Below are positions 1 to 64,000 of a DNA stretch of 64,000 bases, piece by piece. Below the pieces are notes generated by a model. That model saw only the letters and a program-made list of their open reading frames with translations, was not told where the DNA came from and did no database searches. The translations under genes were made by a program, and so were the position numbers. Each line of letters starts with the position of its first letter. Positions within the stretch are counted from its first letter, which is position 1. The stretch is from Moniliella sp. 'wahieum'. Taxonomy: Eukaryota. Location of the stretch: NCBI GenBank assembly GCA_003971905.1, contig RSEE01000127.1, positions 1-64,000 of the forward strand, read 5' to 3'.

Positions 1-52
1 CGGCGTACCAGTCGGCGGACGAGCCGGAGAAGGCGCGTGGGGTGTGGGACAT
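1..52 (-). CDS. Possible 5' end of a gene running off the left edge (MSHTPRAFSGSSADWYA...)
   Basis: ATG at 52 on the minus strand, open to the window edge and preceded by a ~130-nt CT-rich tract (61-190) typical of fungal core promoters/5' UTRs. Confidence 0.3.
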   Translation of the reverse strand, partial: MSHTPRAFSGSSADWYA

Positions 53-1268
53 GCCGGCGGAGGGGTGGGGATGAAGGAGGAGGAGGAGGGGAAGGAGGAG
101 AGAAGAAGAAGAGGGCGGAAGAAGAAGAGGAGGAGGCGGGAGGAGGAAGAAGAAGAGGAGGAAGAAAAGAGGAGGATGAAGATGGGGATGAGGAGGGCAG
201 CTGGCAGGTGGGCGGTGTGCGGTGGACGAGTGGCGCGTGGGGGGCTCGGGTGTCTGAAAGTTGCAGACGACGCGCCCAGTGCAAGTTGAACGTTCAGGTG
301 ACAGCGCCGCACACTGCCCCTGTGGCTCTGGCTTTGGCCCACCGACCCCGCCGCCCAGGCGCAGGCTGTATTCATCGATCATCCCCTCTGCCACGCCCAG
401 CACCACGCTGCGTAGGTGTCTGTAGCTGCCCAACACCCCCTCCCACCCGCCTCCTCTGGCCGGCGGCTACGGCCACATGGAGCACGAGGAAGTGCTATCG
501 GACGACTCCGCTTGCTTTGTTGGAGGTAGCGCTAGGCTTCTCCTGCGCGACCCTCAGTGGATCGGTGACGCTCTCGCTTAGCCGGTCGGAAGAATTCCAC
601 TCGCAGGGCGCGCACGCCCTGCTCGCTCCATCTCCCTTCTAGCTCTCCTGTCTCTTTCCCTTCAGGCGTTGCTTGAAGACTTGGGGCTCACCACTTTGCC
701 TTCACGCCTTGTCTGACGGCTTGCAGCTGATCCATAGCATCGCGAGTGCTCCCAAGTCGCACTCTAGCAGCTTCGTCTGCTTCGCTCTGTTAACATCGAA
801 TACCAGTGCGATGGGGCTTGGATAGGAGGGGGTTACCAAAAAGGGGTCAACCAACAGTTAGCATCCTCGATCAGTGGGAATCCTTTATCCCACCTTCCAT
901 TTGGAGCATGGTGCGCGCCGGCGCTTGGACGCACTGAACATTGGGCGATGGCCAGCCGCCCAGGGCAGAGGACGAGCATCCCGCACGCTCGCTGGCGTGT
1001 GTGGGCACTGGCTCGTGCGCCGTGCCTCCCACATAGCCCAGGTCGCGCCCTCTGTCAGCCCCACCGCCCCTGGGCATGATAGATCGCATGGCGAGGCACA
1101 GGCGGCGGGCACGTGCGTGTGCTGGCCACTGCCCAACACACCGCCCCGCCCCGCACACCCACACCCACACAGCACACTCGCGTATATAACCCCCGCCCAG
1201 CCCAGCGCCTCGGCTGCGCTGGCCACTCCCCCCCCACTCCCCCCCCACCCCCCCCCCCCCCCCCCGCC

Positions 1269-3563
1269 ATGCCCCCGCCCCACGCCTCCCGCCACCGCGC
1301 CAGCAAGAAGGAGAAGGACGAGGTGCGTGCTCCTCCGCCCGCCGCGCCTGCTCCCCCCCCTAACCCCTACCCCCGTATCTGCGCCTCTCCAGGCCATCCG
1401 CACACGCGCCCAGCTCGAGCTGCAGCGCAAGCGCCCCGCCCCCAGCCGCTTCTCCCCGCCCCCGCCCCTGCCCCCGCCTCCGCCCTCCCCCCCCCAGCCC
1501 GGCACCGTCGCCGCCCTCCAGCCCTCGGCCGCACTCACCGTCCCCGCCTACATCACCGTCGCCGACGCCAGCCAGCTGTGCGCCGCCAAGCGCGCGGACT
1601 GTGTGCTGGTCGTAGACGAGTACCAGCGTCTGATCGGCATATTTACCGCCAAGGACCTTGCGTTCCGCGTACGTTCGTCTGCCCTCCCTCTCCCTTGCGG
1701 GTGTGTGGTGGTGCTGGAACGCAGTGCTGACCGACCACTCGGTGGCGTTCCCTCCCTCCCCCCCAGGCTGTGGCCCAGACCATCGACACGCGCTCCACGC
1801 CTGTGCGCGAGATTATGACGCCCACGCCATTGGTCACGCGCGATAGCATGTCCGCCACCGAGGCGCTCAACACCATGGTCTCGCGCGGCTTCCGTCACCT
1901 GCCCGTGTGCAACGACGAGGGGGACATTGTGGGTCTGCTGGACATTGCCAGGTGTTTTACGAGGCGCTGGAGAAACTGGAGCGCGCCGATTCCAGTAGTC
2001 AAACGTTGTACCATGCCATCGAAGGCGTCCAGACCGAATGGGGTACCGCTGCCGTCGGACCTCAGACGTCCATGATGGCGTACATCCAGGCGCTGCGAGA
2101 CAAGATGGCCCTGCCGGACCTGAGCAGTTGTTTGGGTCAAGGCACTGAACCCTGCACCGTCGGCGTTCGCACTTCGGTACTTGATGCGGCGCGTATGATG
2201 AAGCAGCACCGCACTACTGCAGTGTGTGTGAAGCGTGGTCCTGACGCCAGTACGGCCCGATCGCAGGCATATTTACCTCGAAAGAGTTGTGTTGCGGGTG
2301 CTTGCAGCAGGTCTGGACCCCGCACGTGCAGCGTGGTACGGGTCATGACTCCTCACCCTGACACGGCGCCGCCCGAGATGAGCATCCAGATGGCGCTACG
2401 CAAGATGCACGACGGCCATTACCTCAACTTGCCTGTCTTGGACATGAGGCTCGCCTGGTGGGCGTGTGGATGTGCTGCGCCTGACGTGGAGGACGCTGGA
2501 GCAGATCAACGCCATGGCGGACGAGAGCGCGTCCGATGGTAATGGCAATGGCAATGGAGGACCGATGTGGAATCAGTTTTGGAACAGTTTTGGTTTGGCC
2601 TCCTATACGGGGTCGATGGGGACCACATTGGCTGATATCGATTCGATTGGTTCGCAGGACCTTGTTGTTGACCCCGAGCTTTCGGATGCACCCTTCCATC
2701 CGGAAGCAGAAGCAGGCGGGCGTCCGGGAAACTTGGCATGGGATGCTTCCCCGCCTGACAGTGTTTCGTCCGTTGCGGCCAAGCAAGCAGCCAAGGACGC
2801 CGGCTCAACGACCCACGACAGTAACTCCAAAGTCGGAGGCGCGTCGGACGAGTGCTTGGAACCCCAAACGCTGGAAGATGATGGTTCGTATCTATTTAAG
2901 TTTACCACTCCCGCAAGCGCACGCACCGCTTCCAAGCTCAGTACGACAACCTAGAGGAAGTGCGCAAAATCGTCTCGCTCAAATTGACCGAGGACGAGTT
3001 CTTTATGCCGCCCACTCCGGTGCAGAGCAACGTACCGACCAATGGACCAGACCCATGTGACTTTAAACTGGCGTACGAGGATGACGAAGGAGACGATGTG
3101 ATAATTTCCTCAGACCAAGACTTGCTGGACGCAGTCCAGCTCGCCTGCCACTTGGGCAAAGACCGTGTTACACTCCATTTTCATGGTGGCCCCACGTGGA
3201 GCGCCAGTAGTAGTAGTAGTTTCTCCGACTCACTTTGGAATCCGAATGCGTCCCAGGCCGAGATGACACCCCAAGCTCAACCACAACCCCAACCCCAACC
3301 CCAACCCCAGTCCCACAAGCGGGGGGCACAGCGCCTACCAGCAGCCCCCCGTACTCTTGTCGTTCCTACATCCACCTCATCCGACCTGTCTGTTAGGACT
3401 ATCGCCTCTGACGACCGTCCACGGCGCAAACGGTCCCGCAACCGCTCCCACGGAGGACGAACTGCTGTTTGGACTGGTCCCGAAGGACCTGGCGCTGCCC
3501 GCTGCCATTGGCTTTCTGGGCGTCACAGTACTGGTTGCTGTCACCTTGTCGCGATCATCATGA
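1269..3563 (+). CDS. CBS-domain + PB1-domain protein with C-terminal membrane anchor (Mug70-like)
   Basis: CBS repeats (CVLVVDEYQRLIGIFTAKDLAFR; FRHLPVCNDEGDIVGLLDI; VMTPHPDTAPP...LNLPVLD), PB1 acidic motif LAYEDDEGDDVIISSDQDL and hydrophobic tail LPAAIGFLGVTVLVAVTLSRSS*. Introns at 1323-1392 and 1669-1766; several frameshifts. Confidence 0.8.
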
Positions 3564-4569
3564 AGAGAGGTTAATGTGGTACGCGGATAACAAGGTGCTG
3601 GTAGGCCAACAAGCTCTTTCTAACCCCCAACACCCAACACCCAACACCCAACACCCAATACGCAGCTGGGTCCCAACCCCACTCTCTCTTTTTTCTCGCC
3701 TTGTTTCCACTGGCTGTTCACCCATTTTACCAACCTACTGTCGCGTTGCCCCTTTCTCTCCTTGAGCTGACCGTTCGCTACCAGACCCTAACTTACTACT
3801 TACTACTACTGACCTACTACTCGCTTCCAACTCTGATCGTCCCTGTCTGTTGAACTCTTTACCTGTATCCTGTCTGATGCCTGCATGATGATTCAGGCTG
3901 AATTTTGTACTCCCTGCACGTCCCCTGGCCGGGGTTGAAATCTACTACTACTGTACTCTCATTACTCACTACTCCTACTCATTACTCGCCACTCGCTCAC
4001 TCTTTCGTGTCAGAGTAGTTCGTCCTGCGGCCCCATCGTTCCTTCTACTACCTCACAATCGTTCCCTGTGGCTACTTTTTTCATGGAAGGCATCAAGCAT
4101 CCAAGAGCTCGTTTTGGTGTCCGCGCATCTACAGAGCGGGAGTTGGACTTGTCGTCCATTGCGGTCGGACAAAACAGTGCAAGGTCATAGGGTCGTGGGC
4201 CAGCGTCGCGTATACACGCGTTGGTGGAGAATGGGTGCTGGAAGTACTAAGCCACCGACTGTACGTGAACGAGCTGATGTGGCACTCAGTGGTACGCACG
4301 ACTGGCAGCTGTCAGTGCCTACACAGGGTGGTTGGAGAGCGCCGAGTCAACTGCGTGATGCCCATGAGCTGCATCTATGAGGGCATGCTGCGTCTCTGAA
4401 CTTAGTACTTAGACCAATTACTAGTTACCTGAAGCTTGAAGCCCTGCATGTATTGTTTTCAGGCCGAACAAGAGGAGCTACAGGTGGTATACGGAAGAAC
4501 GAATATGCTCGTACTCTAATGCATGTCCCGACCAAGCAACCGAGTGTCCACCACAGCAGCTCTCGTGGT

Positions 4570-7500
4570 CTACTCCTCCGCCACACCCTCCCATCGCCCC
4601 AGTTCATCTGCCAACGCGTCCACCAAGCCCTGCAGCTCGGCCTGGTCCATGGTGGGGTCGCTGCACACAATGCCTACCGACAGCACGCTGTGTCGAAGCG
4701 CGACATCGATCGTGACTGAAGGCTGAACCGGTGGTGCGGCATCCTCCGGCCAGTCGATCGCCGTTCGACCAGGCATGGGCGGCTGGGTAGTGTAGAATCC
4801 AGTATCGCGTCCGAGCGCATAAGGGCGAAGCAGCTCATCTTCCTGTCGTTCGGGCCCAGCGCCATGCGGAAGAAGTAGGTTGAGCGTCACGTCCGTTTGT
4901 GCTGGGGAGGTGATCTGGGCCTGTCCCAGCTGGGCATGGGCAACGAGTGCGCGTTGGATCGTGTCAAGTCCTTCTTTCTCCTTCTCCACCCCAAACGAGA
5001 GCGGGTGAGCAATGGTAGTGAACCCAGCTAGGCCATCTAGCCCCTCAAACCCACACGCCCGTCCTGAGGCTAAGAAACGCAGTGTCGGATGGGTGGTGTG
5101 GGTATGCGCAGCAAGCACTTTCCCTACCGCAAAGGTAAGTAGGTGCGCGAGTCCTACTCCGTACGCCCGACTGATCCGCTCCAACCCGCTCACATCCTCC
5201 GATAGCACACCACGCACAAGTACTTGTCCATCTGCTTGGCCTGGAGAAGAACGGCAGACCAGCGTGTCCTCTGCGCCTGCCAGCAGAGTCAAATAGGAAG
5301 ACACGGCATTGGGATCGATCGATCGCAAAGCATAGTCCACAAAGTCGGTCCAGAGCGCCGGCGGCGGAAGAGCAAGGCAGGTCGCACCACCTAAGATCGC
5401 ACTGAGTTCCCGAGCTAGCATGCGGATCGTTGGAGGGTCGTACTGCGCGTGGTGGGCAGTGAACAGGATCATGTCGCCTTGTGGGCTGGAGAGGTGCGTG
5501 AGCCGTCCGGGGGAAGAAAAAAAGTCAGTGGGAGTAGCGTTGAGGTGGAGCATCTGATCAAATGCAGCTTCAGCACGATCACGAGCTGAAGTGGTAGGTA
5601 CCACCACTCTCTCCACTGCTCGATGCCACACACCAGGCGCCAACACCACCTGAACCAACTTGTCATCTGGGGTGCGCACAAACGTGCTCCGCAACACTTG
5701 ATGCCGGTCCCGCACTGTCCTCCACGCCTTCTCCACCAGATCGGGGTCCAACTCAACCCCGCTGTCCCATACAAAGGTAGCTTCCATAAACCGGCGCTGC
5801 CGAAGCACAAACTCGTCCAGCGTCATAGCTTGACGAGGTAACGTGGGCACCACGGCCTCGACCAACTCGGCATCTAGACCAAGCACGTCTAGTGCTGCAT
5901 CCCGCTGAACCTCCTCCACCAATACCCTTTCTCCACGTACTGGAGCCTGGACCGTCCGAGTCATACGCGCCACCGTGCGCGCTGCGAGTAGATCGTGGGG
6001 TGTGATCAATAGGCCGTGGGCACGAGCTTGAAATGCAACTGCAATAGCCAACAATGAGTCGAGGCCTAGGAGAAAGAGATTGGTGCAGGAGCAAACTGTG
6101 TCCTGGGATACTTGCAGCTTGGCCGACAGGGCACTGGTCACGATTGCCCTCTCGGTGTCGGTCAAGGCCTGGCGGCCAGGACCAAGGTCGTTGGTACCCT
6201 CCACCTCAGCAGGATGCAGAGGCAGGTGCGCTAGTCCCTCGGGAACGCGCCAGCAGGACGGTGGGGATGAGAAAGAAGGTCTTCAATCGTCTTTGCTAGG
6301 TCATCCGCCGCTTCCGTCATGCACCCTTGTGGTGCACCAAGCCGGATGCGCATCCCATCAGCATCGAGCACGACCGATACGTTGATGGGATACTCTGATG
6401 CCGCTTCGGCTGTTTCGGTGGTAGGATGAGGCGCACGGGTCCACACGTCGTCATTGGCGTTGGGACGCGCTTCCGTCGCGTTGTGGAAGACAAGCAACGT
6501 ATCAAACAAATTGGCAAAGCCTGTTTGCGCACGCCACCAAGCCAATATGGCACTCAAGGGCGCATGATCATATGCTTGCGCTTGACGGAGGTGCTGCTGA
6601 AGTTGCTGCAGGCACTCTAGGTTGGACTGTACAGTCTCCAGTGCGATACGAACGGGAACTGTGTTGATCAAGGGACCAGAGACGTCCTCTACTTGCACCC
6701 CGGGTACGGAGAAAAAGCGTCCAGCTACAACTTGGCCAAAACAGACGTCCCGTCTGCCTAGGACCTTGGCCAGCACTTTGGCCCAGGCCAGCTGAGTAAC
6801 AGCTTGAAGGGACACTTGCTGGTTCTGGAAGTAAGTCGGGTTAGTACGTTGATGAAATGCTTAAGAAGGTAAGAAGGAGAACAGAAGACGTACCTTCACA
6901 TGGCCCTGAATCTCACTCAGAGGCATCGTCAGGCGACGCTCGGTTACTGTGTACCCAGTCTCTCCCGCCGCCACGACAGAGGCAGAGGAGCAACCATGGA
7001 GCGTCTGCGTCCAGTGACTGACAGCGCTCTCCGTTTGCTCGTGAAGATAGGTCGCCACAACAGAGAAGGCCGTCCGAGCGGGGATCGATTCCCCTAGATA
7101 CAAGAGACGCAGATCGCCAAAGAGAGCTGGAAGGGATACACCGTCATACAAGGCATGATGCATGGACAAGATCAAATAAGTTGCCCCTTCCTCCTCGTCC
7201 TCCATCACCCTCGCTCTCCACGGGGGGGTTGCCAACTGCTCCGGTGCCTCAAAGGAGAGGCTGTGAGGAACGTGGGAGAGCGCGCCCACAACCCGTTCCA
7301 ATTGGGGACCGGTGGGAAAGACGTGCGCCTGCCAAGTAGTGCTGAGCGAGAAACCCGTGCGTAAAATGTCCCGAGCAGCCACCAGTTGGTCCACAGCGCG
7401 ACCCAGCTGGTCTACCTTCACCTCGGGGCGCAGGCGCACAATGTGATGGTGAACATAAAGGTCGTGATTGGGAGACGCCAAGGTACCGTTCAACATACCC

Positions 7501-10500
7501 GCTTGAAGTGGGGTGCACGGATAGGAGGCAGGGACCAGCACCTCGACCGGTTGGATCTGTTTGGGTGGTTGCTTCTCGGCCAAGTGCTGGGCCAAGCCAG
7601 CCACATTAGCCGTAGAGAGGACGTCATGGGCACTGACGGCAAGGCCATGTTGCTTGCGCAGTTGGGCGGCAAAGCGTAGAGCGACAATCGAATCAATCCC
7701 TACTCGCAAAAACGGAGTGGTGAGCGTAATGAGGCTTGGATCAACTTGCGTCAAGGCCACAACCATGTCCCGAATCACCAGCTCGGTCGGGGTCATGTCT
7801 CGCTGCGCTGATTCGCACCTCCCAACGCCGGCAGTCTCAATTACTTCTGTGCGTACTAGGCACGGAGGTAGACCCAACGAGATGGTCTCACCAGCTGCAA
7901 ACTGGCCCAGCAAAAGTTCCATTCGTTCCACCACATCCCCCAATGACCCGATTGGTAGCGCATGCTTGACCACCGCCGACAAACGCAAAACTTCCCCCTC
8001 GGCCACCGCCTCGACCGCAGCAGGGGCATCAGTTTCTTCCTCGATTGCATCCACTACCCACGCACGGGCAGTCTTGTCTGCCACCGGCTGAAGGTAGCTG
8101 ACCAGGACATCTGGTAGCGAGCTGCGTTCGGCGGCAAGCCATCGACGAATGGACCGAAGTGGGGTGTGCTGGTACGCGAGCTGTGCCGAGCTTTCCACAT
8201 GAGCCGATTGCACAAGACCAAGGAAGGTATCTGATACGATGCGCGGAAGGGAGAGGGTACAGTGGTCAAACACGGTGCGACAATCTTTTCTGCTCCGGGA
8301 AGGTCGAGAGTGCGACCCCAAAGGACTTGACCCAACACTACATTGGCAGTTCCCAGTGCGGTAGCAAAGGCCGCTGCCACAGCAGCTGTCACAAGCGAAG
8401 GGACCGTCACTTGCGCCCGAGCTGCCGCTTGGACAAGGGGGGCAAGCGGCACTTGAGCCTGAACCCGCTCCAACTGGGGCAACGGTTCTGTCTCCTCCCA
8501 TGGGGACGCCGACAAATCTATCCCACCCAGGGAGGTTTTCCAAAACGCTTGTGCGTCCGTTTGGTCAACAGAGGAAATGTGCACGAGCAGGTCGACCAAA
8601 CCAGGTGGGGCACAGTCCAAGGGCTGATCGGCCAAAAGAGCAGCCAAGTCGTCCAATAACAGCGGAAGCGAATGCGCATCGTACAACGCGTGGTGGAGAT
8701 GAACCGTGATCGTGTCGTCCTCTAATACGAAGCGCCAGGGTGGCACCGTGGCAATTGAGGCCAAGAGGGCGGATGGTTGCATGTTCTGGGTGCCCTCTAC
8801 CACGTGCACCTGAGAGTCAACTTCGGTGGCCACCAGCTGGGCAATTGTGGTGTCATCAACGTGGGCAAAGGATGTGCGGAGGATGGCATGCCTCTGCGCC
8901 AACGCCGTGGCGGCAGCACGGACCCGCTGTACGTCGAGTGCGACAGAAGGGAATCGAACGGCAAAGGAGCCTAGGTAAACATCTTGCTCTGCCTGTTCGG
9001 AGGATATGAGGGAAAGAAAACCATCCCTTCTTGAAGGGGAAGACTGGGAAGAACAGTTTCCAAACGATCGCCCAAGATGGTTTGAGCGGCACGGAGATGC
9101 AACTGTTGAAACGCCTGGAGAACCCGTTGGCCTGGCTCGTTGTCCATGTCAACAGAGTGATTCTCAGCGATCTGGTAGATGCGTGGATGGGTGCGGAGGT
9201 ACGTCATAGGTACCGGCCGTCCTGCATCCCGGAGCGCCCGAGCAAGCCGGATGAGTGTCAGGCTGTCAAAGCCCAACTCAAAGATGGATGTCTCGGGTGT
9301 AACAGGGAAAGGGGAGGGCAAAAGAGCCAAAGCAATATCCGCTACCTCGCGCTCGCTTTCGTTCAACTCGCGCGAGGTAGGTTCAGCGTCGAGGGCGAAA
9401 AGTTGCTCCAGCGGCAGCTCTTTGACCCATGCCGACAGCCTACGAACGTCCGTCTTGCCCGAAATCGCGAGTAAGGTGAGATGCGATACGGGCAGAACCA
9501 AGTCAGGGACCAATAACTCGGCAAATGTTCCTCACAGTACCGTTTCGCACGAAGCGCCAATTGCCCTAGCTCCGTCTGTGCTCCCAACAAAACGGGAAGA
9601 TCTGGTGTGGCCATCGATGCCTGATCAGCCAGCAGGGTGAAGAGCAAAGGGGTGGCCAGACGCTCGTGCTTAACGATCAAGGTGGTGGCGTTGGCTTTAC
9701 CTTCGACGCCATCCAGGGCGCATTGGGATACCTCACCCGGTTCCAACCGTTGTCCTCGGATCTTGGCCTGCTCGTCCCGTCGGCCGAGGTAGTGCAGACG
9801 GCCATCCGGCATCATACGCGCAGCGTCCCCTGTGCGGTACAATCGCTGACCGTCAGGTAAGGTCAGGAAACCTGAGGGCAAGGAAGGATCACGGTTGAGG
9901 TACCCTTGAGCGACCAAGTCGCCCACGATGCACAGCTCGCCTATGCGCCCTCGTAGCACTGGCTGAACCAACGGATCGTCAAATTCAGCCACGAGTGCCG
10001 TGTTGCCAGGTAGAACGGGGCCAATGTCGCGTGTGGTTGAACGGGTGGACTCGGGCGGAAGAGCACATGATGGTTGTTTCTGTGGGTCCGTACGCATTGA
10101 GCACAGGAAGAGCGGTCAACGTATCCCGTACCCGTTCTGTCAACTTTTCCCCTCCCACGCCAATAAACACGAGCGAGAGATCTCCTGCGGGTCGACCCCG
10201 GCCTGATCTAGGAGCGATGGGACGCAGCTCAGGTGAGAGATGCGGAGAACCTGAGCGGTAGCCTTAAGGTCGCCAAGCAAAGTGGGCGGTAGCCCGTGAC
10301 GAGAGCCAAGCCAAAACGCCATGCCATAAAGGTTTGGGACAGATGCACGTCAAATGCCCGGCTGGCCAGGCCGAGGTACCGCCCTTTTCCACCCAAGGAA
10401 AGAGTGGCAGGACACTCACGCCCAAGCACTTGGGCATACGCTTCAATGAAGGTACCTAGGTTGCGCCTGCCAACCAGCACCCCCCCCTTGGGCTTTCCTG

Positions 10501-11601
10501 TTGATCCCGAGTGTACAGTACATAGGCGCCCGATTCGGGCGAGGGCGTTGGCCGCTCGGGTGAAAGCGCCTCAGGGACAAGCGGGAAAGGGTGAGAAACG
10601 TCAAGGACGGGACAGGGAACGTCGACACCCAAGACGTTATCTTCTGAAATGATGAGGGCGCAGCCGCTGTCGAGGGCCAGGTGCCGTTTGCGTTCTCCAG
10701 GAAGCTGCTCGTCGATAGGCAGATAAGCGCGACCCGTCTTGAAGATTGCAACGAGGGCAGCAGTGGAGATCAGAGTGCGGGGCATGCACAGTCCCACCGG
10801 CCCATCACCTTGAGCTAGGGCGTCAATGAGCGCAGCCAATTCGTCGGCTTTGCGTTGAGCTCCCCGTAGTCCAAGACTCTAACCTTGGCTTGGTTGATCA
10901 TCCCGTCTTCCGAGCTCGCAATGACGATGGCTTCCCATTCGGGGTGCACACTGGTCCAGTGGGAAAACCAATGCAGGGGATCATCGTGCGGGGTGTGACC
11001 TTCGGCCCACGAAGAGGAGTAGAACATAAGGGAAGGATCTTGTAGCGTAGAGTTTGTTCCTGGGCTACCGCAAGGATCTGACGCAACATGAGCTGCACGA
11101 CCGAGCTATCCATCAACATGCCTGAGCCGAGAGGACTACTTTTTCATCGCAAATGCCCAGGTCGGTACTGCCCATGGCACGTTCTGCCCGTTCCAAAGGC
11201 TGATGCAGCTGTGGGAGTGAGGCTCTCTGCAGTCGCACGATCGATCGACTGGAAAGCAGAGACGAATTGATCTCGTGGGCGTAGCGATCGCGGCAGGGGC
11301 CAAAAACGAGGCGAGGCATAGGTTGCCATCCTCGTCGATCTGGCCGAGGAGCACATGAGCATCTTTGTCCTTGTTCACTTCCACGTACTGGCCAAGACGA
11401 CAGCAAATGCCTCAATCAACGTGGACGGAGCGAATGGGGTACTGTCAACGAACCGAGTCGACAATGATTTTGTCCTCAGGTGCTTTGGTCAAGGTAAGAT
11501 CCGAGAGCGAGCTGGCCAGGCCGCGGGCGTGATGAGGTCGCTATCCTTGGCAAGGCGACTGAGCCGCTAAGCTGGTCGGGTTCGGGCTCCGCGAGCAACA
11601 T
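4570..11601 (-). CDS. Siderophore NRPS with domain order A-T-C-T-C-T-C
   Basis: One A domain (AYVLYT..., FDVH, GGE, NAYGPTE, GEL, YRTGD, GRRDEQAKIRGQRLEPGEV), three T domains (ELGFDSL, RVGIDSI, LLGLDSL) and three C domains (HHALYDA, HHALYDG, HHAQYDP). Probable ATG at 11601 just after a ttccag acceptor; intron near 6830-6890; many frameshifts. Confidence 0.9.
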
Positions 11602-12893
11602 GGAACTGGAAAAAAATCTGACGTGTTAATTAACCAAGTGGCATAGCAAACAGAGGAGGAAGCGAAGGCCTCAGCCCAAGAGGTAAGACCAGAGTGGATG
11701 GCCCGCAACCAACAACGGTTGGCATACTACGCAGACGAAAACAGCTGCAGTTGCAGAGCAATAAGGTAGACGAGAAAGGGGGAGACGTATAGGTGGGTGC
11801 TTGGAAAGCAAGAGCAACAAACGCGAGCAATCAGCCGGAGTTGCGAAAGAGAAAGACAGGACATGTGACCGGGTGGCCTGGAAAGTAATAGACTGTGGGG
11901 CCAAGAGTGTTGAGCAGGCGCCAACAGCGAGGGTGAGGGCAACGGTGTGGGCGAAGCAAAAAGGGAAGAGCGACAGGTGGGGGAGGAAGTTGGTAGCGGG
12001 AGAATAGGCGCAAGAGGCGAGTTAGAAAGGAGCTAGGAACTCAATACGGGCAGTATTTGGGCGACGGTATGCAAGTTCAGGCACTGTTGGAGCTTGAAGC
12101 CTCCTTGGCGTGAAGCTTGAATGGGTTTGAGTTTTGAGAGGGGTATGCAGTATGCAGTCTGGACTAGTGAGTGCTGAGCCTCAGCGCTCACGCCGAGCAT
12201 ATGGATCCAAGGCATCCGCGCCGTCCGACGGTCGGAGATCTAGAGATGGACGCCGCAAGGCAAGGCCATGCCATGCCAAGCGTTCCTGCCGCGCCACATG
12301 TTCGCCGTCGCCGCCCTGGCTGTGTCAGGCGCCATGGCGCATCGGGCTTCAGTCGCGTCAGGCCTGCTGGAAGCTTGACGCTTGACGCTGGAAGGCTCAC
12401 AATGCGTGGTGGAGCAAAGGCAAGATCCAGACAGTGATGCACCCCACAGGCACCCACGGGGCTACTATGCAGCTATACGCCCCCCGGAATATTCAGATCC
12501 AGATTTTCCGCTGCCGCTCTGCTTCTGCGTTGCTCTACCGCCCGTGCGCCGCCCGCACGCCCTCACCCCCGCCGCCAGACCTAACCCGTAAACGGTAACC
12601 CCTCGCCCCCTGTTCGGCCGCGGGGCAGCGACGCGCACCATTCATCCATCGACATCCTTCGTCCTTCATCATTGCATCGTTCCTAAGGCCTAAGGCCTCG
12701 TTACTCAGTTGAGTATACTCACCCTCCTCGCAAGCAGCTTGCGCTTCAGCTGTTCCAAGTGGTGCCCATGCGCTGGTCCAGTGCAGATCGATGATTGATG
12801 CATTATGCATGATGCATGATATTGAATCCCGTGAATGATAGGGGTCGGCCAACGCATTCCTATTGCGATGTGAGATCTTAGATCTTAGATCTG

Positions 12894-12902
12894 ATCTGAT
12901 AA
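12894..12902 (+). promoter_or_regulatory. Putative iron-repressor GATA site (ATCTGATAA, SreA/Urbs1-type)
   Basis: Exact match to the ATCWGATAA consensus, in the divergent promoter between the NRPS and the hydratase, preceded by tandem AGATCT. Confidence 0.55.
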
Positions 12903-14161
12903 GAAAAAGGAGGACAACTAAAAAGCATTGATCAGCGCTGAGCCGCTGAGCCTCATCCGTGGCGGGCTCTGTATACGCCGACGAAGACGGCAGCTTTTAA
13001 ATGTCACTGTCTACTTTGTCTTGCACTCAGACTGAACAGTGGAAGAGCTGAGCCAGTGTTTGGATTGCGCCTTCTATACCCTCAGCCTCAGCGGCTCAGA
13101 GTGCTCAGCAGAATCACAACGCCACACTCTATTGCGGCTGATGTAGTCTTGGCTCTCTCCCGAGCGCGACCAGCGACGAATACTCTGTGCCAAGCTCCTC
13201 TCTCGAAGCTGCGAAGCTGCCCTTCACAAGCCTTTCCAATCATTAATCACGCGAACGGTGAGTTGACCAAGCGAGCATCAGTACTCAGTACCAGTGACCA
13301 TCTCCCGCAGGGCGCCAAGAACTTGTCGTGGTGATCGTATCGTGGAATGCCGTTTCTCCTCTGCCCCCCGTAGATGCCATCTCTCAGTTTCATGCGCTTA
13401 GGTCTGTGTGGCTTTCCCCACTCTCTCTTCTCCGACGATGCACGATGCATATGGGAGTGTGTCCCTTTTCCTATGATCGAGATCACCGACCCGCGTATGG
13501 CCCGCACAACATGTATATGCATGCTGTGCACAGTGTGCACAATGAGGCGTGCGACATGTCCCTCTCATCGACATCATCGACATGATCAAACAAAGTGAAC
13601 ATCAGTCATCAGCGCCATCAGCCATCAGCTGCACAGACAAACATCGGTTTGTTCCTTCTCGTCTATTACCTACTTGTTCTTCCCGTACAACCAAATAACA
13701 CGCTGTGTCAGATGCCGCACGTATCGGACGGCCCAAGCTAGAGTGGCTCTAGCTAGTGGCTAGTGCCTGCTTCATAAGCTTCCTATGAAGCATCGTGTCA
13801 AAACACGACCATGCATGAGTCTCATTTTCAGTGAATCTGCCGAAGAGGCCCTAGCCGGCAAACGCTCCAATTCAAATGTAGGTCTTCGGGGCAACGATCA
13901 CATATACACCCCGATCACAGGCCCACGACGTTGTGTGGCGTGGGGCAGAGAATTAAGCTCAGTAACTTAATTTCCTGCGCATGCACATCCCAGTATATAG
14001 AAGCTTCTGTTAAGAGAGTCAGAAGCAAGCCTCTCATTCACTTTTCCTCCTCCTGGCTCTACAGGAGACACTGGCAGTGGGCGTGAGGCTTGAATAATGA
14101 TTGGCCTGGCCCGCCTGCTCCACCATTCCATTCCCTTGCATCCTCTTGGATCAGATTGCAC

Positions 14162-15266
<1,105 letters not shown>

Positions 15267-15738
15267 TGTCCTACGGTTTTCCATGTGGACTACAAATGTA
15301 CTTGCATGTGGATTTACTTTGACGACCTGCTGTACAGAGATAGATGAGAATTCGGTAACAATACTAGTAAGTGCTAATTAATGGATTGATTGGCATCCCG
15401 ATACACACGCTTTGAAAGATGCTCACAGAATACCTTCTTAGAATGCATTTGGTGTTGGTTCGGTCGATACCTTCGACGTTCTGCACATACTCATCATATA
15501 TTCTTGTATAGCCTAGTCTCATCTCTCGGTCTAGATCTGCCAGCATGGGTGCTCAGTACCTTTGGAACATCCAATGAATCAATTGAGAAGAAAAGCATGG
15601 AAGAGGAATACATTCCATCTCCATGAGACTTTGCTTTTTTCAGTGCACGAGGACGCCCTGGCCAGATCCCCTAGCCGACATCCGATGCAGTGTGAAAGGG
15701 GCGTGTGGGCTGGTTGGCATGCTGCACTGCATGGTCCC

Positions 15739-17104
15739 TTACTCTAGCAGAGCATCGGTGAAAAACCGGTCACGATGAAGGACAAAGAAGACGGCACGCT
15801 TGTGCGGCAGCTCAATTTCCCGGCGAAAGTCTTGAGGGAGAAAAGTGGCCAGGAGAGGGATGATGGGCAGGTCGTACCGTGGCTCGCCCAGGACCTTGTC
15901 GGTTCTCGGATCACGCAGGAAACAAGCGTGTTTAAGGGAGACCATGCAGGCGGTAAACCGATGTTTTCCACGGAACTTTTCTTCGCCAATGAGCAAGTGG
16001 GTAGCTTGGTCCCAGTTGCCCAGGTTGCCCACAAAGGGTGCCATACCATCTTCTTTGGACCACACCATTTCTCCGTACCCTGCCAACTCGCCATCCCATG
16101 CAACTAGCACACCCATCGCATGCGGATCCGCAAGTTTGTCCGCAATGTACTGCCGGTGGTGCTCGTCGGGCCCACGCTCCCGCCACCCATGGTTCACCCG
16201 CTCCGAGTTCTGCCACGACTTGTAGGCGGCAAAGTGGGTGGAGTTGGACCCATCAATGTGGATCAGTTCCAGGTGCTGGCCGACGGAAAAGATGAAGCGC
16301 GAGTAGAGGACGGAGCCGGGGGCGGGCTTGGGCGGGCGCAACGGATGGGTCGTCAAGACGGGCGGCGAAACACTTTGAGTAAAGGATTGCGTGTAGGGGA
16401 ACAGACCCGTGGTAGGTACTGTGGATTGCAACCAGTTCCATTCCTTGGGCGCCCCAGCTGCCTGCCAAAACGTCGACCTGTCCAGCAGCACAACATCCTT
16501 GTCGGTCGGACTGACAAAGCCCAAACCAGTCTCCACAAGCAACGGCAGCAGCTCGGGCTGGTGCACAAGGATCGGGAGACGATCCGAATCCTTGTGTCGG
16601 ATCCAGACTAAAATGCAGCCGCCATTCAGGTCATAATATGGTAAGTACATTTCTCAGGTAGGGGACGTATCCTGCGTATCCCTAGGAATGTGCAAACGTA
16701 CATGGGTAAATGGAGGCCCACAAGGACCGCTGGGTGTCGGTGTGATCTTGAATGTCGAGTTTCCAAGTGTTCTGGCGCGTGGCACGGTCCTCATTGACAA
16801 TCCCGTGCTGGCTGGTTTTGACCAGACGTTCGGTCTTGGTCCACAATGCAAACACTTGCTTCTTGTCCGCGTCCCACGAGAGAGAGATGGTGGTCTGGGG
16901 GGCATCCAGCGCACTCTTGTCGTCATCAGCGCTACCCTCACCAGCAACATGCACATCCGCTGTCACACTGGTCTTGCGGCCAGGCAGGGTGAAGGTGTGG
17001 GTGCCCTGGGCGAGAAACACTTTGTACTCCTTGCGCGGGACAAAGTCGGCGCGCAAGCCAGGAGTGCGGGGCGCGGGGGAGGCGATGTTGGCCGAGTCGG
17101 ACAT
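15739..17104 (-). CDS. N5-hydroxyornithine acyltransferase (IucB/AlcB GNAT family; Fer5/SidF-like)
   Basis: HPLRPPKPAPGSVLYSR, WQNSERVNHGW, GYGEMVWSKED, HLLIGEEKFRG, FLRDPRTDKVLGEPR, ELPHKRA. N-terminal part begins MSDSANIASP at 17104 and joins by a small intron or frameshift near 16650-16700. Confidence 0.85.
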
Positions 17105-18223
17105 GGTTGGACGGTGAGTTGGGGTGGCAGAGAGCAGCCGAGGAGAGGGTGGTGGGGCAGAGAAGAAAGCTAAAGGGCCACACTGTAATTGATGGAAGCC
17201 ACGCTGGAGAGTGAAAGGTATATGTACCGAGAAAAAGAAAAAGACGTGTCCTTCTTGCTTTGATAGTGGGCCGCCAAGGTGAAAGCCACAATCAAGGTGG
17301 TCAACGATGGCATGGTAGCGACGGATGATGATGAAGTGCCTCACACCCCGGATCGGAGATGGCGCCGTGATTAATGATTAATGATTCCCACGTCTCGCTT
17401 CGATACTCAGCCCTGGCATCACACCCTCAGTACTCAGTCTGGGTAAGTCACGCGTCACGAGGAAGGAGTGGCTGGGTTACCCTCACCGGCACCGGCCACC
17501 AGTCACCGGCGCTTGAAGCTTTTGCCGGTTATAAACCCACCCGATGTAATCGTACTCGTCCTCGTACTCGGCGTGCTTTTTGCGTGGCATGCATGACATG
17601 CACCTCAATACGGCGTACTGAGTGTACTCATGTGCATGGCACATGTGAGCCTCAGCTGCTCGGAGTGACTAGCTAGTGCTTAGTGAATTAATGATGGCTG
17701 CGAGCGACGCATGAAACATGACGCGTGACGCATGACGGATGCGAATAAGCTTTGGGATCTGACACTGGTGATTGTGGTTGGGTGACCTGTTCGGGCATGG
17801 GTTCTTGCGCTGCCGCGGTGCCAGTTGCGCCATTGCCAGGCGTCTCCTGTCGGCGGATGGGGAGGTGGCGACGGGGATACTAGGTGTTTGTTCTTCTGAG
17901 ATCTGACATGCTGACATGTGACATGCACATGTGACACCAAACAGGCACGGGCATTCCATCTTCCTCCTCGCAGGGCCCAGGGCCCAGGGGCTCGTGGTGC
18001 GTGCACGCGCTGCACCAGGCTACTACCCGAGGCTGCATGATTGCATGCCACCCGAAGCTCGAAGCTTGCCGGCGCCAAGATCAGATTGCATGGTCGAAAT
18101 TGAGAACGGAGATCTGAGAGCGGCGTAATAGCAATCTTGGTTGCGTAGCGCTTAATGCTTGCTGCAGCCTCGGACAGACGGTACACTAATCTGATCCACA
18201 CCTCCGCTCGCCGTGCGATCTGA

Positions 18224-18268
18224 TCAGATCCATCATGCTCAGATCCATCATGCTCAGATCCATCATGC
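18224..18268. repeat. Three perfect tandem copies of TCAGATCCATCATGC (15 bp)
   Basis: Read directly from the sequence, in the acyltransferase/ABC transporter divergent promoter. Confidence 0.9.
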
Positions 18269-18892
18269 ATTGTGCCTCATGCATTCGTGCTCAGCAGGCT
18301 CAGCCCGCCGCCGTGTGGCGCACACTGGCGCCGGGCGGGGGGCAGGCGACAGCCGGGTGTCGGTCGCGAGCATTGCGTTGTTCCGGCCGGCCGGCCAAAT
18401 GTGGGGGGGGGGAGCTCAAGCTGCAAGGGGTATCCATGACTACATAGCTACAGCATGGCGAGCAAGCCCATCGTGCATCGCATCTGCTCTTGCAGCCTCC
18501 AGGTTTGTGGATGACTAGTACTGGTATCACGCATGCCGTGCGTTGTTGGTGTGCAATATGCATGGCTACTGCCACATGCATGAGGCAGTGCGGCGCAGAA
18601 TAGATCATCCATCCACGCAGCTCACCCCTGGCTGCCCTGGGGGCATCAGCACATCCGTACGAGTGAGTACTCGGTGTGCTAGGATGCAGCCTGCCCTACT
18701 GTTCAGGAAAACTATAGGAGCAGCGAACTGCTGCATATGCAGGCCCCTGCGTCCCCCTAACCATCCTCCTGCACATCCTTACACATTCCACCCCAGACGC
18801 TGCCCGCCTCCACCATCGACTGCGTTGCACCACCACTACCACCTTAGCTCGCCAGGTAGTCCCCGCTTCACGCACTCGTGCCCATCGTCATC

Positions 18893-21800
18893 ATGGTGTG
18901 GCCCTCCCTGCCCGCCCGCTTCCGCTCCCGCCGCCCCACCTTCCCCCAGAACAGGCCTAGCAGCGACGCTTGTGGCACCGACACCGATCCTGATGCCAAG
19001 CTATCCAACGTGCCCACCGACCAGCAACAGCACATAGCCGAGCTGGGGCAAGTGCCACTCCAGCCCACGCTCGAGCCCTGGCCTCCTCGGCCTTGGTGGC
19101 GCCGTGTGCCCTTTATGAGTACCACTCCGCGTCCATCCTCTCTGCCCTGGATGACACCGATCCAAGAGCCACGCCAAGTCCCGAACAGTCGGCCAGCCTC
19201 TTTTCTCACCTCTGGTTCGCCTGGATCGATCCCCTGATTCGTGTAGGCTACACCCGCCCGATTGAAAAGGACGATCTGTGGCTCTTGCCCGAGCAGCGCC
19301 ACTCGGTCGTTCTCGGAACCCGGCTGCTCCAAGCCCTTGAGCGGCGACAAGCTCAACGTGCCGAGTACCTGCGCCGTCACCCGAAAAAGGCATCCAAGGA
19401 CCCGCTCATTCCACCGTTCATGTGGGCCATGAATGACGTGGTGTTTGGGTATCTCTGGTTTGGCGGCTTGCTTAAGTTGTTGGCTGATGTGGGAACGTGC
19501 GTATTCCATCCTTTGGTGCCCCTTTTCCCCCTCTTCCCCCTTTTCCCCTCTTGACCACACTGTACTGACATGCGCGTGTTCTTTGATCCATTGACAGAAT
19601 CACGAGCCCGTTGCAAATGGCGCGCGTTGATTGATTTTGTCCAACACTCGTACCAGTACAGGGACCAGCGCGAGTTGGCGCCCGACATTGGGTGGGATTG
19701 GCTTGGCATTCGGCATCTTTCTTCGTCCAAGCGTTCGTTGTCTTTTGTAACGTCCACGCCTTTGCACGTGGCTTTGGATCGGGCATTTTGCTCCGCGCTG
19801 CCATCATCCAAGCTGTCTTTCAGCGCGGTATGAAGCTCTCGTCGCGCGCTCGGATCGGACAGGGGTTCAATACGGGCAAGTTAGTCACCTTTATCAGTGC
19901 CGATGCGTCCCGCATTGACTTTTCTGGCCAGTTCTTTCACATGACCTGGACTAGCCTGGTACAAATTTTGATCTGCGTTGCGCTCCTGTGCTGGCAGTTG
20001 GAGTACAGTGCGCTGCCCGGGATCGCGTTCATCTTCATTATGAGTCCTGTGCAGACGCTGCTGACCAAACAGCTGTTCAAGTTGCGTAAGAACAGTATGA
20101 TCTGGACCGAGCGACGCAACAAGGCCATCAACGAGCTTGTCGGTGGCATTCGCGTCATCAAGCAGTTCGCATGGGAAGAACCTTATGCGCAACACATCCA
20201 TCACCTTCGCAACGAGGAAATGAAGTACAGTTCCAACGTAAACGCATGTTTCTCCGAGCGGTCAACTTGGCACTAGCGTTTGCCACCCCAACCTTGGCCT
20301 CTGTACTGAGTTTTGTCACGTACGCTTTGGTCGGTCATGGGCTACAGCTGGCTCATCTTTTCTTCGTTGGTCTACTTTCAACTACTGCGTACTCCGCTCC
20401 AGTTCCTCCCTGTCGCATGGAACGCAGTGGTCGACGCCAAAAATGCCGCTGACCGGATCGGAAAGCTGTTTGAGGCAGAGGTGTTCCACACGGAAATCCG
20501 CCGCGACCCCATTCGCCATACGGTGTGTCCATTGTCGATGGGTGCTTTACGGGGAGTCGGCTGCGGCGCCCAAGACCAAGTTGGAGGAAGAAACTGAAAA
20601 GAACGAGAAGCAGAAGGCGAAAAACAAGGAGAAGGAGAAGGAGAAAGATGCCAACGGGGGGTGGACACCAAAAAGCCACTCGTCGCCTCGCTTAGCAACA
20701 TCAACCTAACCTTGCCCAAGGGGTGCTTGTGCGCCGTCATTGGTGGCGTAGGGAGCGGCAAGATTCTCTCCTTTCGGCCTTGACGGGGGAAATGCGCCAG
20801 GAGGGAGGAGAGGTGACGTTGGCTACGGATCTAGCCGTGTGCAACCAAGTGGCTTGGATTCAGAGTGCCAGCATCAAGGATAACATTCTGTTTGGCTCTC
20901 CGTACGATCCAGCGCGGTACAACGAGGTGGTGAAAGCGTGTGCGCTTGTGCCGGATCTGGAGGTGCTGGAAGCAGGAGACCAAACTGTCGTGGGGGAAAA
21001 GGGGGTGTCCCTTTCGGGCGGACAAAAACAACGCATCAACATTGCCCGTGCGCTCTACAACGGTGCAGAGACGGTGTTGTTGGACGATTGTCTCTCGGCG
21101 TTGGATGCGCGCGTCGGCGCCGACATATTTTCCCATGTGATTGCTGGACCGGCCATGGCGGGCAAGACGCGCGTGTTGGTCACCCACGCTCTGTATGTTC
21201 TTTCCTCGTGCGACTGGATCGTTCTCATGGATGAAGGCCGGATTGTGGAACAAGGCACGTTTGATCACTTGCTTCATGCCAATGGCCGTGTGGCGGAGCT
21301 ACTCCATCTGTACACCAAGAACAAGGCCTCCTCCTCGACCGCAGCAGAGTTCGGCCAAGAACAGCGTGCATGGCCTGCCTAGGGAACGGGAAGTAGATGA
21401 ACAAGAATACGGTTCTGTACTCTCGGAGGATGCGAAGCCAGAAGACGACAAGGAGGAAGATGGGAAGGCAACCGACTTGGACGCGGTTCCTCGGGTGGAG
21501 AAGACGGATGGCAAAGTCCCCACTGAAGTGTCGGAAAACAAGACGACCAGTCCCAGAAGGCGCCAAAGGAAACCTCACCAAAAGCGCTAATGCAAGCCGA
21601 AGAGCGATACAGCGGGTCGGTAGGACGAGGGGTCTATCTGCGTTACCTCCGTTCCGCACCACTGTGGCTACTCTTCCCGCCTTTTGTGATTGCTGTGGTG
21701 ATCTTTCAAGGCTCGACCATCGTATCGCCTCTTTGGCTCATGTGGTGGCAAAACGACTCGTTGCCTGTGCCCTCAGGGGTCTACATGGGCTTGTATGCTG

Positions 21801-23343
21801 TATTTGGTGCGACGCAGTCCTAGGCCTGCTGGGCATGGGCATCATTTTCTCCTGTTTCTCCATCTGTTCAGCTACCACTTTGCACAACAAAATGCTCAGC
21901 CGCATACTCCATGCGCCCTTTTCCTTTTTCGATACGACACCCCAAGGGCGCGTCACGCACCGCTTCTCCAAAGATGTGGACACACTCGATAATCTGATCG
22001 GGGACATGTCGCGAATGCTGATTGGCACCATTGTTCAAGTGGTGGGCTCCATTGTGCTGATTGCAGTCCTGACTCCTTACTTTTTGATTGCTGTGGCGAG
22101 TGGTATCCATCTACCTCTTCATCGCGCTGTATTATCGTTCCACAGCACGGGAGGTGCGTCGCGTCGACGCCGTTCTGCGCTCTAACATGCACGAGCACTT
22201 TTCCGAGGCGCTCAATGGGGTGAACACGATCCGTGCCTATGGTCAAATCGACCAGTTTATCGCCGAAAACTGTAAACGGATCGACCGTGAGAACCGGGCA
22301 TACTGGCTCTCTCAAGTCTGCCAGCGCTGGCTTTCCATCCGTCTGGACTTTTTAGGATCGCTTCTCGTTTGCCGTGGCACTCTTATCGTCCGGCATGCGC
22401 TTTTCCATGAGCCCCGGTCAGTCGGGCGTGGCTCTGTCCTACATTATGACCGCACAGAGCTTGTTTGGCTGGGTCATCCGTCACTCGGCCGAATTGGAAA
22501 ACAACATGTCGGCCGTTGAGCGTGTGGTTCACTATGCCACTCAAGTCGAGCAGGAACAACCGTACCATCTCCCCGAGGTTGACGACCACCTCGCTCCCAC
22601 CTGGCCTAGTACGGGCGAAATCACTTTTGAACATGTCGATGCGCAGTACAAGACGGGAACACGCAAGGTCCTTGACGACCTTACCCTTCACATTCGTCCA
22701 GGGGAGAAGGTGGGCTTTGTAGGCCGCACGGGCGCGGGCAAGTCGACCCTGGTCACCCTCTTGCTCCGCACACTCGAGCTGGCAGGTGGTAAGATTGTGA
22801 TTGACGGAGTGGACATTTCCACCCTGGGTCTGCACCGTTTGCGAAGCAGTTTGACCTTGATCCCTCAGGATGCAGTTATCTACTCGGGCACACTGCGGTA
22901 CAACCTCGATCCGTTAGGGGAGTACGACGATGCACGACTGTGGGACGCGCTGCATCGGACGTCGCTTTCCGAGCTCAGCCTCGACATGGACATTTCCGAA
23001 GAAGGCGGTAACTTATCTGCCGGCCAGCGCTCGCTCATCTCCATTGCTCGTGCTATGATTCGCAGAACGAGAATTGCATCTTGGACGAAGCCACAGCATC
23101 GATTGACCAGGAAACCGACCGCAAGATCCAAAGTTTGATCGAAACTAGCTTTGACGGTATCACCACTTTGACCGTCGCACATCGTATCCAACCATTGTTC
23201 ATTACGACCGCGTCTGTGTCCTGGACCAAGGTCGTATTGTCGAGTTCGCTCCCCCCGCTCAGCTGTACCAAGACCCTAATTCCATCTTCCACGCTTTGTG
23301 CGTCGCAGCTGACCTGCATTTCGAAAAGGGCGAGTGGATCTAA
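18893..23343 (+). CDS. ABCC/MRP-type full-size ABC transporter (Fer6/Yor1-like)
   Basis: TMD1, NBD1 (GGVGSGK, LSGGQKQR, LLDD), TMD2 (FFDTTPQGRVTHRFSKD) and NBD2 (GRTGAGKS, LSAGQR, DEATAS). Intron ~19497-19598; stop TAA 23341-23343; frameshifts. Confidence 0.9.
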
Positions 23344-23379
23344 TCTCACCCTCGCCTCATCCATCTTTCTTTTTTACCT

Positions 23380-23380
<1 letters not shown>

Positions 23381-23410
<30 letters not shown>
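23381..23410. repeat. (CAA)10 microsatellite
   Basis: Read directly, downstream of the ABC transporter stop. Confidence 0.9.
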
Positions 23411-24722
23411 CTAGTACTACTACTCCCAAGCTCTCCTTCTACATTTCTTCACGTTAATGCCACTGGACGTCGATGAGCTTCCGTTTCCGTTTTCCCCCGT
23501 AGGAGAGCACCCTGATTATGGACCGTCTACAGCCCGCCAGTTTGCAGGTTTGCTTTCTGATACCATACCGCCTTGTTAGCAAGGTGTGCTGCTGGTGACA
23601 GTTCATACATGATTCGGCTGAGATCTGACTGAGAAATATGGCTTCCATACTTAGACGCAGCGGCACATCTCCTCGGGTGCGCTGGCACTGTACACCATGC
23701 ACCATGCTTCACTTATCACGGCGCGCTGGCCCACGAAAGAAGACGAGACGGAGCCTGTCCCACCGCAGGTCCCACCGCAGGTCCACCCACGTTCCATATT
23801 CCACGTTCCCACCTCGCTTTCGGTCCACTGGCAGGCTCCAGGTGCAATCGGCCGCGACTGCCGTGAAAGCACGCGCGATGCTCGCGAGCATGAATGGGCG
23901 CATGGGCGCATGGGCACCAGCTGGATGGAGTATGGATGGGGCGTTCGTTGGTGTTGGTGTTGACATTGGCGTTGGTGCACTCCAGTCTGCTACGGCGGAT
24001 TCACGTGCAACGTTCGTAGAGGCAGGTGGTGCATGGGGGTCGGTGGTGGTCGATAGCTTGGAGGTCGATGGGCGAGACGATGATGGATGATGGATGATGG
24101 ATGATGGATGATCGTCGATCGATGCTGGTGCATGTGAATGTGATTCATGATGCACATGATGGAGCTTTGAAATTTGAGGCCTGAGGCTGAGGACCAATGA
24201 GGAATTGATGGATGATGGCTGATGGATGATCGATGGGCAGCACGGGGCGGGTGCTGCGGACGTCGCGGGTACTAGCGGTGCTTCACATCAACGTGCAAAT
24301 GTTCAACGCCGCTATCGATCGATCCGCAGCGCCCCTTGGCTGTCACGCGTCACGCACCACGTGTTGAGAATTTGAGCGTGGGAGCGCCCCGTGCGGCGAC
24401 GGGCGAGGGTGGCTTCGGTGCACAGGGGCAGTGTGCGGCGCCTGCCTCAGCACAAGCGGTGGGCGGTGGAGCAGGCAGGCAGGTGCGGGGCGGCAGATGC
24501 GCGCCCTGCGAGGGGGCGGGCAATTAACGGGGGCCCACAGCAGGGCGCGTGCCACGAGGCACATGTTATCTGCTGCCGGGCATATTTTTGCACCGCAGAT
24601 TCATATGCGTTGCTGCCCAGAGCAGCTCTGCTCGGCCGGCCCTCTTCTCGCTCCGGCACGCCCTTCCCTCCGTTCGGCCACCACCACCCCCCCAACCCCC
24701 CCCAACCCCTCCCTACCCCGCC

Positions 24723-26300
24723 ATGGCTCTCATACGCACCGCCACCGCCTAGAAGGCTCCTCTCCCACCACCGACCACAGCCGCCCCCATCGTCTTCCCC
24801 CCCACCCTCGCCTCCCTCACCCCCCCGTCTCGCCTCCACCCCCCCCCCCCCAACCAACCTACGACGATGCTCTGCAGCTCCACCCCCAGCCCCGCCCCTC
24901 CCATGTCTGCTGACGCGCCGGAACCCGAGCCCGAGCCGCTTTCAGCTCGGCCTTCGCGTCCCCCCACCCGCCCTACGTCCCCGACCCTGCGCTCCTGCCT
25001 CAAGCGTACGCCTAGTCCGGCGGAACCAGCTTCGCGGCGTTCGGTGCCGCGGCTTATGACCCCAAGCGCCTCCTCCACCTCGCTGGCCTCGTGCGAAAGT
25101 GTTCGGTCCGTGCGCTTTTCAGCCGAAGAGGTGCCTGTGTTTGCGACGCACAGCGCTAGCGAGTACGATCGTCGGCCCTCGAGTGTCGCCTACCACGGTA
25201 TGGCAAGTTTGTTGGGTGCGGGGCCCCATCGGTTCGAGGACCAGGACGACGATAGGGACGCTCCCCCGCCAGGCACGGGCGCTGGCGAGGCTTGGATCAA
25301 GGCCCGCATCGCCTCGACCAACCAGGCGGAGATGGAACAGGCGACTTCCCACCCGGATGTCGAGGACAGTATTCAGGCCATGTGGGCCTTGGGCGCAGCT
25401 CGCCTAATGGGTCTAGCCCCTGAGGAGCAGGCAGGAACAAGAGCAGGAGCAGGATCAAGAACAGGCAGGAGCAGGAGCAGGAACCCGAGCTCGAACCTAC
25501 AGCGTCTCCCGAACGCGAGCACTGTCCTGCCACGTGCTTGCCTGTCCCGGCCTTCACATCCTCTTTTGACGGTCCAAGACCCCGCTCCGCCCGCCTCAGA
25601 CGGAGACGACGAGACTGTGGTCGCGACCGAATCGGATGGCCTCGGCTCGGACTCGGATACAGACTCCAACTCCAACTCCAACTCCAACTCGGACACGGAC
25701 GCAGAGCCTCAAACGATCTTCTTGTTTCGCTACGTGGGGACGAGAACGAATTGAAGTTGCCTGCACCGCGGACGAAGAAACATAAGCTCCAACCCACCAC
25801 TCGCCCCGTGTGCCCCGATGCGAAATGTGCCGTGTCGATGGGGCCCGAGGCAGGAGCGGAAGCGGAACGGGATGGGATGGGGACTCAGCGCCTGGCTCAG
25901 CCCCCATCTGTATCCGTGGTGGGAGCGGGAGGGGGGCTGGACGCATACCCACTGCCCCACCTCACCCGGAAGCCGAGTCGGGGTGGATATCCTCTTCTCC
26001 GCGCAGTCCGCCTGGTCTATGTGGATCCACAAGTTCTGCCCCATCATCACCATCGTCGCTATCGTCGACGCGGGCTCGCGCTCCGTCTCGCCAAGCATAC
26101 CATTTACCTCGGGAAGGGGCACCTTGCCTCCCTTGCCATGTGCCTTGCCCGACGACCAGGCTCGCGAACGCGAACGCGCACGCTTAGGTATGGGTCCCCA
26201 TCACCATGCCAAGCTTAATCGCAAGGCACATGTTCAACGCGTTTGCCTCATGGCCCGGTTTGGCTTGTTGGACCAGCCGCCACGCCTTTGCCGGGTGCGA
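24723..26300 (+). CDS. Low-complexity hypothetical protein with SVRF...THSASEYDRRP motif (Bni4-like PP1-docking motif)
   Basis: ORF 24867-25754 has RSCLK and SVRFSAEEVPVFATHSASEYDRRP. Both ends are uncertain because of frameshifts. Confidence 0.45.
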
Positions 26301-28714
26301 TGGGCCCGCCACACGCGCGTGCACCCGCACCCGCATCCGCACACGCATCCGCATCCGCACACGCACCCGGTCCGACCCACCCTGGTTCCTACTTCTAGGC
26401 TAGATTTTCCTCTTTTTCCTTTTTCCTTTTTCCTTTTTCCTTTTCCCTGTTTCCTGCTTCGCTTGTGTTCGCTTGTGTTCGTTTGTTTTCGGTTGTGTTT
26501 GTTTGGGTTTCGCGGGGGCTTGCCTTCTCTTGGTTCGCGTGCCTTCCTTGGAGGCACGTTGTCCTGGTTCTCGGTCCTTGGTCCCCGGATTGGCTGCGTC
26601 GAGCGCCATGGTATGCTCTGTCTGTGGCACAATATGGTCTCAGGTGATTCCCATCCCCATTTTCATTCCCGTTTCCATTCCCATTCCCATTCCCATCTCC
26701 ATTCCCGCATGGACTTGGGGGCTTGTCTTGGGAATGCTGTGGCGCGTGCACGGATAGGGCGAGTGCGAGCGGTACCGGTTCTAGCTGGGACGTATCGTAT
26801 GGTATGGTAGGTCTGGCGATGATGCGATGATGCGACTATGGCTATGGCCCCCACCCCTATACTGGTTATTGACTACTGGCTACTGGCTGCAGACCTCGCA
26901 GGGTAGATGTTTCGAGGCACCGTACTATGACGAACAGTAGAGCTGTTTGAGCTGGCAATCATATCGCGTTTGACAGCTCTTCTCCAGCGGGCATTGTGTA
27001 ACTGCGAATCTTGCACATGTTTGCTTTGCAGGCTGTGTATGATCGACTTGGCGAGATGTCCACGACGGTATAGTTAGTACTGTCACCACCTTTGGCACCT
27101 CATCAGTAGAGGAGCAACAACGACTGTCATGGATGTTTGACATTCATGGGAGCTCTTTCCACGGATCAGATATAAGATGATCGTCGAAACTGTTTTAACG
27201 GACATGGACCACACCGGTCTCTCTGGTCCACTCCGATCGGTAGGCGACTGGACGGTCGAACCTCCAATTAAACGAAAAAATAATGAACTGAATGGACATC
27301 CATAATATGTTTTGTTTTTTGTTTTGACATTGGTTTTGGTACGATGCAGTGTGTGATTCCCGTCAACCTGAGCATGTGGTGAATGCCGGGGAGAGACGCG
27401 TACATCCATATTGAATTCTGAGTGGCCCGGGCACAACCCCCAACACCCAACTCCTATACCTGCAGCTGAAGATTGTTTCGTTGGTAATGCATAATGGCCA
27501 ACCCGACACCAGGGTGTCTAACCGGCTGGCCGGAGCACCTGCTGAGCGCCTGAGCTGAATATGCGCTGAATATCCAAATTGAATCGGCTATGTGAGACAC
27601 GGCTGTTCCGCACAAGGAGAGCGGATCTTTTGCAGAATGGCACAGAGAGCACGGGGGCAGTGTGTGGCGCCCCCGCACTGGGGAAGGAAGAAATGCAAGC
27701 CCTATTGTGTTTTCGTACAGCTAGCGCCAGGGGTTCAACGTTCACATGTCCGTCGACTGTACCAGCTGTTCCCAGTGTGAATCCTGAGTGTAGCTTGGTC
27801 TATTCTGAGAAACAGCCGTATGTTTGTGTGGCTTTCTCATGTCGAGCTGCACTCAACTCAGTACTCACTACCATTGCACACTGCATGTCGGGCTGCACTC
27901 GAGTTTGCAAATCTCCTGGGTGCCTGTGTATTGCCCAGACGGCACATAGCCTTTTGACACAACGAAGGAAGGAGCTGACAGGAGTTGTACCAACCATCAA
28001 CGTGGTGTGGGGGTTATGTCTACATGGGGCAATCGTCTTCCTGGTAAGAACTGTATAAGTACCCCGGCCCCGGCCCTGCTTGCTTTAGTATTCGCACCAT
28101 CTCCCCGCTCACCCCTTCCGCTTCTCCGTCTTTCGCCCCGGCAGCTTTCAATAAGTGATGTCCAAATTCACCGAGATGGTTCGCAAGACCTTTGGCTCCA
28201 AACCAAGCTCAAGCCAACCGGATCTGTCTTCCCTCACTCCTGTACGTCACAAATCATACGGCCTTGCGTGGCAGAGAACTATAGGATCCTAACACATTTT
28301 ATCTATACTTTTGCTTTGATCTCAGTCCCAATTGGAAGCACTGCACAACACCTGGGATAGGTTGGGCTACAACACTCGAGCCCAGCTGGCTCTGGGCGGT
28401 CCTCTTCCTAAGGATTTTTGCAACCCCCCCGATGCGGATAAAATTGAGAGGATCATGGCGGGATTGCACTCTGTTCTGGTGTAACATGCGTGCCATGTAA
28501 CCTCATGACACACTACAAGGCATACTCCACATGTGTACCTTCGTGTCTGGTTCATGGTAGGGTTCCTCTCTCCAGTGGCCTTCCATTACCAAGCTTGTTG
28601 ACCCCTATTTTGGGGTTTGAATTCTTCTGAAGTGGGCTCTCAACGGTTCCCCCCTGCTTTGCGTTCATCGTCAGGTTGTACTACTACTATATACAGTCAC
28701 ACTTGCTCTCGTTT

Positions 28715-30615
28715 TCACTCGCTCTTTATCAGAGAGTCGTGCACCCAATGCATTCCACGTCCATTGCATTGCGCCGCAGTAACAGATATTGTGATGCATG
28801 GTGAGATATTACTCAGTCCTCTCAGCGTAAGAGATCCTGGCAGGTGCTCCTCATTTAAGGGGTTGTTCTCAAGCTCCACCTCGGTAGAACCCGACTTGGC
28901 TTGCACCGGGTTCGACTGAACAACAACATGTTGGGGTCGTAAGGTAGCAAAGGTTAGATAAGAAGTATGGCCACGCATCTGCATTGTAACGGTGTTAGTC
29001 ACTCCCTTTCTCTCGGCTGGATTCTCATCGTACCTCTGAGGCAGGCTTGGACAAGACGTTGGCTGCCTTGAGGGCCGTGGTACCGCTCGATACTTTGGGG
29101 CCCGACGCAATCAAATACTCAGTGCTCGACGAGGAACTGGGGTCCTTGGTCTTGGCTTCGGACATTTGGGTTGATTGTGGTGTGGGTTGCACCTCTTGAT
29201 CCACAAGCATAGCTTCGTCCTCTGCGTTCTGCAACTTGACCCTCTTGGAGGTGGAGGACGTACTCTCGGGAGAGGGATCGGCAGGACGCTTGTCTCCCGT
29301 GCTAGCTGGGTTGCTTTCGTCCGTTTCGGTTTCGGGGCGGGAAACAAGCTTGGCAGCAGCCTTTTCCTTCTTGATTCGAGATCGTTCGATCTGCTCCAAT
29401 CGCTTGATTTCCTTGATCCGCTCAATTTCCCGCAATCGCTCGGCCACCTGCGTGACATCTTTGAGTGGTCCGAGGGAAGCTGTAAAAGGCTGATGCTCTC
29501 TGGTGAGCGACTCGAACGTCTCCACCTCAGTAAAGCCAGCTTCGGATAGAGCTTGGGTGGTGCGCAGAACTTGTTCCATGCAAGGACTGAAGGTACAGAT
29601 CCTCGTCGCCACATCGGGGTTGAGTGCGGCCTTGGCAAACGGAACCGCCTCCCAGGGAGCAGGAAGGTCGAGGAAGATCGCATCAGCGTACATGCCTTCA
29701 GGCAATCCAAAGCCCGAGCGACAAACATTGCGATGGTTTAAGGCTACCACACCGGGTACCAAGCCGTGCGCTTCAAACTCGATTCTGGAAAACAAAAAAA
29801 TGTGATGTCAGTCAAGCGAATCAGCACTTTTTTTGGAAGAAACAGTGCACGTACTTGGCCTTGCGTGCCCGTTCCGAGTGGAACTCAAACGACCATACCC
29901 GTCCCTCATTTGCACCAACGGCCCACCCGCCTCGTCCAAGGTCAAGGTGTTGTCCGATCCCGAGGGGGACGTGTCGTCGTCGTCCACACAGCCCAGATCT
30001 TCCGTATCCGCCGCAGCGTCGTAGTCAGGGTTGTCCGACTTGGGCCGAGCAGGACGAGCATTGCGACCTGCACCACGACCTTGCGTCGAACCCATCCCTG
30101 GCACGCCAGCCAGCGGACACTCCGCTGGGCCTCGGTTGCGACGGCACGGACTAGAGCATGCGTCATGCTCCCACTCCCAGTTCCCGCCTCGATCACTCGT
30201 GCTCCTGGAGTGAGCCCGAGATGAGAGGAAACAAATGAAATGTCAGGGTAGTATAGGATCTGGGTACGATGGGGTAGCGCCAAGGTCCACAGCGATGCGG
30301 TGGGACGGAGGAGGTGAATGAAGCCCTTCTTGTTGCGGCTGAAGATACGACTTCCAAATGGAAGCCCAATCATGTCGTTGTGCGGAAAGGCGCCAAACAC
30401 ATTCACAAACTCTTGACCAGGCGTGACGGTGAGAGGCAAGGGAGTGGCAGTGTGGGAGACAAAGAGGATCACCAGATCGCCCGGTTGGATCGTGAGATGT
30501 TTCCTGGCAACACCCATCGGCTCCCTGGAGGCGATGTCGAAGGGGTGGCAGAAGCGTTAACAACCGATACATCCGCGAGGGTGGTTGCGTCAGAGGCGGG
30601 GTCAGAGGTGGCCAT
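28715..30615 (-). CDS. TRM61: tRNA (adenine58-N1)-methyltransferase catalytic subunit
   Basis: LWTLALPHRTQILY, VIEAGTGSGSMTHAL, DAIFLDLPAPW, FSPCMEQV, RGHTSYLTFA. Introns near 29786-29852 and 28979-29032. Confidence 0.92.
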
Positions 30616-31171
30616 CGTCGTCCACGCCGATGTCGTCGTTGCAAGCACAAGTTGGGGCAGGAGCAGGTGCTGGTGAGGAGAAAAAAGAAGAGAGAAGCGG
30701 AACAGGATCTGTGATTCCGCTCGGTCACCCCATACTGCAGGCAGAGCCCCTATCATGCATCATGCATCATGCATCACATGCCATGCATCAACGTTTGTTG
30801 ACGTGTTCGCATGTATACGTTGATCGTCGTCCGCATATTTACAAACGTGTTGAACACGTTGAACGGAGCCATAGAGTTTGACCAGAACTGCTGACGCGCT
30901 GACGAGGCATCGACGGAACCTAATTTATGGAAGGAAAACCACCATAACCGCTGGGAGGCGGCCGGGAGATGCCTCATGATATATTTTGGTCGATATATAT
31001 GACGAACAATTCTACTCCTTTCCCCGTGATATGCCTGCAGTGAGAGTTATTGTGTGTGAGCTGCCAGCAACCAAATGTATAAAGTACCCCCGCAAGTCCG
31101 TGTCGATCCATATTCTAATTGATTTGATCCTCCCCGAGATGCATAAAAGGGGGAAAAGGGGTTGAGAACTT

Positions 31172-33586
31172 TTACTGCTTGAACGAGCCAAAGACAGCAT
31201 TGCCATCGGGCAGCGCCAACAAACTGTCCAACTGAGCCCACGCATTGCCGTGTTGCGGTGAATACGCCTCATTCTCGGGAAAGCAGAGCACGCCAGGTGG
31301 GAATAACCAAACGAAGTGCAAACCGAGCCAAGACAAAATCAAAGATCAACTTACGTTCGAGTGGGCTGAACGGCCGGACATCGTTGTACCCCCGCAAGAA
31401 ACTTAGTCCCCGCTCCAGCCAATCCGAATCGCTGTCGGGTGCACCGAGACTGTACACTGCACCCACCGCAGCATCCTGCACCACAGGGGCACGGATGGAA
31501 TCGCCCCAATCAATGATCCCTACCACTTCATCAGGTGCGGTGTGGCTGACCAACACATTGGCCGCATTCAAATCGTTGTGTACCACCGACTGCTCCAGCT
31601 CACCACTCGCCACATAGGGAGCGACCCGTTGCTCATAATTGACAATCAATCCTCGACTACTTCTCGCTCCTTGTCAGAGCGTAGTGCATCCATGTACTTG
31701 CGCATCTGTGCTACATGCGTAGCGTCCCACAGCAGCTCGTGGTCTTGGCCGGGGTGGGAAAAGTCTTTGAGCGCAAGGCTGATCTGGGCCCCCACTCGAC
31801 CGATGTTGTACGCTTGAGCGGGCGTACGGGGAGATGAGCTGAGCATGTCGCCCTCCAAAAAAGTGACAACCCTCACCACTCGGGTCTGGAATAAGAGCTG
31901 ACCCTCGCTATCCTTCGGTGAGGCCGTTGGTGACGGTTCAATCACCCGGGCTACAGGCAAGTGCGGCGCCACCTTCTGGAGATGGTGCAGGATCGATGTT
32001 TGGAAGGCCGACATCTCGGCTGGTTCGGAAGGATGAACAAACTTGATGGTGAAACGCTGGCCGTCCGAGGCGGTCACTCGAAAGTTGTCGTCCCGTTCCC
32101 CAATTAGCCGCTTGAGCGGCTGAGCGGCCGTGATACCGAAGTGCTGTTCCAGCACCTCTTGAGCTTCAGCCTCCGTCACTGGGGTCCGGTCCGCCTCCAG
32201 AACCGAGCCGCCCGTATTTGTTGGTCGTGTGAGGGATGCACTCTGTATGGTTGCCTCGAGCGCGGCCAGGAAATGCTGGGCATGGGCTTTGGTGAATGCA
32301 AGAAGAGGGCGAATCTTGAGCGAATTGCCTGCCTTCGAGGTGGTTGAGATAAGCACTCTGCGCTCCCGCATTGCGTTTACCACCAGCTTGGCCAGGTCGG
32401 CATCAGGCTCCTTGGACCCTCTGTCCTTCACGAACTCGACGGCAAAGTACTGTCCTGCGCCACGAACATCACCAATACAAGCGTACTGCTCTTTGAGCCG
32501 CTCAAGCCCTGCGAGAGTGAACCCCCCTACTTCCGCAGCTTGGGGCATGAGACGTAACACCTCGTCAAGTGTGGCTGGCGGCTGCGATGCTCACTGGGTT
32601 GCCTCCAAAGGTATTGAAGTACCTTACGTCTCGGCCAAACGTATCGGCGACATCAGATCGAGCGATGCAGGCAGCAACGGGAACCCCATTTCCCATGGGT
32701 TTGCCCACTGTGACCAGGTCGGGAAGGACACCATGATTCTGGAAACCCCATACTTTGCTCCCCGTCCGACCAAACCCGGGCTGAACCTCATCGGCGATGA
32801 ACAGTCCATCATGTTTGTGCACCACTTCCACTGCCGCCTTCAAAAATCCCTCGGGGCCGGGGAACATGCCGTCAGATGAGAAGATCGTGTCAACAAGGAG
32901 GCCGGCAAACTTGATCCCAGCTTTGGTCATGTCCGCAATCGCAGACTCAATGTCGGCGGCAAACTTGGCCCCCACATCAGTGCCGGTAGGCGTGCGGTAA
33001 AAGTCAGGAGCAGGGACAGTGCGAGCATGCGGGTGCAACGGCGTGCCGGCACCCATGCTGGGTGAGAGAGAGGCGATGAGCTCAGAGTGCCATGGTACGC
33101 ATTGTCGGTGACAATAATACCTGTGCCGCCAGTGAAATGCTTGACCATGCGTACCGCCAGATCGTTCGCCTCAGATCCAGTGCAGGCAAACATGATCCGC
33201 CCCTTGCAGCTCGGGCTCGTGATCAAATGTAGCCAAGAGCCGGTCTGCATAATTGAGAATTTGGTCACTCATGTAACGGGTGTGGGTATTGAGGGTGGCG
33301 AGTTGCTTGCTCACCGCTCCTACCACATGGGGATTGCAGTGCCCGACGCTGACCACGTTGTTGTAACAGTCAAGATACGGGTGCCGTCCGGGTCGTACAG
33401 GTGCACGCCTTCGCCGCGCACGAATTCGACGGGGTGCTGATATTGAAGCTTGTAGGCGGGACCCAGCAGGCGCTGGCGGCGTTCAATGATGGTACGCTCG
33501 TGCGTATTCAGCGCTCCAGCGGTTCGAGGGTCGAATCCGTTCTGCATTCCTCCCGTAGGGTCGGAAGTGGACTTGGGTGCGGACAT
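31172..33586 (-). CDS. Fusion: class-III PLP aminotransferase/phospho-lyase (N-term) + aminoglycoside-phosphotransferase/hydroxylysine-kinase-like domain (C-term)
   Basis: AT-III motifs TGSEAND, FIADEVQPGFGRTG, VTVGKPMGNG, YFNTFGGNP, LKIRP. Kinase motifs GERDDNFRV, VVHNDLNAANVLV, GIIDWGD. The domain junction lies inside the uninterrupted ORF 31646-32560. No introns seen. Confidence 0.85.
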
Positions 33587-33923
33587 GGGGTGGATGCAGC
33601 GTTAGAGGCAAAGGTGGTGGTGGATGGTGTGGAAATGCCAAGAGGGTCCCTGCCCGCCAGTAATCAATGTACAACAGATGCTTTAGGACCATGTCACAAT
33701 TAAAGTTTTTTATCGCCCTGGCGTTGGCCGTCTCTTTGGTTTGACGCGGTCCTATTATATGAGGCACACTATTTTCCGAAGCTGCTTCCCGGTATACGCG
33801 GTCCAAGCCGTGTACACTCGGCATGGAGCGAGGCCTGCGTGCTACATTGAATACAGAGCCTCACAGCTCGATCAGGTCGAGCCGCTGCCCTTCGCACGGA
33901 CGGCTCATATAACGGCTGCCATT

Positions 33924-35188
33924 TCAATCGGACAATACAATGGGCTCAACAGGTGCAGGTGCTGTCGTTGCCGTGGCAGTTGCGGGTCGGAGAATATCAT
34001 CCGGTACGGCTGCGAAAATGACATCGTCGTCATCGTCCATGAAGCCTTCCGACTCATCTTCTACTATTAACGGTATGTCTTGCGCCGTGGCCGTCGTCTG
34101 TGGTGGGGCTCGTGAGTCTTGCGTTACTTGGGAGGCAGTGGGGCGCCTGCCAGCGGGGGGCCTCCCCGCGGTGGGCTCTGCGTTAGGTCGGATCCCCAGT
34201 TCTTTCTCAAGACGACTGACATAGTTCACTTCCCATCCATCTTGGAGCTCAAATACGCTCCCGCCAAGAATTTGCACGTTGCTGTTTCGCAGCAATAACT
34301 TGCCTTCTTGTACCTCGACATTTCGCAATAGCAACTGAGGAGAGTAGGAATAGGTTAGCTACCGTCATTGATGCCTTAGGGATGGGGGAGTAGAGCAGAA
34401 ACAAGGCGTCATTACCTTGCATCCCAATGGGGTAGCTCCCATCCGTAGACCCTCTATCCTTTCCATCTCAATCCCAACAACAGAAGGAGCATCCATCCCG
34501 CCCGCCCTTTGTTCAGCGGTACTGGCCATACCATCGTCCAGCTCCAAGAGGAGCATCGAGCGCGGGTATTTGATACCGGTAGCAATCGCTTCTTGCTCCT
34601 CAGCTGTCATCTCGCCAGTGTTTTCCTCCTCTGCAGGCAAGCGTGCCTCGGGTGCCTGCATGTTGCGCGCATCCTCTGCTAAGAGTTTTTTGCCAGCCTC
34701 AGTTTGTCGAGCAAGAAGACGAGAGCGTGTGATGTCGAGGAGGGTTTGTTTGGAGACGCCAATATCTGGTGGAGTACATGATCCATTGGTGAGTGAATGC
34801 GCGGCAGGGAAAGATCCAGACGGAAGCGCAACACACCTGTGATGCCCACGATCTGTACCAGCAGTCCTTGGTGTTTCTTGGGGCCTTCGGAGGAGCTGAG
34901 CCAGGCATGTTGGGCCCGACTCACCCCGCCGTCGGAGCGAGGGTGCAGACACGAGTCAAACCCACCTCGTTTCTGTGCCCGGCGCTCTGTGTCGATGAGG
35001 GCGGCCAGGTCGGCATGGAGGAGCTCGTGGTGGACGCGCGCCTGTAGCGCACTGAGCCCTATGCTGGGGTTGGAAGAGGCAACGTACTCAGTGGCGTCCT
35101 GGACCCACTCGCGGTTGAGGGGGAGAGTCGGGTACCGGGACAGAAGGTAAGCATGCACCGCCGCCACCTGGGTTCGCGATTGGGCCAT
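33924..35188 (-). CDS. RMI1: RecQ-mediated genome instability protein 1 (OB-fold)
   Basis: LLVQIVGITDIGVS, YPRSMLLLELDDG, GIEMERIEGLRMGATPLGCK|LLLRNVEVQEGKLLL...ILGGSV. Two introns. Confidence 0.8.
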
Positions 35189-36138
35189 GGGCGCACAGGT
35201 TGGGGCCGTGGGACACAGGAGTGGCGGTGACTGTGTGGCTCTCCTCCGGGTCTGCTGTTGCGGTTGCGCGTGGCGAGCACGCCTGGCCGAGCCGGGGGTG
35301 GCGCGTTGGGCAAGGATTGAAACGTGCAATGCCGGGCCTGGCTGCACGTGATGCGTGAGCAGCGTGAACGTGGCCGGGTGGCCGGTGGCATCCGCACCAA
35401 CGCGAGTTGGCCTCCTCAGGTATTGAAGATCTAACTCGCCAGTCTCCGCCACACCTGGAGGCTACTGCTCACCGCGGGGCGGCCTCAGAGGAGCCAACCC
35501 CGCACAACTCAGCACTAATGGGGATGGGTGGGGCAATAGCGGTGGGCAGTGGGTACTCTCTATATACATTGACTTTTCTCCATCGCATGTCAACAGTGCC
35601 AGGCTTTTCGCTGTCTTTTAAGATCTGGGTCTGAGATCTAGGTCTGGATCTGAGAACGTGAAGCATCGCTGCAGGCCACGAGGTTGCCAGTGAGGAATGG
35701 CGTTTCCATGGCGGTGGGAACGCCAAGCGATCTCGATGGGTGTGTCTGGCTTGAAACGGCGACTGTGCTGGGATTGCGACGGCGCAGACTGGACTGGGCA
35801 AAAAAAATTGCTACCTGCTGCAGGTTATCTCCGGGCATTGCACCGATGCAACCCTTGGGCAGTGGGGGCTGTCAATCATGCATGGCACTGGTGCCCTCGC
35901 TCCTGGAAGCGGCACAGCGCCAGCATGAGCCGTATCGATCATGCCTGATTCGGGGCTGCAACCGCTGACCGGGGGGTAGGGTTGCAGCCAGAGTGCACTG
36001 GCGTAGGCGCGGTGGCGGGGGTGGCGGGGGTGGCGCGGCGGCTCGGCTCGCTTGGCGTGAGGTGGGTCATCCACCACCACCACCACCACTCTCCCCCTTT
36101 CCCCTTGCCCCGTCCTCGATACGCATCGTCTGCACAAC

Positions 36139-37842
36139 ATGTCCAATACTGGACGCAACACAGGCCGTCTGGACTTGTACAAGAGCAAGGGACTACTCCA
36201 GCAGGATGATCTTCGCCGCCGCCGCGAGGATCAGCAAGTTGAGATCCGTCGCCAGAAGGGGAGGAGACTCATGCTAAACGCCGTCAGATGGATGTCTCTC
36301 AGATCGAACTTACTGATGACGACACCGAGGATGAGGATGCCGTCGGTGCCATGCTCTCTGGTCAACGGGTGCGTTTTTTTACTCCAACGCCTGTTTCATC
36401 CCCTACCAATGGATGCCGTACTGACTTATCTCTGCACAGCTTCAGGACCTGCTGCCTCAGATGGTAGCCAAGCTTATGTCGGACAGTGAGCAGGACCAGC
36501 TGGAAGCTACCACTCAGTTCCGCAAGTTGCTTTCCAAGGAGAAAAATCCTCCTATTGAACGTGTGATCGCTGCTGGCGTCGTCCCTCGCTTTGTGCAGTG
36601 CTTGGCCAGCCCCAACGGCGCTATCCAATTCGAGGCGGCTTGGGCCTTGACCAACATTGCCTCGGGTACGTCGGAGCACACCCAAGTAGTGATCATGGCC
36701 GGTGCCGTGCCAGTGTTCATCCAGCTGCTCTCCTCCCCGAGGTGGACGTGCGGGAGCAAGCAGTTTGGGCGCTAGGTAACATCGCCGGCGACAATGCCGC
36801 ATGCCGTGACTTTGTCCTCACCGAAGGTGCCATGACTCCGCTTCTTTCTCTTCTCAATGAGAACCAAAAGATGGGTATGCTGAGAAACGCAACCTGGACG
36901 CTAAGCAACTTTTGCCGGGGCAAGAACCCTCCCCCTGCGTGGGAGTTAGTCGCACCAGCCCTGCCCATGCTGGGTAAACTCATTTATTCGACTGATGAAG
37001 AAATCCTGATTGATGCTTGTTGGGCGATTTCCTACCTGTCGGATGGGGCAAACGACAAGATTCAGGCTGTGATTGAATCGGGAATTGTCCGCCGTCTGGT
37101 TGAACTCCTGGCCTTCGATTCGACGGCTGTCCAGACTCCTGCTCTGCGCTCGGTCGGAAACATTGTCACGGGGGATGACTTGCAGACCCAGGTTGTCGTG
37201 GCTTCTGGTGCGCTTACCCCTCTCCTCGCCCTCCTCTCTTCTCCGAAGGATGGAATCAAGAAAGAGGCTTGCTGGACTATCTCGAACATCACCGCTGGCT
37301 CGACACACCAGATTCAAGCGGTCATTGACGCCGGAATTATTCCTCCTTTGATCGATATCCTTAAGACGGCCGATTTCCGAACCCGCAAGGAGGCCTGCTG
37401 GGCCTTGAGCAACGCCACGTCTGGGGGGTTGCAGCAACCTTCCCAAATTCGTTACCTTGTGGATCAAGGTTGCATCAAGCCCCTGTGTGATTTGTTGACT
37501 ATTATGGACAACAAGATCATCCAGGTGGCCCTTGACGGAATCGAGAACATTCTCAAGGTTGGAGAGCAGGACAAGATAGCCGCTGGACCTGGAGCGGTGA
37601 ACCATTATGCGCTTCAGGTTGAGGAGGCTGGTGGTATGGTGACGATTCACCATTTGCAAAACCATGAGAACCACGACATCTACCAGAAGACGTTCTTTAT
37701 CATGGACCACTATTTCCCTGAAGAGGAGGACGATGTTGCCGATGGGGTTGCTCAACCCGCAGTGGACGAGCAGGGCGCCTACACCTTTCAAACTGACCTG
37801 GCCGCGCCGCAAGGTGGGTTCTCGTTTGGACCGGCTATGTAA
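36139..37842 (+). CDS. SRP1: Importin subunit alpha (karyopherin alpha)
   Basis: IBB domain ([16 protein letters not shown]), ARM repeats ([43 protein letters not shown]). Intron ~36369-36439. Confidence 0.96.
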
Positions 37843-38889
37843 CGCCCCAGCTTACCGAAGTTCTTGCCCGAGCCCCCCCCCCCCCCCCCCTTTCAATGGT
37901 TGTCTGACTGTGGCCAGACTCGCAAGCACCAAGCAGTACCCGGCACGCGCAAGGATGGTATCGCGTGCCTCCATTTGCGCAATTCCCCCAACCCCCCTCT
38001 TTACCCCTTGCTTTCTCCCTCGGTTTGTTAGAGCGATGTATCCCCTGTGATGCGCAATCCTCTCCTCAGGTATTCCAGACACTCCCCCTTGCCCCCTCAG
38101 CAACTGTACCCCCATTGGCATGTATTCTCTCGCCCTCGCATGTAACCGCCCGCTTCCCCAGTCGCTGAATAGCGATCCTCTTCATTCAACGTTGATATGT
38201 GACAGTCCTAGGCATCCTCTCATTCGAGGTCCAACAGCATGAGAGTGATCACTCGAGGTTCCCGTCTATTGCGATTGGGTCCAACTTAGAGAATAGGAGA
38301 GGTGCATGGGGCGTCATCGCGTCATCGAGATTGCTATACATATACACACCCTAATACGGATGGGTCTCAGTCGCTTCTGGGAGGCGGAAGAGATGCTGCA
38401 GGACCGGAAGCGGTTGTGGGGGGGGAGATACAGTCGCGCCTGTCCCATGCGCTGGTCCAGCGGTTCGCCCCGCTGCGTCTTCGCTTGCACAGGCGGCATG
38501 AATATTGCGAGTGGATCGATGGCCTATGGTGGCAGCAGGTCCCAAGTACTTTAACGTTTCACTTTGCCGCTTCGCGGCTCTGCCCTTCCACGTGCCAGAA
38601 CATCTCACATGGATGGGGGCGTTACATAAGGGCGGGAAGACTCGCGCTGCGCTCCTGGTGGCAGGGGGGCAGTTGCAAAAACGGCTGTGGGGGCACAGTC
38701 GATAGAGGCACCTCCCCAGTGTTCGAGTGCTGCTTCCATTCGTTCGATAAGCATGACACTGGCGGTATGCTGTGGGAAGAAGCAAAAAAAAAAAAAACGC
38801 CCTCTGCCCGCCAGCAGCATCAAAAAGGCCCCCTGCCCTGGGCTTCGCTGCCGTTCTCCCCACCACCAACGGTACTCACATCGTTCGCC

Positions 38890-40339
38890 ATGGGTAAGGA
38901 AAAGGTGAGTTCTGCGCCTGTCGCACCCCTCCAGTAGTCTCGCTGCACTCATGCTAACTCCATCCCCTCTCAGCTTCACGTCAACGTCGTTGTCATCGGC
39001 CACGTCGACTCCGGTAAGTCGACCACGACCGGCCACCTGATCTACAAGTGCGGTGGTATCGACAAGCGTACCATTGAGAAGTTCGAGAAGGAGGCTGCTG
39101 AGCTCGGCAAGGGTTCGTTCAAGTACGCCTGGGTGCTCGACAAGCTCAAGGCTGAGCGTGAGCGTGGTATCACCATCGACATTGCCCTGTGGAAGTTCGA
39201 GACCCCCAAGTACCAGGTCACTGTCATTGACGCCCCCGGCCACCGTGACTTCATCAAGAACATGATCACGGGTACCTCGCAGGCCGACTGCGCCATTCTC
39301 ATCATTGCCGCCGGCACTGGTGAGTTCGAGGCTGGTATCTCCAAGGACGGCCAGACCCGTGAGCACGCTCTGCTCGCCTTCACCCTTGGTGTGCGCCAGC
39401 TCATCGTTGCCGTCAACAAGATGGACGCTACCAAGTACTCGGAGGACCGCTTCAACGAGATCATCAAGGAGACCTCGACCTTCATCAAGAAGGTCGGCTT
39501 CAACCCCAAGTCGTGCCCTTTGTCCCCATCTCGGGCTGGAACGGTGACAACATGATTGAGGCCACCACCAACATGCCCTGGTACAAGGGTTGGGAGAAGG
39601 AGACCAAGGCCGGCAAGGCCACTGGCAAGACTCTCCTTGACGCCATTGACGCCATTGACCCCCCCTCGCGCCCCACCGACAAGCCCCTGCGTCTCCCCCT
39701 GCAGGACGTGTACAAGATCGGCGGTATCGGCACTGTCCCCGTCGGCCGTGTCGAGACGGGTGTGATCAAGCCCGGCATGGTCGTTACCTTCGCTCCCGCG
39801 AACGTGACCACTGAAGTCAAGTCCGTCGAGATGCACCACGAGTCGCTCCCCGAGGGTCTCCCCGGTGACAACGTCGGCTTCAACGTCAAGAACGTCTCGG
39901 TCAAGGACATTCGCCGTGGCAACGTTGCTGGTGACTCGAAGAACGACCCCCCTATGGAGGCTGCCTCGTTCAACGCCCAGGTCATCATCATGAACCACCC
40001 TGGCCAGATCTCGAACGGCTACTCGCCCGTTCTTGACTGCCACACGGCCCACATTGCTTGCAAGTTCGACTCCATCCTTACCAAGATGGACCGTCGTTCG
40101 GGTAAGACCATTGAGGAGACCCCAAGTTCATCAAGTCGGGTGACGCCGCCATGGTCAAGATGATCCCCACCAAGCCCATGTGCGTTGAGGCCTTCAACGA
40201 GTACCCCCCGCTCGGCCGTTTCGCCGTCCGTGACATGCGCCAGACCGTGGCTGTCGGTGTCATCAAGTCGGTTGAGAAGACCTCCGGCAAGGGTGGCAAG
40301 ACCACCAAGGCCGCTGAGAAGGCCGGCAAGAAGAAGTAA
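38890..40339 (+). CDS. TEF1: Translation elongation factor 1-alpha
   Basis: [56 protein letters not shown]. Intron 38905-38973; two 1-bp frameshifts. Confidence 0.98.
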
Positions 40340-41173
40340 GCGGCTCGCACGGCTTATCCGGTCCCTGCGTAACCCTGCCCAGCGTGGGTTGGGGAACGTG
40401 GCTATTTTTTTTTGGCCCGAGAGCAAGGCTCGGAGTGTCCTTGTAACCCCTTTCTATTCTTTCCTTTCGCTGATCCAGCGCGATTGGTCTCCATTGCATG
40501 GCTGTCATGCTAGCTCCACTGCACCGTAGATGAGAGAACGAGACGTGAGGCATTTGGTAGACACTGCGTACAAGGGTACATGACAAGTATTCATTTCTTC
40601 CTGGGCAGGCGAGATCGGTAAGTAGTGACTGCACTCCTACCTGGTGTTGCCAATAACCGGTTCCTTTGATGTGCTCGCCCTTGTTCGCTCTGGGAGGTCT
40701 CGATGTGTTCCTACGAACGAACGGTTTTCTGCTTGGGTAATCGGTAACCGAGGAGGCCCGGCCGCCCACGACAAGACAGTGAATGTCAAAAATGGGGAAG
40801 TTGCACCGATTTCAAAGGGGGGCATCGGCGGAATAGTAGGGTTGTGCTGCGGTAGTGCTGGGATAAACTGCCCTTTTAAATCCAAAGTTTAACACACTGA
40901 CGCATTGCCGCCTGTCCAGCCCGTTCCAACGGATTGGATCCACCACGGCTCAGTTGACCATCAGGCAAGTTCGCTTGTTTCGAACCACACCAACCGTCAA
41001 AGTGAGTATCAAGTCTGGAAGGGCGTGTCCACGTACGCCAGCCGTTACATCTTTTGTGGAGTGTTGTTCTTGCTTCCCTGGGTACGGGATGGCATGGCAA
41101 CGTGTGGTGCTGGGTTCGCGGGTGGTGTCAAGTCAAATGAGGTCGTGCAGGACTGACGAAATGCTTGTTGCAG

Positions 41174-41672
41174 ATGTCCAACCCTCAAGCCGTTTCGTGC
41201 TTTGGCAAGAAGAAGACCGCCACGGCGGTGGCTTACGCCAAGGCGGGTAAGGGTTTGCTTCGTGTCAACGGGCAGCCCATTCACCTCATGAAGCCCGAGG
41301 TGCTCCGCTGGAAGCTCTACGAGCCCGTCCTCATCGTTGGTGAGGACAAGTTTGCGTGCGTTTTCCACCCCTCTTTGATTTGGATTCGGTAAATGAGCAC
41401 CGCTGACGTTTTTTTTGTGCAGTCCCGTTGACATTCGTGTGCGCGTGTCGGGTGGTGGCCACACCTCGCAGGTGTACGCCATCCGCCAAGCCATCGCCAA
41501 GGCTCTTGTTGCGTACTACGCCAAGTTCTACGATGCTTCGTCGGCCCTGGAGCTCCGTCAGCTCTTTGTTAGCTATGACCGTACCCTCCTTATCGCCGAC
41601 CCCCGCCGTATGGAGCCCAAGAAGTTCGGTGGCAAGGGTGCTCGCGCTCGCCGCCAGAAGTCTTACCGTTAA
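41174..41672 (+). CDS. RPS16: 40S ribosomal protein S16 (uS9)
   Basis: [54 protein letters not shown]. Coding intron 41356-41422; probable 5'-UTR intron 41002-41173 ending directly at the ATG. Confidence 0.96.
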
Positions 41673-44600
41673 GCGGTGTCGATTGGCCCGAACTGTGGGT
41701 ACTTGGCTTTTTGTCGGTGTGTACCGACTCGAAGCCTGCTGTGCAGCATCACTAGCGTCCTCATCACTACTTGCCATCTGTCGATGGGTGGCGGGACGTG
41801 TCGCTGCAGGCTGCGGGCCAGCTACATATTGCCCACCCTTCTATGACTGGTTATTCGTGCAGTTGGTGTGTGCCCTCCACAAAATGGACATCTTGTCCAG
41901 CATGCTACATTGCGCCCACGTCGTCTTGAAACTCTATAGGATCAGCATGCAGATGATCAGATTGACCGAGCAAAGTGTGGTTCGCTTCATGTACGTGGGA
42001 GCAGATGCGGGATCCTGACACCCTGAGGCCTGATGAAAGGCAGCAGTAGAAATTCCGCTGCGCGTCCTCAGGGCATGCAGCTGAGCTTCACGTGGCGGAG
42101 GTGGGCGGTGGATCGCACGGAGGGAAGAGTAGCAGAAGCGCAATGACTGCGGCGATATTGCCTCCGCGGTTGCCTTGTCACCAAGCGGCCATTACCTTGC
42201 CATTCCCTCCTGCTCGACACGATGGGCGTGGTTACGCTTATCGCTTACTCCCACGTGCAGCCCGAGCGTAGCGAGCAACGTGTCATGTTCTGCGTCTCGT
42301 CATCATCCTTACCGTCCCCGCCGCCGTGTCGTCGCACCTCTTGCCGTAGTCCGCCATAAGAGTTTATCCATCAGTTCGATACCAAGGTTCTCGCCGAAGA
42401 TCCGTGGCTTTTACCGGTTCGGGAACTGGTCTGATGGCCCTGCACGGGGGTGTGTGAAAAATTGAAATATGGGTAATGGCGGGATGGGATTGGAAGATGG
42501 GTAGATCTTAACGAATATCGGAGTAGGGCTGGGGAGGTACCTGGCAGAGACTCGACGCTTGTGGCGACATCCATTTGGGGCTGCAACCCACGCCTCACGT
42601 CTGGCCTCTACTCCAAACCGCCCCTTCCTTCGGCCATGCCCTGCGCGTGGGACGCATGACAGTCATCCGTCACCTGGCTCGTTGCCGGCAAAAGAAGCTT
42701 ATGTGCACATGCGCATCATATCAAAGCGCAGCCCATCGCCCCATTTCACGTCTCGAGAGCTTCCGGCTGATGGGTCCAGGATGCGCACCGCCCTATGGCC
42801 TGGCTACTGACGACTGACGACTAACACCAAAACCTATGCTCATCCTCATCGCGCAATGCATATGTCCATTTGATACTGCATCAATCACTAATATCACTGC
42901 CGAAGAGTCGTCGTTGTTGCCCCCTCCTCCGACAGCGACCACGGCAGAAGGTGTCTTCTTCTTGGCGCGTTGTCCCACAGGTGCATGGCACCGTTCGTTG
43001 CAACCATGTTATTGGCTGGGGACACAGCACTACTCGTGGAATAGCCATGCCATCAGAGTCGTAGTCGGGCTCTTCTTTCCCTTTTGCTCCAGCACCCCAG
43101 GAGGAGCCGCAGGCCGAGCCATATACGAGCCGTCACTAGACACATCGTACCCCGGTGAAGAGTGGTGTAGAATCTTTTCGGCGACATGACGTTGTAGAAG
43201 GTATCACGTGGGAGGTTCTGGAAGTTGCAATGGGCAACGGAGGCACAGATGTGCTTCACGAGTACCTTGAATCTGGCAGCGTCCGTGTTCTGGAAGGCGC
43301 CGAATAATTAGAGGTATCAGACGTATGCGCCAGGAGATGGAGATTCGGCCCACAGGAAACCCTGGGCTGCGTATGGCGTAACTCGTCCTCGGCCATGGTG
43401 TAGTGTTACAGGTGAGGAGGCACGGGAAGCAGGAGAAGGCGAGCATGGTCAGGTGGGGGGCATGCTCGCATCTTCGGCCACCTCGTCAATGGCAGGACTG
43501 GCCCCCATCCTCGCATTACAGCACCACGTTGTGGCTGTACTGCGCACCTTCGTGTGCTTGAGTGCATGAAACCGGACATCGGTCGAACCGGGCAAGCAGG
43601 GAACTGGTACAGCACCTCTCGTCCTGCTTCACCGTGGACCAGGCCGCGGGGGAAAAGGTACAGCAGATGCGTCTGTCATATTGTGCACGTGTGCGGCTCG
43701 TCCATCGGTCGGCATTTTGGTGAGCCGACGTCGAAACATGGCGGTGGCGACTTGGTAAAAGGATGGGCGAGATGGGTTGTACATATGATATGCATTGGGG
43801 GTGTTTTTTATCAAAGGTCCGGCAGACGATCACGGCCCCTCTAACCTTAAACCTTGTCCCCTCTAACCTTAAATTGCCCCCTCTCCCAGAGACGTACGCT
43901 CTCCCGCTTCTTTGATATGCTCTTCCAAGGCGTATTACATTCGTCATCCCCTATCTGAAGATGAGAGTGGCGCAGTCCAGATGGCCACCCTGAGGTGATG
44001 CGGTAGGTAGCACTATAGTGTTGGCAGTGTGGGGTCGAATACGCCACAGCCAACGACATGCTTAATACAAGGGTGCATGAAAGAGCAACAGAGGCTATAT
44101 ACCTTAGGGCTGCGGGATCATGGACAAAGCCAACACAAAAGCTAAATGGAATGGTTACACATCGGAGCTCCTGACCTCGACCAGGGCTATCGCCTTGACT
44201 TTGATGTAACACCGTAGGTCGCTAGTCACTAGTCATAGTTAGCTCAAGTGAGGATAATCGTGACCTGTAAGCGATTCACCCGGCTATGGAGACCGCAATG
44301 GATGCTGAAGCGTTGGGACAGTAGCGTAGGCGACCGATTGCGGGCGGGCGATAGGCGTTGGTGTAGGAAGCGGACGAGGGCTACTGGACAAGGCTATAGT
44401 CGTTGACTTACGCGCGCATCAGCAACCTTCGGGGTGCCCTTGGAGTCTCGGGCTAGAGGGGCCGCAAGTGCGCCGCGTCGGTGAAGCCAGTCACGTCGCA
44501 ACAGAACTAGTACCGCAGCAAGTCGCAAATAGGCAAAGTCAAAATGGCGCTCTGATTGAGATGATTAGACCTCGAACACTGCTGCAGGGGGCCGCTATAG

Positions 44601-45887
44601 TGTTGGGCGTTAGACAGATATAATAGCTTACTATAGGCCCCTGGCGTAGCCCAGATTGGCCTGTGCGCACAGATTGGCTGCGCCACCACGCGCCTCCTTT
44701 TAACCTCCTGTCCTCTGTGGTTGCATCCTGTCTCCTCACCACCGCCCTCTCATTGCCCCCGTAGCAACCGTATCCCATCTCTGCAGCAAGCACATCGCAG
44801 AGTGCTCTGTGCCACGGCGCAACAGCACCATCTTCTTCCCTGGACATCAACATCACCATCGTTGCTGCCTGCACTGCTTTACTGACCGCTTTTGCTAGTC
44901 CGCCCCATCGCTCGGTTCTCCTCGCCTGGTCTGCATTGCTGCTGTACGTCTCCTTCCCTCTCCCGCCACACTCCACCGTCTCCTCGCCTCGTCAGTATCG
45001 GTTGAAGCCCCACCTCTGCCTCTCGCCCCGTCGCCTCTCACTGTGTCTGAATTGCTTCTGTCGTACGTGTTTTCTTGCCGCCAGTGCTCTGCTGCTGACC
45101 GCGTACACAGAACTCCCCCTCGCAGGCCATCTTGCATCATTTCACCTGATCCCAGCGCCATCGTACGTGCCGGCTTCCTCCGCATTCCCCACACTCTGCT
45201 GACTTGTGGGTCGCATGCATGACGTGCATGCACCGTTTCGCTCACCTTCGGCCTTGTCCGTCTGGTTCCATTTTGCCTCGCCTGAGGTCCTCTCGCTTGG
45301 CTGGTCTGCCTTGCCATCGTACGTCCCCCGTACTTCGCGCTTGGAGTTGTCCTCTGCCCCACTGACACTGTCTGCCCAGCTGCTGTATGCACGGAATCCC
45401 ACGGTTGGTTCGTCTCGCCTTGTTCGCCTCGACCTCATCTGAACCTGTTTCGCCATCGTAGTCCTTCTGCTATATGTCGACGCTGTGTTCCTGACCTTGT
45501 TCGCCCTACCAGTGTACATTCCGACTTCATCCGCTGCCTTCGCTATCTGGCCGACTTGATCGCCTGACCCGTGAGTCCCGTCGTCATTTGTGTCTCTCGC
45601 TAACCTATGCTGCTGCTGACTTGACCAGCGTCTCCCTAGTGCGCGCTCCCCTCACACTAACCTGCCACTTTCTGTACCGCTCGCTGCTCTACTATGTTGT
45701 GTGCTTCCGTCTGACATCACACTTAACCGTGGTTGACGTGTCATCGCTTCCCAGCGATCTTCGAATGCATTCTATACCTAAAAATACCTACCCTGCCATA
45801 AATCTAGTAGTTCTGGATCGATGCCAGCCGCCGGTTGGAGAGCCTACAAGCACGCATCCAATCACAGCTAAGCGTTTGGGCACATTT

Positions 45888-46040
45888 GGGCTAAGGGCTT
45901 GAGCGCATGTGGCCAAAGCCATTGAGCGCATGGGCCAAAGCACTTGATCTCATGTGGCCAAAGCGCTTGATCTCATGTGGCCAAAGCGCTTGACCTCTTG
46001 GGCCAAAGCGCTTAACCTCATGTGGCCAAAGTGCCTAAGG
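45888..46040. repeat. Minisatellite, ~7 imperfect 22-23-bp units (GGCCAAAGCGCTTGATCTCATGT)
   Basis: Read directly. Units are head-to-tail with no spacers. Confidence 0.85.
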
Positions 46041-46215
46041 TTAGAGAAACGTCCATTTCATTGGCAGACTTAAGAAGGCTGGGACGGTGGGGAACGCTAC
46101 GTCTAAACCTAACCGTTCATCTTGCGGGGGTTACTTAGGGGCGCCACCAGGGTCAAGGAACCAGGGGGATCGCCAGGATATCAGGACCTCCGGCTCATGC
46201 ATCCGGTCCCGTACC

Positions 46216-46797
46216 CTAGGAAGCGCGTATGGACACGAGGAACGTGGTTGACATCCGAGCGAGGAACCATTTCCACTGAGACTTAGTAGCCAACTCCTTC
46301 CAATGCGCAAACAACTTGCTCGCCGTCTTGGTGCCGTAGTATCCTCGCGTCGTCAAAAACAGGGGGGAAAAACGTCTCTGAGTGCGTCGGGTACTTGGCG
46401 TTCTTCTCGCATTCTGCTTGTTCAAGCATCCGAAGCAGCTCCTTCTCCCGGCGTTCCAAGGGGGTTGCGGTGCTCGCGTGCACCACTCCGGAACGCGCTC
46501 TGCGCTGCCAGTGATCCCGTTGCGCGAGCGTGTGGTCGACCTCCATTCCTGATCCTCCCAGTGCTCCGGGTCCCATCACGCGGTAGTCAGTGCGCTGTGT
46601 CCTCTGTCTCCGGCCAATCCTCGTCCTCCACCATTGGTTCGTTGTGGACATGGGTGTCGGGATGGAGCGTAGGAGCTGGAGAATGGGCTCCCGCACTGCG
46701 TCATGCAACGCTCCAAACTTGGCCTGGGAGCGAGTGCAATACATGATGTGCTCCAGCGAGGACATGACACCGCACTTGCACATGCTGCGCGGTGTGC
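46216..46797 (-). mobile_element. 3' part of a CRE-like non-LTR retrotransposon (CCHC + restriction-like endonuclease domain)
   Basis: CKCG...EHIMYC, LHDAVR, RTDY, EVD, ECEKNAKY, F.P.FTTRG motifs in the order expected for an RLE domain. Confidence 0.7.
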
Positions 46798-46980
46798 TGT
46801 AACAGTCGGGGCTAAACGAGGGAGACCAAGGTCCTGTCAGAGGCGGGGAAAGGCAAGATCGTTCGTGGGAGGGAGGAAACAGAAGGCATCAGGCAGAGAA
46901 CAGAAGCAAAAGGGAAGGGAAGAGCAAGAGACACAGGATGCGGAATTGGAAATTGGAGCGAGCTTAGTCATTCGGTGACA
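46798..46980 (-). repeat. 3' LTR (183 bp)
   Basis: Direct repeat of 52337-52516 with TGT...ACA ends, next to the polypurine tract. Confidence 0.95.
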
Positions 46981-49900
46981 TTGCCCCCTTTCAGACCTCA
47001 CCTCCCCGGCTTCGGAGGAGGCGGGCAAGGCAATGCGACGGGAGCGGGAAACAGGCTTGTCGGGGTACTCGCATGGAAACGAACCACCGGGTCGGCGTCG
47101 GGACATGTCCGCGGCTGGCACCCACTCCCGCTCGTGGACCGGGTAGCCTCGGAAATGGACAAAGTACTCGAGACGTCCACCGCGACCCTTACGGCGGGAG
47201 TCAAGAACCTCTTGGACCTCGTGATGAACCGCCCCATCGTCGGCATACTCGGGAAGGGGGGGAGGGGGCTCGACCAAGCGGTTAGAGACCTCGTCGCCTG
47301 GGCTATAGGCGCGCAACCGGGAGACGTGGAACACATCGTGAATGTGAAGCCAATCAGGCAAGCGAACCTGGTACGCAGCACGTCCGACAGCACGGACAAT
47401 GGGAAAGGGACCAAGGTAGCGATAATCCAACCCGTCGGAGGGACGTTGGGTGGAGAAGTAGCCATCGCGCCGAACCAAAACCGGTTGATCAACTTCAAAG
47501 GTGTCGGCCTCGGTGCGATGCTGATCAGCGTAGTGCCGATACCGCTCCTGGGCAGCGGCCAGCGTCTTCCGAGCTACGGCCTGGGCCGAGCGGAGGCCCT
47601 CGAGGTACGATGCAGCGTCCGGCACGGCCGACGACGCAGCCGCCAACTCACCGCGGGGCGAGTAGCCATACGTAAGGAAAAAGGGGGACGCGCCTGTGCT
47701 GGAGTGGGGAGAAGAGTTGTAAGCAAACTCGGCCGTGGGAAGAAGATCAATCCAGTTTGACTGCTGCTCATCCAGGTAGCAACGAAGGTACTGCTCGAGC
47801 ACCTGGTTCACTCTCTCCGTCTGCCCGTCCGATTGGGGGTGATACGCCGTGCTGAGGCTCGAGTGGATGCCCAAGTCACTGCACAGGGCCCTCCAAAAGT
47901 GGCTCGTAAAGGTAGGACCACGGTCGCTGACCAAGTCGCGCGGCAACCCATGGTAGCGGAAAACGTGGTGAACAAACTGGTGGGCAAGCCGCGGCGCCGT
48001 GTCCGTTGTGTGGGCAGGAATGAAATGCGCCATCTTAGTGAACCTGTCCACCACGACCAAGATGGCATCGAACCCCTTCGAGGGTGGAAGCTGGGTGATG
48101 TGATCCATCGTTAAATGAGTCCACGGGCCTTGAGGTGGGGCCAAGGGTTGAAGCAAGCCAGCGGGAGGACGCCGCGGCACTTTGGTCCGCTGACAACGGT
48201 CGCAAGAGCGCACATATGCCCACACGTCGGCCGACAGGCGGGGCCACCAATACTGCGACCGCACACGCAACCGAGTCTTGTCCCGCCCTTCGTGTCCTGC
48301 CAGCGCGGAGTCGTGGGCCTGGAAAAGGACAGCCGCGCGGAGAGGGGCATCGGGGGGGACATAGATCTGCTCCCATGCCACAGGAGGCCATCGCGAACGG
48401 TAAGAGCATGAGGGGGGGGTCGCGGGGAGATCGCAACGGCCCAACGGGGGTCGCGGGGGCACCAAGTCGCGGATGCGCTGCTGGATCTCGTCGGCCGACA
48501 AGCGCGCCACGGCGCACGGCGCGTCGGGCTGAGTGGACATGAGCTCGAGCACAGCAGCCGAACGCTCAGAGACAGGCTCCAGCAGGGTCTGGGGGGCAGC
48601 CTCGGCAGGGCGAGAGCCGATGGAAAGATCGGGGCGACGGGACAAGCCATCAGCGGCAGCATTCTTCGTCCCGGAGCGATACACCATGAGTAACCGGTAG
48701 GGCGACAAGGTCTGACGCCACCGGCCCTGCCGGCGGTTCAGGAGGCGCGGCCGGCGGAAGGTAGCGATCGCCTCGTGGTCCGTAAGCACCTGGACCGTAT
48801 CGACGCTCTCAACATAGTGGCGCCACACTTCGACGGCCGCCACAATGGCAAGCACCTCCTTCTCAGACGTGGTATAGTTGAGTTCGGCTGCGACAAGCTT
48901 GCGGGAATGGAAGGCGACAGGCCGCCAACGACCATGTTCGTCCTGCTGGGCCAGCACGGCACCCAAGGCGGCATCCGATGCGTCAGTCTCAATGCGGAGT
49001 GGCCGACTGGGGTCAAAATGGCAAATGACATGGGGAGAAGCGAAGGCCCTCTTGAGGTCGTCGAAGGCGCTTTGGCAGGCAGGCGTCCAATCAAACCGCT
49101 GTGTCTTGCGGGTGAGGTCGGAAAGGGGTGCCGAAATGCGGGCATAGGAGCGAATGAAGTGGCGATAGTAATTGGCAAACCCAAGGAACACCTGAACTTG
49201 GCGACTGGTCTTGGGCGTCGGCCATGCTTTGATCGCTTCCACCTTAGCAGGATCCATTCCGATCCCCGTGGGCGAAACGACATAGCCCAAATACTCAGTC
49301 TGGGATGTGTGGAACTGGCACTTGTCCGGATTAAGGTAAAGCCTTGCGCGCTGCAGACGCCGCAACACCTCGGCAACATGCTCCTCGTGTGCCTTCTCGT
49401 CCGACGAGAATACCAAGATATCGTCCAAATATGCCAGCACCGAGACGTCGAGGAGGTCCCGGAGGAGATCATTCATTATGGCTTGGAAAGTGGCGGGCGC
49501 GTTACAGAGACCGAACGGCATGACGAGCGACTCAAAGTGACCATACCGGGTACGAAAAGCCGTCTTGTACTCATCGCCCTCCTTGACCCTCAAAAGGTTG
49601 TACGCCCCACGGAGGTCAAGCTTGGTAAAAACGCGAGCCCCGGACAAGCGATCGAGCGAGTCACTAATCAAGGGGAGGGCCATACGATTCTTGATGGTAA
49701 TGGAGTTGAGAGCACGATAGTCTACACACAGTCGGAGCGAGCCATCCTTCTTCTTAACAAAGAGAACACCCGCCCCAAACGGCGATTTAGACGGGCGAAT
49801 GAACCCAGAGGCCAAATTTTCGTCAATCCAACGGCCCAGGGCATCCATCTCGCCCGTAGAGAGGGGATAGAGACGAGTGAAGGTGGGAGTAGCGCCGGGC

Positions 49901-50356
49901 ACGAGGTCGATCGAATGGTCGGCCGCACGATGGGTGGGAAGCGTCTTGGCGCCAGACTTGGAGAAGGCATCAAGATAGGCATGGTAGCGGGTAGGCACCG
50001 TTTTCCGGACGTGGTCGACATACTCCGGGGTGTCAAACTCGTCAGGGAACACTGGCTCTGGACCCTCTGCAACGGAAACAGACGAAATGACCAAAGCTGG
50101 GTCACTGGGACGGGCAACGCATACCTCGGTGTGGGGATCGGCGGCCACCTCTCCTTCAAACTGTTCCAAGGAAAGGAGGTCAATCGGCACGCTAGGGGGA
50201 AGGGAGGACTGGGAAGGGGTGGTACCGGAGGGTGAGGAGCGAAGACGCGTACCTTGGGGAGGGGGGGACTGGTTTGAAGGTGGAGGCACAGACTGGTACG
50301 GAAGCTGAGAGGGGGACTGCGGCGGATGTGGGGGAGGGGGGAACTGGTTGGGGAGA

Positions 50357-50453
50357 TGCTGGTGCTGGTGCTGGTGCTGGTGCTGGTGCTGGTGCTGGTG
50401 CTGGTGCTGGTGCTGGTGCTGGTGCTGGTGCTGGTGCTGGTGCTGGTGCTGGT
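50357..50453. repeat. (TGCTGG)n hexamer microsatellite within pol, between protease and RT
   Basis: About 16 perfect units, encoding QH repeats in the RT frame. Confidence 0.9.
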
Positions 50454-52336
50454 GCGGTGCTGGTGCGGGGGCGGGTGCTGGTGCTGGTGCTGGGGTTGGG
50501 GTTGGCAATGCTCGCGGCACTGCGGTTTGTCGAAATGCAAAGTGTGCGAGGGGTAGTCGGTGGAAGGGTTGTGGGCCTCGAGAAAGGGGAGGCCAAGAAT
50601 CAAGGGATGGTGGAGGGAGGTGAGGAAAAATTCCTCGGTCGACACATGCGAGCCGACCGCGACGGATGCCTCCACCGCCCGGGTCACCAGACCCGAAGAG
50701 ATGGGGCGTCCGTCAACTACGCGGACTGACAAGGGCGACTCCAGCGGATGGGCAAGCAGGCCGTGTCGGTGAGCGAAGACACGATCCATAAAGACGCTGT
50801 TGGCACCAGAGTCAATCAGGGCAAGAACCGGGATCGGAGCTGGGGACGGGGACGAGGACGAAGAACCAGGGCGCAAGTGAACAAGTACCGTGAAAGAACC
50901 AGGCGAAGGCCGACTGGGCCCGACGGCCGCCTCAGACAGCACCAGCCGTGGAGGAGTCGGACTGTTGAGGCGGGGGCGAGCTGGCAAGCGGGCAGCGGGC
51001 GATGCGGTGGTCACGGGAGCCGCAACAGTAGCAGGATCCTTCCGCCCTGCGCTCCCGATATCGTGCTGCTCTCTGTGGCCTGCGCCTCGGCTGCGCTAAG
51101 GTCCATGGGTTCGGGTTCGGCCGGCGAGGGCCGAAAAAACTGGCTCCCGCTCGGAGCCTGAGAAGCCCTACTAACGCCGCGCATACCCAACGTCTGGGAC
51201 TCGTCGATATCGATGGCCGCAGTGCGCAGCTGCTCAAACGACAGCCGATTGACGTGTGTAGACTCACCACGAGCAGCAAGACCGTCTCGCACCTTGGGTT
51301 TCAGCCCATACAGAAAGTCCCAATAGTACTGCTCATGAGGGGCATTGGGGCTCCAGCATCGCAGCAGACGCACAAATTGAGCGGCATAGTCGGCAGCCGA
51401 CCCGGTCTGAGTGAGCGCCCGATACTCCACATACGCTGACTGCTGCGGGTTACGTTCACCCCATTCGGTCAAAACGCACGCAGTCCGAAAGGCAGGCCAC
51501 GACTGGAGGTCAGGGGAGGTGCGCTGAGCCAACGGCAGTTCGGGCTCCGACCCGTACTGCCGGAGCCACCGAAGCGCCTCGCCTTGCATCAATCCCATGA
51601 ACCGGTCAATCTTCTCCGCATCGTCGACGTGGCGACCGAGGGCGACGCGGGCGTAGATCTCAAAGGAAGTAACGACCTCTTCAGCCGAGATGCGGTCACT
51701 CTTGCTGGGGTGAGCACTGGAGGACGGACGGAAATGGACAGGCTCGAACATCTTGAGGTCGCGAGACGCGGGTGCCGGCTGGGACGGGGCGCTCTCGGAG
51801 GCGGAAAGGGCGGGGCCTTGCACGTTGGCGGAACCACCGCTAGCAGCAGCGCGCGCTTGCTCTGCCGTCTGTGAGAGCTGCAGCATCTCAACAGCCGCTG
51901 CAGCCTCCGCCCGTTTCTCCTCCAGCATGGCCTCCCGCCGAACTGAGTGTGGGCGCGATCGACTCGAATCTTCTCGGCCTCGTGGGCATTGTCGTCGCGA
52001 ATCTTCTCGGCCTCGTAGGCCCGTTCCTCGCGGAGCTTCTCCGCCTGCAGCCGACGAGCCGCGCGAGCATCATTCAACTCGTCCAGCGCGATTGCAGAAG
52101 CGGGGGGTCCAGCCATGGAAGATGGGTCTTGGGCCATCGGAGCGGCGGGGGTGTACCATTCTGCCTCCTCGCCACCGCCAGCACCGCCGCCCATCGCCGC
52201 CATCATCCGAGGCATCCAATGCGTAACGGCCACTGCGGCGCACGGGGGGGTTACTGGTAGGGTTGCTGAGATTCTGCTGGTCGGGGGTCGCGGACATCTT
52301 GGTCGGGCTCGTCTGATTGGGGTTGACGAACGATAA

Positions 52337-52516
52337 TGTAACAGTCGGGGCTAAACGAGGGAGACCAAGGTCCTGTCAGAGGCGGGGGGAAAGGCAAGAT
52401 CGTTCGTGGGAGGAAACAGAAGGCATCAGGCAGAGAACAGAAGCAAAAGGGAAGGGAAGAGCAAGAGCACAGGATGCGGAATTGGAAATTGGAGCGAGCT
52501 TAGTCATTCGGTGACA
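52337..52516 (-). repeat. 5' LTR (180 bp)
   Basis: Differs from the 3' LTR only by small indels in the segments compared by eye. Confidence 0.95.
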
Positions 52517-52745
52517 GGTGCGGCACAGCGTGCGGAGCTGGAGACCAACCTGGACCTGCTGGTCGGAGAGCCTGAGGTACGGGACGGACGGAATGGCGGA
52601 GAGCCAGTTGTGGCTCAGCGGGTTGCTGTGCTCAACCACGTGACGACCATCGGCAGCGTCCAGCTTCTGGAGCAGCTCCTGTCGACTTTTCTCCCACATC
52701 TCGCGGCAGCGCTGGCGTTGCTTCGTAAATGCGTTGGCCTCTGGT
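52517..52745 (-). mobile_element. Upstream part of the same CRE-like non-LTR element
   Basis: WLSAIPSVPYLRLSDQQVQVGLQLRTL, the pre-CCHC motif of CRE-clade elements. Joins 46797 in frame once the Ty3 element and one TSD copy are removed. Confidence 0.7.
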
Positions 52746-52879
52746 AATATTCGGAAAAATTTACTCATTTTGGGTGATATGGTCATCTAAGCGAAATATT
52801 AATTTTTCACCAGCGCCCGTGTGCCGCCTAGTATCCGCTGGGTCGCGCAGCCGGCGGTACCGTCCCCCCTGACCTAATG

Positions 52880-54230
52880 GTGATCATGCAGTGGTACCAT
52901 TTATAATGTTCTTGTACACGCTCTCAACACCTCGGTTGACATTCGCAACATTTGCGTTATGCTTGCCCCCGCTTTCAATGGACTGGTTGGTTGGGCAACG
53001 TACTACATATGGTGTTCACCAAGCACACATGAAAGACGATGCAGCAGGGCTTTTAGTGGCTGTCTTTGTGGGCATTGCGCCTGGTACGTTGTGTTATCTT
53101 TATGCTGTTCTTTCGTCTCACCTGGCTGTCTCATCACAGGCTATATATCCCCCGGTCGAATGCTGGCTCATACGATAACGAAAAGCCAGGGTCATTTTCT
53201 TGCTGAAGATGGCATTTTACATGTATTAGTAAAGCCATGAAAGAAGGAAGTGCCATGTGGTGCGCTCTCTGCGCTCTTTTCTACTTCTATATGGTTGCTG
53301 CCTGGGGCGGATACGTGTTCATTACGGGCATAGTTCCACAGATGACGGGGGGCGCTGCCAGAGCCAAAGATGCCACTTCCTCCAAGGCTATTGAACGCAG
53401 CCATGGCAGCGGGCAAGACGGTGGTGCACAAGACTGGGATCTATGTGGGTTAGACAACCGCTTGCTGGTGACAGGCTAAACATTGTTGTTCTACTTCTCA
53501 CGTTTGTGTTGCACTGCACCTATGTCACCTCGACGGCCTATACAGCTCGACTTCACAGTTGTGCTGGCCAGCCGCAACACTATATGGCTCGCAGCATGTC
53601 ATCGATGACTTCCATGAGGCATACGATTGGTTACGCCAGAATACCCCGACGGACGCCAAGGTGATGAGTTATGACTCCCACATTGCCGAAATGGCCGACC
53701 GACCAACGCCGGTGGACAACAACACTTGGAACACATTGCTATACCGTGGGGCGAGCGACGAGCAGTCCAGAACACAAGTAAGGCGTATCCTATCCTGCGC
53801 AAACATGATGTGGATTATATCTTGATCATCTACGGAGGGCTGCTCGGCTTCTCGGGGGACGACATCAATAAGTATCTGTGGGTGATCCGCATTGTGCCTA
53901 AGAGGTGTTTGGCCCAACGAAATTCGCGAACAAGACATTTTCATCCCGGACGGTCAGTACCGCGCATTGACGATGTGTGACGGACACGATGAAGAACTCG
54001 CTGACGTACAAGATGCGCTACTACCGGTTCAACGGGCTTTTTGGCGGCCGCCCCGATATGGACCGCGCGTCGTGGATCGACCTTGCGACCAAGGACTCGC
54101 AACTGGACATTCTCGACGAGGCATTCACATCACAAAGAACTGCATCGTCGTATTTACCAAGTCAAAGCCTCACTCGGTGGGTCGTGACCTGGGCTAACAG
54201 CTTTGATCAGGGTAACGCCGCAAGCATGTT
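52880..54230 (+). pseudogene. STT3: Oligosaccharyltransferase catalytic subunit STT3 pseudogene fragment
   Basis: [68 protein letters not shown]. The WWD of WWDYG is deleted, the N-terminus and a large central part are missing, and intron 53084-53139 is retained. Confidence 0.85.
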
Positions 54231-54625
54231 GTACCTCCCAAAAAGACCAAGGGAAAAGGGATGGTGAAAAACTAACCACAGCCTCCATGGCCCCCGTTGC
54301 AACATAGATTTCCTGGACTCTTTCTTGCCATCACGGTGCCACAGGGGGTTCCTCTCCGAGCGTTTTAGGCGCCAGAAAATGCACCCCCGGGGTGGAGTAA
54401 TATATGGTCGAACTAGCCGCATCATGCATCATGCATCACTCTTGTAACGGTGAGCACGGGCGGATTTGTTGCGCATCTATTCCGCTGCCCTTCCTCAAAC
54501 CTCCACTCAGCACCCAGTGCCAATTCTTCTCTGCTCCTTTTAGCGCGACACAGGGCAAGCTGCTCTGCCTTTTCTCTCCAACCACCACCATCCGTCAGGT
54601 AAGTTCATCCCCTCTGTTCATCTTG

Positions 54626-54699
54626 CTGATGAAACTATACTGTGGGAGTCTCTCCTATCTCTTATGAGGAGAAAAAGGTAGCCATCCATGGCATCCTGA
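54626..54699 (+). ncRNA. Box C/D snoRNA, U79/SNORD79-like guide
   Basis: C box cTGATGA, guide GTGGGAGTCTC complementary (one G-U) to LSU rRNA GAGAUUCCCAC, D' CCTA, C' ATGAGGA, D CTGA. Confidence 0.6.
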
Positions 54700-54831
54700 C
54701 CATCGCTTTGTTTTGCCAACAGGCTTGACTGACTATTTTTCCAGCTACAGATCGCCTCACCGCCCTACTCACCACAAGACTCGTGCCCGGCAAGCAGTAT
54801 AGTAATTGTAAGTTTTTTTCCTCCCCTCGCC

Positions 54832-54916
54832 GAGATGATCATCTTCATGCACCACGCCTAGCAAGGAATCCTTGCGGTGCGGATAAACAACTTATCACCA
54901 TCTTTCGTCTGAGCTC
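54832..54916 (+). ncRNA. Box C/D snoRNA, dual-guide U32/SNORD32-like (yeast snR40 + snR39/snR59 targets)
   Basis: C box ATGATCA; guide CATGCACCAC (antisense to SSU GUGGUGCAUG) before D' CCTA; guide TCACCATCTTTCG (antisense to LSU CGAAAGAUGGUGA) before D box CTGA at 54909; short GAG/CTC terminal stem. Confidence 0.8.
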
Positions 54917-55286
54917 CTTCGACCGACTTCACTGGAGGCATGATCAAGCTGACCCAGTTCTTTCCTCAGTACCCTTGGCTATGCCCGGCTCTCAAATAGA
55001 TTTTTTCTCCCAAAACTTTCCCGCTCATGGATACACCAGAGCGTGCCGACGACCTCCACACAATATAGAACCGAGACAGTCATGTTTACGCATAAAGACA
55101 ACGACAGGCTATGCTGATGGGGTGTGGTCTCGATCGCTCAATGGGAAAAATCGTTCGAATCGACAGAATGTCTTGCCAACAGAACTGGGTAACGGAAGCG
55201 CATGGTGGCCGCCTTCAGGGGGTGATGCATCGACAAGAGCCACAGCAGCGGTCGAAGCAACGCAAAATCCGATACGCAGCGCCTCG

Positions 55287-56789
55287 TTAGAGTTGGAAGA
55301 AAGGCTGTTGCGTTTGCTGCGCCGGGGCAGGCTGAGGGGTAGAGCCAAACGCGTTTTGGAATGCTTGCTGACCCATCTGGGCATTGTGCTGCTGGGTCGA
55401 CATCACATTGGCACGAGACTGGCCATGGCCGAGACGCTGGTCTCCCACGTTCCCAAACGTATCCACCCCGTCACCCTGGGCAAGCAGGCGGTTGAGCTCA
55501 TCGAACTTACCCGATTGGTCGACGTGCACAGGGCGCGGGTTAGACATGGGCTGTTCCATCGGTTGCGGCGGGGCGGGAGAGAGGTTGGAGGTTGGAGCCG
55601 GAGCAGAAAACATGGGCTGGGGCTGAGGGTGAGGTTGAGGCTGGGGCTGAGGAGCTGGCGCCTGCGGATGAGCCGCAAAGGGATTGCGAGATCCCACAGC
55701 AGTAGCTTGAGGCTGGATGGGTTGCATTTGCACCTGCTGTTGTTGTTGGCCCATCATAATCGTTTGGTACTGCTGAGCCGCCTGCTGAAGTTCCCACTGG
55801 CGCTGCTGCTCGGCCTGTTGCTGTTGCCACTGCGCCTGGAGAGCAGCCTGTTCTTGCATCTGCTGTTGCAGGTACGGGTTCCACCCTGTTTGCTGCTGCT
55901 GAAGATAAGGGTTAAAGGACGTGTACTGGGGCTGCAATGTCGCGTTCTGCCCCCTTAACGTCGACCAGTGGCTGTGCCAGGTTGTCGTCAAACAATGCTC
56001 TGCGGTTAGCCTCCTCCAACTCGCGGATACGAGCCTCCTCCTGGCGGGAGAGCTCCAGAGCACGCTGCAGTTCTTCTTCGTCTGTCGCCTCAGCACGGAG
56101 GCGCGCCTCGTTTTCGCGATACGAACGTTTGCTCTCCTCGATAGCACGACGTAGGTCCTCATCCTCCTTGTTCCGCGGGCGGCATTGGGGTCCAGGCGCC
56201 GCGCGGGGGGAGGGCCGTCGTTGAAACTCGAGTCGCGGTCCATCATGCGGTCCTGCATATGAGTCCGTCCAGCACGCTCGGCACGCAGACGCGTCTCGTC
56301 CTGGAGAAGGCTGGTCACATCCTTGGCCTTTTGGCGAACTGAGAAAAGGTAGATTAGTCCCCAAACGAGTCACAGAAGGTCCAAGTTGGTCAGAAGAAAG
56401 GGGAGCGTACCATTGGCACCTTGGTCCTTTCCATCCTCGTCGAGATGCTGGAACTCCTTGAGGGTCTTGACGATGTAGATGTTGTCGCGAAAGTAAAGGA
56501 TGCAGTTCTCGGAACCTGCGTGAATGAGGTAGTCGATGAGAGTAAGCGACTTGAAGACGTGGCGCCAGTTACGACCCTTGTCGTTGAGGCGCTTATCGAG
56601 GATCTCCATGATCTCGATAAAGTCGTTCTGGTTGTAGCTCAGCTGTGCAATCTCGTTCATGAGTTGTCCCGAAGGTCCCCAGGCATCGTTGCTGGTGGCC
56701 TGGCGAACCTTGACCTGGGTTTCGGTGTAGCCCTTGATGTAGTTTTTCGACGCGCGCATGGCCGACTTGCCCATGTTCTGAAACGACAT
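55287..56789 (-). CDS. Epsin (Ent1/Ent2-like; ENTH domain, two UIMs, NPF motif)
   Basis: KVRQATSNDAWGP, KRLNDKGRNWRHVFKSL, EDLRRAIEES / EELQRALELS, RNPF, DTFGNVGDQR. Intron ~56340-56410. Confidence 0.92.
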
Positions 56790-57606
56790 GGTGGGCAACA
56801 GAGGCTAAGGGGACGGGTGATGGAGGGGTGGATGTTGGACGGCGCAGACAGAGGGCAGGCTGGTGTTGGACGTGTTCGCCTGATTGCCGTGTCCGTTCCA
56901 CCCAGCTTGGCTTGCCACTGGCTTGCCTCGTCGTGAGCCGTAGCGGGCCGTCCCCATCGCAGCCCGTCGCAGTCCGGTTGTCGATGGGCCAGCCTCGGGC
57001 GCTCAGACGAGGCGCCGCACGGCACCAGTCTCGAGCATCGTTCCGCCACCCGGCACAGCGCAAGTCTGCTTGCGCACTCGGTACGCCCGAGCACTCCAGG
57101 GCACTCCCCTGGGCGATTGCAATTCCACTGTACCCACCGTAGGGTTAGGAGTGTGGGCTGTGGACGCGTGGGCATCGGTCCATGGACAAATGGCCTGTGC
57201 AGCGCAGGGAGCTCCCGTTGCGCCCCGCACCCCAGGCACGTTCCCGCGTTGTCCCCCCGATTGATCATCTGCCCAGCAGCCGTTCTTTTCATTTCGTCCA
57301 CAGCTCTCTCGCATCACGGATGGTGTGCCCTCGCCGCCCCGTGTTCCCCGCGTCCACCCACGCATTCGCGTTTGAGCCCAGGCTGATCATTTTTTTCCGT
57401 CCTCAGGAGCATCCTCCACCACCGGACGAATGTGTGGCTCGTCACTGCCTCATCGAGTTCTGACTTCTGACTCCCATCGCATATCTTTTCTTACAAACCC
57501 AATGTGAGACGCACGTCCGGCACAATCCCTCCCGTACAATACCCTCATATACCTTGACTGCACAAGACAAGTCAAAATGCATGGTTTTGGCAATTCGGAC
57601 CCCCGA

Positions 57607-58860
57607 TCAGGCGCCCACCTTCCAGTAGCAAATCGAGCCATCCTCAACGATCCAGGTGCGGCCACGCTGCGCGTACTTGCCGGCTGCACGCACCGCATTT
57701 TCAGACCCGCTCTTTGAGGTCGTCAAACGACATGATTTCACCGCAAACGAACTTGTTCTCAAAGTCGGTGTGAATCACACCAGCCGCCTTGGGGGCAGGC
57801 GTGCCGGAGCGGATAGTCCAGGCACGCACCTCGTCGGGCCCAGCAGTGTAGTAACGAATTAGGTCCAGCCCATCGTAGCCTGCTTTGGTGATCTTACCCA
57901 AGGCACCCGTCACGTTGGGGCCGAGCGATTTGAGCTCCTCGGCTTCAGCTTCGGGCGATCCGAGATTGACGAGACGCTCCTCCATCGCAACGCTGAAAGG
58001 AATGAGCGAATCACCAGGGTTGTTCTCATCAATCCAGGCCTTGATCTTGGGCAGCCACTTGTTCTTTTTGCGGACGTAGTCCTTCTCACTCAGGTTGACG
58101 AGGTAGATGACAGGCTTCGCAGTGAGCAGATGCATCTCATTGATGGTGTCGATCTCCTTGGGAGTCCAGTCGCCCTTGCGCACGTCCCGGCCCGACTGGA
58201 GCAAGTTCAGCGCCTTCTCGATCGTTACAATCTCCTCCTTCTTACGCTTGTCCTCGAGAGACGAGTTACCGGCACCACGAGCACGCTGTTTAGCCGTCTC
58301 CAGGGTCTTCTCCACCCACTCAATGTCCTTCAGACGCAGCTCCTTGGAGATGATCTCCATGTCACGCACAGGGTCCACATCGCCCTCAACGTGAATGATT
58401 TCATCGTCCGCAAAAGCGCGCACCACCTGGAAGATGCCGTCAACCGAACGAACGTTGGACAAGAAGTGGTTTCCCAATCCAGCACCCGTCGAGGCACCGG
58501 CAGTGAGACCGCAATGTCAATTACCGTCAAGAAGGCGGGAATTTGGCTCTTGGGCTTGTACTGCTCCACAAGCCAGAGGTAGCGGTCGTCGGGTACCGGT
58601 ACACGGGCTTCTTCCGGCTCAATGGTAGCGTACGGGAAGTTGGCTGACTTGCCCAGATCGACCTTGGCGATCACGTTAACAGGGAACTCTTGCCCACGTT
58701 AGGGAGACCGACAATGCCCATCTTGAGGCTAAGGAGCGATCAGCAGCAGGTCCTATGCGCCAAAGAAGGAAAAACAAGGGTGGGAGACGCACTTGTTCGA
58801 CGGGCGGCCCAGACGGGCCTTCGTCTCGGGTTCAGCATTCTTCTTGCTCTTGGGAGGCAT
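57607..58860 (-). CDS. OLA1: Obg-like ATPase 1 (YchF family)
   Basis: [59 protein letters not shown]. One early intron; frameshifts. Confidence 0.95.
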
Positions 58861-59399
58861 GGTGTTTGACTGATGGTGGAAAGACGGATGGAGCGGGGAC
58901 GCCAACGACCCAGACGACCGCAATTGGCGAAGCCGCGCGAAGCCGCTCCGGAAGTTTGCACGCAGTTGTGGCCTACTTGTTTTTTCAGGGAGGCCATGGC
59001 GCCAGTCTGCCAAGGCAGAAGGAGAATTCCGCTCCTGACGTCATCAATAACCCTACTGTCCCTAGTTGGCCAGTCCTCGCCTGGCCCTGGCCCCACAGCG
59101 GAGGCGCAATAGCGTCATGCATCAGCCACACTGGGGAGCTGCCTAATTCTATGATCGATGATTAATGAGCCCTCGTATACGACAGACAGAATGAGAGTTT
59201 CGAGTACTCTCCTAGCCTGACTGATCCTTCCCGGCCACGCCTCTGGTCCTCAATGCCTTAACTCCAGTCTGAGGCCTTTGACCGAACATCGAAAGCACAC
59301 TGAACAATGAACTGAAGAGGTTGAGACCTATACTTGAGGAGTGGCGAGCCCTCCTGCACACGGTGTATGTACATGGGTCCCTCTTCAGTGGAGGGGGCA

Positions 59400-61837
59400 T
59401 GATGGATCAGCTTCGGTCCTGTTATTGAAAGCCACTCCTGGTAGCCACATCTTGTTCTCGCCAAGTCCAGGTCTTCCCCGGCTTTGCCAACTACTACCGT
59501 GACTTGGTCCGTTCTTTCGCCCGTATCTCAGCCACCCTCTGTCCGACCTGGCATGCAAGGACCAGCGGTTTTCTTGGACCCCAGCCTGCCAACAGGCGTT
59601 CTCACCCCACCTCCTCTGCCACTTTGATCCCACTAACCCCCTCCTCCTCGAGCCTGACGCGTCGGACGCGACGTTTGGCGCGGTGCTGAGTTAACGGTCG
59701 TTGTGGCGGCCGGTCGCCTTCCATTTTCGCGCAAGTTCACCGTGGCCGAGCTGAACTATATACCACGTCCGAAAAGGAGGTTCTGTTGGCCATCGTGGTG
59801 GCCGTGGAGGTGTAGCGCCACCATGTCGAAAGTGTTGAGACTGTGCAAGTACTTGCAGACCATGATGGGGCCATTGCTACGTTCCGCCGTCCCCGCATAT
59901 GGAACCGCCGCCTGGGCCGATGGCGCCAGACCCTGTTCCCCTACCGCCTCTTTTTGGTATGGTGTACCGTGACGGGGGCAAAGGAAGGGTGCGGCCGATG
60001 GGTTGTCGTGCCATCCCGACCTCGCTGAGGGGTCCCGGCCGGCCGACGCGGCATCCCATACTAGTGGAGCCGTGTCCGAACGTTCTGCCGCCGCCCTCAA
60101 GCTCTCGGCGGCGGACCCCGGTACACCGGCGGTAGGGCGCGTGTCTGTCGACGAGATCCGACAGTGCATTCGTCAATTGGTGCCCCGTGATCCTCGTTGG
60201 TCCCTTTCCACGGCTCCACACCCACCTCGCCATGCCTTGACGGTCGGCGACGGTGTCTTTTGCAGCAAGGTAACCAGGTCTATTACGTCCCCGGCGCCCG
60301 TCGATCCGCACTGCCATCCTCCATCAAGCCCACAACTCTGTCTTGTGGCAGGCCACGAAAAGGGTGTGACAAGACGCTGATCCTTGTCCGGCTCAATATT
60401 GGTTGCCCCCCTGTCAGCTGACGTGTGGACTTACGTGCGCTCGTGCGATCGCTGTCAACGGACCAAAGCGCATCGCCACCAGCCCGCCGGATTGCTTCAG
60501 CCCTTTCCCCCTCCCCAAAAGGCCCATGGACCCACTTAACGACGAACGACATTACCCAGCTCCCCCCGGTCCAATGGTTACGACACGATTTTGGTGGCAG
60601 TAGATTGGTTCACCAAGATGGGTCACTTCATTCCCGCCCGCACGAGACGGACACCTCACCACAGCTCGCACGCCAGTTTATACACCAATTCTTTCGCTTC
60701 ATGACCTTCCCCGAGACTTGGTGAGTGGTCAGGGACCGACCTTCACGAGCAACTTCTGGCAAGCCTTGTGTGCCAACTTGGGCATCAAATCGAGCCTCGG
60801 TACTGCGTACCACCACCCGACGAGACTGAGCACCTCAACCAGATCCTCGAACGGTACCTCTTCTGTTACCCCGAAGACTGAGCAGCAGTCCAATTGGTTC
60901 GATCTTCTCCCCACGGCCAAATTTGCCTAGAACTCGTCTTCCCACTCGAGCGCCGCCCAGTCCCCCTTTGTCCCACACTTATGGTTTACTATCCCCGGGG
61001 GGGAGTTGGAGCCCGCGGCTTCGCCCGTGCCCGACGCTCGTCATGCCTCGAGGATTTGGGTTCGGCCCAGGTGGTGGCCCTCCGGACGCTCGCCACGGCT
61101 CAAGCGCTACAAGCACTATGCCTACTAGAGAAGCGCACCGAGGCGGTTTCCTTCATTTCTGGCCAGCCTGTCTTGGTCCGCGGGGACGGGTATGTATCTA
61201 GCGAACGACCTTCTGACGGCCTCGACTATCATTACCTAGGCCCCTTTACCATTGTCCGTGCCGTGGGCCTCGCCGCATCTACCAGGTCCGTCTTCCTGAC
61301 TATATACCTATGTACCTCCATGACGTGTTTCATGTATCCCGCTTGCGTGCCTATACCCCGGGTGATGTGGTCCCTGCCCACTTGATCGAGCCCCCGCCTC
61401 CTCCCCGAATATGCTGATCATGTTGCGGTTCATCACGAGGTCGAACACGTCCTCGACTCTCGCCGCAAAAAGGGCGGTGGAGGTCGCATTGAGTACTTCG
61501 TTCACTTCCGGGGCTATCTCGTCCACGAGCGAGTGTGGGTACCCGCTGCGGACATGTCTCAAGACGCCGATCCGATGGTCTGTTTTTCGATGCCCGCCGA
61601 CTCGCCCTCTCTCGCATCCGCCGCAAGGGAGACGAGGCCTGAAAGGTGGCAATGTCATAGTTTGGCTGATCTTGCTCTCATTTTCAATTTCTTCGTCTCG
61701 AGCGTCTCACTCTTTCCCTCTTTCTTCCACTTCGCACCATATCCTCTGTTCTTGTTTCTTCCCCACGAACGATTGCTACATCCCTTGGCCTAATAGTCTC
61801 GACTTTGGTCTTCCTCGCCTTAGCCCCGACTGTGACA
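59400..61837 (+). mobile_element. Degenerate 5'-truncated copy of the same Ty3/gypsy family (RNase H-integrase-chromodomain + LTR)
   Basis: Colinear similarity to the 46798-52516 element (FANYYR, AELNY, GPWTHLT, GLDYHYLGPF, HHEVEHVLDSRRK) with many stops and indels. PPT followed by an LTR at 61653-61837. Confidence 0.9.
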
Positions 61838-63609
61838 GTACCGAGTAAGCATTTTTCATGGAGAGAGGGATGGACGTATAGAAAACGCCTTCGGGAATGA
61901 TGTTGGGGAGAATGAAGCCAAAGATGGCTTCCTAAATGTGACATCTACTACATGAAGACGTCGAACGCAGGAAGAAGCTGCATATTATCACATAAGTGCA
62001 CTGCGAGAAAACGGAGTTCCAATAAAGAACACGCCGGTGTGCAACGAACATCAGCCCCCCCTCCACCCCTGGAAATGACGAGAAGCGGGAGTACTTTGGC
62101 GCAGCAGGCCACACCAAAATGATGAGATTGGCAACTGTTGTAAAGGCATAGCTGCAGCATGACCTTCAGGATATTCGCATGTCCATAACGTTCATCCTTT
62201 TGTGACAGGATTGCCCCAAAAGCCAGTTTCATCCGCGCCACTTGGCTTATTTCCACTTATTCTCTGTTAATTTATGTTGATTTTCCCTGCTTCTCTTCGT
62301 TGTGCTACTTAGCCTATAGGCCCAGCTTGCGCGCTCAGCCTCGAAGGTCATTTGTTCTATTTATATAGCCTGTTGTCTCGCCTCACACTCCTCCTATTAC
62401 TCTCATCCTCCGTAAATCTCAATCCAACTCTTCGCTTTCCCGTCTACGTTCCCTATAATAATGACTCTGTTTTTGTTCTTGGCCAATGTTCTCCGCTGAT
62501 ATCTATACTTTGCATGAATGCTGCTTTGTTTGTTGACCTACAATATTCCTCAGTATCTACATCCCATCTCACTTGCTAATATAATTGTGTGGGACCAACG
62601 ATCCCATGTGTAGGCCAAAAGATATCTATCATTACCTTTGGTCACACTTATTTTGACCTCTGGATCTGATGCCTCCACACGTGTATACTCCGACTTGTCT
62701 GAACCCCAGTCTCATCCTGGTGTGGTCGAAGGCTTAAACCTCCACCACGGCCTTCGCGATGGCATTTCCATATATCTCCAACAGAGGTGTTCTCAACCCA
62801 GCCCGTTGTGTTCCTCCAAAATCTTGCACAATAGGGTCGTGACGGTGAACAGTGACTTCCGCCTAGCCTCATCGGTTTTCGGGGCCAAAGCTCACTGAAA
62901 CGATCCTAGTGACTATATCCATACCATGTGTAGAATGTAATACAGGCCGAGGGTCAAAAAATGCTGCTCCTGTTACTGCCAGGCTCGCTCATCCGGCGCG
63001 TGCTGTTAGCTCCTGCCAACCCAAGATCACGAAGGCAAAAGAGGACTTGGCCCGCGGGTCAGGACCCTCTGCATCTTCCGGCCATTCCCTTCCAAACCGT
63101 ATACAGAGTGAGTTATATACGACTAACAGCGTAGTGGGCGATGATGAAGAGAACTTTGCACCATTCTAAATGGAGATTGCTCCCATAGCATGATTCTGCT
63201 ACAGTGTTTATAGGGATCTTTTTTGTTGGCAATATTGGGGCAAAGTACTCGCGCGTCTCTGCATAACGGATTATGGGAAGACAGGCTCTTGAGTGCGTAC
63301 CTGTTAGGATCGAGGTCTGTGGACGACTGGAGTTTTTTGCAGTTGGCTCAGGGAGAGGGGGGACAAAAACACGAGGCAAAGATGCGTGCCATTCTGTTTG
63401 GGTTTCTCTACCCTCAACACAACTTTTCCTTTATTTTATCGCCGCGGTGAGCATTGAACAAGCTTGGAGCTTGATTCCTCCTGTCTTTCCTTTGTCCTCT
63501 TGTCAGCTACCGACACTGGTGCCGTCACTTCTTAAAGGGTTCTCCATTTCCCTTATCGCCCTTTTGGATGCGCTTATATATGTGTGCACAAAACATCTGT
63601 TGAGCTTTT

Positions 63610-64000
63610 ACAAGGAGAGACCTGGAGCAAAGGGATGATCAGGAATAGAGGTGGACCACACGCTGCGCGACGCGGGAACGCAAGAGGCGCAGAGCGCGTA
63701 CCGGCGGGTGGTGCACGAGAGCATTGCGTCACCTTTGGAACACCGGGAGAAGGAGCTGCTTCGGCTGCTGGAACAAGCAGAATGCGACAAGAACGCCAAG
63801 TACCAGGAACGCACTCAAGAGCCGTTTTCCCACTGGTTTTCACGACGCGAAGAGGATACTACGGCACCAAGACAGCGGTCAAGATAGTATTTGCGCATTG
63901 GAAGGATTTGGTTACGGAGTCTCAATGGAAATGGTTCCTCGCTCGGATTGTCTATACCACGTTCATCCGTGTTCACAGTGACGCGCTTCCTAATAGGGTA
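63610..64000 (+). mobile_element. Second fragment of the CRE-like non-LTR element (RLE C-terminus)
   Basis: EVDHTL...PLEHREKELLRLLEQAECDKNAKY closely matches the 46216-46570 segment in the opposite orientation. Confidence 0.75.

Follow-up and report, generated by a model that had tools for sequence, protein, structure and literature searches.

Gene content and organisation of the locus

The window (the whole 64,000-nucleotide stretch analysed) carries an NRPS gene on the minus strand, at 11601-4570, which is adjoined by genes for an enoyl-CoA hydratase, a hydroxyornithine acyltransferase and an ABCC transporter. The resulting gene order is Fer3-type NRPS, Fer4-like enoyl-CoA hydratase, Fer5 acyltransferase and ABCC exporter, with the following features:

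4570..11601, minus: Fer3-derived NRPS gene (C2 remnant, then A-T-C-T-C-T-C); Pfam and frameshift-aware alignment
4582..5775, minus: terminal condensation domain (3 of 3), HHAQYD at 5454-5437; Pfam, alignment, motif
5953..6138, minus: carrier (T) domain 3, GLDSL at 6066-6052; PP-binding, E 1.3e-6
6255..7526, minus: condensation domain 2 of 3, HHALYD at 7160-7143, containing the intron 6893-6825; Pfam, alignment, motif
7581..7775, minus: carrier (T) domain 2, GIDSI at 7700-7686; PP-binding, E 9.6e-13
7800..8990, minus: condensation domain 1 of 3, HHALYD at 8695-8678, frame break near 8250; Pfam, alignment, motif
9163..9321, minus: carrier (T) domain 1, GFDSL at 9273-9259; PP-binding, E 2.3e-8
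9414..10975, minus: A domain, orthologous to Fer3 A3; Pfam, motifs, trees
10990..11601, minus: N-terminal remnant of the Fer3 C2 condensation domain (C-terminal half, without HHxxxD); homologue matches
11602..14300, no strand: divergent NRPS/hydratase intergenic region; no relic of Fer3 modules 1-2 detected
14323..15381, plus: enoyl-CoA hydratase, Fer4-like by position; ECH_1 (Pfam match 14323-15258)
15739..17104, minus: Fer5 orthologue, N5-hydroxyornithine acyltransferase; Acetyltransf_8 (15739-16653), homologue identities
19719..23075, plus: ABCC-type transporter, TMD-NBD-TMD-NBD (Pfam-supported span); ABC_membrane and ABC_tran, twice each

The NRPS gene ends with a stop codon at 4570-4572 and contains one canonical GT..AG intron (6893-6825, read from the sequence); its translation may begin at 11601 or further in, for example at the ATG at 11027. 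Sixteen stop-to-stop ORF pieces of the minus strand in 4570-12996 were searched with Pfam and eight matched NRPS domains, with three AMP-binding pieces (10857-9897) together making a single A domain, three PP-binding pieces (9321-9163, 7775-7581 and 6138-5953) and four Condensation pieces making three domains. Pfam and motif searches thus agree with the single-A, A-T-C-T-C-T-C architecture given in the initial annotation. Catalytic motifs are kept throughout (HHxxxD 3/3, GxDS 3/3), and in the A domain A5 (10098-10078), A7 (9839-9825) and A8 (9785-9732) are intact, with A3 split by a frame break near 10508.

The accompanying gene set had also been correctly identified: beside the NRPS, nine of the 52 ORFs of 12188-25754 had Pfam matches, namely to ECH_1, Acetyltransf_8, ABC_membrane (twice) and ABC_tran (twice). 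The ECH_1 profile of the hydratase is spread over four pieces (positions 3-37, 42-68, 79-146 and 147-249), separated by one ~150-nt intron (14785-14944) and by frame breaks in 14427-14469 and in 14549-14579, and no start codon was found for this gene. The best solved match of its C-terminal half was 3kqf (E 1.6e-19), an uncharacterised enzyme, followed by the human methylglutaconyl-CoA hydratase AUH (1hzd, E 7e-17); the ESM Atlas returned for the same half only generic bacterial ECH clusters (0.89), which are uninformative. The Fer5 gene comprises exon 1 (17104-16702), a GT..AG intron (16701-16608), exon 2 (16607-15742) and a stop codon (15741-15739). Its product is 73% identical to P0096 and P0097 (Sporisorium), 71% to P0098 and 68% to P0099, all four from Ustilaginaceae, and 70% to P0100, named “Acyltransferase fer5 [Thecaphora frezii]”, with the next tier of relatives found in Agaricomycetes (57-61%). 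In S. reilianum, P. hubeiensis, U. trichophora, T. frezii and Violaceomyces the contigs listed for the acyltransferase and for a Fer3-type NRPS are of equal length, so that both genes apparently lie on one contig. The ABC gene probably extends from ~18500 to ~23343 and has at least one frame break near 22103, where ABC_membrane position 151 ends one ORF at 22104 and opens the next at 22103; the best solved matches of its transmembrane piece were ABCC5, ABCC2, MRP1 and YCF1.

Scanning of the window ORFs revealed neither an ornithine monooxygenase, an HMG-CoA synthase nor a siderophore importer; outside the region it took in 150 of the 160 ORFs that reach 110 aa, including all those up to 59880. 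Nor were homologues of fer7 or fer8 recognised in the window. A possible iron-repressor GATA site, ATCWGATAA, has its single window occurrence at 12894-12902, in the divergent NRPS/hydratase promoter. Its count of 1 against 0.43 expected is not significant, since 37 of 100 shuffles contained at least one site, and KGATAA is not enriched (18 occurrences, 28 expected). The window also harbours a retroelement with a 3.9-kb ORF, around which an ungapped repeat search detected no LTRs.

Descent of the synthetase from Fer3

The window NRPS is colinear with residues 2555-4851 of S. reilianum Fer3 (A3-T-C-T-C-T-C), with 47% identity over 2111 codons. It is 70% identical to the protein P0001, whose closest long relatives are six named Fer3 orthologues (1399-1485 bits, 46-47% identity), with SidC next at 1164 bits. 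In three trees of 77 rows, 81 rows and 14 rows (2285 columns), the window was placed with 100% support in a clade formed by the window, P0001, P0002, P0003, P0004, P0005 and the Fer3 A3 domains, with SidC A3 outside. These trees included neither Sid2 nor any agaricomycete type VI sequence (CsNPS2, Cpf1), and the 77- and 14-row trees carried program warnings about joined long branches and about atypical amino-acid composition, the latter also for the window row. None of the ten other single-A proteins placed in the 77- and 81-row trees (P0377, P0393, P0403, P0407, P0408, P0410, P0415, P0450, P0454 and P0465) grouped with the Fer3-A3 clade, and several were neighbours of named ascomycete synthetases. 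Seven of 20 short or Sid2-length relatives fell into clusters for which a name is available (a lichen fungus, a Dothideales sp., Saitoella, three chytrids and a generic JGI label), none of them Sid2 or agaricomycete.

The N-terminus of the enzyme corresponds to the non-catalytic tail of the second condensation domain of Fer3. Residues 53-313 of T. frezii P0005 match residues 2282-2589 of the Fer3 protein P0215 (E 1e-16), a stretch also matched by P0001 (E 1.7e-5) and P0002 (E 2.4e-6). The N-termini of these three proteins, which derive from independent assemblies, all match Fer3 from ~2240-2290 on, and the C2 His motif of P0215 lies upstream of the match, at 2224. In the window, the C2 remnant is 46-52% identical to P0001, is interrupted by 4-9 frame breaks and is possibly not translated. 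The short NRPS form is common to the window, T. frezii (P0005) and the assemblies of P0001 and P0002.

Colinearity with Fer3 ~2555-4851, placement in the Fer3-A3 clade and the C2 leftover together indicate, at the level of sequence, that the NRPS is a descendant of a three-module Fer3 from which A1-T-C1-A2-T and the catalytic half of C2 were lost. S. reilianum Fer3 (P0220) shows three A and five C stretches, compared with one A in the window NRPS, which does not display the three-A arrangement of type II Fer3 (A-T-C-A-T-C-A-T-C-T-C-T-C). Given this descent and the Fer5 orthologue, the locus is best described as a fer cluster rather than a combination of two systems. The resemblance to fer3-fer6 pointed out initially is thus borne out, by an acyltransferase with 68-73% identity to Ustilaginaceae proteins and by the colinear NRPS, but the terms “hybrid” cluster and “NPS2/type VI-like” synthetase are not, the enzyme being a Fer3 truncated in place and no foreign type VI enzyme.

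Additional A modules upstream of 11601, which according to the initial annotation would have spoken against its reading, were revealed neither by tblastn nor by profile search. The N-terminal halves of seven full-length Fer3/SidC proteins produced 48 tblastn matches in the window, none outside the NRPS gene, and searching 122 six-frame pieces of 11400-14400 with a profile built from Fer3 residues 1-2600 yielded no E value better than 0.28. The best tblastn candidate for a module 1-2 relic in 11400-14400 (E 0.014, one orthologue only) was rejected as not significant; frameshift-aware alignment of that orthologue to the same interval scored 95, against 44-86 over 24 shuffles, and the scores of the three remaining orthologues lay inside the range of the shuffles.

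Monophyly of the window group with T. frezii was not recovered in the free tree, where T. frezii joined the Ustilaginaceae side (86/91 support), nor was it rejected (p-AU 0.069, for a group defined after the earlier trees had been seen). It is conceivable, if doubtful, that Fer3 was cut to its iterative tri-ornithine module more than once in Ustilaginomycotina, yielding the producer of an undescribed tris(methylglutaconyl-hydroxyornithine) with three free carboxylates. Under the same tentative reading, the breakpoint of the window lineage and T. frezii would lie just after the C2 active site and that of U. loliicola would be a different one, and the locus would be a natural and datable instance of “type VI” synthetases descending from multi-module ones. 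The “short” proteins P0003 (U. loliicola) and P0004 may be split or partial gene models.

Predicted product and alternative readings

We consider, with slightly better than even confidence, that the region is a local version of the Ustilaginomycotina (smut) ferrichrome A (fer) cluster in which the synthetase is a truncated, functional Fer3 and the frame breaks are assembly errors. Because the synthetase is reduced to its last, repeatedly used module, its product is probably a small three-unit chelator, a tri-(N5-acyl-N5-hydroxyornithine), and not ferrichrome A, and Fer5 orthology together with the Fer3-A3 placement suggests that the acyl groups are probably methylglutaconyl. In the proposed pathway, N5-hydroxyornithine would be supplied by an ornithine N5-monooxygenase encoded elsewhere, and the hydratase would dehydrate HMG-CoA to methylglutaconyl-CoA, from which Fer5 would transfer the acyl group, as given for U. 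maydis Fer4 and Fer5. The single A domain would then activate the acyl-hydroxyornithine and load it on all three carrier domains, much as the orthologous A3 of SidC is reported to load several carrier domains in vitro (PMC10192304). Finally, the condensation domains would join the three units into a tripeptide tris-hydroxamate, which would be released in linear or cyclic form and leave the cell through the ABCC pump.

Single-base changes in length, and not introns, distribute the NRPS, hydratase and ABC genes over several frames, and the initial call for polishing the assembly was right. Such a state could be that of a decaying pseudogene cluster, with real mutations and no siderophore made. 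There are nine breaks in the 6.4-kb NRPS core, 4-9 in its N-terminal part, two in the hydratase gene and at least one in the ABC gene, and their density is uneven: six lie in the 1.6-kb A domain, three in the other 4.8 kb of the core and 4-9 in the 0.6-kb N-terminal remnant, with none in fer5 (1.3 kb) or in the 3.9-kb retroelement ORF. However, a frameshift-aware alignment to six homologues, spanning 11601/10988 to 4582, contains no in-frame stop in 2096-2111 codons, all catalytic motifs are kept, and eight of the nine core breaks are alike, each one base short. Moreover, the A domain, the most broken segment, is also the best conserved of the NRPS (83% identical to P0001 over 523 codons). The essential, highly conserved eEF1A gene of the window (38938-40336, ~90% identical to yeast eEF1A) is likewise distributed over three frames, with splits at ~39513 and ~40120 at which the yeast residues are contiguous, without an intron, and its two breaks in 1.4 kb correspond to the same rate per kb as in the NRPS core. 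These indirect arguments make errors of a noisy assembly the most likely cause of the breaks, and an NRPS without in-frame stops, with intact motifs and a conserved A domain is likely to be functional; decay of the cluster appears unlikely. In practical terms, a cluster that works may be mistaken for a pseudogene when its assembly has not been polished.

An error-prone assembly might also have produced the short NRPS itself from a full-length three-module Fer3 making ferrichrome A, Fer3 being full length (4744-4858 aa) in Ustilaginaceae. This is extremely improbable, as P0005, P0001 and P0002 start at the same place in Fer3 C2, as the NRPS and hydratase genes are separated by 2.7 kb of unrelated sequence with no A/T/C remnant, and as the A domain of P0004 reaches 1031 bits against A3 of S. 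reilianum Fer3 but 94 and 162 bits against its A1 and A2, meaning that the modules are too divergent for assembly collapse. A trimer carrying a different acyl group, for instance acetyl or the anhydromevalonyl of des(diserylglycyl)ferrirhodin, deserves more weight, even if its probability is low. AUH is not the best solved match of the hydratase, whose likeness to Fer4 is one of position, and Fer5-family proteins are widespread in fungi making other acyl groups. CsNPS2, for its part, reportedly accepted both acetyl- and anhydromevalonyl-hydroxyornithine in vitro (work attributed to Brandenburger, 2017). Nevertheless, the acyltransferase is closest to Ustilaginaceae proteins sharing a contig with Fer3, the A domain is closest to Fer3-A3, and the SidI-type acyl-CoA ligase needed for the anhydromevalonyl route was not found, the sole AMP-binding matches among the scanned window ORFs being those of the NRPS. 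A split assembly line, in which a second synthetase encoded elsewhere would complete a ferrichrome-type hexapeptide, was raised by Bushley et al. (2008) for the single-A enzyme of C. cinerea (PMC2644324). It is very unlikely here, since the C2 remnant, devoid of the catalytic His motif, would be unable to accept an upstream peptide, and since the characterised single-A enzymes CsNPS2 and Cpf1 are described as making trimers alone (PMC10192304, PMC12617850).

If the favoured reading of a truncated, working fer cluster is true, the locus would specify a small hydroxamate siderophore that is new, in essence ferrichrome A stripped of its Ser-Ser-Gly half and predictable from a well-studied pathway. 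The combination of genes and product was initially thought to be undescribed, a claim that has to be narrowed. Acetyl, hexanoyl and anhydromevalonyl trimer analogues are already known, coprinoferrin (hexanoyl) and des(diserylglycyl)ferrirhodin being non-acetyl examples in print (PMC12617850, PMC2644324, PMC8152254); what stands is that the literature consulted turned up no methylglutaconyl counterpart, and no gene basis of this kind for des(diserylglycyl)ferrirhodin. Half a condensation domain is preserved at the locus as a trace of the truncation, making this a clear case of NRPS simplification by module loss with retention of the iterative module. Such an origin has been proposed for type VI enzymes, without a remnant in what those sources present (PMC10192304, PMC2644324).

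Relation to known siderophore systems

The ferrichrome A cluster of Ustilago maydis encodes the NRPS Fer3, the enoyl-CoA hydratase Fer4, the acyltransferase Fer5 and the ABC transporter Fer6 (Winterberg et al. 2010, via PMC10098057 and PMC13208730). The window has the same four gene types side by side, with a Fer5 orthologue and an NRPS that is colinear with, and phylogenetically inside, the A3-T-C-T-C-T-C part of Fer3. With respect to Fer4 and Fer6, the domain families are present and adjacent, the hydratase resembling AUH and the pump being of the ABCC type. Modules 1 and 2, the Ser/Gly part of Fer3, are missing from the window NRPS together with the catalytic half of C2, so that it would be unable to make the cyclic hexapeptide.

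The domain order A-T-C-T-C-T-C is shared with the agaricomycete type VI enzymes CsNPS2 (basidioferrin) and Cpf1 (coprinoferrin), and so, by analogy, would be the chemistry, with one A domain loading three carriers to give a tri-(acyl-hydroxyornithine). The window enzyme differs in residing in a fer cluster, where it is accompanied by hydratase and acyltransferase genes and not by an ornithine monooxygenase, whose gene adjoining the NRPS is reported as the core pair of basidiomycete clusters (PMC12617850). It also appears to differ in being Fer3-derived. Type VI enzymes have themselves been viewed as N-terminally truncated ferrichrome synthetases (PMC10192304), and the single-A enzyme of C. cinerea has an A domain that reportedly clusters with Sid2-A3 (PMC2644324). 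Points against common descent with the agaricomycete enzymes are indirect: the nesting among full-length Fer3 proteins, the C2 remnant and the position of the other single-A proteins outside the clade.

The fusarinine pathway of Aspergillus employs the SidD NRPS, SidH hydratase, SidF transacylase, SidI ligase and SitT ABC transporter (aspects of the pathway are given in PMC3709128 and PMC8152254). Common to both systems is the logic of making an acyl-hydroxyornithine trimer with a hydratase acting on CoA esters, a transacylase for hydroxyornithine, an iterative NRPS with one A domain, and an ABC pump. However, SidD belongs to another NRPS lineage and links its units by ester bonds, whereas the window NRPS is nearest to Fer3/SidC-type ferrichrome synthetases and has no SidI-like ligase at its side. 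The closest parallel for the product is des(diserylglycyl)ferrirhodin, reported from Aspergillus ochraceus and Agaricus bisporus and composed of three acyl-hydroxyornithines without Ser-Ser-Gly (PMC2644324). Its acyl group is anhydromevalonyl, and its relation to the ferrichrome type is the one predicted for the window product with respect to ferrichrome A.

Composition and surroundings of the siderophore cluster

The window is fungal DNA with a G+C content of about 57% and short GT..AG introns. Pfam scans run on stop-to-stop ORF pieces found NRPS domains in eight of the 16 pieces on the minus strand from 4570 to 12996, and Pfam matches in nine of the 52 ORFs between 12188 and 25754. They bore out the anatomy read by the initial annotation, which had described an NRPS of A-T-C-T-C-T-C order with a single A domain, accompanied by hydratase, acyltransferase and ABC transporter genes. 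The siderophore cluster is real and had been rightly noticed.

Features identified by Pfam in the cluster region
11601-4570, minus strand: NRPS, domain order A (10857-9897), T, C, T, C, T, C, with one A domain
14323-15258, plus strand: enoyl-CoA hydratase
15739-16653, minus strand: Acetyltransf_8 acyltransferase
19719-23075, plus strand: full-size ABC transporter, all four domains
24753-25754: PDZ-domain ORF, not part of the cluster

The nearest solved relatives of the transmembrane piece of the ABC transporter are ABCC5, ABCC2, MRP1 and YCF1. The acyltransferase (fer5) gene and the point where the ABC gene probably begins are about 1.4 kb apart (17105-18500); minus-strand ORFs in this interval (e.g., 17680-18276, 198 aa) are devoid of Pfam matches, and it could be a promoter or hold a small unknown gene like fer8 of U. 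maydis.

Outside the cluster region there are 160 ORFs with a length of 110 aa or more, and the first 150, up to about 59880, were scanned. They correspond to housekeeping genes and one retroelement, and among them there was no NRPS domain, ornithine monooxygenase, acyl-CoA ligase or MFS importer. The retroelement, of Ty3/gypsy type (46840-51095, minus strand), has an unbroken 1291-aa ORF (RT, RNase H, integrase, SH3 and chromodomain) and an overlapping protease ORF, and no LTR pair emerged when repeats were searched without gaps. Its 3.9-kb ORF is oddly unbroken, given that the neighbouring genes exceed one frame break per kb. Adjoining ORFs at 31272-33268 (minus strand) carry class-III aminotransferase and APH-type phosphotransferase domains, one of them having both, possibly as a fused kinase/phospho-lyase-type gene. 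In addition, positions 1-2000 have a G+C content of 66.5%, clearly above the remainder (49-64%), and overlie a gene (862-3571, plus strand) that encodes CBS domains and, after them, a PB1 domain.

Origin of the frame breaks

When compared with close relatives by tblastn, the NRPS switches frame at points where neither the homologue nor the DNA has a gap, meaning that these are frameshifts and not introns. A purpose-written protein-to-DNA aligner permitting both frameshifts and introns was run with six homologues, and returned the identical nine breaks with three of the short single-A relatives (P0003, P0004 and P0005) from the start of the A domain to the stop codon:

near 10849, 10508, 10278, 10174, 10030, 9511, 9017, 8250 and 6241, minus strand: NRPS frame breaks

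In eight of the nine a base is missing, and the remaining one has a base too many. The aligner and the sequence itself also indicated one canonical intron of 69 nt (6893-6825). Across 2096-2111 aligned codons there is no in-frame stop, and the catalytic motifs are intact, namely HHxxxD in all three condensation domains, GxDS in all three carrier domains, and A5, A7 and A8 in the A domain. The latter holds six of the nine core breaks, yet it is the best-conserved segment of the NRPS (83% identity to the relative P0001). The hydratase gene presents two frame breaks and one intron, and the ABC gene at least one break.

The breaks could reflect real decay of the cluster, and this reading draws on the absence of any break in the Fer5 gene (1.3 kb) and in the retroelement ORF, and on the crowding of the NRPS breaks toward the 5' end. 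The decisive control comes from eEF1A (38938-40336, plus strand), an essential gene whose identity of about 90% to its yeast counterpart shows that it is not a pseudogene. It lies in three ORFs in three frames, aligning to yeast residues 5-191, 182-390 and 388-458, and a single base breaks the frame near 39513 and again near 40120, nucleotides at which the ORF junctions coincide without an intron. Its two breaks in 1.4 kb equal the rate in the NRPS, with nine in 6.4 kb. Decay of the cluster is improbable. The eEF1A gene is evidence of an indel error rate in the assembly of about 1.4 per kb of coding sequence, and the apparent damage of the cluster is most likely an assembly artefact.

Descent of the synthetase from Fer3 and its truncation

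The closest relatives of the NRPS are P0001 and P0002 (70% and 63% identity in the purpose-written aligner), followed by two annotated single-A, Fer3-like synthetases from named smut genomes, P0003 of Ustilago loliicola (2333 aa) and P0005 of Thecaphora frezii (2543 aa). When P0001 was compared with longer proteins, the six best named matches were Fer3 orthologues of 4744-4858 aa (1399-1485 bits, 46-47% identity), annotated as [quoted passage not shown], with SidC behind them (1164 bits). The NRPS is colinear with residues 2555-4851 of Sporisorium reilianum Fer3, up to the Fer3 C-terminus, and its 47% identity over 2111 codons is on par with the 45-49% seen against its short relatives.

Trees were built for the A domain (77 rows, the best A domain of proteins scoring 380 bits or more, with five further entries; 81 rows with a lower threshold and a thinned ascomycete clade) and for the whole A-T-C-T-C-T-C region (14 rows, 2285 columns), from sets holding no Sid2 and no named agaricomycete type VI sequence. 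They place the window, P0001 and P0002 within the Ustilaginomycotina clade of Fer3 A3 domains with 100% support, leaving SidC outside. The order runs from SidC through the full-length Violaceomyces protein and then the short forms of the window group, of T. frezii and of U. loliicola, to the full-length Fer3 of Ustilaginaceae; the tree program flagged long-branch joins and unusual composition in several rows, the window row among them. The single-A proteins other than P0001-P0005 that were included in the trees, drawn from the 150 best representatives of an exhaustive search, all fall outside this clade, several beside named ascomycete synthetases.

At their N-termini, the short proteins have 250-315 residues that lack a Pfam domain and match the Fer3 stretch immediately upstream of A3. 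Against U. trichophora Fer3, residues 53-313 of T. frezii P0005 match 2282-2589 (E 1e-16), 23-230 of P0002 match 2293-2596 (E 2.4e-6) and 50-119 of P0001 match 2294-2370 (E 1.7e-5). The catalytic HHxxxD of Fer3 C2 is at 2224, slightly upstream of the short-protein starts, and none precedes the first complete C domain in P0001, P0002 or T. frezii P0005. The segment before the A domain is therefore the dead C-terminal half of C2, a deletion scar. The breakpoint is common to T. frezii and the window group within about 60 residues, and a tree uniting them, a grouping named after earlier trees had been seen, is not rejected (p-AU 0.069). U. loliicola P0003 starts at Fer3 residue 2486, reflecting either a different truncation event or a split gene model, and P0004, an ORF call on an 8.7-kb contig, may be a fragment of a full-length gene.

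In the window, the C2 remnant (11601-10990) has four to nine further frame breaks and just 46-52% identity to P0001; it may no longer be translated, and an alternative ATG is found at 11027, directly ahead of the A domain. No trace of Fer3 modules 1-2, or of additional A modules upstream of 11601, was found in the 2.7-kb NRPS-hydratase gap or in the rest of the window. The "hybrid" label did not hold: Fer3 colinearity and the Fer3-A3 placement better fit a ferrichrome A cluster whose Fer3 is truncated at the N-terminus, and from these comparisons the NRPS appears to be Fer3 itself, shortened in place.

Predicted product and known systems

The acyltransferase is 73% identical to proteins of S. 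reilianum and S. graminicola, 71% to that of Pseudozyma hubeiensis, 70% to "Acyltransferase fer5 [Thecaphora frezii]" and 68% to that of Ustilago trichophora; the next relatives among the 120 listed of 141 matches (1173 candidates) are agaricomycete (57-61%). In S. reilianum, P. hubeiensis, U. trichophora, T. frezii and Violaceomyces, the NRPS and the acyltransferase are listed with contigs of equal length (just 45 kb in Violaceomyces), which suggests that the two genes share a contig. The hydratase, a putative Fer4 counterpart, resembles human methylglutaconyl-CoA hydratase, its second-best solved match (E 7e-17).

A SidI-type ligase is required for the anhydromevalonyl route. Fer5 orthology, the Fer3-A3 placement and the absence of such a ligase from the scanned ORFs favour methylglutaconyl as the probable acyl group. 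In U. maydis, according to passages of PMC10098057, Hcs1 provides HMG-CoA, Fer4 yields the methylglutaconyl thioester, Sid1 makes N5-hydroxyornithine, Fer5 acylates it and Fer3 assembles ferrichrome A. Passages of PMC10192304 report that SidC A3 loads its own carrier domain and two downstream ones in vitro, and describe CsNPS2 and Cpf1 as the most truncated form, in which the tri-ornithine region alone is kept. Together, these precedents predict that the window NRPS would load a single activated substrate onto its three carrier domains. The tris-hydroxamate tripeptide so released would then be exported by the ABCC pump; as a prediction, such a product is reasonable. The single ATCWGATAA of the whole window (12894-12902), in the divergent promoter, is suggestive at most as a candidate iron-control site.

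Passages of a 2026 survey covering 16 Ustilaginaceae (PMC13208730) describe eight homologues of fer3 whose domain composition is conserved, and make no mention of short forms. Known trimers carry acetyl (basidioferrin), hexanoyl (coprinoferrin) or anhydromevalonyl (des(diserylglycyl)ferrirhodin, DDF) groups, as given in parts of PMC12617850, PMC8152254 and PMC2644324, and the sections seen of PMC10500206 and PMC8470733 contain no description of a methylglutaconyl-hydroxyornithine trimer. For the type VI enzyme of C. cinerea, Bushley et al. (2008), in passages of PMC2644324, placed the A domain beside Sid2-A3 and proposed a product of three units resembling DDF. Type VI synthetases share the architecture of the window NRPS, whereas the lineage of the latter is that of Fer3.

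Follow-up and report, generated by a model that had tools for sequence, protein, structure and literature searches.

The window analysed, a stretch of 64,000 nucleotides of contig RSEE01000127.1 from Moniliella sp. 'wahieum' (GCA_003971905.1), carries on its minus strand, at 31172-33586, a gene in which a class-III PLP enzyme domain precedes a small-molecule kinase domain. The ATG lies at 33584-33586 and the TAA at 31172-31174. A frameshift-aware alignment to P0001 (818 aa), one of nine other protein clusters with this lyase-first order (P0001-P0009), covers 33577 to 31178 and is colinear with P0001 residues 3-813; conceptual translation gives 807 residues, each of the six broken codons being written as X. 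The gene and its parts are as follows.

31172..33586, minus strand: whole gene, from colinearity with P0001 and the ORF map
32249..33586, minus strand: N-terminal segment with a conserved GGMQNGFD motif, and class-III PLP phospho-lyase-type domain (Pfam Aminotran_3)
32700..32702, minus strand: codon of the lysine, presumably PLP-binding, of the stretch VGKPMGNG, which aligns through P0001 with MGKPMGNG of 5g4i and 6tor
32198..32248, minus strand: inter-domain linker IQSASLTRPTNTGGSVL, 17 aa, within the unbroken 314-aa ORF 31646-32590
31175..32197, minus strand: C-terminal small-molecule kinase domain of the APH fold, matched by Pfam APH in two pieces
31572..31580, minus strand: putative kinase catalytic loop H-N-D (VVHNDLNAANVLV), from the translated pieces
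31500-31511, minus strand: putative kinase metal-binding D-W-G-D, from the translated pieces

Successive pieces of the gene match Pfam Aminotran_3 at positions 29-83, 69-131, 150-300 and 310-402 and then APH at 8-142 and 158-223, which confirms the order of a class-III aminotransferase before an APH kinase given in a preliminary description of this DNA, as the P0001 alignment confirms the position and strand of the gene. The junction of the domains, linker included, is free of stops as had been claimed, and its ORF alone matches P0001 with E = 2e-129, far above chance; the length of the linker region differs among P0001-P0009. The gene was also correctly described as intronless unlike its neighbours, since it is colinear with its homologues, with gaps no larger than a few residues and no introns, whereas importin-alpha nearby has one. 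What did not hold is the claim of one complete reading frame, because six frame breaks interrupt the gene and only the junction is continuous.

Three genes around it were used as flanks or as a control.

33924..35461, minus strand: RMI1, fungal, upstream neighbour (Pfam RMI1_N_N and RMI1_N_C), ending 337 bp from the ATG of the fusion gene
29025..30556, minus strand: GCD14/TRM61 tRNA methyltransferase subunit, fungal, downstream neighbour (Pfam GCD14, in two pieces)
36139..37842, plus strand: importin-alpha, control gene, with one intron and two 1-nt deletions

GCD14 lies about 600 bp downstream of the fusion gene; both it and RMI1 are on the same strand as the fusion gene. About 290 nt are unaligned between the two GCD14 pieces, and this gene probably contains an intron. 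The importin-alpha intron was located by removing 36369-36439, which restores the alignment. Importin-alpha is 78% identical to that of Tilletiaria anomala, the named matches listed are all fungal with Basidiomycota on top, and the host chromosome is that of a basidiomycete. The third-position G+C content (GC3) of the fusion gene is 0.638 versus 0.60-0.70 in host genes, about 0.5 in Brenneria and Pectobacterium and about 0.75 in Pseudomonas. The gene is thus physically integrated among native genes, as its RMI1 and GCD14 flanks and its host-like GC3 indicate.

Translation of the assembled sequence from the ATG meets a stop after 88 codons, and the minus-strand stop-to-stop ORFs run over 33601-33320, 33482-33171, 33268-32927, 33170-32565, 32590-31646, 31673-31269 and 31345-31172. 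The frame changes at six sites.

33378..33379, minus strand: frame break 1, codon keeping two bases, 1-nt deletion
33206..33206, minus strand: frame break 2, codon keeping one base, 2-nt deletion, in a column filled in P0001 and P0002 only
33084..33085, minus strand: frame break 3, 1-nt deletion in a family-invariant Thr codon
32576..32576, minus strand: frame break 4, 2-nt deletion
31650..31651, minus strand: frame break 5, 1-nt deletion
31283..31283, minus strand: frame break 6, 2-nt deletion

Each break falls in a single alignment column, with P0001 and P0002 occupying all six columns and all nine homologues occupying four, so that every site reads as a codon short of 1, 2, 1, 2, 1 and 2 nt in turn. 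Introns were ruled out as the source of the frame changes, each break being one codon column without extra DNA. The strict 1,2,1,2,1,2 alternation of deletion sizes is a point against assembly error.

No nonsense codon and no larger indel is present in any piece of the gene. Of 240 columns invariant in eight homologues, the gene retains 229; one coincides with a break and ten differ, seven of which have a similar residue instead. The catalytic motifs are intact in the translated pieces. Small deletions also occur elsewhere in the window. Importin-alpha has two of 1 nt, at 36260 and 36738, in about 1.6 kb; independently, its alignment to PDB 4rxh_B puts residues 23-126 and 125-486 in different frames, which overlap in the DNA at 36736-42. 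The adenylation domain of an NRPS is likewise split into pieces that overlap by 1 nt of DNA and adjoin at 170/171 of the profile. Because the same type of deletion recurs in these two genes, the invariant residues are retained and nonsense codons are lacking, the six breaks are most likely errors of the assembly consensus, and the organism itself probably has an intact gene.

Alternatively, the locus could be a true pseudogene, acquired or inherited, that is now decaying through six small deletions. This is unlikely. In its favour, six breaks in 2.4 kb reduce the product from the ATG to 88 codons, about double the density seen in importin-alpha, where 2 fall in 1.6 kb, and the close homologue P0002 also lacks family sequence past IDW in the kinase domain. 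In addition, a retrotransposon pol ORF (46837-50712) is unbroken across 3.9 kb of the same window, so errors are not uniform across it; no LTRs flanking this element were found by a gapless repeat search, a method that indels would defeat. At the importin-alpha rate, however, about three breaks would be expected, a number that six does not strongly exceed (Poisson P about 0.07). Importin-alpha is moreover an essential single-copy gene only 2.5 kb away, and the like deletions there and in the NRPS, together with the intact motifs, the 229 conserved residues and the absence of nonsense codons and larger indels, argue against decay. In unique genes, the assembly has about 1-2.5 deletions of 1-2 nt per kb, a rate that makes calls based on ORFs in this window unreliable, among them "one reading frame", "pseudogene" and "intron".

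The fused protein belongs to a small and rare family. Among 390 classified sequences, 206 carry both domains, 196 of them kinase-first and only 10 lyase-first. The kinase-first order was also found in 23 of 32 homologues scanned with Pfam (six of the 32 with an M23 domain in between), and these counts bear out the earlier remark that bacterial fusions put the kinase first. The identity of the fused clusters to P0001 falls to 57-60% in the PLP domain and 38-43% in the kinase domain, and none of P0001-P0009 is sourced from NCBI or UniRef proteomes. In a search of 1.84 billion proteins, only two of the best 150 representatives span the junction in one stretch. A search of the ESM Atlas with P0001 gave bacterial two-domain clusters only (Aminotran_3 and APH), in a listing without domain order. 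Homologues with an organism name are all bacterial (15 of 15 in one listing and 9 of 9 in another), with no fungal name among them, and searches of the literature for a fusion in fungi, or one with the lyase first, gave no paper.

The kinase-first fusions of the APH-(Peptidase_M23)-Aminotran_3 type (PRK06148/PRK06149) are the most frequent architecture among the 390 homologues. They share both catalytic domains with the window family and give the top NCBIfam match for each family member that was tested, but their domain order is opposite and many have M23 between the domains. P0001 stays below the curated cut-offs of 1128 and 973 bits, scoring 641 and 443 respectively (models of 1015 and 972 positions) and matching in two stretches of permuted order with the M23 part absent. 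Both domains have their closest named relatives in an unfused kinase-then-lyase operon of Brenneria, Pectobacterium, Pseudomonas and Klebsiella plasmids (L001-L005), whose PLP domain is 56-58% and kinase 38-43% identical to P0001 and whose lyase has an N-terminal AGMQNGFD motif in common with the fused family. In these operons the genes are separate, the kinase comes first and both lie inside an amino-acid ABC transporter/GntR/EamA module, a context that the fungal locus lacks. The Klebsiella plasmid module encodes a Lys/Arg/Orn-type substrate-binding protein, two permeases, an ATPase, GntR and EamA and lies between IS elements; the permease, ATPase, kinase and lyase genes are shared by Brenneria and Pseudomonas, and GntR and EamA are also present in Brenneria. 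An old Erwinia report is said to describe an amino-alcohol kinase and an O-phosphate phospho-lyase, which may or may not correspond to the present operon. A scan of 185,579 species genomes with the motifs [GA]GMQNGFD and [ASG]YKLMY[EDQ]H, using one genome per species and therefore liable to miss accessory genes, gave 47 pattern stretches and four relatives, all four split kinase-then-lyase operons, and no lyase-first fusion; the Klebsiella plasmid copies were seen in a plasmid search only.

In the concatenated tree, the 10 fused and 5 operon rows form one clade (100/99) within the kinase-first bacterial fusions. The PLP-domain tree (a 20-row clade at 99) and the kinase tree (a 15-row clade at 99) agree with it, and kinase-first fusions are outgroups in all three. 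These separate phylogenies, which the preliminary description had called for, place both domains among bacterial sequences, and the bacterial look that it had noted in the gene holds. The trees and operons show the descent of both domains from a gammaproteobacterial-type kinase-plus-lyase gene pair. In free trees the bacterial operons fall inside the fused family, beside P0003-P0009 (99/96), which at face value would imply two fusions or a bacterial fission. These trees do not unite the fused forms in one clade; their monophyly is nevertheless not rejected (AU p 0.058; 0.241), and the AU tests permit the operons as sister to all fused forms. The fusion is older than this fungus, as its lyase-first order is common to nine other clusters. 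Hence, of the proposal that a bacterial operon was acquired and then fused in a fungus, the bacterial ancestry stands, and a fusion event in this fungus does not. Nor can a simple read-through fusion yield a lyase-first protein from an operon ordered kinase then lyase.

It is quite improbable that no horizontal transfer took place, the gene being an old, vertically inherited fungal fusion that was mostly lost elsewhere, with the bacterial operons derived from it or recipients. Such a history would account for the diversity of the fused family, down to 57-60% and 38-43% identity with P0001, for the host-like GC3, and for the nesting of gammaproteobacterial operons within the fused family in free trees, and the operon is mobile, being plasmid-borne between IS elements. 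Against it, the clade at large is bacterial and so is every outgroup, no fungal name occurs among the 9 and 15 organism-named rows, the gene is intronless, none of P0001-P0009 originates in NCBI or UniRef proteomes, and a sister position of the operons to the whole fused group is compatible with the AU tests.

The four pieces of the PLP domain cover positions 29-402 of the 403 of Aminotran_3 (PF00202), which P0001 matches over 10-402 with E 1e-70, and the domain is 76% identical to its P0001 counterpart. The lysine of VGKPMGNG is the presumed Schiff-base residue of this fold. In PDB, P0001 finds the "phospholyase" 5g4i (E 3e-101) and the ethanolamine-phosphate phospho-lyase 6tor (E 2e-92, a whole-length match to the PLP domain of the family), and the next entry has 5e-47. 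As 45 orders of magnitude separate these two phospho-lyase structures from the other entries, the domain is placed by similarity in the phospho-lyase subgroup (ETNPPL/PHYKPL/5G4I), in line with the type first suggested, and lyase instead of transaminase chemistry is predicted. The A1RDF1-type phospholyase (PDB 5G4I/5G4J) is the best solved relative, P0001 29-454 aligning with its residues 18-438. It is a bacterial stand-alone enzyme with no fused kinase; a literature search on this enzyme turned up nothing.

There is a slim chance that the PLP domain is instead an aminotransferase, a racemase or an ammonia-lyase of other specificity, and that the pair makes or modifies a phosphorylated amine. 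Class-III matches near 1e-45 include racemases, GABA aminotransferases and decarboxylases, the NCBIfam model of the PbfA ammonia-lyase matches at 1e-57, and the top NCBIfam families, PRK06148 and PRK06149, have no assigned function. The gap in favour of the two phospho-lyase structures speaks against such chemistry, as does the constant coupling with a kinase (206 of 390 with both domains, plus adjacent-gene cases), which fits a route of phosphorylation and then elimination.

The kinase domain matches APH (PF01636) at positions 8-142 and 158-223, contains HNDLNAAN and DWGD, in keeping with the H-x-D-x4-N catalytic loop and the D-x-G-D metal site of such kinases, and is 68% identical to its P0001 counterpart. 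H216, D218, N223 and D239 are invariant across 31 kinases, and by analogy with the APH family these residues would have catalytic and metal-binding roles. A model of the related Brenneria operon kinase (pLDDT 92.9) matches the folds of NahK, homoserine kinase II (2ppq) and an aminopropanol kinase (6ef6). The top TM-score (0.70/0.75, rmsd 4.2) is that of the latter, the microcompartment-associated (S)-1-amino-2-propanol kinase 6EF6, whose substrate is likewise an amino alcohol but which is only 18% identical. Because N-acetylhexosamine kinase and homoserine kinase II match with scores just as good, the substrate cannot be read from the fold, and no sequence-level PDB match for the kinase was obtained at E <= 0.01.

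In the proposed mechanism, the kinase domain would phosphorylate the hydroxyl of a vicinal amino alcohol, and the PLP domain would then eliminate phosphate and ammonia and release an aldehyde or ketone. Similarly, in HYKK/AGPHD1 with PHYKPL/AGXT2L2, and with ETNPPL (PDB 6TOR), a kinase of the APH fold is paired with a phospho-lyase of the class-III PLP type, but the animal enzymes are separate proteins, whereas the window gene encodes one polypeptide with the lyase first. This pathway logic, in which a phosphorylated intermediate then loses phosphate and ammonia, is reportedly that of the 2012 work of Veiga-da-Cunha and co-workers. Veiga-da-Cunha et al. 2012 appears in the reference lists of PMC12138971 and PMC8154272. 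Going by the annotation of the Lys/Arg/Orn-type transporter that adjoins the bacterial operon, our best guess is that the substrate is 5-hydroxylysine or another basic hydroxy-amino acid related to it, with ethanolamine and 1-aminopropan-2-ol as alternatives.

That bacterial contamination or a chimeric join put a bacterial gene into a fungal contig, as the missing introns and bacterial nearest named relatives might suggest, is hardly credible in view of the same-strand fungal genes on either side (337 bp away upstream, some 600 bp away downstream), a GC3 that is host-like and unlike that of Brenneria, Pectobacterium and Pseudomonas, the lyase-first order in 0/4 bacterial loci of the 185,579 species genomes scanned, and bacterial proteins only about 57% (PLP domain) and 38-43% (kinase) identical.

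Taken together, we give a probability of roughly 0.6 to a real, intronless basidiomycete gene for a lyase-kinase of about 807 aa that descends from a bacterial pair, with a fusion older than the fungus and breaks due to assembly errors. A further-reaching reading is tentative and somewhat doubtful: the lyase-first family may be confined to eukaryotes, probably fungi, and may go back to the capture of one mobile gammaproteobacterial operon whose order was inverted and whose genes were fused, which would allow a single protein to strip nitrogen from 5-hydroxylysine or amino alcohols, a capacity lacking in ordinary fungal metabolism.

Pairs of a kinase and a phospho-lyase are a textbook example of inferring function from gene fusion, and the opposite domain order found here broadens this example. 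The unfused, plasmid-borne operon relatives offer a natural test of whether fusion order affects how the phospho-intermediate passes from one site to the other. In fungal biology, the gene would be a further candidate for acquisition from bacteria, and may provide a catabolic shortcut for amino alcohols.

The fusion gene occupies exactly the interval 31172-33586 proposed in the preliminary description, with its start and stop codons at the two ends:

33584-33586, minus strand: ATG start codon of the fusion gene
31172-31174, minus strand: TAA stop codon of the fusion gene
31646-32590, minus strand: junction ORF, a single stop-free frame of 314 aa that spans the join of both domains
32198-32248, minus strand: inter-domain linker IQSASLTRPTNTGGSVL, inside the junction ORF

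Its closest homologue, the protein cluster P0001 (818 aa), is colinear with it from 33577 to 31178 in a frameshift-aware alignment. Pfam positions 29-402 of Aminotran_3 are spread over four successive pieces, and positions 8-223 of APH lie on the next two; therefore, the PLP enzyme (lyase) is N-terminal and the kinase second. This is the reversed order reported earlier, and the linker within the 314-aa ORF bears out the stop-free junction. Of the catalytic motifs, the one around the PLP lysine is present, as are HNDxxxxN and DWGD of the kinase. Alignments over the whole gene agree with the homologues end to end, save for breaks of one codon each and gaps only a few residues long, and reveal no intron, so that "intronless" also stands. 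The claim of one reading frame does not: as assembled, the frame opened by the ATG closes after 88 codons, and stop-to-stop ORFs switch between two frames.

Frameshift-aware alignment to P0001 places six breaks near 33378, 33206, 33084, 32576, 31650 and 31283. When a read-through translation with an X at each break was aligned to the nine clusters of the same domain order (P0001-P0009), every X took up one column, filled by the two closest clusters, P0001 and P0002, at all six sites and by all nine clusters at four; thus each break is one codon short by, in order, 1, 2, 1, 2, 1 and 2 nt. No stop codon occurs inside any of the read-through pieces. The gene keeps 229 of the 240 columns invariant in eight homologues; of the remaining columns, a break accounts for one and substitutions for ten, seven of which bring in a similar residue.

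Breaks also affect neighbouring genes, including importin-alpha, which is essential and single-copy in most fungi:

36139-37842, plus strand: importin-alpha, with 1-nt deletions at 36260 and 36738 and no intron at either

Both deletions were placed by alignment to two basidiomycete homologues. The IBB-domain match ends at about 36268, and the deletion at 36738 is independently supported by PDB 4rxh_B, whose residues 23-126 match one frame and 125-486 another, the two pieces overlapping on the DNA at 36736-36742. These deletions point to assembly-wide deletion errors. The NRPS adenylation domain is broken over at least four frames, adjacent pieces meeting at Pfam coordinates 170/171 with a DNA overlap of 1 nt. 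Because neighbouring genes are broken, invariant columns are kept and the catalytic motifs are present, the six breaks most likely stem from consensus errors of the deletion type in the assembly. Three observations count against assembly error: with 6 breaks in 2.4 kb the fusion gene has about double the density seen in importin-alpha, the retrotransposon pol ORF (46837-50712, 3.9 kb) of the same window is unbroken, and nothing explains why losses of 1 and 2 nt alternate so strictly. A true pseudogene is nonetheless unlikely: an essential gene and the NRPS are damaged as well, and conservation of the invariant columns and motifs speaks against decay.

The gene content of the window is fungal (RMI1, GCD14/TRM61, importin-alpha, NRPS, a chromodomain Ty3/gypsy element), and two of these genes flank the fusion gene:

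RMI1, same strand: upstream neighbour of the fusion gene, with 337 bp between the two
GCD14, same strand: starts about 600 bp downstream of the fusion gene

Importin-alpha is closest to Basidiomycota (Tilletiaria anomala, 78% identical, then Trichosporon, Pseudozyma, Microstroma and Malassezia), and two further protein clusters are 85-87% identical to it. Bacterial contamination as the source of the fusion gene is very unlikely: the gene lies between fungal genes, and its GC3 (0.638) falls inside the host-gene range of 0.60-0.70, unlike that of the bacterial counterparts (about 0.5 in Brenneria and Pectobacterium, about 0.75 in Pseudomonas).

Other features of the window are as follows:

4570-10878, minus strand: large NRPS in many frames (AMP-binding, PP-binding, Condensation, PP-binding, Condensation, PP-binding, Condensation), with an in-frame stop at 6861-6863 within a condensation domain
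15739-16653, minus strand: Acetyltransf_8 (siderophore-type GNAT) gene, beside the NRPS
19635-23138, plus strand: fragmented two-half ABC transporter, beside the NRPS
46837-52069, minus strand: Ty3/gypsy chromodomain retrotransposon, with RT, RNase H, integrase and chromo in an unbroken 1291-aa ORF and the protease in a separate frame (49722-51095)
50357-50493: TGCTGG x23 tandem array, inside the retrotransposon
45893-46031: tandem repeat of a 23-bp unit, about 6 copies, immediately outside the retrotransposon
1222-1296: C-rich 22-bp tandem repeat

The first three look like a siderophore gene cluster. A gapless repeat search found no LTRs around the retrotransposon. Local GC peaks at 63-67% at 1-2000, 24001-26000 and 50001-52000, over a background of 53-60%.

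When the junction ORF was searched against proteins of 551-2000 aa (7659 candidates), 114 matched, and P0001-P0009 (780-894 aa, 37-67% identical) cover 93-98% of it. Pfam analysis of 32 of the 114 found these nine lyase-first and the other 23 kinase-first, six of the latter with a Peptidase_M23 domain between kinase and lyase. HMMER, run exhaustively on 1.84 billion representatives, gave 3926 matches; of the best 150, only P0002 and P0005 cover the junction in one stretch. By BLASTP, the 390 collected sequences comprise 196 with the kinase first, 126 with the lyase alone, 58 with the kinase alone and 10 with the lyase first (P0001-P0009 and the window gene). By these counts the lyase-first form is rare, and the statement in the preliminary description that bacterial fusions put the kinase first was correct (196 of the 390). 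A literature search found no published description of a lyase-first fusion gene. In P0002, family similarity of the kinase domain is gone after IDW and a Pro/Ala-rich tail follows (alignment columns ~815-935), which looks like a frameshift in the source contig.

A family-motif scan covering 185,579 species of bacteria and archaea, one genome each, returned 47 stretches fitting a motif pattern, of which four code for a relative (Brenneria roseae, Pectobacterium fontis and two Pseudomonas). None of the four loci carries a fused lyase-kinase gene; in all, a kinase gene (~350 aa) is directly followed by a lyase gene (~450 aa). Genes for an ABC-transporter permease and ATPase lie upstream in both loci to which Pfam was applied (Brenneria and one Pseudomonas); a divergent regulator of the GntR type and an EamA gene are additional features of the Brenneria locus. 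The same module occurs between IS elements on many Klebsiella plasmids, annotated with a lysine/arginine/ornithine-type binding protein. On a Klebsiella pneumoniae plasmid (NZ_CP019161.1, 39999-54370) the transporter-GntR-kinase-lyase-EamA module has transposase genes of IS110 and IS1 on its two sides and the yersiniabactin gene ybtS within a few kb; it is a mobile catabolic island of large conjugative plasmids. Among the best 120 of 1044 matches to proteins of 172-550 aa, all 15 organism-named rows are bacterial.

In a quick PLP-domain tree (74 rows), the window gene, P0001 and P0002 group together (support 100) within a 20-row clade (99); their sister inside that clade is a 17-row group (99) that combines the remaining fused proteins with ten stand-alone lyases from Gammaproteobacteria. 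The kinase-domain tree (76 rows) has a 15-row clade (99) of fused forms and Pectobacteriaceae kinases, beside which the Pseudomonas operon kinases branch. A careful concatenated two-domain tree (27 rows, 776 columns) unites the ten fused rows and five operons (100/99) within the kinase-first fusions, the window subclade having 100/100 and the other twelve rows 99/96. From the three trees, both domains therefore share a single bacterial-type ancestry with the two-gene operon. Unconstrained trees place the operons among the fused forms, and the AU test leaves a single fused-form clade unrejected (p = 0.058, PLP tree; p = 0.241, concatenated tree), so the trees permit a single fusion event but do not demonstrate it. 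The fusion is older than the window organism; of the horizontal-acquisition proposal, bacterial origin is supported and fusion inside this fungus is not.

As for function, the full PLP domain of P0001 finds its two best PDB matches in 5g4i, named 'phospholyase' (E 3e-101), and in 6tor, an ethanolamine-phosphate phospho-lyase (E 2e-92); no other entry does better than 5e-47. The top NCBIfam models, PRK06148 and PRK06149, are uncharacterised kinase-M23-aminotransferase fusions and score under their cut-offs. The operon kinase has no sequence-level relative in PDB; its structural model (pLDDT 92.9) matches APH-fold small-molecule kinases, including N-acetylhexosamine kinase, homoserine kinase II and the aminopropanol kinase 6ef6 (TM 0.70/0.75). 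The kinase would transfer phosphate to the hydroxyl group of a vicinal amino alcohol, and the PLP domain would then eliminate phosphate and ammonia. The leading guess for the substrate is 5-hydroxylysine, favoured because a basic-amino-acid transporter adjoins the bacterial operon, this annotation being its one basis. The fusion gene is a rare lyase-first version of an established pairing of kinase and phospho-lyase, of bacterial ancestry, in a basidiomycete genome.
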